A stretch of DNA of 64,000 nucleotides. Source: Candidatus Doudnabacteria bacterium RIFCSPHIGHO2_01_FULL_46_14 (lineage in GTDB: Bacteria > Patescibacteriota > Doudnabacteria > UBA920 > 2-01-FULL-46-14). The stretch covers positions 1,011-65,010 of the forward strand of contig MFEK01000014.1 of NCBI GenBank assembly GCA_001779925.1, given 5' to 3'. How positions within the stretch are numbered: position 1 is the stretch's first letter; every line of letters begins with the position of its first letter. Of this stretch, positions 1-64,000 are shown one piece after another. A program made the translations under genes and the position numbers. Below the pieces are notes generated by a model. The model was not told where the DNA came from and searched no databases. It was given only the letters and a program-made list of their open reading frames with translations.

Positions 1-14
1 ACATTGGAGCATAA

Positions 15-3000
15 ATGCATAAACCTAATAGATCTTTTTCACAAAAGGTCTTTGCTGCGGGTTTAGCAGTTACCACTGCTCTCTGGGCCTTTGGCGGCCT
101 GCTCACTGTAGCAGGAGCCGTTGAAGCGCACCCAGCAGGTACTCTCGTTCTCTCTGGAACGACTGTTTGGCATGTATCCGATGATGGAACCATGCGCCAT
201 GGAATTGATTCCCTGGCCAAATTCCTTAGCCATCGCTACAGTTTTGCCAACGTTGTCCCAGCCAATTCTGCTGACCTGGCTTTGCCAGACGGCGGACTTT
301 TGGGATGGGGTTCAGGCGTCCTGTTTAATGATGGTGGTACTGTCTATCAAGTTTCCGGCGGAACGAAGCATGGCTTCACTTCTGCCGCGGCCTTCACAGG
401 CTCTGGCTTCAGTTTTGGCAGCGTTGTTAACGCAAGCCTTGCTGGAGTTACAGCGGGATCAAACATTAGCGACGCATCCATGGCCCACATGGAAGGAACA
501 TTTGTTGTTTCCAGTGGGACCGTTTGGAGAGTTTCGGCCACTGGCCGACAAGGCGTCCCGCAACCGGGAGTCTTGTACTCCTGGGGCGCTGGTTTTGGCG
601 ATGTAGTGGCTGCTAACAGCGCTGACCTTGCTCTGGCAAACGAAGGAAACGCTTCCTTCCGCACCGGAACTTTGGTCAACGATTCCGGCACGCTCTTTGC
701 CGTAACCGCGACCACGAAGCGCGGATTTCCATCAGCTTCCTGCTACACTGGCTTTGGATTCAATTTTTCCACGCCGGTCGCAGGTTCAACTGCCGGTTTG
801 ACCGCCGGAGCTAATTACTGCGCTGACGCAGGCACTCCGACCCCTCCGGGTCCAACACCTCCGCCAGTATCAGCGGGAACAGTATCCGTATCACTCGCGT
901 CTGACACTCCGGCTGCCGGGACCATTGTTGAAAATGCGGCCCGGGTTGGCTTCACCAAAGTCAATTTCACAGCAGGAGCCTCTGACGTGATCATCGATTC
1001 CATGGTTGTGGAGCGCACTGGTATTTCCCAGGACTCCAACTTTACCGACATCATTCTTTTGGATGTCTCTGGCGGTGTTTCAGTCGGAGTTGCTTCCCAA
1101 ATCGGGAATGAAAAGACTCTTGGCTCAACCCACCAGGTAACCTTTGCTGATGACATTACAGTCAAAGCGGGGACAACCAAATCCATCATGCTTGCCGCCA
1201 ACATGTCCGGCACCTTGCAAGCTGGTGAAACCGCTGCCCTGCGATTGGTCAGTGCGACGCCTTCCGGCACAGCAACCGTTTCCGGAAGCTTGCCGATTAC
1301 AGGCAGCACCATGACCATGAATGGCACTCTTGCCATTGGAGCGGTTACTATCGCAGCTGGTTCTCAGAACCCAGCAGCCACGACTCAGCAGGTCGGTATC
1401 AATGATTACATTGTTTCCGGCGTCCGAGTCTCGGCTAACTCTGTGGAAGATATCGAAGTCCAGCAAATGCGCTTCTACCAAAACGGCACTGCTGCTGACG
1501 GCGATGTCAAAGACCTTGAGCTTATGGTTGATGGCGCAGTAATCGCCACGGTCAGCAAACCGACGAGCAAAGAAGCCACCTTCAAACTGGCTACCCCGAT
1601 CGTCATCAAGAAAGGCGAAAACAAAGAGTTCAATGTCCGCCTTGATATAGTCGACGGGTCTTCTCGAACAATCAGTTTTGATTTCGATAAGAAAACGGAT
1701 GTGGTAGCAATAGGCAAGACCTATGCTTATTACATGACTCCGACTTATCCGAACGCGACCTCTCCGTTCTTCAACGCTCCGAACACCACGATTGATTCAG
1801 GCGCTTTGACCTTCTCGAAGGGCGTAGTTGCTTCCCTCAATCTGGCCGAAGGAGTAAACAGTCAGGTTATCGGTGCTTTCAAAACCACTGTCCAAGGCGA
1901 GCCGGTCCAGGTGACCAGACTCGTTTTGAACCTGACCGTTACCGGAACAGGAAATGGCGCTGACCTCACCAACATTGTGGTCAAGGATTCTGCAGGAAAG
2001 GTAGTTGCCGGGCCGATTGACGGCGCGGACAATACCGGCCCTGACGCGGCCACCACAACCGATACGATAATTTTCCCAACGGGAACTAACACGTACACGG
2101 TGGTAGCGAACATGAACACGGATTTTGCCGGCAATGACACTGTCCAGGTCGGTGTTGATGATCCAGACAGCAAAGTCACTGCAAAAGGCACGGTAACTAA
2201 CCAAACCATCACCGCCAACCCAACCTCGACTGTCACTCTCGACACTCTGACGGTAAAGACCGGCTCGATCCTGGTTTCTACCTCCACGACACCGGCTGCG
2301 CAAAACGTACTTGTGGGACAAACCCAGTTTACGTTTGCCAACTTTGTCTTGGATGCCACTTCTTCCGGCGAGGATGTCCGGGTAACCGCTCTGGCGACCG
2401 TCCATAGGGCAGTCAACAGCGACCCGACCAACATCGCGAACCTTACTCTGTATGATGGCACGACAGCGCTTTCACCGATTATTCAGCCAAGCGGCACTGT
2501 CTCTCCTGCAACCTCGACCTTCTCCTTTACGAATCCGATCGTGATTACCAAGGGTAGTTCCAAAACCCTCACGCTCAAGGGAGACATTGTTTCCGGGGAT
2601 GCAGACTCTGATACCCACGCTTTTGGCTGTGAAGGCACAGGCTGTGTGACCGCCACTGGTGCGTCCACCAGCACGGCCATCACTCCGACCGTAACCAGTA
2701 GCACTGGACAAACAATGTCCATCGTCGCTTCCGGTACGTTCACAGTAGGCGCCTCGGGAACTAGCCCGACACAAGGCGCGAACATCACAGGCAATTCCAG
2801 CAAGGTTACTGTGGGCGAATTGCTCTTCACCGCCACTAATGAAGATATTGATTTGACTGAACTGCATCTCGGCGCTACTGCCGTCAACGGCGGCGCGCTT
2901 AACGATGAGTTCAGCATGGTCTATCTGTTCGCGGGTTCAACCCAGGTTGCTTCCGCGTCTCCGACCACGACTAACGTCATTACCTTCCAGAGCCTTGAAG

Positions 3001-3833
3001 GCAAATTCCGCATCTACAAGAACCCGGCTTCCGGACAAAACCTGCTCACCATCAAGGTTGATACTGCCGCTATAACCAACCAGGGCGGCGATGGCAACAC
3101 AGGTGATTCCGGGGACGGCGTAAGCCTAACGGTCGCTGCCGATGCGTATGCCGGTAAAGGCATTGCGTCCGGATCGACAATCTCTGCCGCCAACAAATCA
3201 GGCACCTTCGACGGTCAGCAATATACGGTCTACAAGACCCAGCCGACCTTTGCCAGGGTTCCTCTGTCAACCACTTTGGCTGACGGTGATTTGGGCGTGT
3301 TCGCCTTCTCATTGACCGCTGACGCAAAGGGTGATGTCGGCTTCTACAAGGCCGCCTTTGAGATTTCCACAACGGGTGTGAGCATAACCGACTTCAAACT
3401 CTATGAAGAGTACGGCACATCCAATCAGCAGGATCTCACCACCAACGCGGCGCGCCAATCATCGGGCGAGCTGGCTGCCGGAAGAGACTATATATCCATT
3501 CTCTTGGATACAGGCACTGATGGCGTAGGCCAGGGCGGAGAATTCCGCTTCGTCGGCGCCGGTGTTACTAAGACCTTCCAACTGCGCGGAACAGTGGCTA
3601 ATGCCAGTGCCGGCGACAGTATGAATGTGGTTCTTAGAAACGCCACAGGCGTTGGTACTCACCCAGGCGATGCTGAAACCGTCGCTGATGAGGAAACAGG
3701 CCATTTTGTCTGGTCAGACTTGCACTACGGAAACTCAACACCAACTGCGACCTACACGGCCGAGTGGTTCAATGGGTACCGCGTGCCAGGATTGTCCGCG
3801 ACTTCTACACAGCAATCGCTGTCAAAGTCCTAA
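15..3833 (+). CDS. Giant secreted Thr/Gly/Ser-rich cell-surface (S-layer/adhesin-like) protein, 1272 aa
   Basis: N-terminal signal peptide (MHKPNRSFSQKVFAAGLAVTTALWAFGGLLTVAGAVEA). Three tandem ~80-aa repeats near the N-terminus (GT.V.SGTVW.VS..G...G....LYSWG.GFG.VV.ANSADLAL), then a Pro-rich linker TPTPPGPTPPP. The remainder is a long low-complexity T/G/S/V-rich beta-type region. Single uninterrupted ORF; antisense ORFs in the track are spurious. Confidence 0.75.
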   Translation: MHKPNRSFSQKVFAAGLAVTTALWAFGGLLTVAGAVEAHPAGTLVLSGTTVWHVSDDGTMRHGIDSLAKFLSHRYSFANVVPANSADLALPDGGLLGWGSGVLFNDGGTVYQVSGGTKHGFTSAAAFTGSGFSFGSVVNASLAGVTAGSNISDASMAHMEGTFVVSSGTVWRVSATGRQGVPQPGVLYSWGAGFGDVVAANSADLALANEGNASFRTGTLVNDSGTLFAVTATTKRGFPSASCYTGFGFNFSTPVAGSTAGLTAGANYCADAGTPTPPGPTPPPVSAGTVSVSLASDTPAAGTIVENAARVGFTKVNFTAGASDVIIDSMVVERTGISQDSNFTDIILLDVSGGVSVGVASQIGNEKTLGSTHQVTFADDITVKAGTTKSIMLAANMSGTLQAGETAALRLVSATPSGTATVSGSLPITGSTMTMNGTLAIGAVTIAAGSQNPAATTQQVGINDYIVSGVRVSANSVEDIEVQQMRFYQNGTAADGDVKDLELMVDGAVIATVSKPTSKEATFKLATPIVIKKGENKEFNVRLDIVDGSSRTISFDFDKKTDVVAIGKTYAYYMTPTYPNATSPFFNAPNTTIDSGALTFSKGVVASLNLAEGVNSQVIGAFKTTVQGEPVQVTRLVLNLTVTGTGNGADLTNIVVKDSAGKVVAGPIDGADNTGPDAATTTDTIIFPTGTNTYTVVANMNTDFAGNDTVQVGVDDPDSKVTAKGTVTNQTITANPTSTVTLDTLTVKTGSILVSTSTTPAAQNVLVGQTQFTFANFVLDATSSGEDVRVTALATVHRAVNSDPTNIANLTLYDGTTALSPIIQPSGTVSPATSTFSFTNPIVITKGSSKTLTLKGDIVSGDADSDTHAFGCEGTGCVTATGASTSTAITPTVTSSTGQTMSIVASGTFTVGASGTSPTQGANITGNSSKVTVGELLFTATNEDIDLTELHLGATAVNGGALNDEFSMVYLFAGSTQVASASPTTTNVITFQSLEGKFRIYKNPASGQNLLTIKVDTAAITNQGGDGNTGDSGDGVSLTVAADAYAGKGIASGSTISAANKSGTFDGQQYTVYKTQPTFARVPLSTTLADGDLGVFAFSLTADAKGDVGFYKAAFEISTTGVSITDFKLYEEYGTSNQQDLTTNAARQSSGELAAGRDYISILLDTGTDGVGQGGEFRFVGAGVTKTFQLRGTVANASAGDSMNVVLRNATGVGTHPGDAETVADEETGHFVWSDLHYGNSTPTATYTAEWFNGYRVPGLSATSTQQSLSKS

Positions 3834-3872
3834 GACTCTCTTGATCTAGTCTCTCTTGAGACAGAAAGCAAT

Positions 3873-3910
3873 CCCCCCTCTTCTTGAAAGAAGAGGGGGG
3901 TTGTTTTTTT
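3873..3910 (+). terminator. Rho-independent terminator after the surface-protein gene
   Basis: Perfect GC hairpin CCCCCCTCTTCTT-gaaag-AAGAGGGGGG (3873-3900) followed by TTGTTTTTTT. Confidence 0.8.
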
Positions 3911-3940
3911 GTAAAAATTTTGTTAGATTATTTATTATAC

Positions 3941-4639
3941 ATGCGCAAATACATAAAGATAGTAATAATCATGCTAATAGCGGCTGGCGCTGTGTTTGCT
4001 TTCACCAGACTGAATAAACCTCAGAATGATGAGCCGGATATAGAGGCCATGAAAGACAGCATTGCCGCGGACCCGGCTGTCCGTGCTGACCATCTGAACG
4101 CCGAACAGATTGAACAACGGCTGGCGCAGTTCCGTACGGCCAGGGATCAGGTGGTGGCAGCCAATTTTGACTCTTTGCAAGGAATTAACGAGATCGCGCT
4201 TCTCAAACAGCAATTAGGCGATTTTGAGGGCGCGAGAATCGCCTGGGAATACGCGAACATCATCCGTCCGAAAAACTCTTTGTCGTTTTCCAACCTCGCG
4301 GCTCTTTATCATTTTGATCTGAAACAGTATGACAAGGCTGAGAAAAATTATCTCATCTCCATTGCCAATGATCCGGACGACATCCCGACTATCCGCAATT
4401 TTTTTGAGCTATATTATAATGCAATCAAGGATAATGCAAAAACGGAAGCCTTGCTTTTGAGATCAATACAGAACAACCCTGATCGCAGTGATTTGTATGC
4501 TCTGGCCGGCGGTTTTTATCGGGATACTGGCAACATTGGCAGAGCGCTTGAATATTTTAAAAAGAGTTTGGAAATCAGTCCAAACAATGAAGCTGTGAAA
4601 AATGAAATCATCCGGCTGGAAGCCCAAAATAAGCAGTAA
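3941..4639 (+). CDS. TPR-repeat protein with N-terminal membrane anchor
   Basis: ATG at 3941 (MRKYIKIVIIMLIAAGAVFAF = TM helix); the track's TTG start at 3884 lies inside the terminator hairpin. TPR-like periodicity (ALLKQQLGDFEGARIAWEYANI..., LYALAGGFYRDTGNIGRALEYFKKSLEI). Confidence 0.6.
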   Translation: MRKYIKIVIIMLIAAGAVFAFTRLNKPQNDEPDIEAMKDSIAADPAVRADHLNAEQIEQRLAQFRTARDQVVAANFDSLQGINEIALLKQQLGDFEGARIAWEYANIIRPKNSLSFSNLAALYHFDLKQYDKAEKNYLISIANDPDDIPTIRNFFELYYNAIKDNAKTEALLLRSIQNNPDRSDLYALAGGFYRDTGNIGRALEYFKKSLEISPNNEAVKNEIIRLEAQNKQ

Positions 4640-4641
4640 AA

Positions 4642-6078
4642 TCAGTTTGGTTTCAGATAAACCAGCCTTAGGACATTCCCAGAGTAATCGGTTCGAATAT
4701 TTTCCAGAATCGATTCTGGCAGGTTCAGTTTTTTGAATGCTTGCTGCTCGATGACGACATATGACCCCGCCGGAATGTTCTGTCCATTTTTGATGAGTTC
4801 AAAACTCCGTTTGTTGCTGTAAAAGCTGATCGTATCCCAATAGTCGTATTCAAAAGCGTAGATTTTTTCCACATCGGTTTTCGTTGCCAAAAAGCGGCCA
4901 ACACCTCTTTCATCTTCAGAAATAGACTGGTTCACAGCCAGCTGTTTTTGTTTATTAAATCCGACATAGAGGGCGTTGGTAAATCCCGCAGTGAGCAGAA
5001 GGAATATTACAAAATAATATTTAGTGATATGAACCGCCTTGGCGCGGGCTAAAGAATCTGTAGCTAGAAGGCCGAGAAACAGAGCCATGAAGGGAATTGC
5101 TGGGATGGTATAGTAGAAGAGCTTTGTTCCTGCAGCAGCAAAAACCGTAAAGATAAATACCGCACTGCAGCCGAGCGCAAGGGCTTCTTTTTTTCGGCCA
5201 TTTGTTTTTAGCAGAGCAGTAGGTAAAGCAAGCAAACCGAGGCCAAAAAGAGCAAACCAGGGAAATTCGAAAAGAAAAGAAAATTTGAAATAGTTCCAGT
5301 TGGAAACTGCTTGTCCTCCGCCGATGACATTTTCACCAAATCGGCCAAGTACATGGTGTATAAAATATTCCTGCCAAAAAGCGCTGCCAAATTTTACAGT
5401 TTCGTATAAATGCCACGGCAAAATGATCGCGAGTCCCGCAAACCCTCCGAGCCAGAAATATTTGTTCTTTAGCCAGGAAAAATTTTTGAAAATGATTGAC
5501 CAGATCAGAATAGCCGGAAAAGCATAAAATCCAATAATGCTTTTAAACATTATGCCGACAGCAACACCGATACCTATTCCGATCAGCCACTTTGGATTTT
5601 TTAAGCCGCAAAGAAATGAGTAAAAAGAAAACATAATTGCCACAGTAACCGGAACATCGAGGCGCACCTGCCGTCCGGCAACGATCAGCGCGCCCATAGT
5701 TAAAAACATCAGACCGGTAACCAGGCTCATGAATTTATCTTTTGTTATTTCCCAGGCTAGCAGCATGATCAAAATAATTCCGGCGATGGAGAACAGGCTC
5801 GAAGGCAGGCGCAGAGAGAATTCGTCGAGTCCAAACATTTTTGATGAAATCATAGCCAGCCAGAAATACAGCGGCGGCTTTTCAAACCAGGGATTTCCGA
5901 GATGTTTAAGGGTTAATGGATCGGTGCCGGAGACGGTTTCCCTCACAACTTTTGCATAAATCGCTTCGTCATAGTCCTGCAGCGCGGGCTTGCCGAGTCC
6001 TGTAAGAAAAATTATCGAAGCCAAAATTCCAACACCTAAAAAAGCCAAAAGATAGCGTTTTTCCGGACTAATTGGCAT
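4642..6078 (-). CDS. GT-C fold membrane glycosyltransferase, PMT/ArnT (GT39/GT83-like) family
   Basis: About 11 predicted TM helices. N-terminal loop motif YDEAIYA (the DE motif of the PMT/ArnT family). C-terminal soluble domain. Confidence 0.6.
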   Translation of the reverse strand: MPISPEKRYLLAFLGVGILASIIFLTGLGKPALQDYDEAIYAKVVRETVSGTDPLTLKHLGNPWFEKPPLYFWLAMISSKMFGLDEFSLRLPSSLFSIAGIILIMLLAWEITKDKFMSLVTGLMFLTMGALIVAGRQVRLDVPVTVAIMFSFYSFLCGLKNPKWLIGIGIGVAVGIMFKSIIGFYAFPAILIWSIIFKNFSWLKNKYFWLGGFAGLAIILPWHLYETVKFGSAFWQEYFIHHVLGRFGENVIGGGQAVSNWNYFKFSFLFEFPWFALFGLGLLALPTALLKTNGRKKEALALGCSAVFIFTVFAAAGTKLFYYTIPAIPFMALFLGLLATDSLARAKAVHITKYYFVIFLLLTAGFTNALYVGFNKQKQLAVNQSISEDERGVGRFLATKTDVEKIYAFEYDYWDTISFYSNKRSFELIKNGQNIPAGSYVVIEQQAFKKLNLPESILENIRTDYSGNVLRLVYLKPN

Positions 6079-7159
6079 GGTAAATCAGTTCTTGATAAAC
6101 ATTTTCTGTTTTTTCAATCATCCTTGCGAGCGTGAACTGCAAGGACTTTTGTTTGGCGTTTTCCCCAAGACGCCGGGCGAGAATAGGGTCGCTTAAAATT
6201 TTGATAACAGCCTCAGCGAGAGCTTGAGGATTTTTTGGCGGCACCAGGATTCCAACCGCAGTTTCCTCCCCCCCTGTGGGGGAGGTTAGGTGGGGGGTAA
6301 GCATCTCAGGAACCCCTCCCACATTCGTAGAAACAATCGGTAATCCCGCTCGCATAGCTTCGAGAATCGTGTAAGGAAAACCCTCTTTGATCGAGGAGCA
6401 GGCATAAATATCAAACGTGGGAAGCAGTTGTGCCGCATCTGATACGCCGCTCACGATTTTTAGCTGCGCATTTGGAAAGTCAGCTTCGACAATTTTAAAT
6501 GCGGCCCGCAGGGTTTTGAGATCTTTGGTCGGATAGTCATGGGCAATCGTGCCGATGGTGATTTTTCCCTCCCCAGGCGTGGGGAGGGTGGTCGTTAGGC
6601 CGGGAGAGGTCGCAATCCCATTATGAATCGTGACGAGCTTTTCCTGCTTGGACAATTTGTCGGCTATAGCTGATTTTCTGTCAAATTCAGAGACAGTAAT
6701 AATTTTATTTCGAAATATTGAAGCTAATTTTTCCGCCCAGAAATAAATTTGTCTCACTAGAAAAGAGTTCGGTTCTAAAAATGCAAAGCCGTGAGCTGTG
6801 AACAAGACTGGTTTTCCAGCCAGCCAGCCTGCAAAACTGCCGATCACTCCGGCTTTGCTCGAGTTGAGATGCACAATATCTGGATCAAGCTCCCTGATCA
6901 GTTTTTTTAATTCCCAAATCGCGAGAAAATCCTTTAATGGGTGAATATTTCTGACGAGATTTCGGACTTTGAAAACCCGATATCCCTGATTCCCCAAAAT
7001 TTTCGACAAAGTTTCCGCATCATTGCCAATGGCTGCGAGGATTTCGTATCGATTCTTGTCCAAATTTGTAGCCAGATCAAAAACATAGCGCTGAGCGCCG
7101 CCCATCTCGCCTTGGGTGATTATTATGAGAATTTTTATCTTTTTGCCATTTTGACTCAT
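6068..7159 (-). CDS. Glycosyltransferase family 4 (GT-B)
   Basis: GT4 C-terminal signature E..GFPYTILEAMRAGLPIVSTNVGGVPEML. Contains two in-frame GC-rich palindromic inserts. Overlaps the downstream GT-C gene by 11 bp. Confidence 0.8.
   Translation of the reverse strand: MSQNGKKIKILIIITQGEMGGAQRYVFDLATNLDKNRYEILAAIGNDAETLSKILGNQGYRVFKVRNLVRNIHPLKDFLAIWELKKLIRELDPDIVHLNSSKAGVIGSFAGWLAGKPVLFTAHGFAFLEPNSFLVRQIYFWAEKLASIFRNKIITVSEFDRKSAIADKLSKQEKLVTIHNGIATSPGLTTTLPTPGEGKITIGTIAHDYPTKDLKTLRAAFKIVEADFPNAQLKIVSGVSDAAQLLPTFDIYACSSIKEGFPYTILEAMRAGLPIVSTNVGGVPEMLTPHLTSPTGGEETAVGILVPPKNPQALAEAVIKILSDPILARRLGENAKQKSLQFTLARMIEKTENVYQELIYHAN
6263..6300. repeat. In-frame GC-rich palindromic element copy within GT4 gene 6068..7159
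   Basis: CCTCCCCCCTGTGGGGGAGGTTAGGTGGGGGG. Its reverse complement matches copy 10741-10770 (CCCCCACCTAACCTCTCCCCTCAAGGGGGAG). Encodes TPHLTSPTGGEE in the gene frame. Confidence 0.7.
6565..6590. repeat. Second in-frame GC palindrome within GT4 gene 6068..7159 (linker region)
   Basis: CCCTCCCCAGGCGTGGGGAGGG. Encodes LPTPGEGK on the minus strand. Confidence 0.6.
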
Positions 7160-7282
7160 GAGCTCAATTATCGTACAATAAATAGTAACTCCATTAGAAA
7201 TCTCTACTGAAATAATAAACTATATTACGTCTTTATGACAGCGCAGATTTCCAAATGGGGTTGAATAATAATCCAAGAAACC

Positions 7283-8113
7283 ATGCATGACAAGCATAAA
7301 ATCGGCATCGTGGGCGGTGGTGTGGTCGGCGGGGCAGTAAAGAACTTTTTCACGGAAGCCAAAGTCTACGATAAATATAAGAACCTTGATTCAATTGAAG
7401 AAGTAGCTTCCGCGCGCTTCATTTTTATCTGCGTGCCAACGCCCTTTGAAAATGGCCTGGATTTATCAATGGTGGACGACGCGGTAGCGAACGTTGTGTC
7501 TCACCTCGCGGACCCGGAAAATCAGCTTGTTGCTATCAAATCAACCGCCTGGCCGGGAACCACGCAAAGCTACCAAGATAAATATCCTGAGGCCAATTTT
7601 GCTTTTAATCCCGAGTTTCTTCGCGATAAAACTGCGAACGAAGATTTTATAAACAATGACCGGCAGATTGTGGGGTATACGAGCAAAACCAAAGACAGCC
7701 CCCTCGTGAAAGAGCTTTTGGAGATTCTACCGCGCGCGCCTTATGAAAAGATCATGCCCGCTGTAGACGCGGAAATGATTAAATATGCCGGCAATACTTT
7801 TTTGGCGCTTCAGGTGATTTTTGCCAATCAGGTTTTTGACATTTGTGAAGCTTCGGGGATCAGCTATGAGCAGGTGAAAGAAGCGGTGAAGGCGGACAAA
7901 CGAATTGGTAAAACGCACTGGGAGGTTTTTCATACAGAATCAAGCCTAGCCGCAAACATCAGTGATGCGTATCGCGGCTATGGAGGGAAATGTTTCCCCA
8001 AGGATATCAATTCGCTTATCCATGAAGGCCAAAAGATTGGAGTGGATGTGTCGCTCTTTGAGGTGGGCCGCGAGGTTAACCTCAAGCTAAATGGAGGCAA
8101 ATATGACAAATAA
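7283..8113 (+). CDS. UDP-glucose/GDP-mannose dehydrogenase-family protein, short form lacking the C-terminal UDP-binding domain
   Basis: GIVGGGVVG NAD fold; IKSTAWPGTT; FNPEFLRDKTANEDFINNDRQIVG; catalytic-Cys motif GYGGKCFPKD. Ends about 25 aa after that motif. Confidence 0.7.
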   Translation: MHDKHKIGIVGGGVVGGAVKNFFTEAKVYDKYKNLDSIEEVASARFIFICVPTPFENGLDLSMVDDAVANVVSHLADPENQLVAIKSTAWPGTTQSYQDKYPEANFAFNPEFLRDKTANEDFINNDRQIVGYTSKTKDSPLVKELLEILPRAPYEKIMPAVDAEMIKYAGNTFLALQVIFANQVFDICEASGISYEQVKEAVKADKRIGKTHWEVFHTESSLAANISDAYRGYGGKCFPKDINSLIHEGQKIGVDVSLFEVGREVNLKLNGGKYDK

Positions 8114-8909
8114 GCCTTCTTTCAAAATCGCCATTGTCGGCGGGGGAGCGGTCGGCAAGGCCATTTCGGCGTATTACGGGCGGGTAAAAATCTACGATAA
8201 ATATCATCCGGTGGATTCGCTTGATGAGGTCTGCGATGCTGATTATATCTTCGTGGCTGTGCCTACGCCATTCGATGATGCCAAAGGCCAGCCGGATTTA
8301 ACAGAAATGGATGATGTTCTGACAGTACTTGCCAAAAATATGAAACGGCCGGCCGAACAGGTGGTAATCATCAAATCAACAGTGTTTCCCGGAACAACCC
8401 ATGGTTATCAGGAGAAATTTCCCAGTCTAAATCTGATTTTCAATCCCGAGTTTTTAACGGAAAAGACAGCGGTTGAAGATTTCGCCAGGCCTGACAAACA
8501 GCTCGTGGGTTTCACATCCAAATCCGTCGAGTTTGCAGAAAAGGCGATGAGCATCCTGCCGCGGGCGCCTTACGAAAAGATCATGCATGCCAGGGCTGCA
8601 GAAATGACTAAATATGTTATCAATACCTACTATGCTTTTAAGGTTATATTCGGTAATTCTATTTATGATCTATGCCAGAAAACCGGCGCTGATTACGATC
8701 AGGTGCGAGAGGGTTTGGTGCGCGATAAGCGAATCATTGATTCTCATTTTGACGTTTTGCACGGCGGATATCGCGGTTACGGCGGCAAATGCCTGCCAAA
8801 AGATGTGAAGACCCTTGCCTGGTTTGGCAGCAAAAACGGCAAGCCCGTAAAATTTATCGAAACTATTATTAAACTGAACGAAAAACTGGCATGGCAAAAG
8901 CACTTGTAA
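8103..8909 (+). CDS. Second tandem UDP-glucose-dehydrogenase-family paralog, also a short form
   Basis: FKIAIVGGGAVG, IKSTVFPGTT, FNPEFLTEKTAVEDFARPDKQLVG, GYGGKCLPKD. ATG at 8103 gives a small overlap with the previous gene. Confidence 0.7.
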   Translation: MTNKPSFKIAIVGGGAVGKAISAYYGRVKIYDKYHPVDSLDEVCDADYIFVAVPTPFDDAKGQPDLTEMDDVLTVLAKNMKRPAEQVVIIKSTVFPGTTHGYQEKFPSLNLIFNPEFLTEKTAVEDFARPDKQLVGFTSKSVEFAEKAMSILPRAPYEKIMHARAAEMTKYVINTYYAFKVIFGNSIYDLCQKTGADYDQVREGLVRDKRIIDSHFDVLHGGYRGYGGKCLPKDVKTLAWFGSKNGKPVKFIETIIKLNEKLAWQKHL

Positions 8910-9805
8910 CCGGCGGCGCGGGGTTCATCGGCTCGCATATCGCGGATCGACTGATCAATGATGGTCATGAAGTAATCATTCTTGATAATTTTTCGACTGG
9001 CAAAAGAGAGAACGTAAATCCGAAAGCCAAACTCGTGGAATGTGATATTGCTGACTATGAGGTGATAGAGCCACATTTTGAAGGAGTAGAAGTAGTGTTT
9101 CATACGGCAGCGTTAGCGCGCATTACACCATCGGTGAAAGACCCCCTTCCTTCGCACGCCGCAAATGCCACAGGCACTCTGAATGTTTTGTGGGCGTCAA
9201 AAAATGCTGCCGTAAAAAAAGTTGTTTACTCCTCAACCTCTTCTATTTACGGCGACCAGGAGATTGAAGACTATCCACTCAGTGAAACTCTGGAGCCGCG
9301 ACCGGGCAGTGCTTATTCAGCGCAGAAATATATGGGTGAGTTGTATTGTAAATTATTTAATAAATTTTACAAGCTTGATACAGCAATCCTGCGGTACTTT
9401 AATGTTTATGGTCCACGCCAGCTCACAGAGGGCGCTTATGCAACAGTTATTGGTATATTTATCAAGCATCGCGAACAAGGGAAACCAATGACTATCGTGG
9501 CTGATGCAGGAGAAAGGCGCAGAGACTATACTCATATTTCAGATGTGGTGGAGGCCAACATTTTTGCATGGCATGCCCAGATTCCCAGAGGTGAATTGTT
9601 TAATATCGGCTGCGGTAAAAATTATAGTGTTAATGAAGTAGCTGCTATGATCGGCGGTCCCACGGAAAAAATTGATGCGCGTCCTTGGGAGTATCAAATT
9701 ACCTTAGCCGACAATTCTAAGGCAAAAGAATTACTCGGTTGGGAGCCGAAAATAAGTTTTGAAGAGGGGATTGCGGAATTAAAAAAAATACACAACCTGG
9801 AATGA
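8891..9805 (+). CDS. NAD-dependent nucleotide-sugar epimerase/dehydratase (extended SDR; UDP-GlcA decarboxylase / 4-epimerase-like)
   Basis: VTGGAGFIGSHIADRL Rossmann motif, catalytic YSAQKYMGE (YxxxK), about 304 aa. Confidence 0.8.
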   Translation: MAKALVTGGAGFIGSHIADRLINDGHEVIILDNFSTGKRENVNPKAKLVECDIADYEVIEPHFEGVEVVFHTAALARITPSVKDPLPSHAANATGTLNVLWASKNAAVKKVVYSSTSSIYGDQEIEDYPLSETLEPRPGSAYSAQKYMGELYCKLFNKFYKLDTAILRYFNVYGPRQLTEGAYATVIGIFIKHREQGKPMTIVADAGERRRDYTHISDVVEANIFAWHAQIPRGELFNIGCGKNYSVNEVAAMIGGPTEKIDARPWEYQITLADNSKAKELLGWEPKISFEEGIAELKKIHNLE

Positions 9806-9806
9806 C

Positions 9807-11015
9807 ATGGATAAGCCGCGCATTTTAATTTTCAGCATTGCATATGAGCCGCTGGTGGGCGGAGCAGAGCTGGCGATCAGGTACATTACTGATCGCATTT
9901 TTGATTATGAGTTTGATTTGATCACCGTGCGTTTCGACCGCGCGCATCCGAAACAAGAAAAAATCGGCAATGTCAATGTTTACCGGGTCGGTTTTGGCTC
10001 CAGACTGGGAAGGCTATTGTATCCGGCTTTCGCCCTTCGCCTCGCAAAAAAACTTCACAGCAAACAGAATTACCAAATCACCTGGGCAATAATGGCTGCA
10101 TACGCTTCTGCGGCAGCGCTCATGTTCCAAAGGCGTTTCCCGACTGTAAAATTTTTATTAACTCTTCAGGAAGGGGATACCATCGAACACATCCACAGTC
10201 GGGTAAAAGGATTTAAAAAGGTTTGGCAACAATCATTCAAAAAAGCTGACTATATACAGGTAATCAGTAAATTTTTGGCCCAATGGGCAGTCAAAGAAGG
10301 CGCGACTTGTCCGGTAGAGGTGGTGCCGAATGGGGTCGACTTAGAAAAATTCAAAATTCAAAACTCAAATGTCAAAATTGCAAATCAAAATTCAAAATTT
10401 ACTATCATCACAGCTTCGCGGTTAGTGCATAAGAATGGAATAGATATTTTGATTCATGCTGTTTCTAAACTTCAGACTTCAAACTTCCAACTTCAAATCC
10501 TCGGCGCTGGGCCAGAAGAAGCAAGATTGAAAAAACTAGCCGCAGATTTGAAAATCGCAGATCGCATTGAGTTCCTCGGCAACATTTCTCAGGAAGAGCT
10601 GCCTAAATATTTGTCGGAGTCGGACATTTTTGTGAGACCCTCACGCTCGGAAGGCTTAGGCACGGCTTTTTTGGAAGCTATGGCTGCAGGTTTGCCGATT
10701 ATTGGAACTCCTGTCGGCGGCATACCTGATTTCCTCCACCCCCACCTAACCTCTCCCCTCAAGGGGGAGAAAAATGCAGAGAAGTCCGGTATTATTCCCC
10801 TCCCTCGAGGGGAGGGTGAACCAAATGGATTATTTTGTAAAGCTGATGACCCCGCTGATCTAGCTGAGAAAATCAAAATACTGATGCAAGATTCCGACTT
10901 GAGAAAGAAATTAGGACAAAATGGGAAAAGACTAGTAGAAGAGCAATATTCCTGGGATATAGTGGACGGGAAGATGAAGGGGATTTTTAGTAAAATTTTA
11001 TATTTTAAATTGTAA
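9807..11015 (+). CDS. Glycosyltransferase family 4 with a 30-aa in-frame repeat-element insert
   Basis: GT4 motif EGLGTAFLEAMAAGLPIIGTPVGGIPDFL followed by the insert HPHLTSPLKGEKNAEKSGIIPLPRGEGEPN, then GLFCKADDP.LAEKI. Low-complexity linker KFKIQNSNVKIANQNSKF. Confidence 0.8.
   Translation: MDKPRILIFSIAYEPLVGGAELAIRYITDRIFDYEFDLITVRFDRAHPKQEKIGNVNVYRVGFGSRLGRLLYPAFALRLAKKLHSKQNYQITWAIMAAYASAAALMFQRRFPTVKFLLTLQEGDTIEHIHSRVKGFKKVWQQSFKKADYIQVISKFLAQWAVKEGATCPVEVVPNGVDLEKFKIQNSNVKIANQNSKFTIITASRLVHKNGIDILIHAVSKLQTSNFQLQILGAGPEEARLKKLAADLKIADRIEFLGNISQEELPKYLSESDIFVRPSRSEGLGTAFLEAMAAGLPIIGTPVGGIPDFLHPHLTSPLKGEKNAEKSGIIPLPRGEGEPNGLFCKADDPADLAEKIKILMQDSDLRKKLGQNGKRLVEEQYSWDIVDGKMKGIFSKILYFKL
10347..10400. 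repeat. A-rich CAAAAT-type low-complexity repeat inside GT4 linker (arm 1 of an inverted pair)
   Basis: AAAATTCAAAATTCAAAACTCAAATGTCAAAATTGCAAATCAAAATTCAAAATTT. Confidence 0.5.
10733..10822. repeat. In-frame GC-rich palindromic element (about 90 bp) within GT4 gene 9807..11015
   Basis: CCTCCACCCCCACCTAACCTCTCCCCTCAAGGGGGAG...CCCCTCCCTCGAGGGGAGGG. Two hairpins. Encodes HPHLTSPLKGEKNAEKSGIIPLPRGEGEP. Confidence 0.75.
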
Positions 11016-11048
11016 TTTTGCATTTTGATTTTTCAATTTTGAATTTCC
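11013..11048. repeat. Inverted copy (about 85% identical) of the 10347-10400 repeat, intergenic
   Basis: TAATTTTGCATTTTGATTTTTCAATTTTGAATTTCC is the reverse complement of AAATTCAAAATTGAAAAATCAAAATGCAAAATT. Confidence 0.5.
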
Positions 11049-11049
11049 T

Positions 11050-12723
11050 ATGACCAAGCTTCAAAAACAATTACTCGCCGGCATTTTATTGCTTGCAGCT
11101 GTGCTGATTTTTTTCCGGCTCACGCGGCACGACCCACTCGGCGATGACGCGCATTATTCTTTCCGCGCAATAGGTTATTTTGATTATCTTGGTTCCAAAG
11201 AGCAGACCACGCCCGTGCAGTGGTTCGGACACCGGCCAGCCTGGTCGTATCTGTCATTCCACGATCATCCGCCCCTGGTGTTTTTGATCCAGCATATTTT
11301 TTTTAGTATTTTCGGGGTGTCGTTGTTTGTGTCTCGTTTGCCGTCGGCCCTGGCCGCCCTGGGCTCGGTATTGGTCATATTTTTTATAGCCAAGCGCCTG
11401 GCTGGCCCCAAAGCCGGGCTGGCCGCCGCCCTGGCTTTGGCTGTAAACAATTATTTTATCTGGACCGGGCGAATCGCTCTTCTCGAAAGCGTCTTTATTT
11501 TTTTCCTGCTCCTGTCTTTTCTATATTTGCTGAAAACGTTTGAGGATTCGAAATATTTTATTCACACCGGTCTTTTTTTCGGCCTGAGCTTGCTTTCCAA
11601 ATATACCGTGCTGTTTATCCTGCCTGCGGTGCTTTTGTTTCTGGTCTGGAAGCACCGATGGATTTTTAAAAATAAAAGATTCTGGCAGGGAATGATGGTA
11701 TTTTTGGTTTTGTGCCTTCCCGTGGTGATTTATAATCTCATGATGTTCAAAACTCGGGGCCATTTCGACGTGCAGTTTGCGGATTTATTCGGGCAGGTTC
11801 ATAATGACTGGCCGAAACTCGCAATGCGAATCAGCAAACCTGATCCGAATTTTTTGGGCGTTTTGACCACGATAGCCGATGGTTTTTCTTGGCCTTATTT
11901 TGCGGCGTTTATTTTGAGCATTTTTTTCAGCCTGCATCTGGCCAGACGCGCTGCCGCAGTCTACCTTTTTGTTTTCGCGGCAGTGTCCTTGTTTTTCTTT
12001 TTTGCCTTTGCCGGCGGAGCTGTCCGGTGGATGGGAGTGCTGGCGCCTTTTGCGGCCCTGCTCGTTGGTTTGGCAGCTGCGGCGTTTGCAGAGCGTAAAA
12101 AATATCTTGCCGCCGCCGTAGCTATTCCGTTTGCCGTCTTTTCAATTTTTTATACATGGAACACCAATCATCTGAAGCGCCCGGTCGCAGGCCCGAATTG
12201 GTATGCCGGATTTCGTTTGGAAAATTACGGGTACAATCAGCTCGACAAGGAAATCTCAAAACTGCTCACTGGCAAAAAACCAACGCCGAAAATTAAATAC
12301 GCGACGACCCAATGGTGGTACCGCGATCTTGATGAAAAAGCAATCGAGTTCCCTATCATTAATCAAGGGGCAGGAGTTTTCGGCTCAGCGATTATCGTTG
12401 ATTCCGAGCACATCTGGTTTCCTATGTATTGGGCCAAAGAAAAATGGAAATTCTATCACCGATTTTCCATTAAAACCTCAAACGAGTTTTTGCAGGTTGT
12501 TGATGCTAAGGGCGGACTCGAGATTATCAATTTTGTGCAGTTTGATAAAATTTACTATTTTAAATCCGGCCCGCGGATCAGGGAGACCGCTGATTTGAAA
12601 TATGAGGGATCTGATCCGCTTTTTGAAGCGATTCTAAAAAAAGGGATCTTACCCAAAATCATTTATGACGACCAGGGCAATGAAGCGTTTTATATGTATG
12701 AAACAAGCGAGCTGGCCATATGA
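11050..12723 (+). CDS. GT-C fold membrane glycosyltransferase (PMT/ArnT-like), second paralog
   Basis: Polytopic membrane protein, N-terminal loop DDAHYSF (DE motif). Ends with TGA that is the first base triplet of junction element J1. Confidence 0.55.
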   Translation: MTKLQKQLLAGILLLAAVLIFFRLTRHDPLGDDAHYSFRAIGYFDYLGSKEQTTPVQWFGHRPAWSYLSFHDHPPLVFLIQHIFFSIFGVSLFVSRLPSALAALGSVLVIFFIAKRLAGPKAGLAAALALAVNNYFIWTGRIALLESVFIFFLLLSFLYLLKTFEDSKYFIHTGLFFGLSLLSKYTVLFILPAVLLFLVWKHRWIFKNKRFWQGMMVFLVLCLPVVIYNLMMFKTRGHFDVQFADLFGQVHNDWPKLAMRISKPDPNFLGVLTTIADGFSWPYFAAFILSIFFSLHLARRAAAVYLFVFAAVSLFFFFAFAGGAVRWMGVLAPFAALLVGLAAAAFAERKKYLAAAVAIPFAVFSIFYTWNTNHLKRPVAGPNWYAGFRLENYGYNQLDKEISKLLTGKKPTPKIKYATTQWWYRDLDEKAIEFPIINQGAGVFGSAIIVDSEHIWFPMYWAKEKWKFYHRFSIKTSNEFLQVVDAKGGLEIINFVQFDKIYYFKSGPRIRETADLKYEGSDPLFEAILKKGILPKIIYDDQGNEAFYMYETSELAI

Positions 12724-12806
12724 ACCGCGTTAGAAATTTTATTCAGCATATACTCAAAAATTTATGATTACATCAGCTATTAACCAAAAGGATTTCTAAC
12801 GGGGTG
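12721..12806 (+). repeat. MITE-like gene-junction element J1 (TIR ACCGCGTTAGAAAT / ATTTCTAACGGGGT)
   Basis: Left end TGAACCGCGTTAGAAAT supplies the stop of 11050..12723. Right end AAGGATTTCTAACGGGGTGAAAA supplies the SD and GTG start of 12804..13913. Confidence 0.8.
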
Positions 12807-13913
12807 AAAATTTTAATTTGTACCGGGATTTTTCCTCCTGACGTGGGCGGTCCGGCAACCTATTCGAAAATTCTTGCAGAAGAACTGGTTAAACATGGCC
12901 ACGCGGTTAAGGTAATTACTTATGCTGGTCGTATTTATCCCCCTTCCCTTGAGAGAAGGGGGACTCTGGGAGAGGCGGATTTTGAATTGATCCGAATTCA
13001 ACGCAGCCGATTCAAACCTCTGCATTATTTCAGATTTTACCGTACCGTTCTGAAACACGGCCGAGACGTTGATGTGATTTACGCTCAAGGTCCGGTTTCA
13101 GAAGGATATCCGGCTTGTCTGGCGGCTAAGAAATTAAATAAACCACTCGCAGTAAAGATAACAGGAGATTACTCCTGGGAGCAGGCGATGGGCCGGGGTT
13201 TAACCGACGAGCTGATTGATGCGTTTCAGAACCTCTCTTTCTACCCTCCAAGAATCCAACGAATGCGCAGAATCCAGAAACTAGTTTGCGATTATGCAAA
13301 TATAATAATCACGCCCTCAGAATATTTAAAAAAGGTTGTTAGCGGTTGGGGGGTAGATCCGGGGAAAATTAGAGTTATTTATAATTCGGTAGAGATGCCA
13401 GAATCAATAATTACGAATCAAGAATCAAGACAAAAGCTAGGAATCCCCAAAGACAAATTTCTAATAGTCTCTTCTGGACGCAATGTACCGTGGAAAGGAT
13501 TTGAATTATTGAAGGAAGTTATGGCAGAATTACAGAAAGATCATCCTGAGATGATGCTGAAAATCCTGCATGATGCGCCGCGCGGGCTGCTCCATGAATA
13601 TATCCGGGCGGCAGATCTGTATGTGCTAAACACCGGCTATGAGGGGTTATCCAATACTCTCGTGGAAGTTCTGCGCCATAGGATACCTGTAATCACCACC
13701 AACGTCGGCGGCAACCCGGAGATAATCAGGGATGGCGAAAATGGGCTACTCGTGGAATACAATAATATAGAGCAGTTGAAAGACGCAATTTTGAGATTGT
13801 ACTCTGACAAAGAATTACGTAATAAATTACGTAATTCTTCCGGCCTGGAAAAATTCGATCTCGCGCAGATGATCAGTAAAACCGAGGAGGTTCTCAAACA
13901 ATGCGCGTCCTAA
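12804..13913 (+). CDS. Glycosyltransferase family 4 (GTG start from junction element)
   Basis: GT4 C-terminal domain (EGLSNTLVEVLRHRIPVITTNVGGNPEII.DGENGLLV). N-terminal-domain loop carries an in-frame GC palindromic insert (IYPPSLERRGTLGEADFE). Confidence 0.8.
   Translation: MKILICTGIFPPDVGGPATYSKILAEELVKHGHAVKVITYAGRIYPPSLERRGTLGEADFELIRIQRSRFKPLHYFRFYRTVLKHGRDVDVIYAQGPVSEGYPACLAAKKLNKPLAVKITGDYSWEQAMGRGLTDELIDAFQNLSFYPPRIQRMRRIQKLVCDYANIIITPSEYLKKVVSGWGVDPGKIRVIYNSVEMPESIITNQESRQKLGIPKDKFLIVSSGRNVPWKGFELLKEVMAELQKDHPEMMLKILHDAPRGLLHEYIRAADLYVLNTGYEGLSNTLVEVLRHRIPVITTNVGGNPEIIRDGENGLLVEYNNIEQLKDAILRLYSDKELRNKLRNSSGLEKFDLAQMISKTEEVLKQCAS
12949..12987. repeat. In-frame GC palindromic element within GT4 gene 12804..13913
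   Basis: CCCCCTTCCCTTGAGAGAAGGGGGACTCTGGGAGAGG. Encodes PPSLERRGTLGEA. Confidence 0.6.
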
Positions 13914-14989
13914 TGATCAGCCTGGACAGGGGACTTTTGGGGGCGGCCGGGTCAGGGGATGTGGCCGAGCGCCATAAAAAATATGCGAGTCTGGCAGGCG
14001 CGCTGGATATTATTGTGTTTGCGTCTCCCAAATATTCACAGCTCACGCTGGCGCCGAATCTGCGGGTATTTCCTACGCGGTCCAGCAAATTCGCGCATTT
14101 TCACCGCGCCGCGGAACTCACAAAAAAATTATTGAAAGAGAATCAGTATGACCTTTTGGTAACCCAGGAATTCACCGCGCCGGCCGGGCTGAAGATCAAA
14201 AAATTTCTTGACATTCCCTGGATCATCAATATTCACAGCATGTTTTTTTCCACGCAGTGGCTGGGGTTTAATCTTATCTATTGGTATTTGTTTTTTCTCA
14301 TGAAAAAATCCATAAGATCCGCGGACGGCTTTCGGGTTACCAATGATGCGATCAGAAAAAAGCTGACTGATTGGGGGATTGCCAAGCCGATTTTGGTGCA
14401 ACCGACGCCAGTGAATATAGAAAAGTTTAAAATAGAAAGCGGAAAGTTCAAAGTTGAAAATCAAAATCCAATAGTGCTGTATGTCGGCAGATTGGAACCT
14501 GAAAAGAATGTTTCACTTTTGATACGGGCATTCAAAAAGCTCAAGGATGAAGCCCAATTGCAGATTGTCGGCAAAGGATCGCAGGAAAAAGAATTGAGAA
14601 GATTGGCCGCCGACGATTTGCGCGTGGAATTTTTCGGAGCGAAATCCTCGGATGAATTGCCGGAGATTTACCGCAGTGCAGACATTTTTGTTCTGCCTTC
14701 AAACTCAGAGAGTTTCGGCAAAGTGCTCATAGAAGCTGGCGCGGCAGGATGCGCCCTGGTTGCGACTGAAACTGCCGGCGCCAAAAGTATTTTGGAAAAT
14801 GATGAGGCGGGGATATTGGTACCGGTTGGGGATACTGCCGCTTTGACCCGCGTTCTGCAAAACCTCGTCGGTAAAAAATTTGAACGAGAGTATTGGGGGC
14901 AAAGAGCTAGGGAAATCTCAAAAAAATACAATGCGGAGACTGCAACCCAGCGGATCATTGATCTGTGGAAGGAGGTCGCGGCAAAATGA
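13901..14989 (+). CDS. Glycosyltransferase family 4
   Basis: ESFGKVLIEAGAAGCALVATETAGAKSIL.NDEAGILVP. 13-bp overlap with the upstream gene. Confidence 0.8.
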   Translation: MRVLMISLDRGLLGAAGSGDVAERHKKYASLAGALDIIVFASPKYSQLTLAPNLRVFPTRSSKFAHFHRAAELTKKLLKENQYDLLVTQEFTAPAGLKIKKFLDIPWIINIHSMFFSTQWLGFNLIYWYLFFLMKKSIRSADGFRVTNDAIRKKLTDWGIAKPILVQPTPVNIEKFKIESGKFKVENQNPIVLYVGRLEPEKNVSLLIRAFKKLKDEAQLQIVGKGSQEKELRRLAADDLRVEFFGAKSSDELPEIYRSADIFVLPSNSESFGKVLIEAGAAGCALVATETAGAKSILENDEAGILVPVGDTAALTRVLQNLVGKKFEREYWGQRAREISKKYNAETATQRIIDLWKEVAAK

Positions 14990-15570
14990 CATCTTGGGAA
15001 AAATTCTTTGACGAAAAAATCCGGGAGATAGCCAAGGAAAATTATATTGTGGACGTGGGCAGCGGCCTCAAATTCGGTAAGCACATGAAGCAATACGAAA
15101 CGTTATTTGCCGGAAAAAAGTTTTTGACGTTTGATAAGGAAGGCACTTATCGACCCGATATTGTCGGCGACATTCACGCGATCCCGCTTCCGGACGCTTC
15201 GGTAGACGCCGTGCTCTGCAACGCGGTTTTAGAGCATGTGGAAGAGCCGGGGAAAGCCGTCGCCGAGATACACAGAATCTTAAAGCCGGGCGGCAAGGCT
15301 TTTTTCTATGTCCCGTTTTTGTATCCTTATCATGCGGAAAAACGGATTTACAAGGATTTTTACAGATTCAGCAAAGATGGGGTAGAATACCTCCTGCGCA
15401 ATTTTTCTAAGCTGGAATATGTTCCGGTGCGCGGTTTTGCGGAAATGTGGCTGTATTTCCTGCCGTTTCGTCTTAACCGGCTTTTGAGCCCGGTCGGCCG
15501 CATCCTTGATTCGCTCCTAAAAAGAGGCGGCAACCAGACCTCAGGTTTTAATATTTTCGTTATCAAATGA
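14986..15570 (+). CDS. Class I SAM-dependent methyltransferase (Methyltransf_11-like)
   Basis: VDVGSG...; DAVLCNAVLEHVEEPGKAVAEIHRILKPGGKAFF. ATGA stop/start overlap with the upstream gene. Confidence 0.7.
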   Translation: MTSWEKFFDEKIREIAKENYIVDVGSGLKFGKHMKQYETLFAGKKFLTFDKEGTYRPDIVGDIHAIPLPDASVDAVLCNAVLEHVEEPGKAVAEIHRILKPGGKAFFYVPFLYPYHAEKRIYKDFYRFSKDGVEYLLRNFSKLEYVPVRGFAEMWLYFLPFRLNRLLSPVGRILDSLLKRGGNQTSGFNIFVIK

Positions 15571-16634
15571 AACTCCTTTTTATTACCAGAAAAGTCGACA
15601 TTAACGATCCCATGCAAGGATTTATCTTTTCATGGCTCAATAAATTTGCGTCAAAGCTCGAAAAGTTGTATGTAATTTGCCTGGAAACCGGCGCGGGCAA
15701 CGAGCTTTTGCTGGAAAAAAATATTGAGGTATATTCCATGGGCAAAGAGAAGGGCAAAAACCGTTTGCGGGAATTTTTCAATTATCTCATGTGGCTCAAA
15801 AAAACCGTGCCCCAGTCTGATGGGATCTTTGTGCACATGCATCCTGTGTATGCGATTATTGCTTGGCCGTTTGCGAAACTTTATCGCAAAAAATTAACTC
15901 TTTGGTACACGCACAAAGCCGTGGATCTGAAACTGCGCGTTGCGCATCTGCTCGTTGACATTGTATTTACCGCTTCCAAGGAAAGTTTTCGCATCAAGTC
16001 AAATAAAGTGAAAGAGATCGGTCATGGAATAGATGTTGAGCGATTATCACCTAACTCTCTATTTACAATGAAAAAGAATGGCCATAGGCTTGTATCATTT
16101 GGAAGGATTGCTCCTGTAAAGAAACTCGAAGTCTTGATTGAAGCGATGAATATTCTGATCAACAAAAGAAAATTGGACGTGACTTTGGACATTTTCGGCA
16201 ATGCAGCATTGCCTGCGGATGAAAAGTATAGACAATCGCTAAAGAATAAAATCGTTCAGTATGGATTCGGGAAAAAGGTTGAATTGCTGGACGCAATGCC
16301 ACACACACATCTTATGCAGGTTTTATCATCGTCCTATGATATAGTAATTAATCTTTCGGAAACCGGCAGCATTGATAAAGCGGTAGTTGAGGCCGCTTCT
16401 TGCGGTACGATTGTCATCACCACAAATGAGGCCTTTAAAAACCAACTGCCAAAAATTTCAGATAAGCTGTTTCTCGAGAGAAACGATCCCGAAAAGCTAG
16501 CCAGCAGGATTGCCGAGCTCGTTGCGCTCCCGCAAGACGAGAAAGACCGTTTAGGTGAAGCATTGCGCAATTGGGTTGCTACATCGCACAATTTAGAAAA
16601 TTTGGTTGAGAAAGTAATCGCTGCTTACAAATGA
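15567..16634 (+). CDS. Glycosyltransferase, GT4-like C-terminal domain
   Basis: LVSFGRIAPVKK...ETGSIDKAVVEAASCGTIVITTNEAFK. Terminal TGA is part of junction element J2. Confidence 0.65.
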   Translation: MKLLFITRKVDINDPMQGFIFSWLNKFASKLEKLYVICLETGAGNELLLEKNIEVYSMGKEKGKNRLREFFNYLMWLKKTVPQSDGIFVHMHPVYAIIAWPFAKLYRKKLTLWYTHKAVDLKLRVAHLLVDIVFTASKESFRIKSNKVKEIGHGIDVERLSPNSLFTMKKNGHRLVSFGRIAPVKKLEVLIEAMNILINKRKLDVTLDIFGNAALPADEKYRQSLKNKIVQYGFGKKVELLDAMPHTHLMQVLSSSYDIVINLSETGSIDKAVVEAASCGTIVITTNEAFKNQLPKISDKLFLERNDPEKLASRIAELVALPQDEKDRLGEALRNWVATSHNLENLVEKVIAAYK

Positions 16635-16717
16635 ATCCCGTTAGAAATCTATTTTTCCACAATAATTGCAAATTTTTATGAACTCTGCTATTAACTATAA
16701 GGATTTCTAACTGGGTG
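16632..16717 (+). repeat. MITE-like gene-junction element J2
   Basis: TGAATCCCGTTAGAAAT ... AAGGATTTCTAACTGGGTGAAAA. The interior shares AAATTTTTATGA..CTATTAAC..AAGG with J1. Confidence 0.8.
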
Positions 16718-17878
16718 AAAATTTTATTTGTGGCTTACAAATTCGGCACAGAAAAAGAAATCGGGGAGCATCTCGGTACCTACCATTATTTTATTGAAAC
16801 CCTGCGGCGCATGGTTGCCCTGGGGCATGAGGTTTCTGTTGCTGCGCCGTGGTTGTCTTTTAGGCGACGCGGCAGCGAGGATGTTGATGGGGTAAAAGTT
16901 TTGCGTTACTATCCACCTCTGTTTAACAGGCCGAAATCCCTGCTCGTAAACTGGATATTGCGTTCTTGGTATATTATGGCGACCAGCAGACGAATCCTCG
17001 ACCTTGATCGTAAACAACAGTGGGACGCGATTTGCGTGTGGCAGGCGCGCGAGACCGGCTTTGCCGTGGCGAAAATTGCTTCAAAGCTGCGCGCCCCTTT
17101 TATTTTCCGCCAGATCACGGCCTGGCAATGGCATTTTGAACGGATGAAGCGAGACCGGAAATTTCAGGAAAAATTCGCCAAAGCCATTTATGCTTCTGCC
17201 AAACAAATTATTTTTGTAAGCCGCGCTGCCGCTGATGCGGAACGAGCCTTGGGCTTGCCGGAGGAAAAAATCCGTATTATGGCCGTGGCCATTGAAACCG
17301 ACCTATTCAAGCCTGGAAATCAAAGCAAAAACGGCAATACCATTTTATTTGTCGGCCGAATCAATTTTGCGGAAAAAGGCATTGGCTATTTGCTGGATGC
17401 CATGCCAGAAGTACTGCGCCGACTGCCGGCAGCAAAGCTGGTGATTGTCGGCGGTGGTGGAGAGTCGCAGCGTTTGCTTGCTCAAATAAAAACCCTTGGT
17501 ATTGAAAATTCCGTGCGGGTTGTCGGGGAAAAGCCATTCAACGAGCTTCCTCAGTATTTGAACGCCTCTGATGTGATGGTTGTACCCTCCATATGGCTGG
17601 AGGCTTTCGGCCAGGTTACGATCATCGCCATGGCTTGCGGTGTGCCTGTGGTGACCTCTGACATTGGCGGAAGCGTCGAGATAAACTTGGACGGGCAAAC
17701 AGGCTTTGTGGTTCCCCGGGCTGATTCACACGCGCTTGCCGAGGCGATCCTCAAGATTTTGCGCGATCCGCAGCTTGCCAAAACGCTCGGGCAGAATGCC
17801 CGCAAACGGGTCGAGGAACATTACAGTTACGAGGTTCTGGTTAATAAATTTTTGAAACTGATTGGCGAACTCAAGTGA
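16715..17878 (+). CDS. Glycosyltransferase family 4 (GTG start; no palindromic insert)
   Basis: EAFGQVTIIAMACGVPVVTSDIGGSVEINLDGQTGFVVP. Canonical GT4 loop, useful for comparison with the insert-bearing paralogs. Confidence 0.8.
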   Translation: MKILFVAYKFGTEKEIGEHLGTYHYFIETLRRMVALGHEVSVAAPWLSFRRRGSEDVDGVKVLRYYPPLFNRPKSLLVNWILRSWYIMATSRRILDLDRKQQWDAICVWQARETGFAVAKIASKLRAPFIFRQITAWQWHFERMKRDRKFQEKFAKAIYASAKQIIFVSRAAADAERALGLPEEKIRIMAVAIETDLFKPGNQSKNGNTILFVGRINFAEKGIGYLLDAMPEVLRRLPAAKLVIVGGGGESQRLLAQIKTLGIENSVRVVGEKPFNELPQYLNASDVMVVPSIWLEAFGQVTIIAMACGVPVVTSDIGGSVEINLDGQTGFVVPRADSHALAEAILKILRDPQLAKTLGQNARKRVEEHYSYEVLVNKFLKLIGELK

Positions 17879-17975
17879 ATCCCGTTAGAAATCAGAAGCA
17901 GAAAATTAGAGGTAAATTATGATTAATTATGAAATGGATTCAGAAGAAAAAAAGACCCGAATTTCTAACGGGGTG
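17876..17975 (+). repeat. MITE-like gene-junction element J3
   Basis: TGAATCCCGTTAGAAAT ... CCGAATTTCTAACGGGGTGAATAAA. Confidence 0.8.
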
Positions 17976-18689
17976 AATAAAGCAGTTTTTATTACAGGAT
18001 GTTCAAGCGGCATCGGCGAACAAACCGCATACCAATTCGCGCGCCGCGGCTGGAAACTTGCTGTAAGTTATCATAGTAACCAGGATCAAGGAGAACGAGT
18101 CGTGCGCGAATGCCTGCGTCTCGGAGCTGCTGACGTACTGCTGGTTAAGCTGGAGCTGGTTTCTGATTCCAGCATTGACGATGCGGTGCGGCTGGTTGCG
18201 CGCAAATACGGGAAAATCGATACTTTGATAAATAATGCCGGGACCATAAGGCATAACCTTTTGGCAGATAAATCTTTCCAGGAAATCAGCGAGGAGCTCG
18301 CGGTAAATCTCGATGGCCCTATCAAATTGACTAAAACCTGCCTGCCCTATATCAAGGAGGGAATTATCAATGTCGGCAGCACTCTCGGTTTGACGGGAAA
18401 AAAGACATTATCAGTCTACAGCGCCAGCAAATTCGGTCTCCGCGGATTTACCAAAGCTTTAGCAAAAGAACTGCCGAATTTGCGAATCATTATGATAAAT
18501 CCGAGCCTTACCGCCACCAAGATGGGAAATGCCGGGGGACTGCCGCCCGTAAAGGTCGCCGAGATTATTTACAAAGCCGCAGTCAGCGAGATCGCGGTCC
18601 GTTCGGGAGATGATCTCAATGTGTTTGATTATCTGCGCCACCCAGTGATTCGTTTTTTAAAATACTTTTATAGAAAGATCCGGATATGA
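17973..18689 (+). CDS. SDR-family short-chain dehydrogenase/reductase
   Basis: GTG start inside the element right TIR gives MNKAVFITGCSSGIGEQTAY, the canonical SDR N-terminus. The track's ATG 17919 start would translate the element interior. YSASKFG active-site motif. Confidence 0.75.
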   Translation: MNKAVFITGCSSGIGEQTAYQFARRGWKLAVSYHSNQDQGERVVRECLRLGAADVLLVKLELVSDSSIDDAVRLVARKYGKIDTLINNAGTIRHNLLADKSFQEISEELAVNLDGPIKLTKTCLPYIKEGIINVGSTLGLTGKKTLSVYSASKFGLRGFTKALAKELPNLRIIMINPSLTATKMGNAGGLPPVKVAEIIYKAAVSEIAVRSGDDLNVFDYLRHPVIRFLKYFYRKIRI

Positions 18690-19702
18690 CGATTTGTTTT
18701 TTCGGCAATTACATTCCAGATTATCCGCGCATAGTAGTATTGAAAAAAGGATTTGCGGCCAATGGAGTGAAGGTTCTCGAATGCCACACCCGCAAAACCG
18801 GTGTTGCGAAATATATTGACCTCTGGCAGCAGCATCGTAAATTCAAAAATGATTATGATGTCCTGCTCGTCACCATGGGCGCTTATACTCTTGTGCCTTT
18901 CGCGCGCAGGCTGACCAAAAAAAAGCTCATCTTTGACGCGTTTGTGTCTCTGCAAATAACAGCCGATGATCGGGGTAAAGGCAGATTTATGGCAGATTTC
19001 TGGGATGCTTATGCCTGCCGGATCGCTGACCAGGTACTACTCGACACTAATGCGCAGATTGAATATTTTGTGGCGAGGTACAATCTGCCCCGCGTGAAAT
19101 TTACCCGCGTCCCTGCCTCCGCCGACCCAGATATCTTTTTCCCTACAAGCTACCAGCTACCCCCTACCCGCTCTTTTGTTGTCCACTGGCACGGCCACAT
19201 CGTCCCTTTTCACGGATTGGAAGCTGTGATTGAAGCCGCAAATAAATTAAAAGATCACAAAGATATCGAGTTTCGGATTACCACCAGGTTCAACAGTAAA
19301 TATCAAGCGATAAAAAAGCGCATACAAGAATTGAAATTAGAAAACGTCAATTTTTTCCCGGAAACATCTTACGCGGGATTGGCCAAAGCAATTAATGAAT
19401 CAGATGTTGTTCTGGGTGTGTTTGGCACCAAAAAAAAAGCCGAGGTGGTCATCCCTAACAAGATTTATGAAGCAGTGGCCTGCAAAAAACCAGTCATCAC
19501 CCGCGATTCGAAAGCGGTTAGAGAAGTGTTCGATGAAAACTCCATGAAACTGATTCGTCCTAACAACCCCGACGAATTAGCTACCGCGATTTTGGAATTG
19601 AAACAAAATGAAGCCAAACGAAACAGCCTTGCTGAAAACGCTAATGAAATTTATACAGCAAACTTGCTGCCTGGAGCGATAACCAAGCCTTTGCTAGAAT
19701 GA
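18686..19702 (+). CDS. Putative glycosyltransferase (GT-B-like), family uncertain
   Basis: 338 aa. C-terminal NKIYEAVACKKPVITRDSKAVREVF resembles a GT-B nucleotide-sugar binding region. No confident family match from sequence alone. Confidence 0.35.
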   Translation: MTICFFGNYIPDYPRIVVLKKGFAANGVKVLECHTRKTGVAKYIDLWQQHRKFKNDYDVLLVTMGAYTLVPFARRLTKKKLIFDAFVSLQITADDRGKGRFMADFWDAYACRIADQVLLDTNAQIEYFVARYNLPRVKFTRVPASADPDIFFPTSYQLPPTRSFVVHWHGHIVPFHGLEAVIEAANKLKDHKDIEFRITTRFNSKYQAIKKRIQELKLENVNFFPETSYAGLAKAINESDVVLGVFGTKKKAEVVIPNKIYEAVACKKPVITRDSKAVREVFDENSMKLIRPNNPDELATAILELKQNEAKRNSLAENANEIYTANLLPGAITKPLLE

Positions 19703-19735
19703 TTACGTAATTAATTACGTAATCAGTTACGTAAC
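19703..19735. promoter_or_regulatory. Three tandem TTACGTAA palindromic half-site repeats (candidate operator)
   Basis: TTACGTAA at 19703-19710, 19715-19722 and 19727-19734, immediately upstream of a small AbrB/MazE-like ORF. Confidence 0.4.
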
Positions 19736-19745
19736 TGGAGATAAG

Positions 19746-19922
19746 ATGGCAAGTAGAAAATTAGCCGACAAAAATGTAAGGAAACTCAGCCGCATGAGAG
19801 GTAAGTCTCTTGGTCTTACTCTTCCGATTGAGTTAGTCAACGGAATGGGATGGAAGGAAAAGCAGAAGGTGGTTGTGAAAAAACAGGGCAGGCATTTGAT
19901 CATCAAGGACTGGAAAGCGTAA
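19746..19922 (+). CDS. Small AbrB/MazE/SpoVT-like DNA-binding protein (58 aa), not in the ORF track
   Basis: MASRKLADKNVRKLSRMRGKSLGLTLPIELVNGMGWKEKQKVVVKKQGRHLIIKDWKA. Swapped-hairpin-like pattern (K.G.SL.LT.P.E......G.....V.V...G..L.I). Confidence 0.4.
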   Translation: MASRKLADKNVRKLSRMRGKSLGLTLPIELVNGMGWKEKQKVVVKKQGRHLIIKDWKA

Positions 19923-20096
19923 TGAAACAAAATTGCTCAAACCGTTTGCTGCCAATAAACTTGATTTTATGAACAACCTTAGAAAAAAACTTCAGTATAA
20001 ATCAAAACGAGAGCCAATTACATAAGGACGAAACCTCATGAACCTGCTCTCATCGTGAGCATGATATATTAGCAAAATTTTTATAGATTGTCAAGC

Positions 20097-21284
20097 ATGA
20101 AAATTTTTTACATTGCCAACGCCAGGATACCGACCGAAAAGGCGCACGGGATTCAGATAATGAAAATGTGCGAGGCTTTCGCGCGTCTGGGGCACGACGT
20201 AAAGCTGATAATTCCGAGTCGCGTTTCCCATATTGAGGAAGAGGCATTCGCGTACTATGGTATGACGAAAACTTTTGAGATTGTTTATTTGCCGTCGCTC
20301 GACCTCATCCGCTGGAGCGGATGGATTCCGAAAATATTTGCTTATTTGCAGAATTGGTCGTTTAGTAATTCCGTCCAGAAATTTTTGGATGACAATCAGG
20401 CAGATTTGCTTTACACCCGTGATGAGCTGACCGCCCTGTCATTGCCTAGAAACCTGGAAATTATTTTGGAAGTGCATAATGTTTCGAGGATTTTGCGAAA
20501 TAATACAGAGCGATTAAATAAACTGCAAAAAATAATTTCCATCACTGCGGGCCTGAAAAATGAACTGATGCGGCTGGGGTATGAGGCAAATAAGATTCAA
20601 GTCTTACCGGATGGGGTGGATTTGAAAAATTTCACCCTCCCCCAACCCCTCCCTGCCTCGCCGGCAGGCGGGCCCTCAAGGAAGGGGAATTCCTCCCCCT
20701 TGAGGGGGGAGGATAAAGGAGGGAGTGGTAAAAGAACTATAATGTATACAGGCAATTTTTTTGCCTGGAAAGGAGTCTACGTTTTAGCCGAGGCCACAAG
20801 ACTCTTACCAGAATATCAATTTGTATTTGTCGGCGGCTCGCCAGACGAACAGGAAAAATTTCAAGATTATATAAAAAGACAGTCATATAACGATCGTGAT
20901 ATAGCTGTCAAGAATATTAAGTTAACTGGACACGTACCGCATAATCAAATTCCTGAATATTTATCGCATGCAGATGTGCTGGTTCTGCCCAACTCGGGCA
21001 AAACCCCGATTTCAAGATATTACACCTCGCCTATGAAAATGTTTGAATATATGGCGGTTGGAAAGCCAATAGTGGCCTCGGACATGCCGTCGATTCGGGA
21101 AATCCTTAATGAATCTAATTCGATTCTTGTGAAACCAGACGATCCGCAGGCGCTGGCTCAGGGAATAAAAAAAGCGATCGAAGATTCTGAATTGGCAAAA
21201 AGAATCGCCGCACAAGCCTCGACAGACGCAAAAAAATACACCTGGCAAAACCGGGCAAAAGCCGTCATTGATTTAATGTCATAA
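20097..21284 (+). CDS. Glycosyltransferase family 4 with in-frame GC palindromic insert in the interdomain linker
   Basis: ATG at 20097 (MKIFYIANARIP). Insert encodes TLPQPLPASPAGGPSRKGNSSPLRGEDKGGSGK. C-terminal GT4 motif SPMKMFEYMAVGKPIVASDMPSIREIL. Confidence 0.8.
   Translation: MKIFYIANARIPTEKAHGIQIMKMCEAFARLGHDVKLIIPSRVSHIEEEAFAYYGMTKTFEIVYLPSLDLIRWSGWIPKIFAYLQNWSFSNSVQKFLDDNQADLLYTRDELTALSLPRNLEIILEVHNVSRILRNNTERLNKLQKIISITAGLKNELMRLGYEANKIQVLPDGVDLKNFTLPQPLPASPAGGPSRKGNSSPLRGEDKGGSGKRTIMYTGNFFAWKGVYVLAEATRLLPEYQFVFVGGSPDEQEKFQDYIKRQSYNDRDIAVKNIKLTGHVPHNQIPEYLSHADVLVLPNSGKTPISRYYTSPMKMFEYMAVGKPIVASDMPSIREILNESNSILVKPDDPQALAQGIKKAIEDSELAKRIAAQASTDAKKYTWQNRAKAVIDLMS
20631..20730. repeat. 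In-frame GC-rich palindromic element (about 100 bp) within GT4 gene 20097..21284
   Basis: TTCACCCTCCCCCAACCCCTCCC...CCTCCCCCTTGAGGGGGGAGG. Begins with the same TTTCACCCTCCCC as the intergenic copy at 26828. Confidence 0.75.
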
Positions 21285-21309
21285 AATTGGTAGAATAAAA
21301 GCCGAATTC

Positions 21310-22410
21310 ATGCATCAATACGGCATTGATATAAATACGCTGGAGAAATTCATTACCAAGCCCCAGGCAGAAGAAAAGGACTGGGGACGGTTTTGTGTGG
21401 CTGTGGATTTGCCGGAGTACCGCCTCGAGCAGTATGAGATTTCTGCCGGTAAATCTTGCGAGCTGCAGACTGCACGCGGGCATGAGGTCACGATTTTTGT
21501 GGAGAGCGGAGTAGTGCGCGTGGACGACATAGAACTTACAGCACAGGAACTGGTGTCCAGTGAAGGCAGGCTTGTTATCATGGCCAAGGAAGACTCGATT
21601 GTCTACGCGTTTCATGGGCCGGCAGAGTATGGCAGCGTGTATCATCAGAAATCTAAGACTTCTGATTTTCGTGACAAATATTGGGGCTCGATCGAAACTA
21701 TTGTGAGTCGCGATTACGCGGCCAAGAGGCTAGTCGTAAGAAAAGAGCGGCACGCGAGTTTTGAGTACCACTGCCGCAAATTGGAAAGTTATTTTATTCA
21801 TTCGGGTAAACTACTTCTCCGTAATAGAGCGGGTCGCGGCGAGGATCGGTATTTTGAACTCGAAAAAGGGACTGCGACGATCACGCCGCCGGGACTCATG
21901 CACCAGCGGGGGGGATTGGAGGACACTGTTATCATTGAAATCTCCACGCGCGACGAGGACGGTGATTCGTATCTTGTGGAGGACGGCGCAAAACTACCCA
22001 TGCCCCGCCTCCGCCAAGGCTACGGCGGGCTGGATCGAGGTTCAGAGGAATATAAGGGCCGCAGGATTTGTTTTGATATTGATGGAGTCCTGCGCACTCA
22101 GACAGACGGCGATTATGAGAATGCCCAGCCAATCAAAGAGGCGATTGATTTCATAAACAAACTTTATAACGAAGGCTTTTGGATCACCCTTTATACCTCG
22201 AGCTTTATGGGACGTGCCAAAAATGATCAAAAAGCCGCGTACGAGGCAGGATTTGCATTTAATAAAAAACAGCTGGCTGGTTGGGGCGTAAAATACCACG
22301 AGCTGTTTATGGGCAAGCCGCCGACAGATTTGTTAATCGATGATCGGGCGTTATTTTACAATCAAGATTGGGCAGTGATTGAAAAGGAAATTCGGAGCAA
22401 GCTTCAATAA
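21310..22410 (+). CDS. Bicupin - HAD-like phosphatase fusion protein
   Basis: Two cupin-type beta-barrel segments (…GHEVTIFVESGVVRVDD…; …SYFIHSGKLLL…GTATITPPGLMHQRGG…). C-terminal HAD-type domain with CFDIDGVL (DxDG) and GKPPTDLLIDDRA. Confidence 0.5.
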   Translation: MHQYGIDINTLEKFITKPQAEEKDWGRFCVAVDLPEYRLEQYEISAGKSCELQTARGHEVTIFVESGVVRVDDIELTAQELVSSEGRLVIMAKEDSIVYAFHGPAEYGSVYHQKSKTSDFRDKYWGSIETIVSRDYAAKRLVVRKERHASFEYHCRKLESYFIHSGKLLLRNRAGRGEDRYFELEKGTATITPPGLMHQRGGLEDTVIIEISTRDEDGDSYLVEDGAKLPMPRLRQGYGGLDRGSEEYKGRRICFDIDGVLRTQTDGDYENAQPIKEAIDFINKLYNEGFWITLYTSSFMGRAKNDQKAAYEAGFAFNKKQLAGWGVKYHELFMGKPPTDLLIDDRALFYNQDWAVIEKEIRSKLQ

Positions 22411-22411
22411 C

Positions 22412-23110
22412 ATGAATTTAGAAGAAGCCAATATTTTAAAAATTCTAGTCTGCGAGCAAAACCGGCGGCTCCCGGAAACCGGTCTCGTTATTTTGACTGA
22501 AGGCAATGTTTCGCAGATTTCCTCTAATCGCAGTTTCATTGTCATCAAACCTTCCGGCGTGGAATATCATGATCTGGCCCCGGAGAAAATGGTAGTGGTG
22601 GATATGTCTGGGAAGGTTGTTGAGGGGGATTTGCGTCCATCTGTTGACACCTTTACTCATCTGGAAATTTACAAAAAATACTCGCATATCGGGGGCATTA
22701 CCCATACCCACTCCTCGTTTGCCACAGTGTTCGCGCAGATGCACAAACCAGTGCCGGCTTATGGCACTACTCACGCTGATGCTTTTGGCCAGGAGATTCC
22801 GGTGACGCGTCCGCTTTCCGATGACGAAATCACCGGCAATCTGGAGATCAACACCGGTCGGGTCATTTGCGAGGTTCTCGATCAGCGTCACGCGCGATGC
22901 GTGCTGGTGGCGAGCCACGGTCCGTTCGTGTTCGGCAAAGACGCTAAAGAGTCAGTTGACTGCGCGGCCATGGCCGAACAGGTGGCTATGATGGCCATCC
23001 TCGGGCAGTATCGCAGCCCGATTCAAGAAGCGCTTCTCAAAAAACATTTCGAGCGCAAGCACGGCAAGGATAAATATTACGGGCAACAGTTGGACCATGA
23101 CAAAATATAA
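22412..23110 (+). CDS. Class II aldolase/adducin family protein (L-ribulose-5-phosphate 4-epimerase-like)
   Basis: ATG at 22412. VIKPSGVEYHDL....VVVDMSGKVVEG; SVDTFTHLEIYKKYSHIGGITHTHSSFAT zinc-ligand histidine pattern. Confidence 0.7.
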   Translation: MNLEEANILKILVCEQNRRLPETGLVILTEGNVSQISSNRSFIVIKPSGVEYHDLAPEKMVVVDMSGKVVEGDLRPSVDTFTHLEIYKKYSHIGGITHTHSSFATVFAQMHKPVPAYGTTHADAFGQEIPVTRPLSDDEITGNLEINTGRVICEVLDQRHARCVLVASHGPFVFGKDAKESVDCAAMAEQVAMMAILGQYRSPIQEALLKKHFERKHGKDKYYGQQLDHDKI

Positions 23111-23762
23111 AGGCATAATTTTCGATTTCAATGGCGTTTTACTCTGGGACATCCCGCTTCATGAAAAAGGATGGGATCGGTTTGCACGCAGGCATCGCGG
23201 CGCTGGCTTATCTGAGCATGATTGGGATCATTTGAACGCAAAGAGCACTTGGGACACTATAGAGTATTTGCTGGGAAAAAAATTAACCAGGGAAGAGCTT
23301 GATCATTATGAGGCGGAAAAAGAGCTAGGGTATCAGGAAGAGCTTGGCGCTGACCCTGTTTTGTCTGCGGGAGCGGTTAGCCTTCTTGATAATCTGAAAT
23401 CGCGAAATATTCCCATGGCGGTCGCCACCTCTTCGAGCAAAATTAATATAGATTTTTTCTTGCGCACGTTTGGCCTGGAGAAATGGTTTCCTCTGGATCG
23501 CATAGTATATTTTGACGGGACTTTTCCGGCAAAACCTCACCCGGAGATGTATTTGCGCGCGGCAAAGACCATTGGGCTCAATGCGGGAGATTGCGTTGTG
23601 GTGGAAGATGCGATTCAGGGGATTATCTCCGCCAAAGCCGCCGGCGCAGGAATGATAATTGGCCTTGAATCTACCAAAGATTCGAAAGCCCTGCTGGCCG
23701 CGGGTGCGGATCAGAGTATTAAAACGCTCGAAGAGATCAAGCCGGAAGAATTATTCGTATGA
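23097..23762 (+). CDS. HAD-superfamily hydrolase (beta-phosphoglucomutase-like subfamily IA)
   Basis: GIIFDFNGVL (DxD-like motif I), ATSS (motif II), VVVEDAIQGIISAKAAG (motif IV). Confidence 0.75.
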   Translation: MTKYKGIIFDFNGVLLWDIPLHEKGWDRFARRHRGAGLSEHDWDHLNAKSTWDTIEYLLGKKLTREELDHYEAEKELGYQEELGADPVLSAGAVSLLDNLKSRNIPMAVATSSSKINIDFFLRTFGLEKWFPLDRIVYFDGTFPAKPHPEMYLRAAKTIGLNAGDCVVVEDAIQGIISAKAAGAGMIIGLESTKDSKALLAAGADQSIKTLEEIKPEELFV

Positions 23763-24100
23763 ATTGGACGATTCTAATTTTGATCGGTAGCCAGCTGCTT
23801 TTCACCGCCAGCGACACTCTCGCTAGAAGTTATATGAAAGATCATGGGTTTCATTTGGCTACTTTCTTCGCGCCATGGTTTTTATTTTATCTTTTGCTCA
23901 GGATGCCTGCAGTTCTCGGGCAGCTATATATATTTTCCTCAATCGAACTCGGAAAAACCATGGCTTTGTTTGCGGTAGTGACAATAATATTATCAAATTT
24001 AATCGGTCTTTTGCTTCTTAAAGAAGTCCTTTCAGTTTCCGCTTATGTTGGAATAGCGCTCGCAATTACAGCGTTTATTGTGCTATATTTTAGTAAATAA
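23759..24100 (+). CDS. Small 4-TM membrane protein (SMR/EamA-like; ArnE/ArnF-type flippase candidate)
   Basis: 113 aa, four hydrophobic helices. Context with GT-C and ArnC-like genes. Confidence 0.4.
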   Translation: MNWTILILIGSQLLFTASDTLARSYMKDHGFHLATFFAPWFLFYLLLRMPAVLGQLYIFSSIELGKTMALFAVVTIILSNLIGLLLLKEVLSVSAYVGIALAITAFIVLYFSK

Positions 24101-24101
24101 T

Positions 24102-24842
24102 ATGAAATTATTTCTTGATTCAGCTAATTTGCAAGATATTGAGGAAGCCCTGCAGGGCGGGTTTATTCGCGGCGTCACTACCAATCCTTCACTTTTGGCC
24201 AAAGAGCCAAAGGGTAGTTATGTTGGCCATGCTCAAAAGATTATTGAGCTAATACAGAAACACGGGGAGAATTTATCTCTGAGCGTTGAGGTTTTTACAA
24301 ACGACCAAAAAGAAATGATTTCTCAGGCCAAAGATTTTGTGAAGCAATTAAATTACAAGCAATTAGCCATAAAAATCCCGGTCAGCTACAAAGGCCAGTC
24401 CAACCTGAATGTTATGCGAGAGCTGACCTCTGAAGGGATAATTGTTAATTGCACAGCCGCGATGACCCCGCTGCAGCTTATGATGGCCGCTGCAAGCGGA
24501 GCAAAATACGTGAGCTTGTTTTACAATCGCCTCAGGGACGCAGAAAATGAAGAAACCTACAAAGCAGAAAGAGAAGCGCTCATCAAAAATAAAGTTGTTG
24601 AGGAGGCAGACTATGACCCCAACAAAGTTTTACACGAGACTGTGCCGCTCTTGATGGATTATCCGGATTCGGAAATCATTGTCGGCAGTATCAGGACAGT
24701 GCTCGATGTCAAAGAATCCGCGCTCGCTGGCGGTCACATTGTTACTGCGTCATTGAAGATCCTCAAAGACGCACTAATGCATTTCAAAACCGATGACAGC
24801 GTGGATAAATTCCTCAAAGATTTTGAATCGTGGATTAAATAA
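24102..24842 (+). CDS. Transaldolase / fructose-6-phosphate aldolase family (short form)
   Basis: MKLFLDSANLQDIEEALQGGFIRGVTTNPSLLAKE, the canonical N-terminus of short transaldolases. ATG at 24102. Confidence 0.8.
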   Translation: MKLFLDSANLQDIEEALQGGFIRGVTTNPSLLAKEPKGSYVGHAQKIIELIQKHGENLSLSVEVFTNDQKEMISQAKDFVKQLNYKQLAIKIPVSYKGQSNLNVMRELTSEGIIVNCTAAMTPLQLMMAAASGAKYVSLFYNRLRDAENEETYKAEREALIKNKVVEEADYDPNKVLHETVPLLMDYPDSEIIVGSIRTVLDVKESALAGGHIVTASLKILKDALMHFKTDDSVDKFLKDFESWIK

Positions 24843-24844
24843 CT

Positions 24845-25741
24845 ATGGTAAACTCTAACGAAAAAATCGTAGTTTTGGGCGCGGATCACAATGGTGTGGC
24901 TCTGAAAGCTGAGGTGAAAAAGCTCCTCGCAGGCCAGGGTTATACTTGCGTGGATATCGGTCCCTTTACGGATGAACAAAAGGTTGATTATGTTGATTAC
25001 GCCAAGACTCTCGGGCAGATCATGCAGAATGGGGAAGCGCGCTGGGGGGTTCTAGTGTGCGGCACAGGTGTCGGGATGGATATTGTAGCCAACCGTTTTT
25101 CGAATGTTCGGGCTTCGCTGGCGCACAGCGTGGATGTGGCCCATAAAACGCGTGAGCACAATGATGCCAATGTGCTCTGCCTCGGTTCCTGGGTGAACAG
25201 CACTGAAGACAATCTGGAAATCGTTCGCGCGTGGTTTGGCGGGGCGTTTGGCGAAGGCCGGCATGTGAAGCGCGTGGAAAAGACGAAAGACCATGACAAA
25301 AGCAAGATTGTGTTTACAAATGGTGTTTTCGATATTCTTCATAAAGGGCATATTGATCTTTTGAAATGGGCAAAATCTTTGGGTGGCAAACTGGTGGTAG
25401 GTATTAACTCGGACCGGGCCACGCGCGAGCTCAAAGGTCCAGAGAGGCCGATTCATAATGAGAATGACCGCAAGGCAATCCTTGAGAGTCTGGGAATGGT
25501 TGATGAGGTTGTGATTTTTGATGATACAAAAACTGAGGGTATTATTGCGCAGGTTCAGCCAGATATCCTCGTGAAAGGCGCGGAATGGACCGCAGATGAG
25601 GTTAGAAAGCGCGATAATATTCCTGATAACATCGAGGTTAAAGTTTTTCAGCTGTCGCTCAACCCGGATTTTTGCATGGAAAAATATTCAACCACGAGCG
25701 TGGTGGAAAAGCTGAAGGGCGATAAACACGATCATGCCTAA
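24845..25741 (+). CDS. Fusion: RpiB/LacA/LacB-type sugar-phosphate isomerase + HldE-domain-II-like heptose-1-phosphate adenylyltransferase
   Basis: N-terminus: KIVVLGADHNGVALK...GVLVCGTGVGMDIVANR (RpiB fold). C-terminus: KIVFTNGVFDILHKGHIDLL...GINSDRATRELKGPERP...VDEVVIFDDTKTEGII...PDILVKG, matching E. coli HldE domain II motif by motif. Confidence 0.75.
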   Translation: MVNSNEKIVVLGADHNGVALKAEVKKLLAGQGYTCVDIGPFTDEQKVDYVDYAKTLGQIMQNGEARWGVLVCGTGVGMDIVANRFSNVRASLAHSVDVAHKTREHNDANVLCLGSWVNSTEDNLEIVRAWFGGAFGEGRHVKRVEKTKDHDKSKIVFTNGVFDILHKGHIDLLKWAKSLGGKLVVGINSDRATRELKGPERPIHNENDRKAILESLGMVDEVVIFDDTKTEGIIAQVQPDILVKGAEWTADEVRKRDNIPDNIEVKVFQLSLNPDFCMEKYSTTSVVEKLKGDKHDHA

Positions 25742-26585
25742 GGTTATTGTTGTCGGTGACCTCATTTTAGACATCTATCACTATGGCCATCCCCTCAAAG
25801 ATTCAGTTGAGGGGCTTCTTGCTATTGGTGAGGATAAAACTGAAGCATCTTTTGGCGGCGCAGGGCTATTGGTCCGCAATATTGTCCAGCTCGGCGGGCG
25901 GGTTGATTTCGTTACTGTTATTGGAAATGATGAGTTTGGCGACCTCGCGCAGAAATTTATCCGTCAAAACTTAAAGAAAACATTTTTTGTCGAAAATGGC
26001 CGCAAGACTACGGTCAAAGAGAGGTTTGTGGTGAATGGCAAAAAGGTTTTGAAATGGAATCATTTGGATAATCGGCCGCTCAATCCCGCAATTCAGAACA
26101 GAATTTTGCTTTACCTGGCAAAAAATATTAGAGGTTACGATAAACTTATCATTTCTGACTATCGCCATGGCCTCATTTCGCAGAGCTTTGCCCGCGCTCT
26201 GGTTGCACTCGGCAAAAAATTTAAAAAGCCGGTTTATGTTGATTCGCAGATCGCTCAAAGCAAAGGCAACCATGCCTGGTATAAAGGTGCTGATTTAATG
26301 TGTTTGAATGAATTGGAAGCAAAAAGCATCAAGGATGAGATCGACATTCCCAACATAATTTTGAAGCTAGGATCAAAAGGCTCGCTCGCAGTCATTGAAG
26401 GAAAGAAAATCCGCACACCGGCATTTAAGGTAAAGGTTGTAGACACTACTGGCGCTGGTGATGCGTTTTTTGCAGCGCTTGTGATCTCGAATTTTCCGCC
26501 AACTACCTCTGACTTGAAACGCGCCAACAAATGGGCAGCTTTGACCACAACAAAAATGGGCACCGAGCTTCCAAAAACCAGATAA
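25734..26585 (+). CDS. PfkB-family carbohydrate kinase, HldE-domain-I-like (heptose 7-phosphate kinase candidate)
   Basis: VIVVGDLILDIYHYG (compare HldE VMVVGDVMLDRYWYG). GGAGLLVRNIVQLGG. C-terminal VDTTGAGDAFFAAL anion-hole motif. Confidence 0.75.
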   Translation: MPKVIVVGDLILDIYHYGHPLKDSVEGLLAIGEDKTEASFGGAGLLVRNIVQLGGRVDFVTVIGNDEFGDLAQKFIRQNLKKTFFVENGRKTTVKERFVVNGKKVLKWNHLDNRPLNPAIQNRILLYLAKNIRGYDKLIISDYRHGLISQSFARALVALGKKFKKPVYVDSQIAQSKGNHAWYKGADLMCLNELEAKSIKDEIDIPNIILKLGSKGSLAVIEGKKIRTPAFKVKVVDTTGAGDAFFAALVISNFPPTTSDLKRANKWAALTTTKMGTELPKTR

Positions 26586-26633
26586 GAATCTGATATAATT
26601 GACAATCAAAACATTCAGGATTAGGATAATCAT

Positions 26634-26807
26634 ATGTCAGAAGACAAGCTGAGCAAAATTTTAGAAGTCGTTATCCACCTAAAAGATAAGATAGATAACG
26701 ATATGGTGACGAAAGACGAATTCGCAGAATTCAGGAGCGAGAACACTGCTCATATTGACGGTTTTATTAAGCTACATCAAACACTGGATACGTTGCGGGC
26801 GGGTTAG
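26634..26807 (+). CDS. Hypothetical small protein (57 aa), not in the ORF track
   Basis: ATG preceded by AGGA. MSEDKLSKILEVVIHLKDKIDNDMVTKDEFAEFRSENTAHIDGFIKLHQTLDTLRAG. No recognisable family. Confidence 0.25.
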   Translation: MSEDKLSKILEVVIHLKDKIDNDMVTKDEFAEFRSENTAHIDGFIKLHQTLDTLRAG

Positions 26808-26870
26808 GTAGGGGTGGTGAAAAGTTTCACCCTCCCCTTACCCCTCCCCTCAAGGGAGGGGAATAATGAG
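26803..26870. repeat. Full-length intergenic copy of the GC-rich poly-C/poly-G palindromic element
   Basis: GGGTTAGGTAGGGGTGGTGAAAAGTTTCACCCTCCCCTTACCCCTCCCCTCAAGGGAGGGGAATAATGAGG. Nested palindromes GGTGAAA/TTTCACC and CCCCTCCC/GGGAGGGG. The track ORF 26814..27005 is merely its translation. Confidence 0.75.
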
Positions 26871-27009
26871 GATTGCAAAAGGAGACCGTACAGATACAAT
26901 CAAAGCCTGCAATCTTATTTGGGGATGATAGGTCACAGCGATGGTTACGATCTCAGCATAGTCTTAAAGAATAACTTTTTCATACCTCGCGAGAAACGGA
27001 AATAACAAG

Positions 27010-27024
27010 TATAATGTCGGTATG
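27010..27024 (+). promoter_or_regulatory. Candidate leaderless promoter: TATAAT -10 box 6 nt upstream of the ATG
   Basis: gTATAATgtcggtATG. No SD and no room for a leader, so the transcript would start at or next to the start codon of the GT9 gene. Confidence 0.4.
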
Positions 27025-28026
27025 AAAATTCTTGTTGCTCAGCCCGGGAAAATCGGGGATTTGGTTTGTACTACGCCGCTTTTCCGCACACTTGCGGAAA
27101 ATTTCAAAGCGCCGGTGGATATTATTGCCGGGCCGTTTGCTCTGGATTTGCTCAAAGGCAATGATAGTGTTAGGGAAGTCTATTCGAGGAAGGTAGAGCC
27201 GGATATCCTGCGAAAAGAAAACTACACTCACATTCTCGTGCTCATGCCGAGTGTGGAGATTTGGGGACTCGCTAGAAAAGCGAGCATTTCGAATATCTGG
27301 AGCACGATTCATCCGAAAATGACCCGCCGTGAGCGGCTGTTTTCGTTTTTTTATCTGACTCGGAAATTTCCCTACAACTTCTCCTCTGCCCAGCAGCATT
27401 ATCTGCAGATGGGGCAGGCTCTGGGAGCCGCGAATCTGATTCAGAAGCGAGAGATTCGTTACGGCTCAGAGGACGAACAAAAGATAGCCGAGTTTTTGCG
27501 TGAGCAAAATCTGCAGGATAAAAAACTCGTTGGCATTTCCGTGACTGCAGGCAAGGATTTCAAAGAGTGGGGGAATCAAAATTACAAACAGCTCGTGGAT
27601 AAACTTAACAGCGAAAATTTTACGGTTATTGCTGTGGGCACCAAGGAAGAACGGCCAAAATTGGAGACGCTACAAAATTCACTTGCCCGCCAGGATATGT
27701 TTTTGAATGTAGCAGGGGATTTTAAACTCTCTGAATTTGCCGCGCTCGCCGTGAACTTTAGAGCCTTTATTGCCGCAGACACTGGGCCCCTGTATATTGC
27801 CGATGCGCTCGGCATCCCAGTTGTGGATCTCATGGGTCCCTGCTATTCTGGCGGACAAAAGCCTCTTGGCGAAAATGCCGTGCTAATCGGCGAATGCCTT
27901 AAACCAGAACACCCGAAATGCCGGATGATGGATAGCCCGAATTATTTAAAAGAAGAATTCCAGCGTTGCATGGCGGAAATCAGGTTTGAGGAAGTTTGGC
28001 AGGGTTTCCAAAGCTTAAAGCTATGA
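27022..28026 (+). CDS. Glycosyltransferase family 9 (heptosyltransferase-like)
   Basis: MKILVAQPGKIGDLVCTTPLFRTLAENFK.APVDII, the GT9 N-terminal signature (compare WaaC/WaaF: ..SSMGDV..T.PAL..L...P). Confidence 0.7.
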   Translation: MKILVAQPGKIGDLVCTTPLFRTLAENFKAPVDIIAGPFALDLLKGNDSVREVYSRKVEPDILRKENYTHILVLMPSVEIWGLARKASISNIWSTIHPKMTRRERLFSFFYLTRKFPYNFSSAQQHYLQMGQALGAANLIQKREIRYGSEDEQKIAEFLREQNLQDKKLVGISVTAGKDFKEWGNQNYKQLVDKLNSENFTVIAVGTKEERPKLETLQNSLARQDMFLNVAGDFKLSEFAALAVNFRAFIAADTGPLYIADALGIPVVDLMGPCYSGGQKPLGENAVLIGECLKPEHPKCRMMDSPNYLKEEFQRCMAEIRFEEVWQGFQSLKL

Positions 28027-29450
28027 TTACAGACGCAAAATCCATTCCTGCCGGAACGCAGATTAACACAGACATCTGCATTATCGGTTCTGGCGCGGCC
28101 GGTATTCCGCTTGCTTTGGAGTTTGAAAATTCGCGCACCCGCGCCTGCATTTTGGAGAGCGGGGGGTTTGAAGATGTTGTAGATTACAGTGATGTTTATC
28201 ATTTTATTTCCAGAGGCTTGCCAGTATCTTTGGATTCGAGGACACAAGGATTTGGCGGAACCACGCGCGCCTGGGCCGGCATTTGGAAGCCTCATGACGA
28301 GATAGATTTTCGGCTCCGTCCCTGGGTTAAATATTCGGGCTGGTCTGTCGCATTTCAGGAGTTGAGCGGCTATTATGACCGGGCCGCCCAATCAGTAGGC
28401 GCTTTTCCTTTGGAATTTTTTAATCCTCCGCTCGATGCCAAAACGTTAGAGGACAGCACTCTCAACACGACTCTGGTGCGTCTCATGAAACCTGAGGATT
28501 TGGATTTTGGCCGCAAATTTAAAAGCCGTTTTGAGAACGCAGACAATCTCCATGTTTATCTGCGCGCTGTGGTTACCAGTTTTGAAAGCAACCCCGGGCA
28601 CACCGAGGTACAAAGAGTCAGGATCGCGGCTCCGGGCAAAAAAGAATTTACGCTCACTGCAAAAATTTTCGTTTTGGCCGCTGGAGGAATCGAAAATGCC
28701 CGACTGCTTTTACTCTCCAATCTCGGCAACGAGCACGACCAGGTTGGACGTTATTATATGGACCACCCCAAAGGCAAGGTTGGCAGCGTTGCCCTCAATC
28801 ATGATATAAATATTGATTTAAATCAGTATTTTGGCGCGGAGGATTCAGCCGGCAAAGTTTTCGCCGGGTTGCGGCTTTCGGACAGATTGCAGGAGCAGAG
28901 GCAAGCACTCAATAGCTATGTACAGCTAAGCCCAGTTTACGAGCAGGAAGGTTTCATGGGAAAAACAGCTAGGAAAATTTTTGGCTTAAAGCGAAAAATG
29001 AAAAAAATCGAACTCAGAAATTTCATGGAACAGGAGCCCAATCCAGACAGCCGCATCACTCTCGGCGAGAAGTGCGACTCTCTTGGCTGTCCGCGCGCGG
29101 TGATTGATTGGCAGATTTCGGAAAAAGATAAAATTACCATGAAAACTCTGCATGAGGTTCTGCGCGATAAACTAGCAGGACTTGGGATTGGCAAGCTCGA
29201 AAGTCCTCTTCTCGAAAAAAATTTGCAAGATTGGCCCATCAAAACCGATGCCTCGCATCATATGGGAACAACGCGCATGGGCACAGATCCGCGGACATCA
29301 GTGGTTGATCCGAACTGCAAGATTCACAGTGTGGCAAATTTGTATGTTGCGGGCAGCAGCGTATTTCCTACCGGCGGGTATGCAAACCCAACAGCTACGA
29401 GCATTGCCCTGGCCTTGCGCTTGGCAGACCATTTGAAGAATCGAATATAG
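28023..29450 (+). CDS. GMC-family FAD-dependent oxidoreductase
   Basis: N-terminal GSGAAGIPLA FAD-binding fold. C-terminal HHMGTTRMG....VVD...KIHSVANLYVAGSSVFPTGGYANPTATSIALALR, the GMC C-terminal signature. Confidence 0.8.
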   Translation: MITDAKSIPAGTQINTDICIIGSGAAGIPLALEFENSRTRACILESGGFEDVVDYSDVYHFISRGLPVSLDSRTQGFGGTTRAWAGIWKPHDEIDFRLRPWVKYSGWSVAFQELSGYYDRAAQSVGAFPLEFFNPPLDAKTLEDSTLNTTLVRLMKPEDLDFGRKFKSRFENADNLHVYLRAVVTSFESNPGHTEVQRVRIAAPGKKEFTLTAKIFVLAAGGIENARLLLLSNLGNEHDQVGRYYMDHPKGKVGSVALNHDINIDLNQYFGAEDSAGKVFAGLRLSDRLQEQRQALNSYVQLSPVYEQEGFMGKTARKIFGLKRKMKKIELRNFMEQEPNPDSRITLGEKCDSLGCPRAVIDWQISEKDKITMKTLHEVLRDKLAGLGIGKLESPLLEKNLQDWPIKTDASHHMGTTRMGTDPRTSVVDPNCKIHSVANLYVAGSSVFPTGGYANPTATSIALALRLADHLKNRI

Positions 29451-29466
29451 AATTAGAATATTGATT

Positions 29467-30321
29467 ATGGAACGGAAAAAGAGAGTTTTGGTTATTGGGG
29501 CGGGTAAACGAGCGCAGGGAGCGATCATTCCAGCTCTTCTTGGCTTGTCTGCCGAGTATGAGATCGTGGCGGTTTACGCACGGAAAAAAAGGGAAATTAG
29601 GGTAATGGGGGAGCGGTTTACAATAATAGATAGTTTAGAGCAGGTGGATTTTTCTTCGCTTGATCTCATTATTGCGGCTGTCACCCTGGCAAGCGTGCCG
29701 GATGTTCTGCGGAAACTTACCAAATATGACGTGAGACATATCCGTATCATGCTCGATACCCCAGTGGTCAGGCCAAGGGATATTTTTAGTTTGCGAATGC
29801 TCAAGAATTTCCGGCACGCATCCGTAAGCGAGGATTCTATTGTCCTCGCGCCCTTTCTTGAAGCCAAAAGAGCAGGGGAAATTAGGGAAATGCGGTTTAT
29901 CCATAGCGGCTATCGTTACCACGCCCTCGCAGCTATGAAAATGATGACGGGAAACAATTACGTAAAAAGAGTGATCAATAAATACGCGAATGGCAAAATC
30001 GCGGAGCGGCATTTTTTGTTTCCGGGCGGCGCGCGTGGGGTCATCATTGAGCCCCGTGACTACAGCATTGGGAAACTGGAAATTGCAGGTTCAGCAGGCT
30101 TTTTCAATTATGAGTTTGCCGGTAAATCGATGGCGGATTTAAAAAATAAAAGCCTCGCGAAACTCATTGCTGACGAAGGCCTTGTTTATTCTGCGGCAGA
30201 CGGCGTTTATGATATGCTGGCCATCAGCTGCAGCGAAAAGCTTGGGAAGTTTTTTGATTTTCCAACGCGCCAATACTCGTTGTTATTATCGCTGATAAGA
30301 TTTATAATAGGTCATGGCTGA
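29467..30321 (+). CDS. Hypothetical protein with Gfo/Idh/MocA-like N-terminal Rossmann segment
   Basis: RVLVIGAGKRAQGAIIPAL...EIVAVYARKK. The rest is unassigned. Confidence 0.35.
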   Translation: MERKKRVLVIGAGKRAQGAIIPALLGLSAEYEIVAVYARKKREIRVMGERFTIIDSLEQVDFSSLDLIIAAVTLASVPDVLRKLTKYDVRHIRIMLDTPVVRPRDIFSLRMLKNFRHASVSEDSIVLAPFLEAKRAGEIREMRFIHSGYRYHALAAMKMMTGNNYVKRVINKYANGKIAERHFLFPGGARGVIIEPRDYSIGKLEIAGSAGFFNYEFAGKSMADLKNKSLAKLIADEGLVYSAADGVYDMLAISCSEKLGKFFDFPTRQYSLLLSLIRFIIGHG

Positions 30322-31258
30322 AAAAGTTTTTATCACCGGCGCCAGCGGATTTATAGGAGCAAATTTAATGCGGCGTTTATTGGCTGATGGCTTTGAGGTT
30401 ACTGCCGCTATCCGGCCGGGATCAAAAAATTTTTGGCGACTCGAGGACGTAACCGATCAAATCCGGATTCTACGGCTGGACCTGACGGACCAAAAAGATA
30501 CCGCAGAAAAGCTCGGACAAATAGGGCCAAATTACATTTTTCATCTCGCCGCCTACGGTGCTTACCCGGGGCAAATTGACAGCGAGCAAATGTGGAGAAC
30601 GAATTTATTTGCCGCGATAAATTTGATTGAGGCAGCCAAGGTTGTTGGCTTCCAAAAGATGATCATTGCCGGCAGCTCCTCGGAATATGGCAAGAAATCC
30701 GAGGCTATGAAAGAAAGCGACAGACTCGAACCCAGCACTATTTATGGGGTGAGCAAAGCCGCCTCCACTCTGTATTGTCAATATAGAGCCCGAGAGGAAA
30801 AATTACCGCTCGCGATTTTACGGCCGTTTTCTGTCTACGGACCGTGGGAAGAGCCAGGAAGGCTGGCGCCCCGATTGATTGGCCGGGCTTTGAAAAATGA
30901 GCCGCTGGAACTGGTGGGCAGTAAAACCGTGCGCGATTTTATATACATAGATGACGTGGTCGAGGCTTGCTTAAAAAGCATGAATGAAGATAAGATTAAC
31001 GGGCAGATTATGAATATTTGTTCGGGGATGCAGACTGAAATAGGAGAAATGGCTGAGCAGGTGGTCAGTATCACCGGCAGTAAATCGCGGGTCCAGCGCG
31101 GCAGTTATGAAGCGCGAAGCTTTGACACTGACATTTGGGTTGGTAATCCTGAAAAAACTAAAAAACTTCTCGGTTGGCAAGCCAGGGTCGCGCTCAAGGA
31201 AGGGATTCGCCAGACTGTTGAATGGTACAAATCCCATAAGCATTATTATGAACATTGA
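30314..31258 (+). CDS. NAD-dependent epimerase/dehydratase (extended SDR; NDP-sugar 4,6-dehydratase/epimerase candidate)
   Basis: KVFITGASGFIGANLMRRLLADG. YGVSKAAST (YxxxK). Confidence 0.75.
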   Translation: MAEKVFITGASGFIGANLMRRLLADGFEVTAAIRPGSKNFWRLEDVTDQIRILRLDLTDQKDTAEKLGQIGPNYIFHLAAYGAYPGQIDSEQMWRTNLFAAINLIEAAKVVGFQKMIIAGSSSEYGKKSEAMKESDRLEPSTIYGVSKAASTLYCQYRAREEKLPLAILRPFSVYGPWEEPGRLAPRLIGRALKNEPLELVGSKTVRDFIYIDDVVEACLKSMNEDKINGQIMNICSGMQTEIGEMAEQVVSITGSKSRVQRGSYEARSFDTDIWVGNPEKTKKLLGWQARVALKEGIRQTVEWYKSHKHYYEH

Positions 31259-32045
31259 TTATCGTCAATTGGAGCAGCACGCGCAAAACATCCGTCGTAA
31301 CGTCATTAAGATGGCTGTCCGCGCCAAATCCGCGCATCTGGGAGGAGTACTGTCCATAGTAGAAATTTTGACGGTGCTGTATTTTCAGATTTTGAAGATT
31401 GATCCGCAGGCCGCGCACGACCCTGACCGCGACCGTTTGATTTTCAGCAAGGGACACGCCGGACTGGCTTTGTACGCCGCTCTGGTAGAGAGAGGTTTCG
31501 CCGCTGAAGAGATTCTAGAAACTTTCTATAAAGACGATACAATGCTTACCGCTCATCCGACAAAGGACTGCATGCCGGGCGTGGAAACTACGACCGGTTC
31601 TCTCGGTCACGGTTTGCCTCTGGGAACAGGGCTTGCCTGGGCCGCTAAACACGACAACCAGCCGTTTCGAACGTTTGTCCTCATGAGCGACGGGGAGTGC
31701 GACGGAGGCTCGACCTGGGAAAGCATTTTGTTTGCCGGCCATCACCAGATGGATAACCTTATCGCCGTGGTTGATTACAACAAAATCCAGGGCTTCGGCA
31801 GAACAGCGGAAGTTTTGAATCTCGAACCATTCGTAAAAAAATGGGAGTCTTTCAACTGGGCAGTACAAGAAGTTGATGGTCACGACTTGGCCAAGCTTCA
31901 GGAAGTTCTTTCACAAGTTCCTTTCCAAACAGGAAAGCCCAGCGTGGTAATCGCCCATACTATAAAAGGTAAAGGCACAAGCCTTGAGGACACCCTGGAT
32001 TCTCATTATAAAATTCCGCCGGAATATGCGACCGACCTTCATTAA
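31248..32045 (+). CDS. Transketolase, N-terminal (ThDP pyrophosphate-binding) subunit of a split transketolase
   Basis: HLGGVLSIVEIL...DPDRDRLIFSKGHAGLALYAALVERGF; GSLGHGLPLGTGLAWAAK; MSDGECDGGSTWES. Confidence 0.8.
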   Translation: MNIDYRQLEQHAQNIRRNVIKMAVRAKSAHLGGVLSIVEILTVLYFQILKIDPQAAHDPDRDRLIFSKGHAGLALYAALVERGFAAEEILETFYKDDTMLTAHPTKDCMPGVETTTGSLGHGLPLGTGLAWAAKHDNQPFRTFVLMSDGECDGGSTWESILFAGHHQMDNLIAVVDYNKIQGFGRTAEVLNLEPFVKKWESFNWAVQEVDGHDLAKLQEVLSQVPFQTGKPSVVIAHTIKGKGTSLEDTLDSHYKIPPEYATDLH

Positions 32046-32955
32046 AACTTTGGTAGAACTGGCGCAAAAAGATGAACGAATCTTTTTACTGACCGGGGAT
32101 CTGGGCTACGCGGCGCTGGAGCCATTCCGGGAAAAATTTCCGAAACGATTTATCAACATGGGAGTTGCCGAACAAAATATGGCTGGTTTTGCGGCTGGCC
32201 TGGCCATGTCCGGCAAACTGCCGGTGGTTTACTCTATTGCCACTTTTGTGACGCTCAAGACGCTTGAGCAAGTCCGCAATGATATTTGTTATCAAAATCT
32301 AAATGTTAAAATCGTCGGGGTCGGGTCAGGCCTGACTTATTCTCAGTACGGGGCGACCCATCATTCACAGGAGGACATCGGCCTCATGCGCCTTTTACCC
32401 AATATGAAAGTAATCTGTCCCGGTGATCCCGTAGAGGTAGAGGCCGCAACGAGAGCGATGATGGCTGATCCGCAGCCCTGTTATCTGCGGATCGGATCGC
32501 GGGGCGAACCAGTACTGCATGAACCACCAATTGATTTTCAAATCGGCAAGGGGATCACGCTCCGGCCGGGAAAAGACATCGCGCTTGTGGCTACCGGCAA
32601 TATGCTAGAAAATACGATGAAAGCCGCAGAGCTGTTGCGCGGCAGCGGTTTATCGCCGCAAGTTGTAAGTATGCATACGGTCAAGCCGCTCGATGCGAAT
32701 TTATTGAAAGAGCTGTTCATAAATTTTCAGCAAGTATTCACGATCGAGGAACACAGTCAAATAGGCGGCTTTGGAAGCGCGGTCGCGGAACTGGCGGCTG
32801 AGCTTCATGACGGGCGGGCTAGTTTGCATCGAATCGCGCTGCCTGATCAGTTTCAGAAACTCGGTGCTTGGCTCGCGAGACTGCGTCAGGAAAACGGTTT
32901 GAGTCCGGAAGGGATTGCCGAAACCGTAAGAAAAATATATAATCAGACCTCATGA
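32025..32955 (+). CDS. Transketolase, C-terminal (pyrimidine-binding) subunit
   Basis: RFINMGVAEQNMAGFAAGLAMSGKLPVVYSIATF. Transketolase C-terminal-domain pattern. 21-bp overlap with the N-terminal subunit gene. Confidence 0.8.
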
Positions 32956-33920
32956 TTACAGATAAAAAAATCTCCGCGGTAATTGCCTGCTATATGGATG
33001 GCCAGTCCATTCCGGTTATGTATCAGCGTTTGACCGCAGTATTTCGTCAGGTAACGCCTTATTATGAAATAATTTTCGTTAACGACGGCAGTCTTGATGA
33101 TTCGGAAGAGATTTTAACCGCGCTCGCAAGTAAAGATAAGCGCGTAGTCGCGGTGAATCACGCCCGCAATTTCAGTTCCCAAAACGCTTTTCTTTCCGGA
33201 ATGCATGTTGCTACCGGTGATGCAGTGGTATTGCTCGATGGTGATTTACAGGATCCGCCGGAGATGATCCCGGATTTTGTCCGCAAATGGCTGGAAGGGT
33301 ATGATGTTGTTTACGGCGTCAGATCCAAACGGGAAGCGAGTTTGTTTCTGCGCGCGAGCTATAAACTCTTTTATCGGATTTTTCAAAAGCTGTCATATGT
33401 GCCGGTGCCGCTTGACGCAGGCGATTTTTCCTTACTCGACCGGAAAATCGTGAATGTTTTGGACGCGATGCCGGAGCGGGATATCTTTTTACGCGGATTG
33501 CGCGCCTGGGTCGGGTTTAAGCAAGTGGGGGTTTCTTATGTCCGGCCGGAGCGGATGTTTGGCCGCAGCAACAATAATCTGATAAAGAATTTTCGCTGGG
33601 CCAGAAAAGGGATTTTTTCATTTTCTTATGCTCCCCTGGAATGGGTTTCTTATGTTGCCGGGATAGTCACGGTTTTAGCAGCCCTCACTATCGTCGTTTA
33701 CGTAGCGCTCTTTTTTATTTACGGAGCTCCACAAGGATTTATCACCACCTTGGTCATCACTTTGTTTTTGGGCACCATACAACTGCTGGCATTGTCCGTG
33801 ATCGGCGAGTATGTGGCTAAGATCTTTGAAGAGGTCAAATCTCGTCCTAAATATATTGTGAAGAGCATATTTAATGATCCAAGAAATAAACCTCGCGATC
33901 CGGGTTTGCCAGAATCGTGA
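32952..33920 (+). CDS. GT2 polyprenyl-phosphate glycosyltransferase (ArnC/GtrB/DPM1-like) with C-terminal TM helices
   Basis: ISAVIACYMDGQSI; EIIFVNDGSLDDS; VLLDGDLQDPPEMIPDFV; two C-terminal TM helices. Confidence 0.8.
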   Translation: MITDKKISAVIACYMDGQSIPVMYQRLTAVFRQVTPYYEIIFVNDGSLDDSEEILTALASKDKRVVAVNHARNFSSQNAFLSGMHVATGDAVVLLDGDLQDPPEMIPDFVRKWLEGYDVVYGVRSKREASLFLRASYKLFYRIFQKLSYVPVPLDAGDFSLLDRKIVNVLDAMPERDIFLRGLRAWVGFKQVGVSYVRPERMFGRSNNNLIKNFRWARKGIFSFSYAPLEWVSYVAGIVTVLAALTIVVYVALFFIYGAPQGFITTLVITLFLGTIQLLALSVIGEYVAKIFEEVKSRPKYIVKSIFNDPRNKPRDPGLPES

Positions 33921-33948
33921 TATTATTGTATAATTTGAAGACTTAAAT

Positions 33949-35229
33949 ATGGATAACCAAGAGTTTAGACCCGGCATTGATCGGGTATTATATACTAAAG
34001 CGGTTTACGGGGAAGAAGAAATTGCCGCGGTTGCCAAGGCCCTTCGCGAGGGATGGCTTGGCAATGGGAAGTACACGGAAGAATTTGAGCAAAAGACCGC
34101 TGAGCTATATGGGAAGAAATACGGGCTGTTCGTCAACTCCGGCACTTCGGCCAACATGCTGGCCATGGAGATCGCCAAACTCCCCAAGGGCAGTGAAGTC
34201 ATTACCCAGGCCTGTACGTTTCCGGCAACTCTGTCTCCCATTGTTCAGCAGGGGTTCATCCCGGTGTTCGTTGATTCCAAGATCGGTTCCTATAACATTG
34301 ATTTAGATCAAATCGAGCCGGCAATTTCTGAAAATACGAAAGCCGTTTTTATTTCGCATGCCCTGGGTAACGTCAATCACATGCGCCGTTTGCGGGAGAT
34401 TTGCGATAAATATAAATTGCTGTTTATAGAGGATGCCTGCGACACGATCGGCTGTAAATTTGCTGGCCGGCCTACCGGCGAATATTCGGACATTACTACT
34501 GCGAGTTTCTATGCCGCGCACAATATCACCGCGGGCGGCGGCGGCGGCATGGTTATGGCGAGCGACCCGAAACTCATTTTAGAGGCGAGAATGCTTAACG
34601 ACTGGGGGAGAGCCATGCCTACCTCCGCGGACGAAAATCTGGGAGAGCGTTTTGCCGGCAAGCTGGCCGATACTGATTTTGACGCGAAATTTACTTTTAT
34701 CAAGCAAACCTACAATTTCAAAGCAGTGGAGATGCAAGCGGCATTCGGGCTGGAACAGCTGAAAAAATTGCCGCAGTTTAACGCCAGACGCGCCAGGAAT
34801 TTCCGGCGCCTTTATGATTTTTTTGATCAGCACCGAGAACATTTTTTGCTGCCGGAAATTTTGCCGCAAGCCGAAGTTTATCTGATTGCTTTTCCGGTGA
34901 CAATCAAACCGGAGTCTCCCATAAATCGCAAAGAGCTGATGCTGTTTCTCGAAGAAAACAAAATTCAAACCCGTCCTCTGTTTGCCGGCAATATCCTGCG
35001 GCATCCGGCATTCAAAAACATTACCAAGCGCGTTCACGGCCAAATGGTCAACTCTGACCTGGTTATGAAATATAGCTTCCTGATCGGGTGTCATCATGGC
35101 ATGACTGATAGCATGCTTGACTATATGCTGGGCATTTTCGAAAAGTTTTTGAAAATGATGGAAACCAGGAAAACGCAAAAGATTTTTGAACAAGTCGAGT
35201 TAATTGATTTAAGAGACGACATTCCGTGA
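33949..35229 (+). CDS. DegT/DnrJ/EryC1/StrS-family PLP-dependent sugar aminotransferase/dehydratase
   Basis: ALREGWLGNGKYTEEFEQKTAELYGKKYGLFVNSGTSANMLAM; FISHALGNV; GCHHGMTDSMLDYM. Confidence 0.8.
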   Translation: MDNQEFRPGIDRVLYTKAVYGEEEIAAVAKALREGWLGNGKYTEEFEQKTAELYGKKYGLFVNSGTSANMLAMEIAKLPKGSEVITQACTFPATLSPIVQQGFIPVFVDSKIGSYNIDLDQIEPAISENTKAVFISHALGNVNHMRRLREICDKYKLLFIEDACDTIGCKFAGRPTGEYSDITTASFYAAHNITAGGGGGMVMASDPKLILEARMLNDWGRAMPTSADENLGERFAGKLADTDFDAKFTFIKQTYNFKAVEMQAAFGLEQLKKLPQFNARRARNFRRLYDFFDQHREHFLLPEILPQAEVYLIAFPVTIKPESPINRKELMLFLEENKIQTRPLFAGNILRHPAFKNITKRVHGQMVNSDLVMKYSFLIGCHHGMTDSMLDYMLGIFEKFLKMMETRKTQKIFEQVELIDLRDDIP

Positions 35230-37046
35230 AGCTTTCCGATTATTTAGTTCAGTACCTTGTAGATTTGAATGTCAAGCACGTTTTTTTAGTTATTGGGGGA
35301 GCATGCGCGATTCTTGTTGACGCGATCGGTAAAAACAAGAATCTAAAATACGTTTGCACGCAGCACGAACAAAGCGCGGCCATGGCTGTGGATGCATATT
35401 CGCGCATGACGCAGAACTTCGGCGTGGCAGTCGTAACGTCCGGACCGGGAGCGACCAATCTCATTACCGGCATTTGCTGCGCTTATTTTGATTCGATCCC
35501 GTGTTTGTTTATTGGCGGCCAGGTGAACATTTGGGAAACAAAAGGGGACAAAAAGATCCGCCAGCTTGGTTTTCAGGAAACCGATATCATTGATATGGTT
35601 AAACCAATCACCAAATTTGCGGTTCTGGTCAAGGCGCCGGAAAAGATAAAATATTATTTGGAAAAGGCCGTGTATCTGGCTAAATCCGGCCGGCCGGGTC
35701 CTGTGTGGCTCGACATCCCCATGAATGTCCAGCAGGCTGAAATCGATCCCGACACTCTCGTGGGTTTTGATCCGTCTGAGCTTGGAGAAAAACCGGCAGA
35801 TGTGGCTCAGGAAACTATCTTTAAAATCTTAGCAGAGCTTAAAAAGGCCAAGCGGCCGGTGGTTATCGCCGGATCGGGGATCAAGCTTGGCAAAGCGCAA
35901 ATAGATTTTCTTGAATTTATTAAAAAATTCCGCGCTCCGGTTATTTCCACTTGGAGCGGCGTAGATATTTTACCCTATGATCACGAACTCTATATAGGGC
36001 AATTTGGAGTGTACGGAAATCGCGCGGCGAATTTCACCGTTCAAAACGCAGATCTTGTTCTCAGTCTCGGGTCGCGTCTTGATACCAGGCAGACAGGGGG
36101 GCAGCCAAAAACCTTTGCAAGAGCGGCCAAAAAGATTGTCGTGGATATTGACCGGGGCGAGCTGGAAAAAGACTGGGTAGTGGCGGACCTTCCCGTGTGC
36201 GCGAACGTTAAAGACGTGCTCACAAAACTCAATGATAGTCAGAATGAGACTTTGGAATTTCCAGATTGGCTTGTCAAAGCCAAAGAATGGAAGCAGCGCT
36301 ATCCGGCGGTTCTTCCCGAATTCTACGATCAGAAAGGCTCGGTCAATTCCTATGTTTTTGCCAAAACCTTATCAGAAAAACTCCAGCCGGGCGCGGTGGT
36401 GGTTGCGGACCAGGGGGGCAATCTGACCTGGACAATACAGGCTTTTCAGGTAAAAAACGGACAGCAGCTTTTTTCCGCGTTTGGCAACTCGCCCATGGGT
36501 TACGCTTTGCCCGCGGCCATTGGCGCGGCATTCGCGCGTCCGGGAGAGGCGATTATCTGCATTGACGGCGATTGCGGATTTCAGATGAACATTCAGGAAC
36601 TGCAGACAGTCAAATATTACAATCTGCCGATCAAAATATTTATTTTGAACAATCATTCATACGGCATTATCAAGCAGTTCCAGGAGATTTATTTTGAAGG
36701 ACGCTACACTGCAACTACGCCGGAGACTGGCTACAGCGTGCCGGATTTCATAAAGATCTCCGAGGCTTACGGCATTCCTACGATGACAATCTCTAATCAT
36801 CAGGAACTTTTGGGAAAACTTGACCAAATCCTGGAAGCTGAGGGACCGATTCTCTGCGACGTAATTCTTGACGAGAACCAGAAGCTTATTCCCAAGCTGG
36901 TCTCTGTAAGAAACACTGAAGGCCGCTACATCAGCAGGCCCATAGAAGATTTGTCTCCGCCCTTGTCGCGCGAAGAGCTCAAGGCCAACATGATCGTGAA
37001 AATGCTTGATGAAGAGAAAAGTGAAAAACCCACGGAGATAAACTAA
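35226..37046 (+). CDS. Thiamine-diphosphate enzyme, acetolactate-synthase-large-subunit-like (YerE-like branched-sugar synthase candidate)
   Basis: HEQSAAMAVDAYSRMTQNFGVAVVTSGPGATNLITGICCAYFDSIPCLFIGGQV (ThDP N-terminal domain). Central FAD-like domain. C-terminal GDCGFQMN...NN ThDP-binding motif. Confidence 0.75.
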   Translation: MKLSDYLVQYLVDLNVKHVFLVIGGACAILVDAIGKNKNLKYVCTQHEQSAAMAVDAYSRMTQNFGVAVVTSGPGATNLITGICCAYFDSIPCLFIGGQVNIWETKGDKKIRQLGFQETDIIDMVKPITKFAVLVKAPEKIKYYLEKAVYLAKSGRPGPVWLDIPMNVQQAEIDPDTLVGFDPSELGEKPADVAQETIFKILAELKKAKRPVVIAGSGIKLGKAQIDFLEFIKKFRAPVISTWSGVDILPYDHELYIGQFGVYGNRAANFTVQNADLVLSLGSRLDTRQTGGQPKTFARAAKKIVVDIDRGELEKDWVVADLPVCANVKDVLTKLNDSQNETLEFPDWLVKAKEWKQRYPAVLPEFYDQKGSVNSYVFAKTLSEKLQPGAVVVADQGGNLTWTIQAFQVKNGQQLFSAFGNSPMGYALPAAIGAAFARPGEAIICIDGDCGFQMNIQELQTVKYYNLPIKIFILNNHSYGIIKQFQEIYFEGRYTATTPETGYSVPDFIKISEAYGIPTMTISNHQELLGKLDQILEAEGPILCDVILDENQKLIPKLVSVRNTEGRYISRPIEDLSPPLSREELKANMIVKMLDEEKSEKPTEIN

Positions 37047-37050
37047 CATA

Positions 37051-37998
37051 ATGACCAATAAAAAAATTTCAGTAATAGTGATTTGTTATAATGACGGCGG
37101 CAGCGTGCAGGAAATGTACCGGCGCGTTACTGAAAGCATGCGTCAGATTACTGACAACTACGAGATCGTTTACGTCAATGACGCGAGTCCCGACAATGCT
37201 TATGAGCGCCTTAAGGTGCTTGCAGAAAAAGATAAGCGGCTCGTGGTTATAACGCATACCCGCAATTTCGGCGGTCAAAACGCTTATACCTCGGGACTCG
37301 AGTATTGCACGGGCGATGCGGCCATAACGCTTGACGGCGATATTCAGGACCCGCCGGAAATGTTTCCGAAGCTTGTAGAGAAATGGCTCGCTGGCTACGA
37401 AATCGTTTATGGCGACCGCGTGGAAAGAGAGGGGAGCATCATCCGTAGAATTTTTTATAAAATATTTTACAAAGTCTTCAGTGCCATGTCCGCAGTAAAA
37501 ATGCCGCTCAATGCCAGCGATTTTGCGCTCCTGGACCGTAAAGTGATCGATGCGCTAAAAAATATGCCCGAATCCGGCCGGTTTATCCGCGGTATGCGCG
37601 CCTGGACCGGGTTTAAAAGCATCGGCATTCCTTATAAGCGCTTGGCGCGGTTTTCCGGCCGCACCAACCTGACTTTTTTGGGCAACGTGCGCTGGGCCAG
37701 GCTCGCGATTTTTTCTTTTTCCGACCGCCCTTTGGAATGGATCTCGTATTTGGCGATGATCATGACATTTTTGGCCGCGTTAGGAATCGTTTTTTATATT
37801 ATATTTGCGATTTTCAATCCCGCCCCGTCCGGCTTTTTGACTATTCTCGTTTCCGTATTGTTTTTGGGAGCCATCCAGCTTTTATCCCTGAGCGCCATCG
37901 GCGAATACATTGCCCGAATTTTTGAAGAGGTCAAGAACCGCCCGAAATATATCCGCAGGGAGATACTAAATGATTACAAAGGAGAAATAAAAAAATGA
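37051..37998 (+). CDS. GT2 polyprenyl-phosphate glycosyltransferase (ArnC/GtrB-like), paralog of 32952..33920
   Basis: ISVIVICYNDGGSV; EIVYVNDASPDNA; ITLDGDIQDPPEMFPKLV; two C-terminal TM helices. Confidence 0.8.
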   Translation: MTNKKISVIVICYNDGGSVQEMYRRVTESMRQITDNYEIVYVNDASPDNAYERLKVLAEKDKRLVVITHTRNFGGQNAYTSGLEYCTGDAAITLDGDIQDPPEMFPKLVEKWLAGYEIVYGDRVEREGSIIRRIFYKIFYKVFSAMSAVKMPLNASDFALLDRKVIDALKNMPESGRFIRGMRAWTGFKSIGIPYKRLARFSGRTNLTFLGNVRWARLAIFSFSDRPLEWISYLAMIMTFLAALGIVFYIIFAIFNPAPSGFLTILVSVLFLGAIQLLSLSAIGEYIARIFEEVKNRPKYIRREILNDYKGEIKK

Positions 37999-39155
37999 AG
38001 CTCTCAAAGGCCGCGGAAAAACTCAAAGGCAGTCCCATGTTTCAGTTTTTGGCCAAAGCCCAAGAGCTGGAGCGACAGGGCCGGAAAATTTATCATTTTG
38101 AAATCGGCGATCCGGATTTTGATACGCCCGAGCATGTGAACCGCGCCGGCATAGAAGCCATAGAAAAAGGGGAGACGCACTATGTCAATTCCCTGGGCAT
38201 CCGCGAGCTGCGGGAGGCGATTTGCGAGGAAACCGAAAAAACTTTGGGCTTCAAACCCGACCTTGACCAGGTGGTGATCGCGCCGGCGATTTCTTTTATC
38301 TATTTTGTAACGCGCTGCGTGGCCGATCCCGGCGATGAGGTCATTGTGCCGGATCCGGGATTTTCTTCGTATTATTCCGCCTTCGACTTCATTGGCGTGA
38401 AATGGGTCAGCGTACCCCTGCGCGAGGAGAATGAGTTTCGTATGAATTCCAAGGATATTGAGGAGCGCATCACTCCAAAAACGAAACTCATCATTATTAA
38501 TTCGCCGCAAAATCCGACCGGCGCTGTCATGACGCGCGAAGAACTCGAAGAGGTTGGCAGGATCGCGGAGAAGCACGGCATTTATCTCTTAACAGACGAG
38601 ACCTACGGCAAGATGACTTATGAATATCCGCACTATTCGCCAGCCACACTTGATAAATGCCGCAAGCAGACCATTATTTTAAATAGTTTTTCTAAAACTT
38701 ACGCCATGACTGGCTGGCGCCTCGGTTGGGCCGTAGCGCCCAAAGAGTTGGTTATTAAGCTGGGACTCATGATCCAGACAATTATCTCTGCAGTGCCGCC
38801 GTTTATTCAGAAAGCCGGCATAGCCGCGCTCCGGGGGGACCAGTCGTTTATTACGAAAAGTTTAAAAGAATACCAAAGCCGCCGCGATGTCATGGTCAGG
38901 ATATTAAATGAAATGCCTGGCGTAAAATGCTTTAGCCCCAAAGGCGCATTTTACGTTTTTCCGAATATTACTGGCACTGGCATGACTAGCGAAGAGTTTA
39001 CCAATTTTGCCCTGGAAAAAGCCGGTGTAGTTTTGCTTCCCGGGACGACTTTCGGCCAGTACGGGGAAGGTTATGTGCGTCTTGTCTACGCCAATTCGCT
39101 CGCGAACATTGAAGAAGGGCTGACCAAGCTGAAACAGGCTCTATTGCAGAAATAG
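37995..39155 (+). CDS. Class I/II pyridoxal-phosphate-dependent aminotransferase (aspartate-aminotransferase-like)
   Basis: NSPQNPTGAVMTREEL; SFSKTYAMTGWRLGWAVAP (PLP-lysine region). Confidence 0.8.
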   Translation: MKLSKAAEKLKGSPMFQFLAKAQELERQGRKIYHFEIGDPDFDTPEHVNRAGIEAIEKGETHYVNSLGIRELREAICEETEKTLGFKPDLDQVVIAPAISFIYFVTRCVADPGDEVIVPDPGFSSYYSAFDFIGVKWVSVPLREENEFRMNSKDIEERITPKTKLIIINSPQNPTGAVMTREELEEVGRIAEKHGIYLLTDETYGKMTYEYPHYSPATLDKCRKQTIILNSFSKTYAMTGWRLGWAVAPKELVIKLGLMIQTIISAVPPFIQKAGIAALRGDQSFITKSLKEYQSRRDVMVRILNEMPGVKCFSPKGAFYVFPNITGTGMTSEEFTNFALEKAGVVLLPGTTFGQYGEGYVRLVYANSLANIEEGLTKLKQALLQK

Positions 39156-39200
39156 CACGTCTGAGTTAAACTGACTGGAAATCTAGAAGAGGAGGTTTTT

Positions 39201-39836
39201 ATGAAGTGGATTGTTGTGGTCGGGGCTTTAAGCAGTTTTGGGCAACCGATTTGCAAGAGGTTGTTTGATGCTGGATTTGGCATTTATGGAGTAGGCGTGC
39301 ATCTGAAAAAAGATGTGATTTATGATCCTGCAGTGTTCTCGTTCGACAGGGTTGACATCACCAATAGGGATGATACTGCCGAATTTTTCCGCGGGATCAG
39401 GAAAAAAGAGGTAGCGGGGCTCGTCAATGCTGCGCGGTTTGTACCATCGGTGTCAGATCCAGTTCGGCTAAATCTCGAAGTATCTGTAAGAATGTGGGAG
39501 ACCAATGTTCAGGGACTCGCTTATTTAGTCGACGAATTCATGTCTTCCGCAACGCGAAACCATTGGCCGCCTCCATTGACTGTGGTCGATATCGCTGATT
39601 GCGAACAAAGAGTTGGAGTGCATCCGCTTTTTTCGGCCGCAATGAGCGCAAGACGCAGGATGGGTTTTGAGTTGGCGGCCTTATATCAGAATCTGCGGAT
39701 TAAAACCATTATCCGTAAGGCCGAGGACACGCCGGAGCAGATCGCCGAAGCCGTGGAACTTCTGATGTTCGGGCAGTGCAAAGATTTCATCGGCGAATAC
39801 ACGCCAACACCAGATTCGGACTTTGCAACGAGATAG
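39201..39836 (+). CDS. Divergent SDR-like Rossmann protein
   Basis: VVVGALSSFGQPICKRLFDAGFGIYGV glycine-rich N-terminus. Canonical SD GAGGAGG upstream. Catalytic motifs are degenerate. Confidence 0.4.
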   Translation: MKWIVVVGALSSFGQPICKRLFDAGFGIYGVGVHLKKDVIYDPAVFSFDRVDITNRDDTAEFFRGIRKKEVAGLVNAARFVPSVSDPVRLNLEVSVRMWETNVQGLAYLVDEFMSSATRNHWPPPLTVVDIADCEQRVGVHPLFSAAMSARRRMGFELAALYQNLRIKTIIRKAEDTPEQIAEAVELLMFGQCKDFIGEYTPTPDSDFATR

Positions 39837-39909
39837 ACCATCAACGAGCCGGCAGAAGACCTTATTAGGACTTGCTGCCGGTTCAACATTTTTGCCATAA
39901 TAGCTTATT

Positions 39910-39996
39910 ATGAACCCCGTTAGAAATCTTAACTTCTTACGGCGGCGACAAATTAAATGATAAGCAAATAATTAAAATAGGATTTCTAACGGGGTG
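39910..39996 (+). repeat. MITE-like gene-junction element J4
   Basis: TATGAACCCCGTTAGAAAT ... ATAGGATTTCTAACGGGGTGAAAA. Here the element's TGA does not terminate an annotated gene. Confidence 0.8.
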
Positions 39997-40746
39997 AAAA
40001 TTTTTATAACTGGAGTATCTTCGGGAATAGGGCAGGAAACAGCCAGGCTTTTGATTTCCGCGGGGCATGAAGTTTGGGGCATAGCCAGAAGAAAGGATTT
40101 ACTGGATAAATTGGCGGATGAGCTGAATTCGCCGTATTTTTTTTATTCCCAGTGCGATGTGGCAATCGAGGAAGATGTAAATAACACTATTCAGCTTATG
40201 GCGGAGAAAAATTTTATGCCTGATGTTGCGGTGCTCAATAGCGCGATTTTTCCAAAAGATCTGAAGGACGGGTTTGATTTCAGTGCTTTTCGAAAGACCT
40301 TTGCCGTGAATTGCTTTGGCGCTTTAATCTGGGTAGAAAAGTTTTTGCCAAAATTTTTAGAAAGAGGCTCAGGAAAATTTTTGGCCATAGCTTCTACCTC
40401 TGCCTTCCGGCCTGATCCGGCAAGCGTTTCTCTGCCTGCCTCAAAAGCGGCTCTGTCCATGGCGTTTCGGAGCATGGGGCTACGTCATAATCAGTCTGGC
40501 GTGAAATTTACCATAGTGTATTTTGGGCCGGTGGCGACTGACATAGTTCCCGAGTTTCGCGATACAAAAGGCCTCGGCAAACTGTTTGTTATGAATCCGC
40601 AGACCGCCGCGCAGAAATTAGTAAAAGCGATTTTTGGTAATAGCGCTATTTATTATTTTCCGTTCTGGCTGACTCTGATTTTCCGCTTGACCTTGTTTTT
40701 GCCAGATCGCCTGTTTTCGGCATTGAGCAAGAAAATAAAGAGATAA
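39994..40746 (+). CDS. SDR-family oxidoreductase (GTG start from junction element)
   Basis: MKIFITGVSSGIGQETARLL; catalytic ...ASKAALSMAF. Confidence 0.75.
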   Translation: MKIFITGVSSGIGQETARLLISAGHEVWGIARRKDLLDKLADELNSPYFFYSQCDVAIEEDVNNTIQLMAEKNFMPDVAVLNSAIFPKDLKDGFDFSAFRKTFAVNCFGALIWVEKFLPKFLERGSGKFLAIASTSAFRPDPASVSLPASKAALSMAFRSMGLRHNQSGVKFTIVYFGPVATDIVPEFRDTKGLGKLFVMNPQTAAQKLVKAIFGNSAIYYFPFWLTLIFRLTLFLPDRLFSALSKKIKR

Positions 40747-40750
40747 AAAA

Positions 40751-40789
40751 GAAACCGGCGGAACATCACATCGGATGCCCACCGGTTAG
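40751..40789. terminator. Weak bidirectional terminator-like hairpin between convergent genes
   Basis: AACCGGCGG-n16-CCACCGGTT followed by AGTTTTGG. Imperfect stem. Confidence 0.3.
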
Positions 40790-40796
40790 TTTTGGT

Positions 40797-41354
40797 CTAA
40801 AGGGATTCATTTAAATTTCGATCATTGAACTCGAGGTTATACCAGACCAAAATCGCTTCGAGGAAGCCATAGTGATGCCGGAGCAGATCATAAGGAAGTG
40901 TGTAGACTGAATGCCACCAGAAACTCGGCGGCGGCTCATCTACAAGTTCGCATGCCAGTACTATGCCGTTTTCCGGTCCTCGTTCTGTCATGTTAAATAT
41001 CGAGGCGACAGGTTCTGCCCGATAGCGCAGCCGGGCGCCCCCCAATTCCCGTTTAACTCGCCGGACAGCATCTTCGTAACTATGGTCAGTTGCGCGGAGC
41101 ATACTTCCTGGTGATGCTGACCTGCCCCGCCATTCTGGAATGTCCGTCTCGGGACGCTTGTGCAATAACACCTCGCTTTTTAGTCCTCCTGAAGGACCAG
41201 CTCTGAGAAATACTGTCTCAATCGCGGTTAGCGCAACATGCGGCGCGATTGCATTGTAGAACTGCCGCGACCACGGTTGCTTGATTTTACCGAGCAGTTC
41301 CACGAGCTGGTTTTCCTGTTCCAAAGTTAATCCAGCAGTCACTTCGACCGCCAT
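40797..41354 (-). CDS. Hypothetical protein, possibly NUDIX-like
   Basis: 185 aa. SPGSMLRATDHSYEDAVRRVKRELG loosely resembles a Nudix box. Visibly GC-richer than neighbours. Confidence 0.3.
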   Translation of the reverse strand: MAVEVTAGLTLEQENQLVELLGKIKQPWSRQFYNAIAPHVALTAIETVFLRAGPSGGLKSEVLLHKRPETDIPEWRGRSASPGSMLRATDHSYEDAVRRVKRELGGARLRYRAEPVASIFNMTERGPENGIVLACELVDEPPPSFWWHSVYTLPYDLLRHHYGFLEAILVWYNLEFNDRNLNESL

Positions 41355-41382
41355 GGTTCCCTCCTAGTTGAAAAGTTGTCGG

Positions 41383-42159
41383 TTAAAACAGTGCGTTCTG
41401 GATGGCCAGACCGCCGTCAACGCGAATTTCGGCTCCGTTGATATAGCTGGCCTGGTCCGAAGCGAGAAACGCGCAGACGTCGGCAATATCTTTGGGAGCC
41501 CCAAGCCTACGAAGCGGGATTTTTCCCGAGAATTCCTTGATCTTGCTTTTTGAAAGGCCGCGGGTTATCCCAGTTGGGTAGATGGCCCCAGGGGCAACAG
41601 CGTTAGCCCGAAGCCCTGTTGGACCAAGCTCTAATGCCAGATTTCGCATGATCCCGACCATTCCGTGTTTGGATGCGTCATAGGCCGCTCCATTGGGAAA
41701 GGCCAGTGCGGTATGCACCGAGGTGATAAAGATCACTGATGCCGGTTTTTTGCCCCGACGCGCTTTCACAAAGCGGTCTGTAATGCGCATTGTCCCTCGG
41801 AGGTTAACGTCCATGATCGCGTTGAATGTCGTTAATGACAGGTCAATCCTTTTTTTCTCCCATGAGAACGGTTCATCGATTCCAGCGTTGTTTACGAGAA
41901 TGTCAAGCTTGCTCCAGGGGATTTGCTCAAAGTTTTGTGGTTTGAATTCCGGGTGAACGATGTTCACCTCGAGAGTTACGAGGTTTCTGGATTTCGTCTC
42001 GCGCGACAATGACTGCAAACCATCCAGATCTTTATCCAGAGCGATAACCCTGGCTCCTTCCCCGAGAAATTTTTTGACGATAGCACGGCCAATGCCGCTT
42101 GCTCCGCCGGTCACCAAAGCGGATTTTCCTTTGAGATTCATGATACCTCCATTGTACAT
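41383..42159 (-). CDS. SDR-family oxidoreductase (3-oxoacyl-ACP-reductase-like)
   Basis: LKGKSALVTGGASGIGRAI; NNAG; YDASKHGMVG catalytic YxxxK. Confidence 0.8.
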   Translation of the reverse strand: MYNGGIMNLKGKSALVTGGASGIGRAIVKKFLGEGARVIALDKDLDGLQSLSRETKSRNLVTLEVNIVHPEFKPQNFEQIPWSKLDILVNNAGIDEPFSWEKKRIDLSLTTFNAIMDVNLRGTMRITDRFVKARRGKKPASVIFITSVHTALAFPNGAAYDASKHGMVGIMRNLALELGPTGLRANAVAPGAIYPTGITRGLSKSKIKEFSGKIPLRRLGAPKDIADVCAFLASDQASYINGAEIRVDGGLAIQNALF

Positions 42160-42227
42160 TGAAAGATTAGATATTATAAGCCTTAAAACCGATCATTGTC
42201 AATGCTTGTCATGCTATAATTAAAGCA

Positions 42228-42400
42228 TGAACCCCGTTAGAAATTCTGGGTGATTGTGACGGGGTCGCATGATTAACCCCGTTAGATATATCTGTAATAA
42301 GTCCTCTAATACTGATTAATAATATGATAATAAGACAGAAATTAACGATAATATTCCATATATATCTAAGCGGGGTTAACCATTTATTTCTAACGGGGTG
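42228..42400 (+). repeat. Composite junction element J5: outer MITE-like element carrying a nested variant copy
   Basis: Outer TIRs ACCCCGTTAGAAAT (42231-42244) and ATTTCTAACGGGGTG (42386-42400). Inner element TIRs TTAACCCCGTTAGATATAT (42270-42288) and ATATATCTAAGCGGGGTTAAC (42361-42381). Confidence 0.75.
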
Positions 42401-43198
42401 AAAATTACTATCCTTGGAGCAGGCACTGACGCCTCAAATTTGCCAGGAATCGAGAACCGATTTCCGCCGGGATATTTTGTGGAGCTAGGGACAGAAAATA
42501 TTTTATTTGAATGTTCCGAGGGCGTAAGATTCAGGCTGGAACAGATGGGGCAAGATTATACTGCTATCAAGCATCTTGCCATTTCTCATTCCCATCCCGA
42601 CCACTATGTTTTGGTCCCGTTTTATCAGTCCATTCATAATAATCTTAACTGGAGCGGCCGCTATGATGAGCCGCACTTGCTGAATATCTATGCGCCGAAA
42701 AATATAACCAGAGAGTTTTGGGATATGTGGCGCATGCATCACCCCAATTTTCCAGAGGGTCTAAAAACTCCGAAATTGAATTTTATAACCATGCCAAGCG
42801 AGTGTAGGGTCGGCGATGCGAAATTATCCGGTTTTTCAGTTTACCATGGCAAAGGCCTCGTGCCTGCTGTCGCTTATAGATTGGAGGCTGGCGGTAAAGT
42901 TTTTGCGTATTCCGGGGACAGTGGAATTTGTGATGGTGTTATCGAGGCGGCGAGAAATGCTGATGTGTTTATCTGTGAAACCTCGGCAGGGATTGATGAT
43001 GAAAAAAGCGGCACTGTCTATGGCCATCTCAATCCGCGGCAAGCAGGGGAGGTAGCCAAGAGCGCGGGAGCCAAGCAAATTGTCTTTGTACATTACACTG
43101 GTCTTGATTCAGACGAAGCTATGATTGAAGACTGTAAAGTTTCGGGCTTCACTGGCAAGGTTGTTGTCGGCAAAGATTTTCAAGTTTTTGAAATATAG
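42398..43198 (+). CDS. MBL-fold metallo-hydrolase
   Basis: HLAISHSHPDHY (HxHxDH zinc motif). GTG start from junction element (MKITILGAG). Confidence 0.7.
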   Translation: MKITILGAGTDASNLPGIENRFPPGYFVELGTENILFECSEGVRFRLEQMGQDYTAIKHLAISHSHPDHYVLVPFYQSIHNNLNWSGRYDEPHLLNIYAPKNITREFWDMWRMHHPNFPEGLKTPKLNFITMPSECRVGDAKLSGFSVYHGKGLVPAVAYRLEAGGKVFAYSGDSGICDGVIEAARNADVFICETSAGIDDEKSGTVYGHLNPRQAGEVAKSAGAKQIVFVHYTGLDSDEAMIEDCKVSGFTGKVVVGKDFQVFEI

Positions 43199-43237
43199 AA
43201 TCACGCGATAACTCCTCGCAGGTTGTTTAAATGTACG

Positions 43238-43267
43238 CTATGTTAGCGTACTAGTACGCTAACATAG
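43238..43267. repeat. 30-bp perfect palindrome
   Basis: CTATGTTAGCGTAC-TA-GTACGCTAACATAG, with an internal nested palindrome GTACGCTA-TGT-TAGCGTAC. Confidence 0.7.
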
Positions 43268-43304
43268 TCTATAGAATTAGCTTCGATCGGAAATCGGGAG
43301 TTTT

Positions 43305-43332
43305 CAACGGCTCAACCGCCGTTGAGCCGTTG
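43305..43332. repeat. 28-bp palindrome (12-bp arms)
   Basis: CAACGGCTCAAC-CGCC-GTTGAGCCGTTG. No U-tract follows. Confidence 0.7.
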
Positions 43333-43427
43333 GCCAGTCAGACTGCCCCATTGACATATAGAGTAATTTTGCAGTAAATTTAGCTGTCTATAACGGACAG
43401 CAATTTTCGTTTCTGTAGGAGGAAACA

Positions 43428-44060
43428 ATGGGGAGATATGCTCTTGTCTGGGTTCCGAACGGATTCGACCCGAATGGCAAAGGATTGCACACAGATGTGT
43501 TCGGGCGTGCGGGCCTCGAGCTTGCTAGTGTCCGCTACAGAGAATTGAAATCCCAAGGCCGCGAAGTCATCTGGGTGTTTCAAAAATCAGAACTACATTT
43601 TGTCGGTTCTGAGAGGCGGCTCTGGGAGACGGCATGGGACGAATCGCTTCAGGCAGGCATTGAACGAAGCGACATTCGTCTTGCTGAATCGGAAAAGCTC
43701 AACGGCGTAGGCCAAGTCAACGCGCTTACTGATGGCGTAGCGATTGCTGCGTTTTTCAAAAACAATCCCGTGTATTTCATTGAGATTTTCAACTGTCCTG
43801 CCGAGGTTAGTGGATATTTTGTGAAGACTTACAAAGCCAGCGGAAGGTTCATCGCAGGATACTGCGACTACCGTTTTACAATCGTGCCTACTACGACGGT
43901 GCGAGTAAACAAGAAATGGTTGAGAATTTATCAGTTGCTTGAGGTCGTCACAACCATCGCAGCCCTGACCAAACCAACGTATCTTCTGTGGTATTGGTTT
44001 CGCTGCTGGAAAGATAGAGGTCGCAGTCAAGGATTTGTGCGAACACTTGAGGAGGTCTAA
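43428..44060 (+). CDS. Hypothetical protein (210 aa), no recognisable family
   Basis: Strong SD TAGGAGGaaacaATG. Visibly higher G+C than flanking genes. Possible C-terminal hydrophobic segment (IAALTKPTYLLWYWF). Confidence 0.5.
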   Translation: MGRYALVWVPNGFDPNGKGLHTDVFGRAGLELASVRYRELKSQGREVIWVFQKSELHFVGSERRLWETAWDESLQAGIERSDIRLAESEKLNGVGQVNALTDGVAIAAFFKNNPVYFIEIFNCPAEVSGYFVKTYKASGRFIAGYCDYRFTIVPTTTVRVNKKWLRIYQLLEVVTTIAALTKPTYLLWYWFRCWKDRGRSQGFVRTLEEV

Positions 44061-44698
44061 TGAACGAAAAACTTCTGATTGATTTCATTCAGGGGCTAAA
44101 TCTGGACGAGCTGCAAAAAGAAGTCCGCGCGGCATTTCTGATTAAGGCCTGTGATTATCTCGGCGATTTGCAGTATGCGTCAGCCGAAGAATTTCCCGGC
44201 GTGTTTCGCGCTCGGTGCAAGGTTGGATTGGGGTTGAATGGCGCAACTGAGGCAGTCACTGTTTATCGGGAGGGTAGTATTTTTTACGCCCAGTTCGTTC
44301 AACGGCCAAAAGACGATCCAGAATTTCCTGGAGAGCCGTGGCACACTCCTGGTAAAGGCGTGGCCAAAGGAGTGACCACTGCCCAAAGACTGCGGCAGAT
44401 CGCGCTTCCGGATGAATCAGGACTTGTGGCAAGCGAGCCGGAATTCGCCGGCGCAGTGGAGTACATCGGACCCGAGCGCGGAGCTGGAAAGAAACTCCCG
44501 GGTCACTGGATTTCCCTGATCTGGGTCAGGCGCTTGGCTCATCGGCCTGCGGATGGAACGTATCCAGGAGAATTCCACCCAGTCGGCGCGCCTCCGAAGC
44601 CGTGCATCTGGAGCCATAGAATGGCCATATTGCCAGTGGCTGCGAATTACCTGGAGACAGGACGGCCGATATACAAATTCGTGCGGCACGAGGTGTGA
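44060..44698 (+). CDS. Hypothetical protein (212 aa), no recognisable family
   Basis: Translationally coupled to the upstream gene (GAGGAGGtctaATGA overlap). Gly/Pro-rich C-terminal half. Confidence 0.5.
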   Translation: MNEKLLIDFIQGLNLDELQKEVRAAFLIKACDYLGDLQYASAEEFPGVFRARCKVGLGLNGATEAVTVYREGSIFYAQFVQRPKDDPEFPGEPWHTPGKGVAKGVTTAQRLRQIALPDESGLVASEPEFAGAVEYIGPERGAGKKLPGHWISLIWVRRLAHRPADGTYPGEFHPVGAPPKPCIWSHRMAILPVAANYLETGRPIYKFVRHEV

Positions 44699-44793
44699 TC
44701 GCATGGGCGGCAGTGATTTAGGATTGAGGGATGATCCGAATCACTGCTGCTTTTTGTTTGGCTTGAAAAACACGGATTTTTTTTATATACTAC

Positions 44794-45870
44794 ATGCTGG
44801 AACTACAAGGATTATTAACCCAAAAAAATATTAAGGTTTTAGTTACCGGCAATAGAGGATATATAGGTTCCGTGTTTACGGAACTGCTTTTGCAAAAAGG
44901 CCATGAAGTTATCGGATACGATGCGGGATTTTATGACGCGAACGCGCTGGCGGACCTGCCTAAACCAAACCGGCAAATCACCAAAGATATTCGCGACGCT
45001 TCTGCCGAAGATTTCGCCAACATAGAGGCCGTGGTCCATTTGGCGGCACTTTCCAATGATCCACTCGGGGACCTGGCACCTAACCTTACAGAGGAAATAA
45101 ACTTTACAGCCACGGTTCAGTTGGCCAAGCTTGCTTCCGTCGCGGGTATAAAACGATTCATCTACAGCTCGACTACGAGCATCTATGGAATAGCCAATAC
45201 GCAAACCGAGCTTGATGAAGATAGTGAAAAAAAACCGATAACCGTTTATGCCAAGGCTAAATGGGGCGCGGAGCAGGCGCTCCAAAAAATGGGTACAGAG
45301 AGTTTTACCGTGGTGTGTTTGAGGCCGTCCACGGTTTTCGGAGCCAGTCCCAGCATGCGTTGTGATATTGTGCTTAACAATCTGGTGGGTTGGGCTTACA
45401 CTACGGGTAGCATCGAAATCAAAAGCGATGGCACGCCTTGGCGGCCAATGGTGCACGTCCGAGACCTATCCCAGGCTTTTATTGCCGCGCTTGAAGCTCC
45501 TCAAGGATTAGTCGCGGGCGAGGCGTTCAATGTCGGAAGACCAGACGGCAATTTTACTGTTCGGCAGCTGGCAGAGGCGGCCGCGCGCGCGGTACCCGGA
45601 AGCAAACTGTATTTTGCCCAACATCAGGCTTTGGATTCGCGGACGTATCGCCTGAATTTTAAAAAAATCTTGACGGTATTGAAAGATTATTACCAGCCGC
45701 AGTGGGATATTGACCGTGGAGCCCGGGAGCTTGTGGATTTTTTTAAAAAAGTTAATTTTACCGAAGAACAATTTCACGGTCGCGTCTGCAACCGGCTCGC
45801 CCACATTAAATTTCTTATGGAAAACGGCCAGCTCGACGAAAATTTATATCATACAAATGAAGCTTCATAA
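44794..45870 (+). CDS. NAD-dependent NDP-sugar epimerase/dehydratase (extended SDR)
   Basis: KVLVTGNRGYIGSVFTELLLQKGHEVIGYD; YAKAKWGAE (YxxxK). Confidence 0.75.
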   Translation: MLELQGLLTQKNIKVLVTGNRGYIGSVFTELLLQKGHEVIGYDAGFYDANALADLPKPNRQITKDIRDASAEDFANIEAVVHLAALSNDPLGDLAPNLTEEINFTATVQLAKLASVAGIKRFIYSSTTSIYGIANTQTELDEDSEKKPITVYAKAKWGAEQALQKMGTESFTVVCLRPSTVFGASPSMRCDIVLNNLVGWAYTTGSIEIKSDGTPWRPMVHVRDLSQAFIAALEAPQGLVAGEAFNVGRPDGNFTVRQLAEAAARAVPGSKLYFAQHQALDSRTYRLNFKKILTVLKDYYQPQWDIDRGARELVDFFKKVNFTEEQFHGRVCNRLAHIKFLMENGQLDENLYHTNEAS

Positions 45871-46381
45871 AACCAATCTTGAGGGGGTTTATGTCGTCGA
45901 GCTTGAGCCCAAGGAAGACGAGCGCGGATCTTTTACCAGGATCTTTTGTCAAAACGAACTCTCTGGACAGGGGATTTCATTCAACATTGCCCAGTCAAAC
46001 CTGTCTATCAATAAACACAAGGGCATTTTGCGCGGCCTGCATTTTCAAAAACCGCCAAAAGCCGAAGACCGGATCGTGCAGTGTTTGAAAGGCGCGATTT
46101 ATGATGTGGCTCTCGACCTGCGGCCAGATTCGCCGACATACGGAAAATCGTTTGCCGCAGAGCTTTCCGAGTCCAACCCGAAATCAATGTATATCCCGAA
46201 AGGCGTGGCGCACGGCTTTCAAACTCTTGCGGATGACAGCCGCGTTCTTTATTTTATGTCCGAATTTTATTCGCCAGAGCATTATTTCGGAGTTCGGTGG
46301 GATGATCCGGCCCTTGGCCTCGACTGGCCGATAAAAAATCCTATTCTTTCTTCCCAAGATCAAAACTGGCCATATATATGA
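45857..46381 (+). CDS. RmlC-like cupin: NDP-4-dehydro-6-deoxyhexose 3,5-epimerase family
   Basis: ATG at 45857 (MKLHKTNLEGVYVVE...DERGSFTRIF...GILRGLHFQKPP...QCLKGAIYDVALDLR..SPTYGK). The track start at 45710 overlaps the previous gene in another frame. Confidence 0.8.
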   Translation: MKLHKTNLEGVYVVELEPKEDERGSFTRIFCQNELSGQGISFNIAQSNLSINKHKGILRGLHFQKPPKAEDRIVQCLKGAIYDVALDLRPDSPTYGKSFAAELSESNPKSMYIPKGVAHGFQTLADDSRVLYFMSEFYSPEHYFGVRWDDPALGLDWPIKNPILSSQDQNWPYI

Positions 46382-46449
46382 ACCCCGTTAGAAATGTCTG
46401 TAAATTTCAGCGAGCGGTGCATAATTAATAATTAATTTCTAACGGGGTG
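46379..46449 (+). repeat. MITE-like gene-junction element J6 (shortest copy)
   Basis: TGAACCCCGTTAGAAAT-gtctgtaaatttcagcgagcggtgcataattaataatta-ATTTCTAACGGGGTGAAAA. Confidence 0.8.
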
Positions 46450-47325
46450 AAAAAAATATTACTCATCGGCGCCACAGGGCAGCTAGGCAGCGCTATTTTA
46501 TCAGACACTCCCTCTTTTGGACTTGAGGTTGTTTATTTTCCCAAAGCCGAGCTGGACGCGGCCAACAACATTCAAGTAGAAGAAAAAATAAAAGCGACCG
46601 GGCCTGACATTCTCATTAACACTTCAGCCTACCATCTACTGCCGGAATGCGAAGAACATCCTGAGAAAGCCATGGAGGTCAATGTCGCGGCAGTGTACCG
46701 GATGGCCAAGTTGTGCAAGCAGTACGGCGTCACCTTTGTTAATTACTCTACCGATTACGTGTTTGATGGAGAGAAGGGGAGCTTGAACGCGGAAATTGAC
46801 CCGGTTCATCCTTTGCAGATTTATGGCATTTCCAAGGCTGCCGGTGAATTCGCAGTCATGGACGCGCATAAAGAAGGCAGTTTCATTATCCGCACCAGCG
46901 GGCTTTACGGCGGCCGAACAGGCAGCCGCAGCAAAGGCGGAAATTTTGTCTTGAATATCATCAAAGAAGCGCAAGGGAAAGACACGCTCGAGGTGGCCAG
47001 CGAACAGATTGTCAACCCGACCTATGCCGGACATTTAGGCGCCGCCAGCTTGCGGCTGCTTTCGAGCGGAGCCGCGCCCGGAATTTACCATTTGGCGAAC
47101 GAAGGGTATTGCAGTTGGGCGGAATTTGCCACTGAAGCTTTTCGCTTGGCTGGAAAACGGACGCGCGTAATACCGGTTGACCGGGGAGGAAAAAATGGTA
47201 TAATAACGAGACCTAAGTTCTCAGCGCTGGAAAATATCAAGGCAAAAAAACTCGGAATAAAGCTTCCTTCTTGGCAAGAGGGACTCGTTTCCTATTTTAA
47301 TTTTTTAAATTCGCCGACCAAGTAG
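46447..47325 (+). CDS. RmlD-like NDP-4-dehydrorhamnose reductase family
   Basis: MKKILLIGATGQLGSAIL; YGISKAAGE (YxxxK). GTG start from junction element. Confidence 0.8.
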   Translation: MKKILLIGATGQLGSAILSDTPSFGLEVVYFPKAELDAANNIQVEEKIKATGPDILINTSAYHLLPECEEHPEKAMEVNVAAVYRMAKLCKQYGVTFVNYSTDYVFDGEKGSLNAEIDPVHPLQIYGISKAAGEFAVMDAHKEGSFIIRTSGLYGGRTGSRSKGGNFVLNIIKEAQGKDTLEVASEQIVNPTYAGHLGAASLRLLSSGAAPGIYHLANEGYCSWAEFATEAFRLAGKRTRVIPVDRGGKNGIITRPKFSALENIKAKKLGIKLPSWQEGLVSYFNFLNSPTK

Positions 47326-47331
47326 TCAGTA

Positions 47332-48549
47332 ATGAAAAAGCATAATAAAAATTCCATGCTCCGTGTGCCGTATGCGCTCTCCGTGCATGGCCGCGAAGAA
47401 TCTCAGGCTGTTAGCCGGGTTATCGATGAACACCGGACAGCTCTTGGCATAGAAACTCGGTCCTTTGAGAAAGACGTGGCCAGGCTTTTCGGAAAAAAAT
47501 ACGGCATCATGGTCAACTCCGGTTCTTCAGCGAACCTTTTGGCGTTCGAGCTTTTAAATCTGCCTCGCGGTTCAGAGGTGATTACTCCGATTCTTACTTT
47601 CAACACCACGGTCAGCCCGATACTCCAGAAAGGGCTGGTGCCTGTGTTTGTGGACGTCAAGCCGAAAACTTTTCTCGCTGATCTTGACCAGATCGAAAAG
47701 AAAATTACCAAAAAGACCAAGGTTCTGATGATTCCCTCACTGATCGGCAATGTTCCGGATCTGCCGAAGCTCCAGCGGCTCGCGCGCAAGCATAAGCTTT
47801 TTTTGATTGAAGATTCCTGCGACACGCTCGGTGCCACGTTTAAAGGAAAGCCGACAGGCAGGTTTTCTGATATATCGACAACCAGTTTTTATGGGTCGCA
47901 TGTCATAAACGCGGCGGGAGGCGGCGGGATGATTTGCGTAAATGATCCGCGATGGCGGGACCGTTTGCTCATGCTGCGTGGCTGGGGCCGAACCTCCGCG
48001 TTGTTTGCCGATTCGGAAAAATTTTCAGAGAGATTTAAAATGAAGCTTGTTGGCGTTCCTTATGACGGGAAATTTATTTTTTCCGAGGTCGGCTACAATT
48101 TTCTGCCGCTGGAGATCAGCGCGGCTTTCGGACGGGTGCAGCTCAGGAAACTGCCGAAATTTACCAAAATTCGCCAGGGAAATTTTGCCGGTTTGCTGAA
48201 ATATTTCCGCCGTTGGGAGAAATATTTTGAACTGCCGGTGCAGACTCCCGGGACTCGGACCAACTGGATCGCTTTTCCGCTCGTGATCCGGGCCGGCGCG
48301 CCTTTTTCCCGCATCGAGATTGTAAAATTTTTGGAAACGCGTAATATTCAAACCAGGCCGGTTTTTTCCGGGAACATTCTGCGCCAGCCAGCATATGTCA
48401 GGCTCGCGAAATCCAAGGGCCTCGCAAAATTTCCTGTTGCTGACAGGATCATGAGAAACGCGTTCGTGGTCGGTTGTCATCATGGGCTGACGGAGCGCCA
48501 TCTGCGGCGTCTCAAGCATGTATTTGACCAGTTTTTGAAAGCTTTATGA
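47332..48549 (+). CDS. DegT/DnrJ/EryC1/StrS-family PLP-dependent sugar aminotransferase (second copy)
   Basis: YGIMVNSGSSANLLAFE; LIEDSCDTLGATFKGKPTG; VGCHHGLTERHL. Stop TGA is part of J7. Confidence 0.8.
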   Translation: MKKHNKNSMLRVPYALSVHGREESQAVSRVIDEHRTALGIETRSFEKDVARLFGKKYGIMVNSGSSANLLAFELLNLPRGSEVITPILTFNTTVSPILQKGLVPVFVDVKPKTFLADLDQIEKKITKKTKVLMIPSLIGNVPDLPKLQRLARKHKLFLIEDSCDTLGATFKGKPTGRFSDISTTSFYGSHVINAAGGGGMICVNDPRWRDRLLMLRGWGRTSALFADSEKFSERFKMKLVGVPYDGKFIFSEVGYNFLPLEISAAFGRVQLRKLPKFTKIRQGNFAGLLKYFRRWEKYFELPVQTPGTRTNWIAFPLVIRAGAPFSRIEIVKFLETRNIQTRPVFSGNILRQPAYVRLAKSKGLAKFPVADRIMRNAFVVGCHHGLTERHLRRLKHVFDQFLKAL

Positions 48550-48633
48550 ACCCCGCGTTAGAAATTTCCGATTACAACGGTATAACTATAATTATGAAAA
48601 TAATATTAACTCAAAAGGATTTCTAACGGGGTG
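48547..48633 (+). repeat. MITE-like gene-junction element J7
   Basis: TGAACCCCGCGTTAGAAAT ... AAGGATTTCTAACGGGGTGAAAA. Confidence 0.8.
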
Positions 48634-49395
48634 AAAACTATCATACTTTGCGGCGGTAAAGGCACGCGCATGAAAGAGGAGACCGAGTTCAAACCGAAGC
48701 CGCTCGTGGAGATCGGCGGTCGGCCCATTCTCTGGCATATTATGAAAATTTACGCTCATTATGGTTTTCGGGAATTTATCTTGGCCTTGGGATATAAAGG
48801 CGAAATGATCATTGATTATTTCCTGAAGCATAAATATTTGCTGAATGATTTTACGCTTGACACTGGCACGGGCAGTGTGGAGTTTCATGACGAAAATCAT
48901 GACAATTTGAAAATCACTTTTGTGGATACGGGTGCCGAATCTTTGACCGGCGAGCGGATTATGCGCGTAAAGAAATATCTGGACGGCGATCAGTTTATGG
49001 TGACCTACGGCGACGGAGTGAGCGACATTGACATCAAAGCCCTGGTGGATTTTCACAATAAACAGAATAAAATCGGCACGATCTCCGGCGTGCAGCTCCA
49101 GACAAAATACGGATTAATTAATGTTGACGAAACCGGTTTGGTGAAAAATTTTCGCCAAAAACCCCTGCTTTCTGATTACGTCAGCGGGGGGTTTATGGTG
49201 TTTAACAAAAAAGCCTTGGACTATATTAATACGGGTTGGATTGAAAGCTCTTTGGAAAAGCTGGCCGATGAAGGCCAACTCGCCATGCATAAACACGATG
49301 GTTTTTGGAAAGCCGTTGATACCTACAATGAGCTGACGGAGCTCAATAAATTGTGGGAAGATGGCAGACCCTGGGCAGTGTGGGAGAAAAATTAG
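48631..49395 (+). CDS. rfbF: Glucose-1-phosphate cytidylyltransferase
   Basis: MKTIILCGGKGTRMKEETEFKPKPLVEIGGRPILWHIMKIYAHYGFREFILALGYKGEMI, canonical RfbF/DdhA N-terminus. GTG start from junction element. Confidence 0.85.
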   Translation: MKTIILCGGKGTRMKEETEFKPKPLVEIGGRPILWHIMKIYAHYGFREFILALGYKGEMIIDYFLKHKYLLNDFTLDTGTGSVEFHDENHDNLKITFVDTGAESLTGERIMRVKKYLDGDQFMVTYGDGVSDIDIKALVDFHNKQNKIGTISGVQLQTKYGLINVDETGLVKNFRQKPLLSDYVSGGFMVFNKKALDYINTGWIESSLEKLADEGQLAMHKHDGFWKAVDTYNELTELNKLWEDGRPWAVWEKN

Positions 49396-50114
49396 ACAGA
49401 TTTTTTTTTGAGCCAGCGAAACCAGGAACCAAAGATAAAAAACAAGAACAAAAAAGCCCATTTCACCAACTGGTACCAGTGGGCCGTGCCAGTAGATTCG
49501 CCGACGCGCGGGCGATAGGTCACCGGAATCTCCACAAACGGGATGCCTTCCCGGACCACCAGGAGCATCATCTCCAGAGTGAAAATAGCACCGCCTTCCC
49601 GCCATTGGGATTTGACGCGCTCTACCGCTTCGCGCCGCAGCAAGCGATAATTGCAGCCCACGTCTGACAAAGTAGTGGTGTTGAATAGGACCTCGATCAC
49701 TTTGGCTTCCAGCACATTTGCCCATTTTCTCCAGTAGCCCATAGCCGCCCCGGAAAGAATAGTGAAGCGGCTGGTTCTGGTGCCAAACACAACCGGCAAA
49801 TCTTTCCCGAAAACAAGCAGCTTTTCTAAATCACGCGCCGTGTAAGTGGCATCCGGTTCGCAGATAATGATATAGTCGCCTCGGGCGGCGAGCATTCCTG
49901 TTTGCGCAGAATATCCAAAGTGCTGTTTGGGACCGTGAATGATTCGCGCCTTGGTTTTTTTGACTTCTTCTTCAGTGCCTGGTTCGGCACTGTGATGAAC
50001 CACCAACACTTCGTCCACAAAACCGGTGGCAAAAAACTCTTCGATAACGCCGCGGATTGAATTTTTTTCTCGATAAGTCGGAAGAATAACAGAGACCATT
50101 TTTCCATGATACAT
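49392..50114 (-). CDS. GT2 glycosyltransferase (DPM1-like polyprenol-phosphate glycosyltransferase), no TM tail
   Basis: VSVILPTYREKNSI; DEVLVVHHSAEPGT; convergent with rfbF (4-bp overlap). Confidence 0.75.
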   Translation of the reverse strand: MYHGKMVSVILPTYREKNSIRGVIEEFFATGFVDEVLVVHHSAEPGTEEEVKKTKARIIHGPKQHFGYSAQTGMLAARGDYIIICEPDATYTARDLEKLLVFGKDLPVVFGTRTSRFTILSGAAMGYWRKWANVLEAKVIEVLFNTTTLSDVGCNYRLLRREAVERVKSQWREGGAIFTLEMMLLVVREGIPFVEIPVTYRPRVGESTGTAHWYQLVKWAFLFLFFIFGSWFRWLKKKSV

Positions 50115-50158
50115 ACCAGGCAGTATACAATATTTTTTATTTTTGCGATAATTAAGCC

Positions 50159-50632
50159 ATGTCTAAACATAAGCGGCTGGAAAATCTGGCGCGGGAATTG
50201 ACCGGCATCGCGCGGCCAAAGCAGGATGTCCCCCAGCTGATTTTTGACGCTCTTACGACCTTTATGCCAATGGTCGCCGTGGAGATAGTGGTTGTAAACA
50301 GGAGGGGCGAGATGCTTCTAATTTGGAGAGAGGATCGATATTGGCACGGCTGGCATTTTCCAGGAGGGTTGCTGCGGTTTGGCGAGAGTTTTGAAGAACG
50401 CCTGCAAAAGACAGCCCAGCACGAGCTTGGGGTAAAGATCAAAAGCCATAGATTTTTAATGCCGAAAAACTATGGTCGGCATGAGCGCGGCCATGATGTT
50501 TCTCTGATTTATGTGTGCGAGTTGGCCGGTCCTCCCAAACACGGCAAATTTTTCAAAACCATGCCGCGTGAAATCATCACGGTTCATAAATCTCTGTGGC
50601 AGGAGGTTCGAAAAAATATTTCTAAAAAATAG
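50159..50632 (+). CDS. NUDIX hydrolase
   Basis: GWHFPGGLLRFGESFEERLQKTAQHELGV fits the Nudix box G.{5}E.{7}REuxEExGu. Confidence 0.65.
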   Translation: MSKHKRLENLARELTGIARPKQDVPQLIFDALTTFMPMVAVEIVVVNRRGEMLLIWREDRYWHGWHFPGGLLRFGESFEERLQKTAQHELGVKIKSHRFLMPKNYGRHERGHDVSLIYVCELAGPPKHGKFFKTMPREIITVHKSLWQEVRKNISKK

Positions 50633-52693
50633 ATGAAATATTTATTCGAAAAACTTGCCAGCATTAACCGATACGGACTGGTAATCCCAGGCATTGCCCT
50701 GGCTACAGTTGTTTATTATCAGTTCGCTTATTTTGTTTTCATCTATACTAACGCTCAAGCACATCGGATCGTGCCTGATTTTTTTGATTTTACGCAAATG
50801 GTGTTCCTACCGGAGCCATACGAGACTATCGGCTATTTTTTGGGCTTTTTGATTATCCCATTTCTGGGATTGCTTACTGCCTCCTTGTTTAATTTTTTGG
50901 TAGATAAAAACTATATTAGGCGCGAATTTGTGCAAAAATGGCCGATTGCCCTAGTAGTTTGCGCTTTGGCTTTTCTGTCGTACAAAATCGCGCTGCACCT
51001 ATTGTGGTTTGATGTATGGCATGAAACCGAACCGCCCGGAGACTTGAAACTGCAATTAATGCTGCTTTCTAGCATGGGCATCGGCCTGCTTCTCTACTGG
51101 CGAAGTTTTGATATCTCCCGACTCTTCGCCTGGGCAGAGAAACTGCCATGGGGGAAAATCCGTCCGATTTTATTTTTGTTTCTCGCCTTGCTTCTACTCT
51201 CGCCGAATTTCCCTTTTGATTACCATCACTACACTGACCAGATTGCTCCGGCCAATGATTTGCTCCACAGTAAGCAGTTTCTGAACCGCGATGGAACCTA
51301 CAGCCATTATGGTTTGCTGAATACATATTTTTGGTATGCTTTATTTAGCTTTGTTCCGATTTCTTATCAGGCAGCGTCTTTGGCGGTAATGCTCGCGGCA
51401 GTTGCTTGGTTTTTTGCCTGGTATTTTATTTTTCGTAACTGGCTGAAATCTGAAGCCATTGCCGCGCTCGCGACTCTGGTTATGATTGTTTTTTTCACTG
51501 TGCCCAAACTCGAGTTTGATTCGATTTATGGAGCGCCTTCCGCTACGCCGTTCCATCAGTTAGGGTTTTTGGTGGTGGCTTTGCTGTGGCTTAGATTTGC
51601 ACTGCAAAGTCAGAGTATCCGCACCGTGAATCTGATTTTAATGAGTACTGCTGTTGCCGCATTTTGGTACGTGGATACAGGTTTGTATGTGGTGGCTAGT
51701 ACGCTCGGCGTGTTTGCGTTTTGGAATTTTTTTTCTGATGGGCCGCTTGCACGCAGGATAAAAGATTTTTTGTGGATAGCAGTCAAACTAGTTTTAATGA
51801 TTTGCGGCCTGGTTGCTGCCTATTCTGTGTGGCAATTTTTTCGGTTCGGCGCGTGGCCAGATTGGCCACTTTTGTATTTTCCAGCGCTCGTTTATCAGAG
51901 CGGCTACATGATGGTGCCGCTGCCAAGCTATGGGTTTTATTTAGTTTTTATTTTTATCTTTTTAGTTTCCTTGGGTTATTTGCTTTGGAAAGCCTACAGG
52001 GAAAGCGAAAAGCTGCCAGAACTTGTCTTTCCTTTATTTTTGACACTGTTTGGGGTTTTGCAAATGCTTTATTACATCACCCGTTCGCATACCACCAACC
52101 TTGCCCCGCGCGTCTCGTTTTTTTTGGTGGCCATTATTGCTTGGTGGTGGACACTTCTAAAAAATGATCGTGAAACAAAGCGCAATATTTATGTGGCTTT
52201 TTCCAGCGTCCTAGCTGGTATACTCATCTTTGTGGCCCTTGCTGGCGCCTACAAATTTCGGAACGCTTTTTCCAGCCGCAATTATAACATAGCCGGCAAT
52301 TATAGGTCAGAATTTGTGGGTCGTGCGGATGTTTATGGCGGTAACGCAGATATTCTCGAGGATATCGCGATTCTAAAGAGCGACTACAATTCGATTGAGC
52401 GGCCCGCGGTTTTCCACTGGTGGGATTCAAAAATATTTATAGATTTAGAGAAGACCAATCATCTGCCGATTTTTTTGTTTCAATCAATCCTCTTAAAATC
52501 AGAGGTAGACCCGATAGTGGCAAAGATTCGAGAGGATAAGCCGCAGTATGTATTTATTGCCCGTAAAGATGTGCCCGCTGTATACGGTTTTGAAGTGTTT
52601 TTTGATAAATTGGATTATTTTTATGATGGCATCAAGGATCTATATATTGTTGATCGGCAGTTGAAAACTATGAATGTTTTGAAATTAAAATAA
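50633..52693 (+). CDS. Large polytopic membrane protein with C-terminal soluble domain (putative polysaccharide polymerase / GT-C-like)
   Basis: 686 aa, more than 12 hydrophobic helices, hydrophilic tail of about 160 aa. No confident family. Confidence 0.4.
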   Translation: MKYLFEKLASINRYGLVIPGIALATVVYYQFAYFVFIYTNAQAHRIVPDFFDFTQMVFLPEPYETIGYFLGFLIIPFLGLLTASLFNFLVDKNYIRREFVQKWPIALVVCALAFLSYKIALHLLWFDVWHETEPPGDLKLQLMLLSSMGIGLLLYWRSFDISRLFAWAEKLPWGKIRPILFLFLALLLLSPNFPFDYHHYTDQIAPANDLLHSKQFLNRDGTYSHYGLLNTYFWYALFSFVPISYQAASLAVMLAAVAWFFAWYFIFRNWLKSEAIAALATLVMIVFFTVPKLEFDSIYGAPSATPFHQLGFLVVALLWLRFALQSQSIRTVNLILMSTAVAAFWYVDTGLYVVASTLGVFAFWNFFSDGPLARRIKDFLWIAVKLVLMICGLVAAYSVWQFFRFGAWPDWPLLYFPALVYQSGYMMVPLPSYGFYLVFIFIFLVSLGYLLWKAYRESEKLPELVFPLFLTLFGVLQMLYYITRSHTTNLAPRVSFFLVAIIAWWWTLLKNDRETKRNIYVAFSSVLAGILIFVALAGAYKFRNAFSSRNYNIAGNYRSEFVGRADVYGGNADILEDIAILKSDYNSIERPAVFHWWDSKIFIDLEKTNHLPIFLFQSILLKSEVDPIVAKIREDKPQYVFIARKDVPAVYGFEVFFDKLDYFYDGIKDLYIVDRQLKTMNVLKLK

Positions 52694-52699
52694 TCTGAT

Positions 52700-53449
52700 A
52701 TGGACCTCGATGTCTTTGAAAAAAATTATCAGCTGGAAAATCGGTACTGGTGGTATCTGGCGAGAAGCTACGTTTTTGATAAATTACTTTCCCGTTTTTT
52801 TCCGAACTCTACGGGAAAACAAATTATAGATATTGGCTGCGGTTCAGGCGGCGTCATTCCCATGCTTTCGAAACACGGCCAGGTTCTGGGGCTCGATATT
52901 GAGCCGCTCGCGCTGGAATTTTGCCGCAGTAAAGGATTTGAGAATGTGGCCTTGATGAAAGGATATTATGACACTGGTCTGCCGTCTGAATCGGCAGATC
53001 TGGTGGCTTTGTTCGATGTGTTGGAGCATTTTGAAGACGACGAACGTGCGCTTGCCGAAACCAATCGCATTCTCAAACCGGGCGGACATGCTTTGATCAG
53101 CGTACCGGCTTTCAAATTTTTATGGAGCGAGCTTGATGATGCTGCCCACCATTTCCGCAGATATACAAGACAGGATATGGAGCAAAAACTCGCACGCCAC
53201 GGCTTTGAGATAATCAAATCAAGCTACCTGTTCTTTTTTGTTTTCCCGTTGGTGTTCATCCACAAGCTTTTCGGCATGGGCAAAAAACGCGAGAATCCCA
53301 AGTTTCGCTATCAGGAGTTTCCTTCACTCCTCAACAAAGCTCTAGTCATTCCTTCCAAGCTCGAAGCATTTCTCCTCAATTTCCTCCGGTTCCCAATCGG
53401 TTCCACGCTTGTTGTCTTGGCGCGAAAAAAAGATTATAATTTACACTAA
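52700..53449 (+). CDS. Class I SAM-dependent methyltransferase
   Basis: IIDIGCGSGGVIPMLSKHGQVLGLDIEP (motif I); LKPGGHALISVP. Confidence 0.75.
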   Translation: MDLDVFEKNYQLENRYWWYLARSYVFDKLLSRFFPNSTGKQIIDIGCGSGGVIPMLSKHGQVLGLDIEPLALEFCRSKGFENVALMKGYYDTGLPSESADLVALFDVLEHFEDDERALAETNRILKPGGHALISVPAFKFLWSELDDAAHHFRRYTRQDMEQKLARHGFEIIKSSYLFFFVFPLVFIHKLFGMGKKRENPKFRYQEFPSLLNKALVIPSKLEAFLLNFLRFPIGSTLVVLARKKDYNLH

Positions 53450-53454
53450 CAACC

Positions 53455-53835
53455 ATGAAAATCACAAGAAACATAAAGCCCGAGGTAGTTGAGGACAGAG
53501 GAAACATTACGCGTATTCTGGATGTCGAGGAGCCTCTCCATAGCGTGCTTTATGTCACGTCCAAGGCTGGATCAACCCGGTCAAACCATTACCATAAAGA
53601 AGATACGCATTACTGCTACATTATTTCCGGAAAAGCCCAGTGGCATGAACGAGCGGTCGATGGCGGGCAAATAGAAAAAGAAATTTTGAACGCCGGCGAT
53701 ATGGTGGAAACTCCGCCGATGACCATTCATGCTGTAAAATTTTTGGAAGACACAGTTTTTCTCGCATTCTCGACACAGCCGCGCAACCAGGAGCACTATG
53801 AGGACGATACAGTACGCGTCAAATTGATCGAATAG
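53455..53835 (+). CDS. Cupin-domain protein (WxcM/FdtA-like sugar isomerase cupin candidate)
   Basis: 126 aa; RSNHYHKEDTHYCYIISGKAQWHERAVDG...GDMVETPPMTIHAVKF two-His cupin motifs. Confidence 0.55.
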   Translation: MKITRNIKPEVVEDRGNITRILDVEEPLHSVLYVTSKAGSTRSNHYHKEDTHYCYIISGKAQWHERAVDGGQIEKEILNAGDMVETPPMTIHAVKFLEDTVFLAFSTQPRNQEHYEDDTVRVKLIE

Positions 53836-53837
53836 CT

Positions 53838-54719
53838 ATGGGCACGCTTGGTTTCGGAGTAATTGGCACCGGCCGGTTTGGTCAACATTATACGAGGCTC
53901 CTTCGGGAAATCCAGGGAGTCTTTTTACTTGCAACTGCCAGCCAACATGAGAATAATTCGGAGGCTTTACTTGAAAATCCAGATATAGACTGCGTAGTGA
54001 TCGCCAGTCCCGCGGCTACGCATTTTGAGTACATCAAGAAAGCATTAAAAAACGGTAAACATGTGCTCGTGGAAAAACCTATGGTGACAAGCGCTGCCGA
54101 GGCCGAGGAAATAAAAATTCTAATAGCAAAAAGCGGCAAGATATTCATGGTCGCGCATCAATATTTATATAACGATTACATTCGAGCACTTAAAGCGCGA
54201 ATCGAAAGCGGCGATCTGGGGGAAGGGGCAAATATTAACGCAGAGCATTTGTATCCCGGGCCGATTCGGCAGGACGTGGGAGTGTTTTGGGATGCGGCCC
54301 CGCATGAAATGGCGATAATTGATTATCTTTTTGGACCAAGCAGGGTAATCTACGCTCAAGGCATTGCCAGAAAAGTTTCCGGCGCGCCAGTGGATGATTA
54401 TGTTTCTGTGGATGTGCAGTTTGAAAACAAAGTGTTTGCCTCCCTCCTTTATAATAGCGCCAGCCTGCAAAAAACCCATCGGATTGTTTTGACAGCATCC
54501 AAAGGGACGGCAATTTATGATGACATGGCCGATGATAAGCTAAAATTCAATCTGGGCAAAGAGCCGGTAATTGAAAAGATCAGTGCACGGGAGCCGTTGC
54601 GCAGTGAGCTTGAGCATTTTACTTCATGCGTTCGTAACAATACACTGCCGCTGACGGATATTGACCACGGCTTGCGGGTCATAAAGAATCTGGAAATGGT
54701 TTACGAACACCTCAATTGA
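53838..54719 (+). CDS. Gfo/Idh/MocA-family NAD(P)-dependent oxidoreductase
   Basis: LGFGVIGTGRFGQHYTRLL; DCVVIASPAATHFEYIKKALKNGKHVLVEKP, the family's conserved EKP motif. Confidence 0.8.
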   Translation: MGTLGFGVIGTGRFGQHYTRLLREIQGVFLLATASQHENNSEALLENPDIDCVVIASPAATHFEYIKKALKNGKHVLVEKPMVTSAAEAEEIKILIAKSGKIFMVAHQYLYNDYIRALKARIESGDLGEGANINAEHLYPGPIRQDVGVFWDAAPHEMAIIDYLFGPSRVIYAQGIARKVSGAPVDDYVSVDVQFENKVFASLLYNSASLQKTHRIVLTASKGTAIYDDMADDKLKFNLGKEPVIEKISAREPLRSELEHFTSCVRNNTLPLTDIDHGLRVIKNLEMVYEHLN

Positions 54720-54741
54720 GGTTAACGTTTTAGTTATCCAC

Positions 54742-54770
54742 TTGACAATAGGTGAACGAGCGTTCATCAT
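54742..54770 (+). promoter_or_regulatory. Promoter with Cheo-type LexA/DinR (SOS) box
   Basis: -35 TTGACA (54742-54747). Palindrome TGAACGAGCGTTCA (54753-54766) fits GAAC-N4-GTTC. ATG of the helicase gene at 54777. Confidence 0.5.
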
Positions 54771-54776
54771 TTATTT

Positions 54777-56441
54777 ATGACGCAAGTGCAAGCTCTGGCG
54801 ATTTTAAAAACCGGAGCGAATGTTTTTTTGACTGGGGAACCAGGGGCCGGTAAAACTCACATTGTCAATGAATATGTCGCGTATCTGCGCAGACGGGGGA
54901 TAACGCCAGCCATCACTGCCTCAACCGGCATTGCCGCCACACACATAAGCGGTATGACCATCCATTCCTGGAGCGGCATTGGCATCAAAACCCACCTTGA
55001 TAAATACGACCTTGACCGTATTGCCTCAACCGAGCGAGTGGTGAGACGCATTGAAAACACATCTGTTCTGATCATTGACGAGATTTCTATGTTATCTTCC
55101 GGGACGTTGTCTATGGTGGATGCGATTTGTCGCGATGTGCGGCGCTCTCCAGATCAAGCGTTCGGCGGCCTGCAAACTATTTTCGTTGGCGATTTTTTCC
55201 AACTGCCTCCAGTTTCAGAAAACTCGGATCACGGCTTCGCTTACGAGTCTCCTGCCTGGAGCGCTGCCGATCCCACGGTTTGTTATTTGACTGAACAGTT
55301 CCGTCAGGATGACGAGGATTTTTTGACTCTGCTCAAAGCCATTCGCGCCAATACTTTCAACAGCGATCACGAGCGGTATATGCTGTCACGAAAAAAACAG
55401 GTGAGCGAAGTCTCTGAATCCATCCCGCGATTTTTCCCGCACAATGCCCAGGTTGACCGGGTGAATGAGGATAGGCTCAGCAAGCTTGCTGGAGACCCAA
55501 AAATATTTGCCATGTCTACGAAAGGCGCTGCAGCACTCGTGGAATCACTCAAGAAAGGCTGTTTGTCGCCAGAGAATTTACAGCTCAAGGTTGGCGCGGC
55601 CGTGATGTTTACGAAAAATGTGCAGAAACAAGGTTTTGTGAATGGCACGCTGGGCACTATCAAAGATTTCAACACCACTACAGGTCTGCCGATCGTGAAG
55701 ATGAGAAGCGGCCGAACCGTCACAGTGGAACCAGCGGAATGGTCATTGCAAGAAAACGGCCGCGTGCGGGCGAGTATCACACAGCTTCCGCTGCGCCTGG
55801 CATGGGCCATCACTGTGCATAAAAGCCAGGGCATGAGTCTTGATGAAGCGGCCATGGATCTCTCAAACGTGTTTGAATACGGCCAAGGCTATGTAGCGCT
55901 GTCGCGCGTCCGCCGCCTCTCGGGCCTGCATATTTTCGGCTGGAACGCGCGCACCTTTCAGGTGCATCCGGAGATTTTGGCAAGCGACAACCAGTTCCGC
56001 AGCGCATCTGCTACGGCCGAAATAGCGTTAAATAGCATGCCTGCAGAAACACTTCAAAAAGCTCATGACGATTTTGCCGCGCGCTGCGGCGGGCATCCGG
56101 AATCTGCCGAAGATTCTCCCGGAGAAGAGCTCTCTGCGCTCGATACCTATGGCATTACCCTCGCATACTGGAACGAAAACAAGACTCTCGCTGAGATTGC
56201 CACTGTGCGCGAGCTCAAGGAGGAAACGATTTTGTCGCACATCGAAAAACTCGCGAACACAGGCAAGATTGCCAAAACCGACATCTCTCGCCTCCTTACC
56301 CCAGCGCTCGACCAGGCTCTGCCGGAAATCCACGCCGCGTTCCGCGAGCTTGGCCATGACAAACTCTCGCCCATCAACGCCCATTTTTCCGGCCGCTATC
56401 CCTACGACAGCCTGCGCATCGCGCGCATGCTTTTGAAATAA
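54777..56441 (+). CDS. PIF1/RecD-like superfamily-1 DNA helicase
   Basis: Walker A LTGEPGAGKTH; ASTGIAATHISGMTIHSWSGIG; Walker B LIIDEISML; QFRQ; KSQG; SRV motif. Typical PIF1-like layout. Confidence 0.7.
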   Translation: MTQVQALAILKTGANVFLTGEPGAGKTHIVNEYVAYLRRRGITPAITASTGIAATHISGMTIHSWSGIGIKTHLDKYDLDRIASTERVVRRIENTSVLIIDEISMLSSGTLSMVDAICRDVRRSPDQAFGGLQTIFVGDFFQLPPVSENSDHGFAYESPAWSAADPTVCYLTEQFRQDDEDFLTLLKAIRANTFNSDHERYMLSRKKQVSEVSESIPRFFPHNAQVDRVNEDRLSKLAGDPKIFAMSTKGAAALVESLKKGCLSPENLQLKVGAAVMFTKNVQKQGFVNGTLGTIKDFNTTTGLPIVKMRSGRTVTVEPAEWSLQENGRVRASITQLPLRLAWAITVHKSQGMSLDEAAMDLSNVFEYGQGYVALSRVRRLSGLHIFGWNARTFQVHPEILASDNQFRSASATAEIALNSMPAETLQKAHDDFAARCGGHPESAEDSPGEELSALDTYGITLAYWNENKTLAEIATVRELKEETILSHIEKLANTGKIAKTDISRLLTPALDQALPEIHAAFRELGHDKLSPINAHFSGRYPYDSLRIARMLLK

Positions 56442-56592
56442 ATAAGATTAGCTTGCCCGCCTCGTCATAGCTTTTTGACCGTCCGAAGCCTTGGCGGAGG
56501 TGGAAGGGGAGGGTGATAATAATATGGCCAATAGAAAATCCAGCGAACAAAATATTCGCCATGGAGAGGTTTTTGTTTATATGAAAAAGAAA

Positions 56593-56624
56593 AACAGCGC
56601 GATTGCTATGGCAATCGCGCTGTT
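56593..56624 (-). terminator. Hairpin terminator serving the minus-strand gene (possibly bidirectional)
   Basis: AACAGCGCGATTGC-tatg-GCAATCGCGCTGTT. On the minus strand it is followed by a T-rich run (TTTTTCTTTTTC). Confidence 0.5.
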
Positions 56625-56627
56625 TCG

Positions 56628-56984
56628 TTAGAGAATGTGGGTGATATTCTCGAGGAGGGCTTTCTCCAGTTTTTTCCTGGAAAAGAGGGGGAAATGTTCC
56701 GGGAGTTCGTCGTCGAGCGCTCTATTGATGGCGTCAGCGATTCGTTGATCCCGAGGTCCGGTGTTTTTCATTTTTCGTTCAATGTATCCGTGGATTTCAA
56801 TATGATCCCCGCGATACTCGTCGTTGCCCCGACCTTCATCGCAGGCATCAAGCAACCGTTTCCACTGCCCATCTTCTAGCTCGTCAGCTACGTCATCGAT
56901 CAAACCATGAAAGATAATGACGTGCATTCCTTCACGAAGCCTTCTATCTAAAATCATCATCACGGCGTCCACATTTCCGCTCAT
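56628..56984 (-). CDS. Hypothetical acidic protein (118 aa)
   Basis: Clean ORF convergent with the helicase. No recognisable motifs. Rich in D/E. Confidence 0.4.
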   Translation of the reverse strand: MSGNVDAVMMILDRRLREGMHVIIFHGLIDDVADELEDGQWKRLLDACDEGRGNDEYRGDHIEIHGYIERKMKNTGPRDQRIADAINRALDDELPEHFPLFSRKKLEKALLENITHIL

Positions 56985-57241
56985 CCTTATCCTCCTGTTT
57001 TGATTGCGTTAAAGGAGAAATACTAGCAGAAATTCGCCTTCCTGTCAACACTTCCTGCCAACGGCTATCATTGCCTTAACCGTGAGACTGACTGCGAGTA
57101 TAAAGGCTTGGAAGTTTATAATTTTGTATACGAGAGATACCCTGGCCCAATTAAAGTTAAATAATTACATATTTAATTAGGTAATTCCCGGGGCAGGGGT
57201 GTGATTCCTGACTCTCAATCAGAATCCCAGCTCAACCAACG

Positions 57242-57271
57242 CGTAGTACAATTCTACCGAATTGTACTACG
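57242..57271. promoter_or_regulatory. 30-bp palindromic operator candidate upstream of arsR-family gene
   Basis: CGTAGTACAATTC-TACC-GAATTGTACTACG. Confidence 0.55.
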
Positions 57272-57296
57272 TTTAGTTTTATGCTATGGTGGAGGT

Positions 57297-57569
57297 ATGA
57301 AACGCTGGACGCAAATTTTTAAAGCTTTGGCTAATATGAACCGGTTGAAGATCATAGCATTGCTGGCTGACCGAATGCCGCTTACTGTCACGGAGATTGC
57401 TGACGAGCTTGGCATTTCTTTTCGGGCAACGTCGCGGCATTTGTTGCTTCTCAGCAGCCTGGATATTCTCGTGAGCCAAGGCAAGGACGGACATGTTTAT
57501 TATGGTTACAATAGCAGCATGCCTGTGGACATTAAAAAGATTGTCGAGCTTTTCCTTCACAACCTTTAA
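57297..57569 (+). CDS. ArsR/SmtB-family HTH transcriptional regulator
   Basis: MKRWTQIFKALANMNRLKIIALLADRMPLTVTEIADELGISFRATSRHLLLL, the classic ArsR N-terminus and HTH. SD GGTGGAGG. Confidence 0.8.
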   Translation: MKRWTQIFKALANMNRLKIIALLADRMPLTVTEIADELGISFRATSRHLLLLSSLDILVSQGKDGHVYYGYNSSMPVDIKKIVELFLHNL

Positions 57570-57577
57570 TATATACG

Positions 57578-57607
57578 CGTTGTACAATTCGGTAGAATTG
57601 TACAACG
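57578..57607. promoter_or_regulatory. Second near-identical palindromic operator candidate downstream of arsR-family gene / upstream of GT2 operon
   Basis: CGTTGTACAATTC-GGTA-GAATTGTACAACG. Same arms as the 57242 site (one A/T difference) with the centre inverted. Confidence 0.55.
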
Positions 57608-57674
57608 TATTCCCGCGGGTGCGGGTTGCATATCGTGCTTGAAAAAGAGCTTTTTTGATGGTATAGTAAAAGTC

Positions 57675-58409
57675 ATGGAATTGACTGTCTTAATCCCAGC
57701 CTACAATGAAGCGGGCCGTTTACCTGCTACTTTAAAGAAAGTTTTTGGGCAGCTTCAGGGGAATTTTTCCATGGGCAGTTACGAAGTTTTGGTAGCCAAT
57801 GATGGAAGCCGTGACAATACTGCCGCAATTGTTTCTGAATTGGTCTCAGTTTATCCTGGACTGCGGCTGCTTGATTACAAAATAAACCGGGGTCGCGGGG
57901 AGGTATGCAAAGCTGCGGTTGGCGAGGCGCAAGGAAAATACATTTTGATTTCTGATGCGGACGGCAGTACTGATGTAAAATTTATCCGTTCGTTTTTTGA
58001 TTTTTTGGAAAGACATCTGGAGGTGGACATTCTCACTGGCAGCCGCGATATTGTGGACGCGAAAATCCTTACGCCCCAGCCGGTACTGCGCGTATTTTTT
58101 AACAAAGTTTTTTTACTCATGGCTAAGGCGTTGTTTGGCTGGCCAATGCACGACCGGGTCAATGGTTTTAAGATGTTCCGCCGTGATGCGGCCCTTGATA
58201 TTTATCCGCACCAGACAGAAAAGAGTTTTTTTGCCGAGGCGGAGCTCATTTTTATTGCTGACCAGCGCGGCTGGGAGGTAAAAGAGCTGCCTATCGAATG
58301 GACGGATGACCGTGATTCGCGCGTTAAACCTTTTCGCGAAGCCTGGCGCTCATTTTGGGGAATGTTTCGCATTGTCTGGCGGGGTAAAACCGGATTTTAT
58401 AATAAATAA
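57675..58409 (+). CDS. GT2 glycosyltransferase (DPM1/GtrB-like catalytic domain, no TM tail)
   Basis: LTVLIPAYNEAGRL; EVLVANDGSRDNT; ILISDADGST. Start could alternatively be ATG 57639. Confidence 0.75.
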   Translation: MELTVLIPAYNEAGRLPATLKKVFGQLQGNFSMGSYEVLVANDGSRDNTAAIVSELVSVYPGLRLLDYKINRGRGEVCKAAVGEAQGKYILISDADGSTDVKFIRSFFDFLERHLEVDILTGSRDIVDAKILTPQPVLRVFFNKVFLLMAKALFGWPMHDRVNGFKMFRRDAALDIYPHQTEKSFFAEAELIFIADQRGWEVKELPIEWTDDRDSRVKPFREAWRSFWGMFRIVWRGKTGFYNK

Positions 58410-60236
58410 ATGCAGTTATCAATAATCATCCCAGCTTATAACGAAGAAAACCGCCTGGCCCTGACCTTGGACCGGATTTTTGAATATTTGGCCGTGCATT
58501 ACCAGGGCGATTATGAGGTGATTATTGCGGATGATGGTTCCACAGACCGCACCGTGGAAATTGTTGCCGCTTATATGAAACGCCATCCGGAACTCAGGCT
58601 TTTAAAATTCGCCGCAAACCGAGGCCGGGGCGCCGCAGTCCGCAGCGCGGTTTCTGAGGCCAAAGGCGATTTTATCCTTGAGACTGATGCGGACGGCAGT
58701 ACAAATGAGCATGCGATCATTGCTTTTTTGAGCTATTTGGCCAAGCACCAGGACACCGATGTTTTGGTTGGTTCGCGCAATATTGAGGGCTCGCGTGTGC
58801 TTTCACCTCAGCCTGTATTGCGGGTGATGCTTGGCTACGCGTTTTTATTTTTGGCCAAGTTTTTGTACGGCTGGCCGCTCGTGGACCGGCAAAACCGCTT
58901 CAAGATGTTCCGACGTGAGGCGGCATTCGATATTTTTCGTTGCCAAAAAGACAATGGATTTTTGGCGGAAGCAGAAATCGTCTACATCGCAGAAAAACGC
59001 GGCTGGCAGGTAAAAGAATTGCCGATTTTGTGGACCGAATACAAAGGCTCGCACGTGCGGCCGTTTCGTGATTCGTGGCGTTCGCTGATCGGCATGTTTC
59101 AGATATTGCTGAGGAGCCATCGAGGCGAGTATTCTCAAAATATTTCTGTCTCGCAAAAGCCGAAAGCAGAAGCTGCGGCAAAAAACGAATTTGTCAGCGT
59201 GCTCATCACTGGCGGCTGCGGGTTTATCGGTTCCAATTTTGTCCGTTATTTTTATCACAATCATCCGCGCGCCAAGATCGTAAATCTTGATCTTTTAACC
59301 TATGCTGGAAATATCGCGAACCTGCGCGATCTTCAAGATTTGGAATCGCTTCTGCCGGAAGCGCGGCGCCGGTATTCTTTTGTGCAAGGCGATATTTGCG
59401 ATCCGCAGCTTTTGGAGGAGCTATTTGCCAAAAATCATTTTGATTTGGTGGTGCATTTTGCTGCCGAGTCGCATGTGGACCGTTCGATATTTAACATGGG
59501 TGATTTTGTGCGCACTAACATCGAGGGGACGCGGATTTTGGCGGAGACGGCACGCCGGCACGCCATCAAGCGGTTTGTTAATATTTCTACCGATGAGGTT
59601 TATGGCTCGATAAAGGATGGCTACGCATCCGAAGAGTGGACTCTCCGGCCTTCCAATCCTTACTCTGCATCTAAGGCCGGAGCAGATCTGCTCGTGCAGG
59701 CTTATATTCGCACTCATGACCTGCCGGCCATCATCATTCGCGGCTCAAACAATTACGGCCCGTTCCAATATCCGGAAAAGCTTATTCCCTTGGCGATCAC
59801 CAATCTTTTAGAGGGGAAAAAGATCCCGGTGCACGGCTATGGCATTCATGTACGCAGCTGGTTGCATGTCCTGGATTTTTGTCGGGCAATTGACGCGATA
59901 GCCAGCGGCAATCCCCAGCATCGAATCTATAATGTGGCTGGCGAGGAAAAAACCAACCATGACGTCTTAGAGCTCATTGCCAGATACCTAGGCAAGAGCC
60001 TTGCGGATCATAGGTTTCATGTTAATGACCGCCCGGGCGCGGATCATCGTTACGCCGTGGACGCAATTCGTTTGGAAAAAGAGTTTGGCAAATTGTCTAT
60101 GCACCAGCCGTTTGAGCAGCAAATCGGCAAGATCGTGCAGTGGTATATTGATAACGCTGATTGGTGGCGCGAGATTCGCCTCAAGGAAGGGTTCACTAGA
60201 GCTTATGAACGACAATCAAAAGGACAGTGGAGTTAG
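58410..60236 (+). CDS. Fusion protein: N-terminal GT2 glycosyltransferase + C-terminal dTDP-glucose 4,6-dehydratase (RmlB) domain
   Basis: N-terminus paralogous to 57675 (LSIIIPAYNEENRL; EVIIADDGSTDRT; ILETDADGST). C-terminus VLITGGCGFIGSNFV...LTYAGN...HFAAESHVDRS...ISTDEVYG...YSASKAGADLLV...NNYGP.QYPEKLIPL, strong motif-by-motif RmlB match. Confidence 0.8.
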   Translation: MQLSIIIPAYNEENRLALTLDRIFEYLAVHYQGDYEVIIADDGSTDRTVEIVAAYMKRHPELRLLKFAANRGRGAAVRSAVSEAKGDFILETDADGSTNEHAIIAFLSYLAKHQDTDVLVGSRNIEGSRVLSPQPVLRVMLGYAFLFLAKFLYGWPLVDRQNRFKMFRREAAFDIFRCQKDNGFLAEAEIVYIAEKRGWQVKELPILWTEYKGSHVRPFRDSWRSLIGMFQILLRSHRGEYSQNISVSQKPKAEAAAKNEFVSVLITGGCGFIGSNFVRYFYHNHPRAKIVNLDLLTYAGNIANLRDLQDLESLLPEARRRYSFVQGDICDPQLLEELFAKNHFDLVVHFAAESHVDRSIFNMGDFVRTNIEGTRILAETARRHAIKRFVNISTDEVYGSIKDGYASEEWTLRPSNPYSASKAGADLLVQAYIRTHDLPAIIIRGSNNYGPFQYPEKLIPLAITNLLEGKKIPVHGYGIHVRSWLHVLDFCRAIDAIASGNPQHRIYNVAGEEKTNHDVLELIARYLGKSLADHRFHVNDRPGADHRYAVDAIRLEKEFGKLSMHQPFEQQIGKIVQWYIDNADWWREIRLKEGFTRAYERQSKGQWS

Positions 60237-61458
60237 AACGGTCGGCAATTGCCGAATCTGCCGTTCCACTGCGCTTGCGGAATTTTTTAATTTAGGCGAG
60301 CAGCCGCTGGCTAATTCGTTTTTGAAAGCAGAGGATCTGGAAAAACAGGAGCCGTATTATCCGCTGCGCGTGCTGTTTTGCGAAAGCTGCAATCTGATTC
60401 AGCTCGGCGAGGTTGTAAACCCGGAGCTGATGTTTGGCGATTATGTATATTTTTCCTCGGGCATGCCGGCAAGCGCGCATTTCCGGACTTACGCGGAAAA
60501 TATTGTCAAAAGATTTGTGAGCCGTTCGGAGGATCTGTTTGTGGAGATTGGCAGCAACGACGGGCATTTTTTGTCAGTGGTCAAGGAGACGCACGCGAAT
60601 ATCCTGGGCATTGATCCGGCAAAAAATATTGCCGCAGTGGCCAACAAAAAAGGAATAAAGACTATTCCGGATTTTTTTGGAGCGCGCGTTGCCGCAGATA
60701 CGGCGGCGCAGTATGGACTGGCCAAGGTGATTTTGGGAAATAATGTGGTGGCGCATATTGACGATCACCATGATCTGGCTGCCGGAGTCGATAAGCTTTT
60801 GGCGCCGGACGGCGTATTTATTTTTGAGGCGCCGTACCTCGTGGACATGTTTGAGAATCTGACGTTTGATACGATTTATCATGAGCATCTGTCGTATCTG
60901 GCGGTGCGGCCGATGATCAAACTGCTCGATCAATACAATCTCGAAATTTTTGACGTCGAAATCCATCCCATCCAGGGCCAATCCATCCGGGTTTTTGCCG
61001 GCAGAAAAGGCGTTCGGCCCGTCCAGGGTTCGGTGACCGGCCTCATCAATAAAGAGTTGGCCATGAAATTGGATCAAATTGCCAGCTATTTCAAACTGGC
61101 TGAGAAGATAGAGAATTTAAAAAAAGAAGTGAAGGATTTGGTAAATGATTTAAAAGCGCGGGGGAAAAGGATTATCGGTTATGGCGCACCGGCAAAAGGC
61201 AACACGCTGTTGAATTATTATCGCATTGGCGCGGATATTTTGGATTACGCCACCGAGGAGCTTCCCTCAAAGATCGGTCTTTACACTCCGGGTACGCACA
61301 TTCCAGTCGTTCACGTTTCCGAGTTCAGGGACAATCCGCCTGATTACGCGTTTTTTCTGGCCTGGAATTACCGCGATGCCGTTTTTGAGAAAGAGATGGA
61401 TTTTCGGCGGAAAGGCGGAAAATTTATAATGCCTGTGGGAGAGGTTAGAATGTTATGA
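60206..61458 (+). CDS. NDP-sugar C-methyltransferase (TylC3/EvaC-like; Zn-ribbon + class I MTase + C-methyltransferase C-terminal domain)
   Basis: ATG at 60206. CRICRS...CESCN zinc-ribbon; VEIGSNDGHFL (motif I); C-terminal domain typical of sugar 3-C-methyltransferases. Confidence 0.7.
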
Positions 61459-63755
61459 GGCTGAAAGTCTTTTTAGTTTTTATTGTCGCCGTCGCTTTGC
61501 CGCTGCTGCCGCAGATTTCCGGCCGCTTCACTTTCGCTAACGGTGATGTTTTGAACCTGCATCTGCCAACTCTGCAATTTTACGCTGATTCTCTGAAAGC
61601 CGGGCAGAGTTTTTTTTGGAATCCTTATACTTTGGGAGGCTTCCCGTCGTTTGCCAGCACGGCTGGGGGACTACTGTCTCCTTTAAATCTGGCGCTATTC
61701 AGTTTTTTGCCGATGCTTAACGCTCATATTTTGGCGATTGTATTTAATTTGGCACTAGCCGGATTTTTTACCGCGATTTTTTTGAAGCGCTTGGGACTGT
61801 CTTTCTGGCCGCAAATTTTCGGGGGAATGATTTTTGTTTTCAGCCAGTGGTTCATAGTCAGCGATTTGGGAATTGTAAATAGCTTTCCGGTTTTACCGCT
61901 ACTCTTCATTGTTCTTTGGGAAGCGCAGAATAAAAAATTACCCGTGGTTTTGGGAGGATTACTGCTTGGCTTCATGTGGTTTGCCGCTCACTATAACTGG
62001 ATTTTTATGATTTTGGCGTCCGGTATGGCTTTTGCTCTCTACCTGGGGCCGAAGGTTGTTGGAAAATACTTGCTCATGAATTTGATCGGAGGAGTAATCG
62101 CCATCCCTCAGATTTATTCTGCTTTTATTTACAGCCAGTTATCGGCGCGCACCGCGGTGAGTTTTTTGGAAGCGCAGGGCGGAGGGCTGGCGGTATTTGA
62201 TCTGCCGAAATTGTTTTTGCCTTTTTTAAGATTTTCTTTTTTGAGTAACGCCGAGGCCCTGATTTATATCGGGCTGGTGCCGCTCTGTTTTTTAGCGCTG
62301 GGTTTCTTTGTGAAAAACAAAGCCGCGAATTTTTTTAAAATTCTGTTCGTGCTCAGTTTAATCCTATCAGTTAAATATTCCCCTTTATTTTGGATTTTGA
62401 ATAAACTGCCGGTGTTTGAAAATTTCCGCGGGCCTTCACGATGGATGTTTGTGGGATTTTTTGCCGCAAGCGTTTTGGCGGCTTATAGCCTAGAGGAATT
62501 GCCGAAGCTGGAAATAAAATCCTGGCTCGGAAGAATTTTTTATTGGGTCGGCGTCTCTGTTCTAACTCTCGCCCTGCTTATTTCTATGGTGATCGGGCTT
62601 TTTGGGCAAAGATTGCAAGCTTGGCTGATTGTTTTTTTTGACGTCAATTTTTATGCGAGGACGTCCCAAATTTTACCTGCCCAGCATTACCATCAGGTAG
62701 TGCGGAATATGTTCGAGGAGGTGAGGTCGGCTTTTGCCATGTCAAACTTGAAATTTTTGTTTTCTGCATTGTTTTTGTTTTTAGGGATATTGGTGATAAA
62801 GGCTGTCTTCAATAAAAAAGAGATTAAACCCAAATATTTGGTTTTGTTCTCGATAGCTAATTTCCTGCTCGTTTTCGGTTTTTATCACGCGAATTTACCT
62901 GTTAAAACATGGGCCCGCCAGCCCGAAACCGCGCAGATCCTGCAGTCCCGGCCAGGAAAGGCCGTTTCGTTTCTGCCCGGGATTTTTGAATGGCAAAAAC
63001 TCTCCGTGCCATATGGATATAATCCTGAGGAAACTTTCTATTTCCAATCGGAAATCCTGGCGCCCAATCTGAATGTTTTGTATCAAATTCCTTCCTTGGA
63101 TGGATACGAAAATTTGATGCCGAGAAGATCGGCGAGAATTCTATCGCTATTGGGAAGTGACCGGGCAACTACTGGGGAAAAACTGTCTGAATTTTCCATC
63201 CCGTCCGAAGAAAAATTAAATATCTTTTTACAAAAAAAAACACTTTTGGATAAACTGGGGATTAGGACAGTGATTTCAGCTTTGCCGTTCCCGGGGGACG
63301 AGTTTAGCAAGATTTCTGAACATACGGCGACAACGCACGCCATTCCCATATATGTCTATGAAAACTCCGATGCCCGTCCCGTTCTATACGCAGCAGAGAA
63401 AATTGTAAAAATTAGTCCGGATGAGACCGCGGCTTTTAGTTTGATTCAAACACTGGCTGCCGACACTGACCTTTTGGAATGCGATCCTTGCCCTGGTTTC
63501 AGCCCGAGTCCGGTTCAGGATTTGAAAGTTCTGGCAAAAACCAATGATTCAATTCAGTTCCAGGTTCAGTCACAGGGTGATGCTTTGATTGTGTTTGGAC
63601 AAACTAATCTTCCTGGATGGCAGGCCGCAGTTGATGGGGTGCGAACGGAAATTTTTACCGTCAATTCGCTTTATATGGGAGTGGTCGCGCCGGCCGGGCA
63701 GCACATTGTGGAGTTTAAATACCGTCTGCTACAGTTGTTAAAAAGGGGAAATTAG
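61455..63755 (+). CDS. Large polytopic membrane protein (YfhO-like / GT-C-like) with C-terminal soluble domain
   Basis: 766 aa. More than 12 TM helices in the first 500 aa. Hydrophilic C-terminal beta-rich domain. Confidence 0.4.
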   Translation: MRLKVFLVFIVAVALPLLPQISGRFTFANGDVLNLHLPTLQFYADSLKAGQSFFWNPYTLGGFPSFASTAGGLLSPLNLALFSFLPMLNAHILAIVFNLALAGFFTAIFLKRLGLSFWPQIFGGMIFVFSQWFIVSDLGIVNSFPVLPLLFIVLWEAQNKKLPVVLGGLLLGFMWFAAHYNWIFMILASGMAFALYLGPKVVGKYLLMNLIGGVIAIPQIYSAFIYSQLSARTAVSFLEAQGGGLAVFDLPKLFLPFLRFSFLSNAEALIYIGLVPLCFLALGFFVKNKAANFFKILFVLSLILSVKYSPLFWILNKLPVFENFRGPSRWMFVGFFAASVLAAYSLEELPKLEIKSWLGRIFYWVGVSVLTLALLISMVIGLFGQRLQAWLIVFFDVNFYARTSQILPAQHYHQVVRNMFEEVRSAFAMSNLKFLFSALFLFLGILVIKAVFNKKEIKPKYLVLFSIANFLLVFGFYHANLPVKTWARQPETAQILQSRPGKAVSFLPGIFEWQKLSVPYGYNPEETFYFQSEILAPNLNVLYQIPSLDGYENLMPRRSARILSLLGSDRATTGEKLSEFSIPSEEKLNIFLQKKTLLDKLGIRTVISALPFPGDEFSKISEHTATTHAIPIYVYENSDARPVLYAAEKIVKISPDETAAFSLIQTLAADTDLLECDPCPGFSPSPVQDLKVLAKTNDSIQFQVQSQGDALIVFGQTNLPGWQAAVDGVRTEIFTVNSLYMGVVAPAGQHIVEFKYRLLQLLKRGN

Positions 63756-63757
63756 TC

Positions 63758-64000
63758 ATGTTTTCACATAAAGCTCGGTTGGAGAAAGTTGCCAGCCATC
63801 CTTTTGCCAGGGATGTAGGGATTTTGCAAATTTCTGCGGTGTTCTCCAGAGCGATCGCGGTTTTGACCGCTTTTATTCTTGCGAGGATACTCGGGCCTGA
63901 ACAATATGGATTTTACGCGCTGGTGATCGCTCTGGCCGGCACAATCAATGTTTTTCAGGAGTTCGGGGTGGGCCAGGGTGCGGTCAATCTTCTGGCGCGG
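63758..64000 (+). CDS. Polysaccharide flippase-like (MOP/Wzx family), 5' partial at window edge
   Basis: Hydrophobic N-terminus; RILGPEQYGFYALVIALAGTINVFQEFGVGQGAVNLLAR resembles the Wzx/PST N-terminal region. Truncated by the window end. Confidence 0.45.
   Translation, partial: MFSHKARLEKVASHPFARDVGILQISAVFSRAIAVLTAFILARILGPEQYGFYALVIALAGTINVFQEFGVGQGAVNLLAR

Follow-up and report, generated by a model that had tools for sequence, protein, structure and literature searches.

Among described systems that attach carbon branches to nucleotide-activated sugars, the closest to the locus reported here are the YerE-type carboligases (YpYerE of the yersiniose A pathway, PpYerE, JanthE, ErwE, and MyGE), which have a three-domain fold of the decarboxylase superfamily. 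A C2 branch on a keto-deoxysugar is also formed by two-subunit thiamine diphosphate (ThDP) enzymes of the alpha-KADH2 type (AlmDI/DII of aldgarose and KbDH-alpha/beta), which are E1 alpha/beta-type enzymes using pyruvate and, among two-subunit enzymes, those for which acetyl branching has experimental support. Transketolases (TKs) have been proposed to transfer glycolaldehyde onto keto-sugars for Streptomyces antibiotics, with 13 split TK sequences of the miharamycin/amipurimycin type, none of them characterized, in antibiotic clusters of streptomycetes; the transfer has not been demonstrated, and acceptance of ketones by TKs has never been shown (PMC12247030). The initial annotation of the present locus counted this reaction of TK-like pairs as known, which is right as to a published proposal and too strong as to proof. 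The split TK of Carboxydothermus hydrogenoformans (PDB 6yak/6yaj) is an active, conventional enzyme.

We analyzed a window of 64 kb (the whole stretch of DNA, 64,000 nucleotides), in which an operon at 30314..40746 appears, with somewhat better than even probability, to encode two independent ThDP enzymes for C-C bond formation on nucleotide-activated deoxysugars, each with its own glycosyltransferase and accompanied by genes for precursor supply and export. We infer all of its reactions from homology and gene context, and these same comparisons support the first reading in the initial annotation, namely, branched-sugar synthesis by two ThDP enzymes. The open reading frames on the + strand from 31248 to 37998 are all present, closely spaced or overlapping, and have strong Pfam domain matches (Table 1); the first short-chain dehydrogenase/reductase (SDR) gene overlaps TK-N by 11 nt. 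While all of the previously annotated frames are real, two starts were one base off: TK-C begins at the ATG at 32026, not 32025, overlapping TK-N by 20 nt, and the C-methyltransferase begins at the ATG at 60205, not 60206. Two independent JGI metagenome contigs carry the identical gene order, so the arrangement is not an assembly artifact.

Table 1. Features of the branched-sugar locus and its surroundings (positions within the 64-kb window)
Feature	Position	Strand	Evidence
PMT_2 protein	4642..6078	-	PF13231
Truncated NDP-sugar dehydrogenase-like genes	7283..8909		
PMT_2 protein	11050..12723	+	PF13231
Transaldolase, RpiB fused to HldE-C-like domain, HldE-N-like kinase, HAD phosphatase, GT9	22379..28026	same orientation as TK	
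Extended SDR (NDP-sugar epimerase/dehydratase/reductase fold)	30314..31258	+	PF01370 1.2e-53
TK-N, split transketolase N-terminal, ThDP diphosphate-binding subunit, 265 aa	31248..32045	+	PF00456 3.9e-41
TK-C, split transketolase C-terminal subunit (pyrimidine-binding and C-terminal domains), 309 aa	32026..32955	+	PF02779 4e-33, PF02780 2e-26
GT2 polyprenyl-phosphate glycosyltransferase, ArnC/GtrB/PgfS-like	32952..33920	+	PF00535
E1/RfbH-like NDP-4-keto-6-deoxyhexose 3-dehydratase (DegT family)	33949..35229	+	PF01041 1.5e-85
YerE-type ThDP carboligase, ALS-like fold, three domains	35226..37046	+	PF02776, PF00205, PF02775
Second GT2 polyprenyl-phosphate glycosyltransferase, ArnC/PgfS-like	37051..37998	+	PF00535
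Class I/II (aspartate/aromatic-type) amino-acid aminotransferase	37995..39155	+	PF00155 4e-66
Classical short-chain dehydrogenase, candidate branch ketoreductase	39994..40746	+	PF00106 1.9e-30
Conserved 185-aa protein, unknown family	40797..41354	-	orthologs beside ThDP gene
RmlC (3,5-epimerase) and RmlD (4-reductase) genes	45710..47325	+	TIGR01221, TIGR01214
Second RfbH-like 3-dehydratase, His-type	47332..48549	+	NCBIfam RfbH 338 bits
Glucose-1-phosphate cytidylyltransferase-like nucleotidyltransferase (RfbF/DdhA-like)	48631..49395	+	TIGR02623
GT2 fused to NDP-glucose 4,6-dehydratase (RmlB) domain	58410..60236	+	PF00535 and PF16363
NDP-sugar C-methyltransferase, TylC3/EvaC-type domain set	60205..61458	+	PF08421, PF13489, PF08484
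YfhO-like polytopic membrane protein	61455..63755	+	PF09586

The ALS-like ThDP enzyme shares the three-domain fold of the YerE-type carboligases, and its best PDB matches are JanthE (8rph, 413 bits) and 5ahk (373 bits), the former confirmed as JanthE and the latter deposited as an acetolactate synthase, which we take to be PpYerE. These are its nearest sequence relatives, although at only 37 to 39% identity; the match to JanthE is full length and includes the JanthE-type C-terminal tail. In a neighbor-joining tree in which JanthE and 5ahk stand for the YerE-type carboligases, the enzyme grouped with these two and with metagenome relatives, and all 100 of 100 bootstraps kept IlvB, IlvI, and Gcl of E. 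coli outside this clade. Its ThDP motif reads GDC, where its closest relatives have GDG and JanthE has CDG. That the gene might instead encode a genuine acetohydroxyacid synthase (AHAS) for branched-chain amino acids, lying in a glycan island by chance, is suggested by AHAS large-subunit models being its highest-scoring NCBIfam models and by the AHAS annotation of its relatives in JGI. However, it falls below every AHAS equivalog cutoff (440 bits against 538 for TIGR00118; 428 against 738 for another), true AHAS structures score no more than 290 bits, and neither an AHAS small subunit nor ilv genes (ilvC/ilvD) occur in the 64-kb window. Synteny with sugar genes is also conserved: where related loci have a complete DegT-like gene within 2.5 kb of the ThDP gene, that neighbor is a His-type 3-dehydratase in 27 of 27 cases. 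The scores, the clade, and this synteny effectively refute a genuine AHAS, to which we assign a negligible probability. The placement test proposed in the initial annotation thus comes out on the side of a YerE-type sugar-branching carboligase, an assignment of enzyme type that we make with high confidence; the enzyme is predicted to place a 2-oxo-acid-derived acyl branch on C4 of an NDP-3,6-dideoxy-4-ketohexose.

The carboligase gene directly follows that of an NDP-hexose 3-dehydratase, as yerE follows ddhC, and the ddhA-ddhB-ddhC-yerE logic is matched in three related loci by the order nucleotidyltransferase, SDR, RfbH-like gene, ThDP gene, GT2. The ThDP-enzyme module is also kept in Yanofskybacteria. 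The 3-dehydratase had been annotated as a DegT-family enzyme; it is a dehydratase and not an aminotransferase, as it has a His in place of the pyridoxal phosphate (PLP) lysine (motif SFYAAHNIT) and its best PDB match is E1 (3bcx, 300 bits; 170 bits for ColD). With E1 (DdhC/RfbH/AscC) and ColD it shares the DegT fold and this His, whereas the [2Fe-2S] cysteines of E1 are missing (WGRAMPTSADENLGERF where E1 has WGRDCYCAPGCDNTCKKRF), as is an E3 partner, and it scores 400 bits against the NCBIfam RfbH cutoff of 423. The diagnostic His without iron-sulfur cysteines suggests that the enzyme probably works like ColD. ColD uses glutamate. The second 3-dehydratase also falls below the RfbH cutoff and lacks the Cys cluster (motif SFYGSHVIN), and its orthologs (58 to 60% identity) adjoin TK pairs in four related loci.

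Unlike in YerE systems, then, the partner dehydratase here is without an Fe-S cluster and an E3 reductase gene was not found, a polyprenyl-phosphate GT2 comes after the ThDP gene, an amino-acid aminotransferase is a conserved neighbor, and the source is a CPR bacterium, probably a small-genome inhabitant of groundwater that lacks lipopolysaccharide. The aminotransferase best matches Pyrococcus horikoshii aspartate/aromatic aminotransferases (1gd9 and 1dju, 289 bits); in four related loci the ThDP gene has an ortholog of it as immediate neighbor, and a further locus carries one at 73% identity. It may supply a 2-oxo-acid donor or aminate the branch ketone. Its conservation suggests a ThDP donor other than free pyruvate, and since it probably supplies a 2-oxo acid, the branch need not be acetyl. 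Orthologs of the classical short-chain dehydrogenase (44 to 46% identity) occur in two ThDP loci, making it a candidate functional analogue of YerF. The 185-aa protein had no Pfam match, and its orthologs (36 to 39% identity) directly adjoin the ThDP gene in three loci.

The best PDB matches of TK-N and TK-C are to the C. hydrogenoformans split TK (6yak, 211 bits, and 6yaj, 219 bits, respectively), with which they have the two-chain organization and cofactor ligands in common. In the alignment, no cofactor or catalytic residue is lost; among those kept are H26, H66, H100, D155, N185, and H261 in TK-N and R358, E411, F437, and H473 in TK-C. By contrast, where the C. hydrogenoformans enzyme has Q118, I189-D190, G262, F434, H461, and D469, the window TK has H, G-F, Y, I, G, and Y; G154S is a further substitution in TK-N, and the alignment is ambiguous at the counterpart of R520. 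These changes recur across the subfamily alignment (Q118H in 84 of 86 sequences, G262Y in 83 of 86, H461G in 81 of 82, and F434I in 77 of 82, with D469 replaced by L, Y, or Q). H461 is normally a ligand of the substrate phosphate group, and variants engineered at H461, D469, and R520 take nonphosphorylated aldehydes (PMC3657141; PMC5073344).

At 5 to 9 kb upstream, in the same orientation, are genes for a transaldolase, for RpiB, and for an HldE-like kinase and nucleotidyltransferase, so that the TK may have some connection with sugar-phosphate metabolism. An ordinary pentose-phosphate enzyme feeding sedoheptulose-7-phosphate or xylulose-5-phosphate to this heptose-like nucleotide-sugar module would also fit the retention of all catalytic histidines and R358 and the nearest solved structure being an active conventional split TK. 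However, H461 and D469, which recognize phosphorylated 2-hydroxy-aldose acceptors, are replaced across the subfamily, and a transaldolase occurs within 8 kb of TK-N in only 1 of 79 loci of this subtype, where it sits beside a second TK pair that retains the canonical residues. Moreover, the cassette SDR, TK-N, TK-C, GT2 recurs on three unrelated contigs without any pentose-phosphate gene, and we regard a housekeeping role as improbable.

Sugar tailoring is instead what gene context suggests. A genome scan recovered ~597 relatives with the SDGEC and GSLGHGL motifs (about 600 species) in many phyla, including CPR and DPANN, almost always within nucleotide-sugar operons. Within 2.5 kb of TK-N, a DegT/RfbH-like gene was found in 41 of the 79 loci and an extended SDR in 31, and an RfbF-like nucleotidyltransferase lay within 8 kb in 17. 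The TK pair occupies the yerE position in several operons, and in four loci, one of them checked with Pfam, it comes after a nucleotidyltransferase, an SDR/4,6-dehydratase-like gene, and a 3-dehydratase. A clearly His-type dehydratase lies within 2.5 kb in only 13 TK loci, with Lys-type aminotransferases alone in 6; the acceptor may therefore differ among operons. In most of 11 loci, the gene immediately preceding TK-N encodes an SDR with GS(S/Q)xEYG and YGxxK motifs; that of the window best matches MoeE5 and GalE-type enzymes (at most 130 bits) and may either make or reduce a sugar keto group. Like the miharamycin/amipurimycin TKs, then, the window TK is a split pair in a sugar-tailoring cluster with an adjoining oxidoreductase that could make a keto acceptor. 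Unlike them, its subtype is spread over many phyla in cell-surface glycan operons, and the two are likened by gene context. This conserved context and the altered acceptor site support the sugar-tailoring reading: most likely, the pair moves a hydroxyacetyl group to an NDP-keto-deoxysugar.

Two variants of this chemistry have to be weighed. TK and DXP synthase (DXS) models score similarly against TK-C (187 and 178 bits in NCBIfam) and DXS chains rank second among its PDB matches, so that, together with the precedent of the alpha-KADH2-type enzymes, the pair might decarboxylate pyruvate to leave an acetyl rather than a hydroxyacetyl branch. TK-N, on the other hand, matches Transketolase_N (PF00456) at 142 bits, against 41 for DXP_synthase_N and 24 for E1_dh (PF00676), which marks the pair as transketolase-type. 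In TK structures, H26 and H261 lie in contact with the C1 hydroxyl of the donor, and both are conserved in the subfamily (85 and 83 of 86 sequences), leaving a DXS- or E1-type activity unlikely. The second variant, in which the TK extends or trims a sugar chain, e.g., by adding C2 to an exocyclic NDP-sugar aldehyde to give a higher-carbon sugar or by acting on a free sugar phosphate before activation, respects the normal preference of TKs for aldehyde acceptors. The truncated dehydrogenase-like genes of the window could form a C6 aldehyde, and one of the three contigs has a UGDH-like fusion close to the cassette. Such dehydrogenases do not co-occur consistently with the TK, however, while its recurring neighbors, 4,6-dehydratase-type SDRs and 3-dehydratases, create ring ketones; we consider chain extension or trimming quite doubtful. 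The donor of the TK may be a ketose phosphate, hydroxypyruvate, or pyruvate and the acceptor carbon a C4 ketone, a C3 ketone, or an exocyclic aldehyde.

Each ThDP enzyme has its own polyprenyl-phosphate GT2 downstream, the first closing the TK cassette and the second partnering the YerE-like module. Orthologs of the first (NCBIfam PgfS, 222 bits; ArnC, 170 bits) come after TK-C in six loci, and those of the second (PgfS, 243 bits; 57 to 64% identity) adjoin the ThDP gene in two. Among the two-step systems ArnC/ArnT, GtrB/Gtr, CsbB/YfhO, and PgfS/PgfM, these GT2s with C-terminal membrane helices (two hydrophobic helices are visible in the first) are closest to PgfS and ArnC, and as in ArnC/ArnT-type systems they share an island with PMT_2 and YfhO-type membrane proteins. 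By analogy, the latter are candidate GT-C enzymes using polyprenyl-phosphate sugars outside the membrane. Unlike in ArnC/PgfS systems, all of the GT2 scores are under equivalog cutoffs, and the sugars would be C-branched deoxysugars. The supporting genes named in the initial annotation were recovered by domain or NCBIfam matches: RmlC (173 bits, cutoff 156), RmlD (243, cutoff 224), the RmlB domain (TIGR01181, 383, cutoff 365; residues 264 to 589, behind the GT2), the RfbF-like nucleotidyltransferase (278, below its cutoff of 300), and the C-methyltransferase.

In the pathway that we propose, the RfbF-like nucleotidyltransferase and the RmlB domain would supply NDP-4-keto-6-deoxyglucose, with CDP or dTDP as possible carriers, from which the first 3-dehydratase, or its second copy, would remove the 3-hydroxyl by a ColD-like pyridoxamine phosphate (PMP) mechanism to give an NDP-3,6-dideoxy-4-ketohexose. 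The carboligase would decarboxylate a 2-oxo acid, probably provided by the aminotransferase, on ThDP and join the acyl anion to the ketone at C4, and the short-chain dehydrogenase would reduce the branch ketone of the resulting 4-C-acyl sugar. With moderate confidence, we propose in parallel that the split TK uses a ketose phosphate or hydroxypyruvate to generate dihydroxyethyl-ThDP and that its remodeled acceptor pocket directs the unit to an NDP-keto-deoxysugar instead of an aldose phosphate, giving a hydroxyacetyl-branched sugar, with the upstream SDR making or reducing the relevant carbonyl. The two GT2s would transfer the completed sugars to polyprenyl phosphate, from which the PMT_2 and YfhO-like proteins may pass them to a glycan or protein of the cell surface. 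The TK of this window belongs to a widespread transketolase group in nucleotide-sugar operons.

A run of abutting or overlapping same-strand genes at 30314..39155 of the window contains two thiamine diphosphate (ThDP) enzymes, a transketolase (TK) split into N and C subunits (TK-N and TK-C) and a three-domain acetolactate synthase-like carboligase. Domain assignments for the genes of this run were strong, and the gene order is identical on two independent JGI metagenome contigs. The gene set described in the initial annotation stands, but two of its start positions, 32025 and 60206, are out of frame by one base; the corrected starts are 32026 for TK-C and 60205 for the sugar C-methyltransferase. 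Both glycosyltransferases of the run match PF00535 over residues 7 to 168 and show hydrophobic stretches at approximately residues 233 to 290, a catalytic domain followed by C-terminal transmembrane helices as in polyprenyl-phosphate glycosyltransferases of the ArnC/GtrB type. Their best NCBIfam matches were the PgfS and ArnC models, yet both proteins scored under the cut-offs. For the SDR at 30314, no function could be assigned from motifs or PDB matches, epimerase, decarboxylase, and reductase activities all being conceivable. Directly upstream of it (27996..30321) lie a GMC-family oxidoreductase, with a C terminus resembling pyranose oxidase, and a 286-aa protein without a family match; neither was found in the other TK loci examined. 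Domain annotation assigns nearly all of the remaining window to glycan biosynthesis, and a tRNA scan of the window found none.

Genes of the run carrying the two ThDP enzymes, with window coordinates (+ strand)
Feature	Coordinates	Strand
Extended SDR	30314..31258	Same as rest of run
TK N-subunit	31248..32045	Same as rest of run
TK C-subunit	32026..32955	Same as rest of run
GT2	32952..33920	Same as rest of run
DegT family	33949..35229	Same as rest of run
Three-domain ThDP enzyme	35226..37046	Same as rest of run
GT2	37051..37998	Same as rest of run
Class I/II aminotransferase	37995..39155	Same as rest of run

To our knowledge, just a handful of YerE-type enzymes, the family to which the initial annotation had likened the three-domain ThDP enzyme, have been characterized. 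This protein carries the Pyr, middle, and PP domains of the decarboxylase superfamily (PF02776, PF00205, and PF02775, all E < 1e-31). Acetohydroxyacid synthase (AHAS) large-subunit models ranked top among NCBIfam matches, every one under its cut-off (440 versus 538 bits for TIGR00118, and far under for all the others). Against all solved structures, the best two matches were 8rph (413 bits) and 5ahk (373 bits), while true AHAS reached at most 290 bits. The 5ahk structure was deposited under the name acetolactate synthase, and we take it to be PpYerE. The alignment to 8rph, which is JanthE (PMC12188165), runs through a common C-terminal tail. In a neighbor-joining tree of the window protein, JanthE, 5ahk, 19 relatives from fetched loci, and E. 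coli IlvB, IlvI, and Gcl, the window protein fell inside a YerE-like clade recovered in 100/100 bootstraps; the AHAS outgroup of this tree is small and authentic YpYerE, ErwE, and MyGE are not among its sequences, but PDB-wide scoring agrees with it. Bit scores, bootstraps, and cut-offs all group the enzyme with JanthE and 5ahk, apart from AHAS. Since it does not cluster tightly with genuine acetolactate synthases, the YerE-type reading of 35226..37046 holds. Annotation of the window's 58 ORFs turned up no AHAS small subunit and no ilv genes. We regard the protein as a new member of a known family and a predicted sugar-branching carboligase.

The gene for this enzyme starts with GTG, and its ThDP-binding motif (residues 448 to 450) reads G-D-C...NN in place of G-D-G...NN, whereas an alignment of the window protein with 21 close homologues (22 sequences) has G at the third position in at least 90%. 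The G-D-C variant is not a read error, since the same sequence was found in two metagenomes. JanthE, an active enzyme, has CDG here.

The gene neighborhood of the carboligase matches that of a deoxysugar-branching pathway. The DegT-family gene immediately before it, at 33949, encodes an RfbH-like 3-dehydratase and overlaps its start by 4 nt, and an NTase and an RmlB domain are also encoded in the window, so that the ThDP gene is linked to an NTase, 4,6-dehydratase, and 3-dehydratase pathway for NDP-3,6-dideoxy-4-ketohexose. The closest homologues of the ThDP enzyme share 55 to 70% identity, the named ones coming from Patescibacteria such as Yanofskybacteria and Doudnabacteria. Yanofskybacteria keep a module of RfbH-like enzyme, ThDP enzyme, 185-aa unknown protein, GT2, aminotransferase (73% identity), and short SDR, from which TK is absent. 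A metagenome scan returned more than 570 relatives of the ThDP enzyme, and many of their loci have the order NTase, SDR, RfbH-like, ThDP, GT2, the same logic as the ddhA-ddhB-ddhC-yerE order of the yersiniose pathway (PMC9306805). A deeper branch of ThDP enzymes (43 to 46% identity) sits in a different conserved module (loci L125, L133, L137, L146, L148, L150, L155 to L157, L160, L163, and L169, where L-numbers denote loci fetched from other genomes or metagenomes). This module encodes an approximately 350-aa protein distantly like TK-C/E1-beta (21 to 30% identity), with H473 replaced by Q or T, and often a PfkB kinase and a GalE-like SDR as well.

The 33949 protein scored 400 bits against the RfbH model (cut-off, 423), and its best PDB match was the Yersinia dehydratase E1 (3bcx; 300 bits). 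Its SFYAAHNIT aligns with SFYPAHHIT of E1, so both carry His at the active-site position of the PLP lysine. Only E1 has the [2Fe-2S] cysteines and an E3 partner: the 33949 protein has no cysteine in the stretch aligned to the [2Fe-2S] site of E1 (CYCAPGCDNTC), and annotation of the window's ORFs yielded no E3 or ferredoxin-reductase-type gene. A second RfbH-like gene, 47332..48549, is likewise His-type and without Fe-S cysteines. We infer for both a ColD-like, glutamate-dependent 3-deoxygenation. Across 27 ThDP loci with a complete DegT-like neighbor within 2.5 kb, that neighbor was a His-type dehydratase in all 27, of the Fe-S type in 10 and Cys-less in 17. Orthologs of the 47332 gene (58 to 60% identity) adjoin TK pairs in three CPR loci (L016, L024, and L066) and in L032, and this dehydratase may be the TK's own partner.

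The class I/II aminotransferase that closes the run resembles archaeal aspartate/aromatic aminotransferases (289 bits). One conceivable role, recycling glutamate for the ColD-like dehydratase, was not supported by co-occurrence, since just 1 of 31 Cys-less dehydratases is accompanied by a class I/II aminotransferase gene within 4 kb; the aminotransferase co-occurs with the ThDP gene rather than with these dehydratases. Its orthologs lie directly beside the ThDP gene in four loci (L094, L098, L099, and L100), and we therefore consider it a carboligase partner. It may supply that enzyme's donor, by analogy with ErwE and MyGE, whose 2-oxo acid substrates are unusual (PMC9306805).

The initial annotation had also read the split TK as a sugar-tailoring enzyme, and both its conserved gene context and its altered acceptor residues support this. 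The structure nearest to the pair is the active split TK of Carboxydothermus hydrogenoformans. In E. coli TktA numbering, the window TK has the TK domain set and H26, H66, H100, D155, N185, H261, E411, and H473, and it also keeps L116, G156, R358, and F437. Other positions have changed across the subfamily: Q118H (84/86), G154S (76/86), G262Y (83/86), F434I (77/82), and H461G (81/82), together with D469, which is replaced by L, Y, or Q. Of the residues with which canonical TKs bind phosphorylated 2-hydroxy-aldoses (PMC3657141), H461 and D469 are replaced in the window TK, by G and Y, respectively; according to the alignment used, S385 corresponds to A or to a gap, the R520 equivalent aligns ambiguously, and R358 is retained. 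H461 normally binds substrate phosphate (PMC3657141), and engineered E. coli TK variants at H461, D469, and R520 shift toward non-phosphorylated aldehydes (PMC3657141; PMC5073344). Given these roles, the replacements make this natural subfamily look adapted to a different acceptor. In L022, a second split TK pair beside a transaldolase has the canonical residues, while the pair in the sugar cluster has the signature.

The closest TK homologues (~60% identity) keep a cassette of SDR, TK-N, TK-C, and GT2 on three unrelated contigs, one followed by a 426-aa DegT gene, one having a duplicated TK pair, and the third (L007) lying ~5 kb from an erwiniose-like cluster of ThDP enzyme, aldolase, and acetaldehyde dehydrogenase. 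In that cluster (L007 192..4827), the ThDP enzyme is 615 aa long, the aldolase is a pyruvate aldolase of the HMGL/DmpG type, and an RmlD-like SDR is encoded along with the acetaldehyde dehydrogenase. L007 is a second example of neighboring branching systems. We scanned one genome per species for the subfamily motifs SDGEC and GSLGHGL, which confirmed at least 597 TK matches. Carriers among the matches listed include CPR, DPANN, Acidobacteriota, Planctomycetota, Verrucomicrobiota, and Chloroflexota, as well as Proteobacteria such as Bradyrhizobium diazoefficiens and Hoeflea, and also Paenibacillus validus, Paractinoplanes, and other taxa. We then annotated 79 TK loci by BLAST against the window's proteins. 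A DegT/RfbH-like gene lay within 2.5 kb of TK-N in 41/79 and an extended SDR in 31/79; within 8 kb, an RfbF-like NTase was found in 17/79 and a transaldolase in only 1/79. All of these counts are lower bounds, because the search used window proteins only and many contigs are truncated. In L031, L076, L077, and L082, an NTase, an SDR or 4,6-dehydratase-like gene, and a 3-dehydratase are followed directly by the TK pair, an order confirmed with Pfam for L031. The split TK genes are thus found in nucleotide-sugar tailoring clusters beside keto-sugar-forming enzymes.

Directly upstream of the TK pair, L031 and L077 have an ORF of ~610 aa (8139..9974 and 8163..9980, respectively). Pfam shows the former to be a fusion of a GNAT acetyltransferase with a DegT aminotransferase, and the latter is a same-sized DegT-like ORF by BLAST only. 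Such a fusion may mean that the TK-installed carbonyl is aminated and N-acetylated. Aminotransferases of the Lys type flank TK in at least six loci. L009 encodes, close to its TK cassette, a fusion of a UGDH-like domain with a methyltransferase.

Upstream of the run, 22379..28026 encodes an AraD-like L-ribulose-5-P 4-epimerase (269 bits, above the cut-off), an HAD phosphatase, a TalC/FSA-like transaldolase, a fusion of RpiB with an HldE C-domain-like nucleotidyltransferase, an HldE N-domain-like PfkB kinase, and a GT9 "heptosyltransferase." This looks like a nucleotide-sugar pathway of the ADP-heptose type or the lincosamide octose type, with RpiB in GmhA's place, which would be unexpected in a probable CPR bacterium lacking LPS. 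Homologues of the RpiB fusion and the PfkB kinase adjoin ThDP-enzyme relatives in L157, L160, and L164. We considered whether the TK mainly supplies this module (transaldolase, RpiB-HldE-C-like fusion, PfkB, HAD, and GT9) and rejected heptose supply as its main role, because the SDR-TKN-TKC-GT2 cassette recurs without those genes and the acceptor residues are non-canonical.

Sugar branching by the TK has a hypothetical precedent in split-gene TKs proposed to move a hydroxyacetyl group onto a keto sugar in miharamycin and amipurimycin biosynthesis; that proposal covers 13 candidates, all from Streptomycetes and none characterized (PMC12247030). Our literature search for TKs in O-antigen, rfb, or branched-sugar contexts returned one review only. 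Whereas the 13 Streptomyces TKs belong to antibiotic clusters, the subtype in the window has at least 597 matches in many phyla. We tentatively propose, at somewhat below an even chance, that the SDGEC/GSLGHGL split TKs form a widespread, unrecognized class of NDP-sugar C-branching enzymes, which would transfer hydroxyacetyl to ring ketones of NDP-deoxysugars in ~600 or more species. As a broadly distributed, signature-bearing subtype with a proposed sugar-branching role, the TK is more interesting than the YerE-like enzyme.

The pairing of two ThDP enzymes with deoxysugar and polyprenyl-phosphate glycosyltransferase genes noted in the initial annotation is confirmed, and its interpretation as branched-sugar synthesis is supported by gene content, gene order, family placement, residue patterns, and synteny, all observed directly. 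On this basis, NDP-glucose would come from the RfbF-like NTase (278 bits; cut-off, 300) and undergo 4,6-dehydration by an RmlB domain fused to a GT2 (383 bits, above 365), followed by 3-deoxygenation by the Cys-less dehydratases. The YerE-like enzyme would then acylate C4, with subsequent ketoreduction, for which the SDR at 39994 is a candidate. In a parallel branch, the TK pair would add hydroxyacetyl, and the SDR at 30314 would form or reduce a carbonyl. Each of the two ArnC/PgfS-like GT2s would load its sugar onto polyprenyl phosphate, and the PMT_2 and YfhO-type membrane proteins of the island would use the lipid-linked sugars. The GT2-RmlB fusion is one 608-aa protein (58410..60236) with a GT2 domain and a complete dTDP-glucose 4,6-dehydratase domain over the equivalog cut-off.

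Several other features of the window deserve mention. Tandem, overlapping NDP-sugar dehydrogenase-like ORFs of 276 and 272 aa (7283..8113 and 8091..8909) each cover only positions ~69 to 295 of a 413-position family profile, so that each lacks the beginning of the NAD domain and all of the C-terminal domain. The glycan island is broken at 54777..57569 by a 554-aa PIF1-type helicase and a small ORF resembling, by eye, an ArsR-type HTH regulator, followed by ~1.2 kb with small ORFs only (≤122 aa). The first 4,000 nt have a GC content of 53%, against 45 to 49% elsewhere in the window, and the 1,272-aa ORF at 15..3833 had no Pfam match.

C-branched sugars are rare determinants of antigenicity and antibiotic activity, and the enzymes that make them are wanted as catalysts for chiral tertiary alcohols. 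The window locus and its relatives reveal a large and diverse YerE-type clade with two kinds of dehydratase partner, and the aminotransferase kept beside the carboligase hints at new donor substrates. TK-type branching, so far a hypothesis, is made directly testable by the residue signature, the conservation of the cassette, and the availability of cultured carriers, namely, Bradyrhizobium diazoefficiens SZCCT0138, Paenibacillus validus NBRC 15382, Adhaeretor mobilis HG15A2, Hoeflea sp. AS60, and Paractinoplanes deccanensis. Judged by best hits, the source is probably a small-genome CPR bacterium, and most of these 64 kb are given to an elaborate surface glycan. If the proposed role of the TK is correct, the window would make two differently branched sugars side by side, and microbial surface glycans would commonly contain sugars with hydroxyacetyl or dihydroxyethyl branches, and aminated derivatives of these, as an overlooked component.

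Follow-up and report, generated by a model that had tools for sequence, protein, structure and literature searches.

A MITE-like element at a gene start of Candidatus Doudnabacteria that probably contains a second member of its own family

Correia elements of Neisseria, which occur in this genus only, have 26-bp ends and are flanked by a TA duplication. Fusion in frame with genes is known from Rickettsia palindromic elements (RPEs) and from further MITEs, e.g. QMITE1 of Coxiella (PMC10969869). Many uncultivated phyla have small genomes, which are thought to carry few mobile elements. Candidatus Doudnabacteria bacterium RIFCSPHIGHO2_01_FULL_46_14 is a CPR bacterium from the Rifle aquifer. The 64-kb stretch of its DNA that was analysed here (referred to as the window), the proteins of which match those of this bacterium exactly, is in its entirety a cell-surface glycan gene cluster, in which conserved palindromes recur between genes. 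At one of these junctions, designated J5, we consider it probable (at roughly 0.8) that two members of one MITE-like family are present, one nested inside the other.

Elements in the window and structure of J5

The window contains seven intact copies of the family, J1–J7, with lengths of 65–167 nt, at 12.7–48.6 kb, plus one copy which probably is decayed. A 14-mer search allowing up to three mismatches gave 22 occurrences in the window, as compared to 5.9 ± 2.4 in shuffled sequences. Apart from J5, the copies are as follows.

12725–12804, + strand: J1, flanked by TGAA/TGAA; the left TGA serves as stop codon of the ORF upstream, and the ORF downstream has a GTG start
16636–16715, + strand: J2, family copy flanked by TGAA/TGAA
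17880–17973, + strand: J3, flanked by TGAA/TGAA; an internal ATG at 17919 is in frame with the downstream gene
39915–39994, + strand: J4, flanked by TGAA/TGAA; the left TGA ends no + strand ORF
46383–46447, + strand: J6, 65 nt, flanked by TGAA/TGAA
48551–48631, + strand: J7, flanked by TGAA/TGAA; 2-nt insertion in the left arm
7188–7275, + strand: probable decayed copy with mismatches in both arms (weak), located where the glycan gene cluster begins, with divergent genes on either side

All seven intact copies are flanked by TGAA on both sides and followed by a GTG-initiated ORF, and wherever a + strand gene lies upstream, its stop codon is the left TGA; the copies themselves contain stop codons as well. 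Their shared surroundings can be written as (A/G)TGAA-Y-CCCGTTAGAAAT ... ATTTCTAACGGG-G-TGAA(A/T), the left arm of J7 having a 2-nt insertion. The intact copies are confined to 36 kb of the glycan cluster (12725–48631), with none in the other 28 kb of the window, and the next 10 kb past the window contain neither family copies nor a transposase gene. J1, J2, J4, and J7 have internal sequence in common, which suggests local spread of one subfamily. The insertion in the left arm of J7 (48552–48565, CCCGCGTTAG) and a C-to-G change in the left arm of J1 (CGCGTTAG) are signs of decay in fixed copies. Exact-protein look-ups retrieved the same junctions in all contigs, i.e., J6 and J7 were present throughout; where gene calls at these two sites seemed to differ, this was an artefact of contig ends. 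A 211-aa ORF at 39201–39836, whose end is 75 nt away from J4, corresponds to no more than the N-terminal half of a short-chain dehydrogenase (SDR) and probably is a truncated pseudogene beside the intact SDR gene 39994–40746. Searching the 64-kb window against Rfam gave no match at the gathering score, and a tRNA scan of the window found none.

In the nested reading, J5 and its surroundings comprise the following features.

42228–42231, + strand: left copy of the outer duplication, TGAA, assigned from the sequence and the family rule; together with A42227 it reads ATGAA, and it contains the TGA pointed out in the initial annotation
42232–42244, + strand: left 13-nt terminal inverted repeat of the outer element, C-CCCGTTAGAAAT; the terminal pair covaries across copies
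42256–42265, + strand: internal third arm, GTGACGGGGT, complementary to the start of the outer left arm
42273–42276, + strand: left copy of the inner duplication, TTAA, within the ATTAACC motif of the outer element
42277–42375, + strand: inner GATAT-type element, 99 nt; 74 further loci share its arm type
42277–42291, + strand: inner left arm, C-CCCGTTAGATATAT
42360–42375, + strand: inner right arm, ATATATCTAA-G-CGGG-G, with one extra G at 42370
42376–42379, + strand: right copy of the inner duplication, TTAA
42386–42398, + strand: right 13-nt terminal inverted repeat of the outer element, ATTTCTAACGGG-G; the GTG start begins with its last base, G42398
42399–42402, + strand: TGAA, second copy of the duplication of the outer element; its TG is the remainder of the GTG start, and its AA the beginning of the Lys codon
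42324–42401, + strand: small ORF of 25 codons, which starts in the inner element and whose TGA stop overlaps the GTG start (GTGA)
42398–43198, + strand: MBL-fold hydrolase gene, 266 aa, with GTG start at 42398; this start is the target of the outer element

The outer element thus extends from 42232 to 42398, flanked by the TGAA duplication. Its arms, ACCCCGTTAGAAAT (42231–42244) and ATTTCTAACGGGGT (42386–42399), are complementary at 14 of 14 positions, in agreement with the initial annotation, which had recognized these repeats. The inner repeats it had reported at 42270–42288 and 42361–42381 are real, too, albeit displaced by 1–3 nt: TTAACCCCGTTAGATATAT occupies positions 42273–42291 and ATATATCTAAGCGGGGTTAAC positions 42360–42380, and the two are complementary but for the extra G at 42370. 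The third short arm at 42256–42265 had been overlooked. Folding of the 183-nt J5 region yielded two nested hairpins with –56.7 kcal/mol (–35.8 ± 4 for shuffled sequences; z = –5.2). When the inner element and one TTAA are removed, a normal 64-nt outer element is obtained, consisting of left arm, third arm, and right arm; the restored element has an ATTAACC motif, and J1, J2, and J7 keep the uninterrupted ATTAAC motif at the same place. That the repeats of J5 are not due to chance follows from the 14-mer excess, the z-score of the fold, and the 74 independent loci with the same arm type. Because the inner TTAA is palindromic, it is, from J5 alone, equally readable as part of a longer inverted repeat. 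An alternative arrangement, in which a mini-element, a second element, and a stray arm stand side by side, was rejected, since it leaves the stray arm unexplained and disregards that a third arm beside one end is a regular feature of single family members.

At J5, the empty site of the inner copy is predicted to read ...GTCGCATGATTAACCATTTATTTC..., and that of the outer one ...TAAAGCATGAAAATTACT.... An exact 22-mer across the predicted empty site of the inner copy had no match in metagenome contigs, and six contigs from six samples which carry the MBL gene were all identical, none being devoid of the inner copy.

Ends, target site, and spread of the family

Scanning species-representative genomes for two canonical arms 35–65 nt apart located the canonical family at at least 120 loci, in Patescibacteria (many classes), Planctomycetota, Desulfobacterota, Nitrospirota, Elusimicrobia, Omnitrophota, WOR-3, KSB1, Gammaproteobacteria, and others. 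Identical 12–13-nt arms occur across more than ten phyla (loci L007–L126), mostly in MAGs from groundwater and sediment, which is unusual for a non-autonomous MITE and counts against our preferred explanation. The genes adjoining the copies are unrelated housekeeping genes, coding for instance for tRNA synthetases, DnaA, pyruvate kinase, and MurJ; a tie of the family to glycan synthesis was therefore ruled out.

The terminal inverted repeats of the family, Y-CCCGTTAGA-WAT, comprise 13 nt and were found in every copy of the window and, outside it, in more than 190 copies. In a set of 121 non-redundant canonical copies, the two bases that adjoin CCCG...CGGG on the outside are complementary to each other in 114 cases (C/G in 74, T/A in 39), which defines the arm length of 13 nt. 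Among by-catch copies, arm positions 1–9 are conserved, and there is no complementarity past position 13. Positions 10–12 vary between copies, but match within a copy in 47, 45, and 39 of 58 cases, respectively, as compared to about 27–30 with shuffled partners. The 4-mers directly outside the arms are identical in 73 of the 121 copies (about 60%), whereas shuffled flank pairings gave a mean of 8.8 and a maximum of 19; about 40% of the canonical copies are without matching flanks. At least 16 different duplicated 4-mers occur in this set (TGAA, 28; TAAA, 14; TGGA, 7; TGAG, 5; TTGA, 4; CAAG, 3; TTAA, 2; and others). The flanking 4-nt repeats are a target-site duplication, the preferred target being TNNA, mostly TGAA or TAAA. 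At J5, where the initial annotation had proposed to look for such duplications, they are TGAA for the outer and TTAA for the inner element.

Insertion, 4-bp duplication, and nesting are demonstrated directly at a locus (L097) that carries three copies of the family. Two of them are paralogous 74-nt GAAGC-type elements, identical between the arms and located in different flanks, with the duplications TCAA and TCGA. The empty one reads ...GGTGCCTGTAGT... without interruption, whereas the filled one contains a 67-nt canonical GAAAT-type element with CCTG on both sides, and this pair fixes both the element ends and the 4-bp duplication. Besides, the same 69-nt element was found with different flanks at two loci of one MAG (L052 and L111).

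A two-arm scan for the GATAT arm type returned 74 metagenome loci, mostly with elements of 92–99 nt and flanking repeats of their own. The GATAT type hence is a real subfamily, and the description of the inner copy of J5 as a sequence variant of the same repeat family was correct. The conclusion drawn in the initial annotation, that nesting indicates transposition, is likewise supported, by the inner copy's own arms and TTAA repeat, by the recovery of a 64-nt element upon its excision, and by the filled/empty pair. Like MITEs, the elements have terminal inverted repeats and a duplication of fixed length and variable sequence, are small, lack a transposase gene, and occur in several copies at unrelated sites of one genome. 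Nesting is routine for miniature transposons; the wider interest lies in the family itself. Literature searches with the arm sequences produced chance matches only, and those on MITEs in CPR and on IS1380/piggyBac MITEs produced nothing relevant; in the literature searched, the family appears to be undescribed.

Minimal forms of 26–28 nt, which consist of the arms and a short loop, are present at L225:3781–3806, L221:7664–7690, and L085:4745–4772. They have arms of 10–11 nt, loops of 4–7 nt, and the matching flanks TAAA, TGAG, and TTTA, respectively.

Gene starts, coding sequences, and tRNA genes

No + strand gene ends at J4 or J5, and the TGA present at these junctions had been regarded as a stop codon belonging to the element. 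It is indeed not that of an upstream gene, as both ORFs upstream of J5 (40797–41354 and 41383–42159) are on the minus strand, as had been noted; but neither is it part of the element, since it lies outside the inverted repeat, within the 4-bp direct repeat TGAA which flanks the element on both sides. Homologues of the MBL-fold protein begin with MKI or MKL, and two relatives with about 57–60% identity read ...TTATGAAA..., i.e., ATGAAA, without an element. Judging from these sequences, the TGA at J5 is duplicated target from the ATGAAA start of the downstream gene, which also accounts for the TGA at J4. Insertion into the TGAA of ATGAAA would leave ATGAA-C on the left and create GTGAAA on the right, and the GTG start of all seven downstream genes is made up of the arm's terminal G plus the TG of the duplication; in genes overlapping at ATGA, the left copy of the duplication would retain the upstream stop.

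For J5, a 64-bp GAAAT-type element would have entered the MBL-fold gene at the TGAA of its ATGAAA start, the left duplication copy retaining the old ATG followed by TGA, and the terminal G of the element together with TG providing the new GTG start on the right. Later, a 99-bp GATAT-type member would have entered TTAA inside the first element. In the upstream region, a perfect TTGACA-18-TATAAT promoter-like site on the minus strand (42173–42202) faces the minus-strand SDR gene. On the plus strand (42212–42229), TGCTATAAT is located 6 nt ahead of the old ATG at 42227; the MBL gene may therefore originally have had a leaderless transcript, which would now open with an 8-codon ORF, MNPVRNSG, running into the element.

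The elements are oriented with respect to genes, the third arm being gene-distal in 28 of 31 cases (p = 5e-6). An ATG located 24–36 nt before the junction codon, with a reading frame open through the arm, is found on the gene side in 34 of 71 cases and on the far side in 7 of 71 (p = 7e-7). Such statistics suggest that copies may be retained at gene starts because none of the three frames of the right arm does harm: frame 1 reads I-S-N-G and continues into the gene, frame 2 is terminated by the TAA within the arm, a few bases before the start codon, and frame 3 stops at the TGA overlapping GTG. In the window copies, small ORFs terminate in or at the arm, and an AAGGA motif (J1, J2, J7) or TAGGA (J4) directly precedes the right arm. 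Coupling of J5 to the MBL gene may survive the second insertion, as the 25-codon ORF from the inner element ends at the TGA that overlaps GTG, and this ORF might have a functional role. On two viral contigs (L218:10175–10215 and L223:377–417), 41-nt copies consist, on the strand of the gene, of left arm, third arm, AAGGAG, and right arm, followed by ATG, a layout in which the Shine-Dalgarno sequence and the start codon are 12 nt apart and spaced by the right arm.

The family also occurs within coding sequences. The length of 62 of the 121 canonical copies is a multiple of three (p = 3.6e-5), and of the 81 copies, canonical or variant, whose length is such a multiple, 56 have one frame without a stop codon. 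Eleven copies are located inside ORFs and read xPVRN-(10–25 aa)-ISNG, among them:

L113:4780–4845, in the gene of Tex
L042:4374–4445, in the gene of GlyRS
L047:1617–1682, in a Mur ligase gene
L011:1232–1291, in a HypE-like gene
L111, L026, L095, and L020, further copies inside genes

The in-gene copies are in frame, lack stop codons, and add 22–31 residues; their flanks often are TTCAC...GTAAA rather than a direct repeat. An intron-like reading, with splicing of the RNA, was discarded as unnecessary, since copies that are in frame and stop-free can be translated.

Other copies carry complete tRNA genes directly between the arms, namely tRNA-Thr(UGU) in L140, L159, L183, L184, and L182, tRNA-Arg(UCU) and tRNA-Ala(CGC) in L144, and tRNA-Val (Val-CAC) in L170. 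Copies with such cargo include:

L140:2108–2206, tRNA-bearing copy
L182:11933–12035, tRNA-bearing copy
L144:1328–1425 and 3102–3209, two tRNA-bearing copies
L170:2816–3035, tRNA-bearing copy

In the flanks examined, each of the copies with tRNA-Thr, -Arg, or -Ala lies between the residual 5' and 3' parts of a resident tRNA of like type, and the tRNA-bearing copies are without a clean 4-bp duplication. From this arrangement, it looks as if the tRNA-carrying element replaced the resident gene it had disrupted.

Mobilization, alternative readings, and comparison with known systems

The elements presumably are moved by a trans-acting transposase making 4-bp staggered cuts. The cognate transposase postulated in the initial annotation, or an autonomous element with matching ends, was not found in the window, the 10 kb beyond, the fetched genome and metagenome loci, or 11 viral-contig loci, the latter containing short copies or chance matches. 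Of the observations on which the mobility of the inner copy had been made to depend, the variant copies elsewhere (74 loci) and the non-random nature of its repeat were obtained, while the transposase was not. Pairs of arms 250–6000 nt apart, searched in all loci, included none credible as an autonomous element; a recurrent mobile gene did not emerge from all-against-all BLAST of 957 ORFs, which gave housekeeping clusters only; and Pfam analysis of the genes in element-dense loci revealed housekeeping genes and one PD-(D/E)XK nuclease. The gene of this 248-aa, Cas4-like nuclease is located between two elements with GAAGTC-type arms (L165:1468–2563), which abut its start and stop codons; no homologue was detected in any other fetched locus. 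The 13-bp CCC... ends containing TAGAAA and the 4-bp T..A duplication, including TTAA, presumably resemble those of IS1380/piggyBac-type elements. An origin from IS200/IS605, which the initial annotation had suggested, is not favoured, because IS200/IS605 makes no target duplication; IS200/IS605-derived as well as REP/REPIN elements were rejected in view of the duplication, the non-palindromic single arms, and the lack of an HUH gene among the neighbours examined.

A bolder reading, which we regard as rather unlikely, is that of a hairpin-ended mobile cassette instead of an ordinary degenerate IS, moved by a not-yet-recognised transposase or recombinase common to more than ten phyla, among them CPR, Planctomycetota, Desulfobacterota, Omnitrophota, Elusimicrobia, and Nitrospirota, and having ends which would have evolved to be neutral for translation in every frame and to rebuild start codons. 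If true, such a cassette would be able to settle at start codons, within coding sequences, and even within the tRNA genes of streamlined genomes, its cargo being whole tRNAs that replace the resident ones, or a start codon with a short N-terminal peptide.

Less probable still are hairpin elements of the REPIN/RAYT, IS200/IS605, or attC kind, mobile as single strands and recognised by the enzyme as a folded stem, in place of a transposase binding the inverted repeats as double strands; J5 would be nested all the same, albeit by a different mechanism. Each copy can form a stable stem-loop, arm positions 10–12 covary within copies, the 26–28-nt forms are too short to bring two double-stranded ends together, and a classical IS partner was not found. 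However, HUH-type elements and attC recombination leave no variable 4-bp duplication, as this family does; RAYT, TnpA, or IntI genes were not seen beside any copy; a single arm is not a palindrome, as REPs are; and the very short forms may be remnants of internal deletions.

That the elements are static regulatory RNA or DNA sites, e.g. intercistronic hairpins that serve in translational coupling, or sites of RNase III processing or operator binding, and that the inner repeat of J5 is a local duplication or a chance palindrome, seems very improbable to us. Such sites would fit the stable stem and the position of elements exactly between the stop and start of operon genes, as well as the AAGGA or TAGGA motif before the right arm, the small ORFs ending in or at the arm, the gene-oriented copies (28 vs 3), and the in-frame ATG that is commoner on the gene side (34/71 vs 7/71). 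As the sole explanation, however, they are contradicted by the variable flanking duplications and the filled/empty pair, and also by the copies inside coding sequences and tRNA genes, the unrelated housekeeping neighbours across phyla, the lack of an Rfam match and of a terminator T-run, and the 74 independent copies of the inner arm type. The elements may have a secondary, co-opted role in expression.

Integron-type attC sites, with the window as a cassette array, are excluded by motif order and breakpoint position: although the core motifs GTTRRRY and RYYYAAC are matched by GTTAGAT and ATCTAAC, the elements are separated by gene modules, and the host phyla overlap those having integrons, GTTAGA is at the 5' end and TCTAAC at the 3' end, i.e., in reversed order and with an inside-out pairing register, the breakpoints are 5 nt outside GTT and not at G/TT, other genomes have single copies at housekeeping genes, and no integrase gene or domain was found in the window or the neighbours examined.

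The interpretation of J5 as two nested MITE-like elements explains the conserved palindromes between the glycan genes, the ownerless TGA, and seven rare GTG starts. The elements record eight or more insertions into a single cell-surface gene cluster of this Candidatus Doudnabacteria genome, and belong to a family with exact ends and a target rule that is common to many uncultivated phyla. Members of this family change gene starts, extend essential proteins, GlyRS and Tex among them, by additional peptides, and have tRNAs as cargo; at their sites, starts will be mis-annotated by gene callers. The elements could be used as strain markers, and the enzyme which moves them is worth finding.

Several described systems share part of these features. 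With attC sites, the family has in common the imperfect palindromes of 60–140 nt between gene modules and the GTTRRRY- and RYYYAAC-like motifs, but differs in the reversed motif order and register, the 4-bp duplications, and the absence of an integrase. REPINs likewise consist of two conserved inverted sequences around a variable spacer, form a long hairpin, and lack coding capacity; unlike these RAYT-mobilised, species-specific elements, the family has a target duplication and non-palindromic arms, was found without a RAYT, and is not restricted to a species. In contrast to piggyBac/IS1380 elements, its target is mostly TGAA or TAAA and not strictly TTAA, and a transposase of that type was not found with it. 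Correia elements resemble the family in their inverted-repeat ends, target duplication, multiple copies, nesting, location at gene junctions, and possible effects on expression; in the family described here, however, the ends are identical across phyla, and there is no known parent IS. Like RPEs, the elements are short palindromic non-coding repeats that occur between genes, in frame inside coding genes, and in RNA genes. Unlike RPEs, they measure 60–100 nt as compared to about 100–150 nt, have clearly defined 13-nt arms and a 4-bp duplication, occur in many phyla rather than one genus, and often are located exactly on start codons, and some copies carry tRNAs.

Follow-up and report, generated by a model that had tools for sequence, protein, structure and literature searches.

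Genes A and B, two neighbours in a Candidatus Doudnabacteria genome, constitute a self-contained two-gene operon with a promoter-like site, SD-led coupled translation, and an intrinsic terminator, and this operon is part of the surrounding cell-surface glycan cluster. By its sequence, B is a divergent Nudix-fold protein without the canonical catalytic box, and A comes from a rare family of uncharacterised proteins about 200 aa long. Because their relatives sit in sugar-biosynthesis clusters, A and B look like accessory genes of a sugar pathway, and their probable target is the nucleotide moiety of a sugar intermediate. In a word-index search of 5.8 billion proteins, A and B each retrieved only themselves, and an alignment of the A family retrieved four proteins. 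The two apparent orphans can now be placed in small families that are conserved and have a clear biological context.

Organization of the A–B operon

The window, that is, the whole stretch of 64,000 nucleotides that was analysed, contained the A–B pair in a gene cluster for cell-surface sugars. Both open reading frames listed in an earlier note on this DNA were confirmed (Table 1), and so were their SD sites, which are locally unusual, with GGAGG preceding 5 of the 57 window genes. Four of these five genes were grouped, namely those at 39201, 40797–41354 (minus strand), 43428, and 44060. The two genes do not overlap in the 4-nt ATGA form; the junction reads TAATG, a 1-nt overlap in which the A of the gene A stop codon TAA is also the A of the gene B start codon ATG. 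The exact locus was present on six other contigs, all of which were 100% identical over 3.5 kb.

Table 1. Position and character of the genes and sequence elements in and around the A–B operon
Feature	Position	Strand	Description
Junction element	42230..42400	.	Upstream of MBL gene; inverted 15-nt arms AACCCCGTTAGAAAT ... ATTTCTAACGGGGTG
185-aa Nudix-like gene (n185)	40797..41354	-	GGAGG SD; very divergent; B-profile E=2e-6
MBL-fold hydrolase gene	42398..43198	+	RNase Z / Apyc1-like phosphodiesterase family; scores well under the equivalog cut-offs
Perfect palindrome, 30 bp	43238..43267	.	15-nt arms, no spacer; 40 nt past MBL gene stop codon
Second hairpin	43305..43332	+	G+C-rich 12-13 bp stem, 4-nt loop, no U-tract after
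Sigma-70-like promoter match TTGACA-N18-TAAATT	43351..43380	+	Consensus match only, 10/12 positions
Third hairpin, 7 bp, then AAUUUUCGUUUCUG (U-rich tail)	43383..43411	+	-10.4 kcal/mol, z=-3.6
Gene A	43428..44060	+	210 aa; SD TAGGAGG at 43416-43422; rare uncharacterised family
Gene B	44060..44698	+	212 aa; SD GAGGAGG at 44047-44053; divergent Nudix-fold protein
Intrinsic terminator, long hairpin then UUUUUGUUU	44708..44759	+	After gene B; -28.8 kcal/mol, z=-4.7
Third Nudix paralogue, 157 aa	50159..50632	+	Passes Pfam NUDIX; modified box KTAQHELG

The region between the MBL gene and A carries several elements. The 30-bp perfect palindrome was verified, and it exceeds all other perfect palindromes of the window in length; the number expected by chance in 64 kb, estimated from 4^-15 per position, is about 6e-5. 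The repeat described as nested within it was also found, with alternating GTACGCTA/TAGCGTAC units starting at 43233, 43244, and 43254. As RNA, the palindrome forms a hairpin of -19.9 kcal/mol (z = -5.3). The second element had been taken for a 28-bp perfect palindrome, which it is not, being a stem closed by a loop with an RNA fold of -21.2 kcal/mol (z = -6.3). The promoter-like site exists, and its spacing and -10 region, formerly given as N17-GTAAAT, were read differently here (Table 1). Since matches of this quality are common here (9 observed vs. 4.6 expected), the promoter-like match is weak evidence. Either the third hairpin is a terminator-like site that catches read-through from the MBL gene, or it is the 5′-terminal stem-loop of the A–B transcript. 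A search of the intergenic region against Rfam gave only a chance match to a miRNA model (20 bits, threshold 80). The hairpins of this region could act as RNA terminators or stabilisers, or they could form a protein-binding site that separates two transcription units.

The pair had been thought to be richer in G+C than its neighbours. This applied to B, in codon positions 1 and 2, and not to A: the G+C content was 0.493 for A (z = 0.65) and 0.551 for B (z = 2.7, the highest of the 57 window genes). GC3 was ordinary in both genes (z = 0.2 for A and 1.0 for B). The excess of B in the first two codon positions stems from a protein rich in Gly, Ala, Pro, and Arg (8.5% Pro vs. 4.3%). Synonymous codon usage gave z = -1.8 for A and -0.5 for B, both z values being without correction for gene length. 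With GC3 ordinary, the proposed horizontal acquisition lost its compositional basis, and a recent transfer of the pair is not supported. A weak residual hint of transfer is the grouped use of GGAGG together with the mildly atypical codons of A and n185.

Protein B and the Nudix fold

An exhaustive phmmer search returned 44 proteins that match A or B over the full length at E ≤ 1e-3, and these matches identify A and B as real, conserved genes. The earlier note had found no recognisable motifs in either protein, which was correct for single-sequence searches of A and B and incorrect for B at the profile level, where the Nudix fold appeared. B alone gave no threshold-level match in Pfam or NCBIfam and no match in PADLOC, PHROGs, or the PDB sequences. 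An exhaustive HMMER search yielded about 12 distant relatives of B. The profile of this family matched 22 Nudix chains in the PDB, the best being 2fml (E = 7.4e-8), and its consensus scored 31.3 bits against Pfam NUDIX (PF00293; cut-off 21.1). Pfam NUDIX was matched by 4 of the 12 family members themselves, and the profile also matched other Nudix genes of the cluster.

The Nudix box of B departs from the canonical GX5EX7REUXEEXGU. The REUxEE segment reads IALPDE, E7 is T/V, R15-E16 is I-A, and E19-E20 is D-E, and the loop past the first Gly is longer. Because Glu7, Arg15, Glu16, and Glu19 are replaced, B is possibly a non-catalytic ligand-binding protein. Among the 14 cluster Nudix proteins, none contained the canonical box in strict or relaxed regular-expression searches.

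The first strand of B is preceded by a helical N-terminal extension, which is common to the Pfam-positive Nudix proteins of the cluster. Judged from sequence comparison, the fold and this extension group B with the other Nudix paralogues of such clusters. Both the Nudix profile signature and the extension liken B to the Nudix paralogues of polysaccharide clusters, among them GDP-mannose mannosyl hydrolase (Gmm/NudD/WcaH). As in Gmm-type proteins, B retains W-x-x-P-G and an acidic pair before the conserved Gly that ends the box helix, and it lies in a glycan cluster together with a Pfam-positive Nudix gene of modified box. GDP-mannose mannosyl hydrolase itself (1rya/2i8t) was a marginal match for the B profile (E = 0.25–0.3).

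Protein A

The exhaustive HMMER search found about 30 relatives of A, all distant, with 24–36% identity. Conserved among them are an N-terminal (A/P)NGFDP, an invariant Asp23, a central motif, (E)TTGSPTDG / xNAxTDG, and YF..Y.AVA. The C-terminus is a conserved aromatic-rich segment ending in RR..GF.RTV. A transmembrane helix was rejected for this segment, which is interrupted by charged residues in most aligned members; it may form a surface helix that is amphipathic and rich in aromatic residues. AlphaFold2 predictions from the single sequences of A and B were unusable (pLDDT 35 and 38, respectively). A locus search with sub-alignments of A returned one genome locus and five metagenome loci, and none was retrieved with sub-alignments of B.

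A had no match in Pfam, NCBIfam, PADLOC, PHROGs, or the PDB sequences, including searches with its profile or consensus. The term "undescribed" is fair for this protein, given the lack of a match in any family library tried, and no description of the A–B gene pair was found in the literature. Three families with members at equivalent positions in related clusters were compared with A, and all three were rejected by hhalign: DJ-1/PfpI (probability 0.5%), HAD (0.1%), and histidine phosphatase (His_Phos, 0.5%).

The DUF218 proteins (YdcF/SanA/ElyC) of envelope biogenesis are similar to A in size, and hydrophobic strands and helices seem to alternate in them as in A. In the three E. coli DUF218 proteins, 'GV..e.I..e' could be aligned to one segment of A (columns 66–85). 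With these single sequences as low-power templates, hhalign of the A alignment gave probabilities of 0.6% for YdcF, 31% for SanA (19 columns), and 0.4% for ElyC. HMMER found no match between A and PF02698 or the YdcF structure, and an assignment of A to DUF218 is unsupported.

The gene order, a protein of about 200 aa followed by a Nudix protein, recalls the two-domain NadM-Nudix proteins, in which an alpha/beta nucleotide-binding domain precedes the Nudix domain, and the Nudix gene adjoining A in locus L009 weakly matches the Nudix half of NCBIfam NadM-Nudix. We also read the N-terminal GFDP of A as resembling the G-x-F-(D/Q)-P start of HIGH-type nucleotidyltransferases. However, A lacks H-x-G-H, and its profile matched no nucleotidyltransferase family or structure at E ≤ 10. 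An assignment of A to the HIGH-type nucleotidyltransferases or to SLOG/LOG-like proteins was rejected, the resemblance being confined to motifs with no family or PDB match.

Gene neighbourhoods of the relatives

The genomic context was drawn from about 15 independent loci, many on short contigs. It backed the earlier suggestion of a sugar-tailoring or accessory role: nine loci beyond the window (L007, L008, L009, L013, L015, L016, L018, L019, and L026) had relatives of A or B among genes for nucleotide sugars or glycans, and the glycan setting held for most loci with enough flanking DNA. Typical neighbours were RmlD/GalE-type epimerases, DegT/RfbH-type PLP enzymes, glycosyltransferases, flippases, and phosphatases, as well as acetolactate-synthase-like ThDP enzymes or split transketolase/E1 enzymes. 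The glycan loci ranged in G+C content from 0.36 to 0.58, and one of them belonged to a MAG labelled Gammaproteobacteria. In L025, only a GT2-like gene was recognized by eye, and the context was uninformative in L010/L012/L014, where a DUF5674 gene comes after A.

A lay near a Nudix-like gene in six loci, including the window. The two genes were directly adjacent in the window, L018, L009, and L024, separated by one gene in L019, and 3.5 kb apart in L013. Homologues of B without A were present in L007, L015, L016, and L026, and A without a detected Nudix gene in L010/L012/L014 and L025. Since each also occurs alone, the pairing of A with Nudix proteins is frequent and not obligatory. The rare A family, for which none of the libraries searched has a model, is genetically tied to Nudix-like proteins.

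The same partners recurred around these genes. An MBL gene accompanied A in the window, L019, and L008: in L019, a 60%-identical homologue stands beside A and the B-like gene in the order A–HAD–B-like–MBL, and in L008 the gene after A opens with the same N-terminal sequence as the MBL protein. The order in L018 is His_Phos_1–A–B-like, and in L026 a HAD gene and the start of the B homologue overlap, so that phosphatase genes are positionally equivalent across L026, L019, and L018. L026 and the window also share a block of genes for an RfbH-like protein, an acetolactate-synthase-like (ALS-like) ThDP enzyme, a PgfS-ArnC-like GT2, and a class I-II aminotransferase. The homologues were embedded in glycan clusters, GC3 was ordinary, and the fold of B was assignable, which is most of what the earlier note had named as speaking against its own reading; the fold of A was not assignable.

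Neighbouring genes in the window

The MBL protein scored 63.9 bits against PF12706 (cut-off 27), which places it in the MBL fold. Matches to Pfam Anti-Pycsar_Apyc1 were recorded as well, and the alignment with NF041851 (Apyc1 / cyclic-nucleotide phosphodiesterase) was full-length, scoring 89.3 bits against a cut-off of 400.

The product of n185 is connected to B through a fusion protein of 381 aa, P0004, in which an n185 homologue is fused N-terminally to a B-like domain. The n185 product is 35% identical to P0004 residues 9–164, and B aligns to residues 189–379. The third Nudix paralogue has a box resembling that of the GDP-mannose mannosyl hydrolase type and aligns to this hydrolase across the N-terminal extension; its best named match, NF011963, was weak (33 bits, with the cut-off at 146). 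Clusters of this type have two or three Nudix paralogues, all lacking the canonical box, which suggests a sugar-nucleotide Nudix chemistry beyond housecleaning.

Proposed function and alternative explanations

With moderate confidence, we explain the whole as an operon of a glycan cluster in which B acts on an NDP-sugar intermediate and A is its partner. B would bind the nucleoside-diphosphate handle of a sugar-nucleotide intermediate, probably working with n185 as a two-Nudix unit. The intermediate would be supplied by a pathway suggested from the RfbH-like dehydrases and the acetolactate-synthase-like ThDP enzyme of the cluster, and by analogy with YerE and yersiniose its product might be a 3,6-dideoxy, possibly C-branched, hexose, as deduced from the names of families whose equivalog cut-offs were not reached. 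Acyl branching of sugars by ThDP-dependent enzymes has been described (PMC9306805). B may cleave the intermediate into a sugar-phosphate or sugar and a nucleotide, with the MBL protein, HAD, or His-phosphatase finishing the process, or it may run a non-hydrolytic Nudix reaction, as do GDP-mannose mannosyl hydrolase and the EvaA-type dehydratases. A would then be a partner enzyme or adaptor in the step of B or in the next one. The gene fusion and the recurring MBL, HAD, and His-phosphatase partners offer concrete hypotheses, open to testing, on how poorly known bacteria build glycans. The results are of use chiefly to workers on unusual-sugar biosynthesis and on the Nudix superfamily.

A bolder reading, which we regard as rather unlikely, is that A founds a new enzyme family, possibly with a new fold, and that together with a rewired n185–B unit and the MBL phosphodiesterase it serves an undescribed sugar step spread by transfer across CPR and other bacteria. 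Such a step would make or recycle an unusual, possibly C-branched dideoxy surface sugar, the candidate reaction being removal or exchange of the nucleotide handle.

A specific sub-case of the operon explanation given above is that n185 and B are the two parts of a split NDP-hexose dehydratase of the EvaA kind, or of a related sugar-tailoring enzyme that does not hydrolyse, with A as an accessory subunit; we consider it improbable. EvaA is about 470 aa in size and larger than the P0004 fusion. In the EvaA-type NDP-hexose 2,3-dehydratases, two Nudix domains stand in tandem, one with an active and the other with a remnant pocket (PMC8987622). The likeness lies in a Nudix fold acting non-hydrolytically on NDP-deoxysugars and in two Nudix domains per unit, as in P0004, which joins the n185-like and B-like domains in one protein, and the clusters make deoxy sugars, judged from their RfbH-like, RmlC-like, and RmlD-like genes. 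However, no sequence similarity to EvaA was detected in B or P0004, no member of the B family matched the Pfam hexose-dehydratase family, and no EvaA chain was found in the PDB at E ≤ 10 with the B profile or P0004 as the query. In the window, moreover, n185 and B are separate genes, encoded on opposite strands with 2.7 kb between them.

The degenerate box also raises the idea that B is a non-catalytic Nudix-like sensor of a nucleotide or sugar-nucleotide that regulates the cluster together with A, with the upstream palindrome as the operator, and this has a low probability in our judgement. Several of the best PDB matches of the B profile are Nudix-related regulators, such as 5bs6 (AraR, the depositors' name) and the NrtR-type 2fml and 3gz5/3gz8. 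The 30-bp palindrome, with half-site units about 10–11 bp apart, lies just upstream of the promoter-like site. In contrast to the NrtR/AraR regulators, with which it shares Nudix similarity, B has no winged helix or other DNA-binding domain: its Nudix match extends to about residue 185–200 of 212, so that the protein ends some 10–25 residues past the domain, and the only HTH-like signal in the B family was an insignificant 12-bit match of the consensus to Sigma70_r4_2. The N-terminal extension is the one shared with the Pfam-positive Nudix proteins of the cluster, and in the 157-aa protein it aligns to GDP-mannose mannosyl hydrolase. No DNA-binding signature was found in A, and the palindrome is placed upstream of the -35 element rather than over the promoter and folds equally well as an RNA hairpin.

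Nudix domains are also found in nucleotide-based conflict systems, and the earlier note had proposed that the pair might be unrelated cargo. That the two genes, possibly with the Apyc1-like MBL gene, form a toxin/immunity, defence, or nucleotide-signalling module of this kind is highly unlikely and already largely refuted by context: the Anti-Pycsar_Apyc1 and cyclic-nucleotide phosphodiesterase matches of the MBL protein, the autonomous transcription unit with its atypical SD use, the mildly atypical codon usage of A, and the junction repeats that partition the cluster are in its favour, but PADLOC gave no match at E ≤ 1 for A, B, the MBL protein, and two neighbours, PHROGs gave no meaningful match for A or B, a tblastn search of 50,697 phage and 72,556 plasmid records was negative, a cyclase or effector partner is absent, GC3 is ordinary, no mobile-element gene was seen next to the A–B pair, and the homologues lie in glycan clusters of unrelated lineages with no integrase, transposase, or defence gene seen beside them. 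The more exciting cargo or defence reading finds no support here. As for the junction repeats, seven such elements were present in the window; in the copy that precedes the MBL gene, the 3′ arm includes a GTG with which the next gene starts.

Architecture and composition of the A-B operon

Genes A (43428-44060, 210 aa) and B (44060-44698, 212 aa) were both present as open reading frames, overlapping by 1 nt at a TAATG junction. Each was preceded by a Shine-Dalgarno (SD) site, TAGGAGG before A and GAGGAGG before B, and the earlier claim that such strong sites set the pair apart from most neighbours was borne out, with GGAGG found upstream of only five of the 57 window genes. Four of these five were clustered between 39.2 and 44.7 kb, namely the gene at 39201, the 185-aa gene n185 (40797-41354, minus strand), A, and B. 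SD sites were absent from most of the 57 gene starts and a TATAAT-like hexamer was located about 7-14 nt before the ATG in many, a sequence pattern that suggests short-leader or leaderless mRNAs in the window.

The entire 229-nt spacer upstream of A showed strong RNA folding (z = -6.2). As the earlier note had stated, it contained a perfect 30-bp palindrome (43238-43267, z = -5.3), the longest perfect one in the 64 kb, but a second, supposedly perfect palindrome (43305-43332, z = -6.3) proved to be a 12-13-bp stem closed by a 4-nt loop. Further perfect or near-perfect palindromes with the core ATTACGTAAT, unrelated in sequence to that at 43238-43267, were observed at 13810-13839 and 19700-19734. 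The proposed promoter-like site, TTGACA-N18-TAAATT, was located at 43351-43380. Since an intrinsic terminator directly follows B, A-B constitutes a discrete two-gene transcription unit.

The description of both genes as G+C-richer than their surroundings held for B (0.551, z = 2.7, ranking first among 57 genes) and not for A (0.493, z = 0.65). The excess in B was confined to codon positions 1 and 2, reflecting a product rich in Gly, Ala, Pro, and Arg, and GC3 was ordinary in both genes (A, z = 0.2; B, z = 1.0). Synonymous codon usage was mildly atypical in A (z = -1.8), typical in B (z = -0.5), and the most atypical of the window in n185 (z = -2.8), all three being short genes with z values uncorrected for length. 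Computed GC, GC3, and codon usage gave no convincing sign of recent transfer, and the horizontal acquisition raised in the earlier note is not supported. The 1272-aa ORF at the window start (15-3833) had a G+C content of 0.540, with 0.52 at position 2, and atypical codon usage (z = -2.25).

Homologues of A and B

Ten contigs carried the A-B locus, and the six compared were 100% identical to the window across 3.5 kb. Searched as single sequences, A and B had no match in Pfam, NCBIfam, PADLOC, PHROGs, or PDB sequences, and among 5.8 billion proteins a word-index search recovered nothing but A and B themselves. An exhaustive phmmer search with concatenated A and B as the query yielded 44 proteins at E <= 1e-3, comprising around 30 full-length relatives of A (24-36% identity, 197-219 aa) and around 12 relatives of B (27-42% identity). 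Therefore, A and B are both real, conserved, and rare families. Structure predictions were run on single sequences, and the models were unusable.

Searches of Pfam and NCBIfam with 31 A-family members and two consensus sequences, and of PDB sequences with two different A profiles, gave no match. The family alignment revealed an N-terminal motif, (A/P)NGFDP, which closes the first hydrophobic stretch, as well as an invariant Asp23, a central motif, TTGSPTDG or xNAxTDG, the motif YF..Y.AVA, and an aromatic C-terminal segment ending in RR..GF.RTV. Folds suggested for A by shared motifs or genomic position were compared using hhalign, which led to the rejection of DJ-1/PfpI (0.5%), HAD (0.1%), and histidine phosphatase (0.5%) and gave no support to DUF218 (0.6%, 31% over 19 columns, and 0.4%).

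The B-family profile matched 22 Nudix chains in the PDB (best 2fml, E = 7.4e-8), and the Pfam NUDIX model was passed by the family consensus and by four of the 12 members. Within the window, this profile detected the Pfam-positive gene of a 157-aa Nudix paralogue (50159-50632, E = 4e-21) and, weakly, n185 (E = 2e-6), which had no family match on its own. Therefore, the window contains three Nudix-fold genes, with n185 a very divergent Nudix-like protein. The two-Nudix fusion P0004 (381 aa; L016 8001-9146), in which an N-terminal domain resembling n185 (35% identity) precedes a B-like domain (around 36%), ties n185 to B. All 14 Nudix proteins examined from the clusters lacked a Nudix box in either canonical or relaxed form; B has IALPDE in place of the REUxEE helix, and its Glu7 is substituted. 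The box of the 157-aa paralogue is similar to that of GDP-mannose mannosyl hydrolase, which was also the best, albeit weak, named match of this paralogue, whereas B was not specifically close to this enzyme (E = 0.25). The 686-aa ORF immediately downstream of the 157-aa paralogue (ORF at 50633-52693) had no NCBIfam match and no recorded Pfam match, and its position was conserved in sister contigs.

Gene neighbourhoods and proposed role

Features flanking A-B in the window and gene contexts of A and B homologues in other loci (L007-L026)
Locus	Feature	Position	Details
Window	Third hairpin with U-rich tail	43383-43411	Downstream of promoter-like site
Window	Strong intrinsic terminator	44708-44759	Just 3' of B; -28.8 kcal/mol, then UUUUUGUUU
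L007	B homologue		GT1, DegT, Nudix, split transketolase, RmlD-like
L015, L016	B homologues		Flippase, GT2, cupin, ThDP enzyme, DJ-1, HAD, RmlD-like, Nudix, DegT
L026	B homologue P0017		Class I-II aminotransferase, then HAD gene overlapping B start, GT2, ThDP enzyme, RfbH/DegT-like, SDR, PMT_2
L018	A homologue		NTP transferase, dehydratase, E1/transketolase pair, His-phosphatase, A, B-like, ThDP enzyme further on
L019	A homologue		RmlD-like; A, HAD, B-like, MBL in a row; MBL 60% identical to the window's
L009	A homologue		O-antigen ligase-like (Wzy_C) gene, initiating transferase, GT1, two epimerases, A, Nudix
L013	A homologue		PMT_2, GT1, A, DegT, Nudix-like, epimerase, B-like
L024	A homologue		A, then B-like
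L008	A homologue		RmlD-like, A, then MBL N-terminus

Glycan and nucleotide-sugar genes form an extended series in the window, among them an NTP transferase, RmlC-like and RmlD-like genes, and several SDRs. One block is common to window 33949-39155 and L026 5033-12016, with an RfbH-like PLP dehydrase, an acetolactate-synthase-like ThDP enzyme, a PgfS/ArnC-like GT2, and a class I-II aminotransferase; a second RfbH-like paralogue of the window lies at 47332-48549. By analogy with YerE and yersiniose, these window genes, whose family names rest on scores below equivalog cut-offs, suggest a 3,6-dideoxy sugar, perhaps C-branched. ThDP-dependent acyl branching of sugars has been described (PMC9306805). 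The shared block may point to a dideoxy or amino sugar, ThDP-branched and delivered via a polyprenyl-phosphate carrier.

The loci span a G+C content of 0.36-0.58 and one is labelled a Gammaproteobacteria MAG; therefore, the association spans lineages. The sole uninformative context was that of L010, L012, and L014, a subgroup of A homologues where a DUF5674 gene (L010 3054-3452), not a Nudix-like one, lies downstream of A. In L026, P0017 and a HAD-type phosphatase gene, the latter assigned by sequence reading and alignment with other HAD proteins, overlap by 4 nt (6312-7004/7001-7786), with the HAD gene in the position of window A. An MBL-fold gene adjoins A-family genes in three loci (window 42398-43198, L019 3318-4127, and L008 2932-3030), and the L019 protein is far better conserved with respect to the window than A or B. 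The MBL protein is RNase Z/Apyc1-like, far below equivalog cut-offs.

The most likely reading of A-B is an operon accessory to the glycan pathway, and the sugar-tailoring alternative of the earlier note holds through the glycan neighbourhoods of the homologues. B would be a nucleotide-binding Nudix scaffold, probably paired with n185, and A its partner within the pathway. That MBL, HAD, and His-phosphatase genes recur as partners suggests that the nucleotide or phosphate handle of an intermediate is processed. Nudix folds perform non-hydrolytic chemistry on NDP-sugars in EvaA-type 2,3-dehydratases (PMC8987622), but Pfam and PDB profile searches found no sequence link between these and B. B may instead, though less probably, have a purely regulatory role comparable to that of the Nudix domain in NrtR or AraR, but it carries no DNA-binding domain. 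The other alternative of the earlier note, a defence or toxin cargo, is favoured only by the weak Apyc1-like similarity of the MBL protein and is contradicted by the homologue neighbourhoods, the negative PADLOC search, and the lack of A or B homologues in phage or plasmid collections. On the accessory reading, A-B would encode accessory enzymes of nucleotide-sugar clusters, consisting of a degenerate Nudix protein and a partner from an unclassified family.

Junction elements

The glycan cluster is divided into cassettes by seven intergenic junction elements (12723-12806, 16634-16717, 17878-17975, 39913-39996, 42230-42400, 46381-46449, and 48551-48633), probably the J elements of the earlier note. 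The 5' arm, AAC(C/G)CCGTTAGAAAT, immediately follows the upstream stop codon and is separated by an AT-rich spacer of around 40-150 nt from the 3' arm, ATTTCTAACGGGGTG; the next gene uses the GTG of this 3' arm as its start codon, and its product starts MKI, MKK, or MKT. Pairing of the arms in RNA could bury this start codon. Arm matches numbered 18, compared with 1.6 expected by chance.
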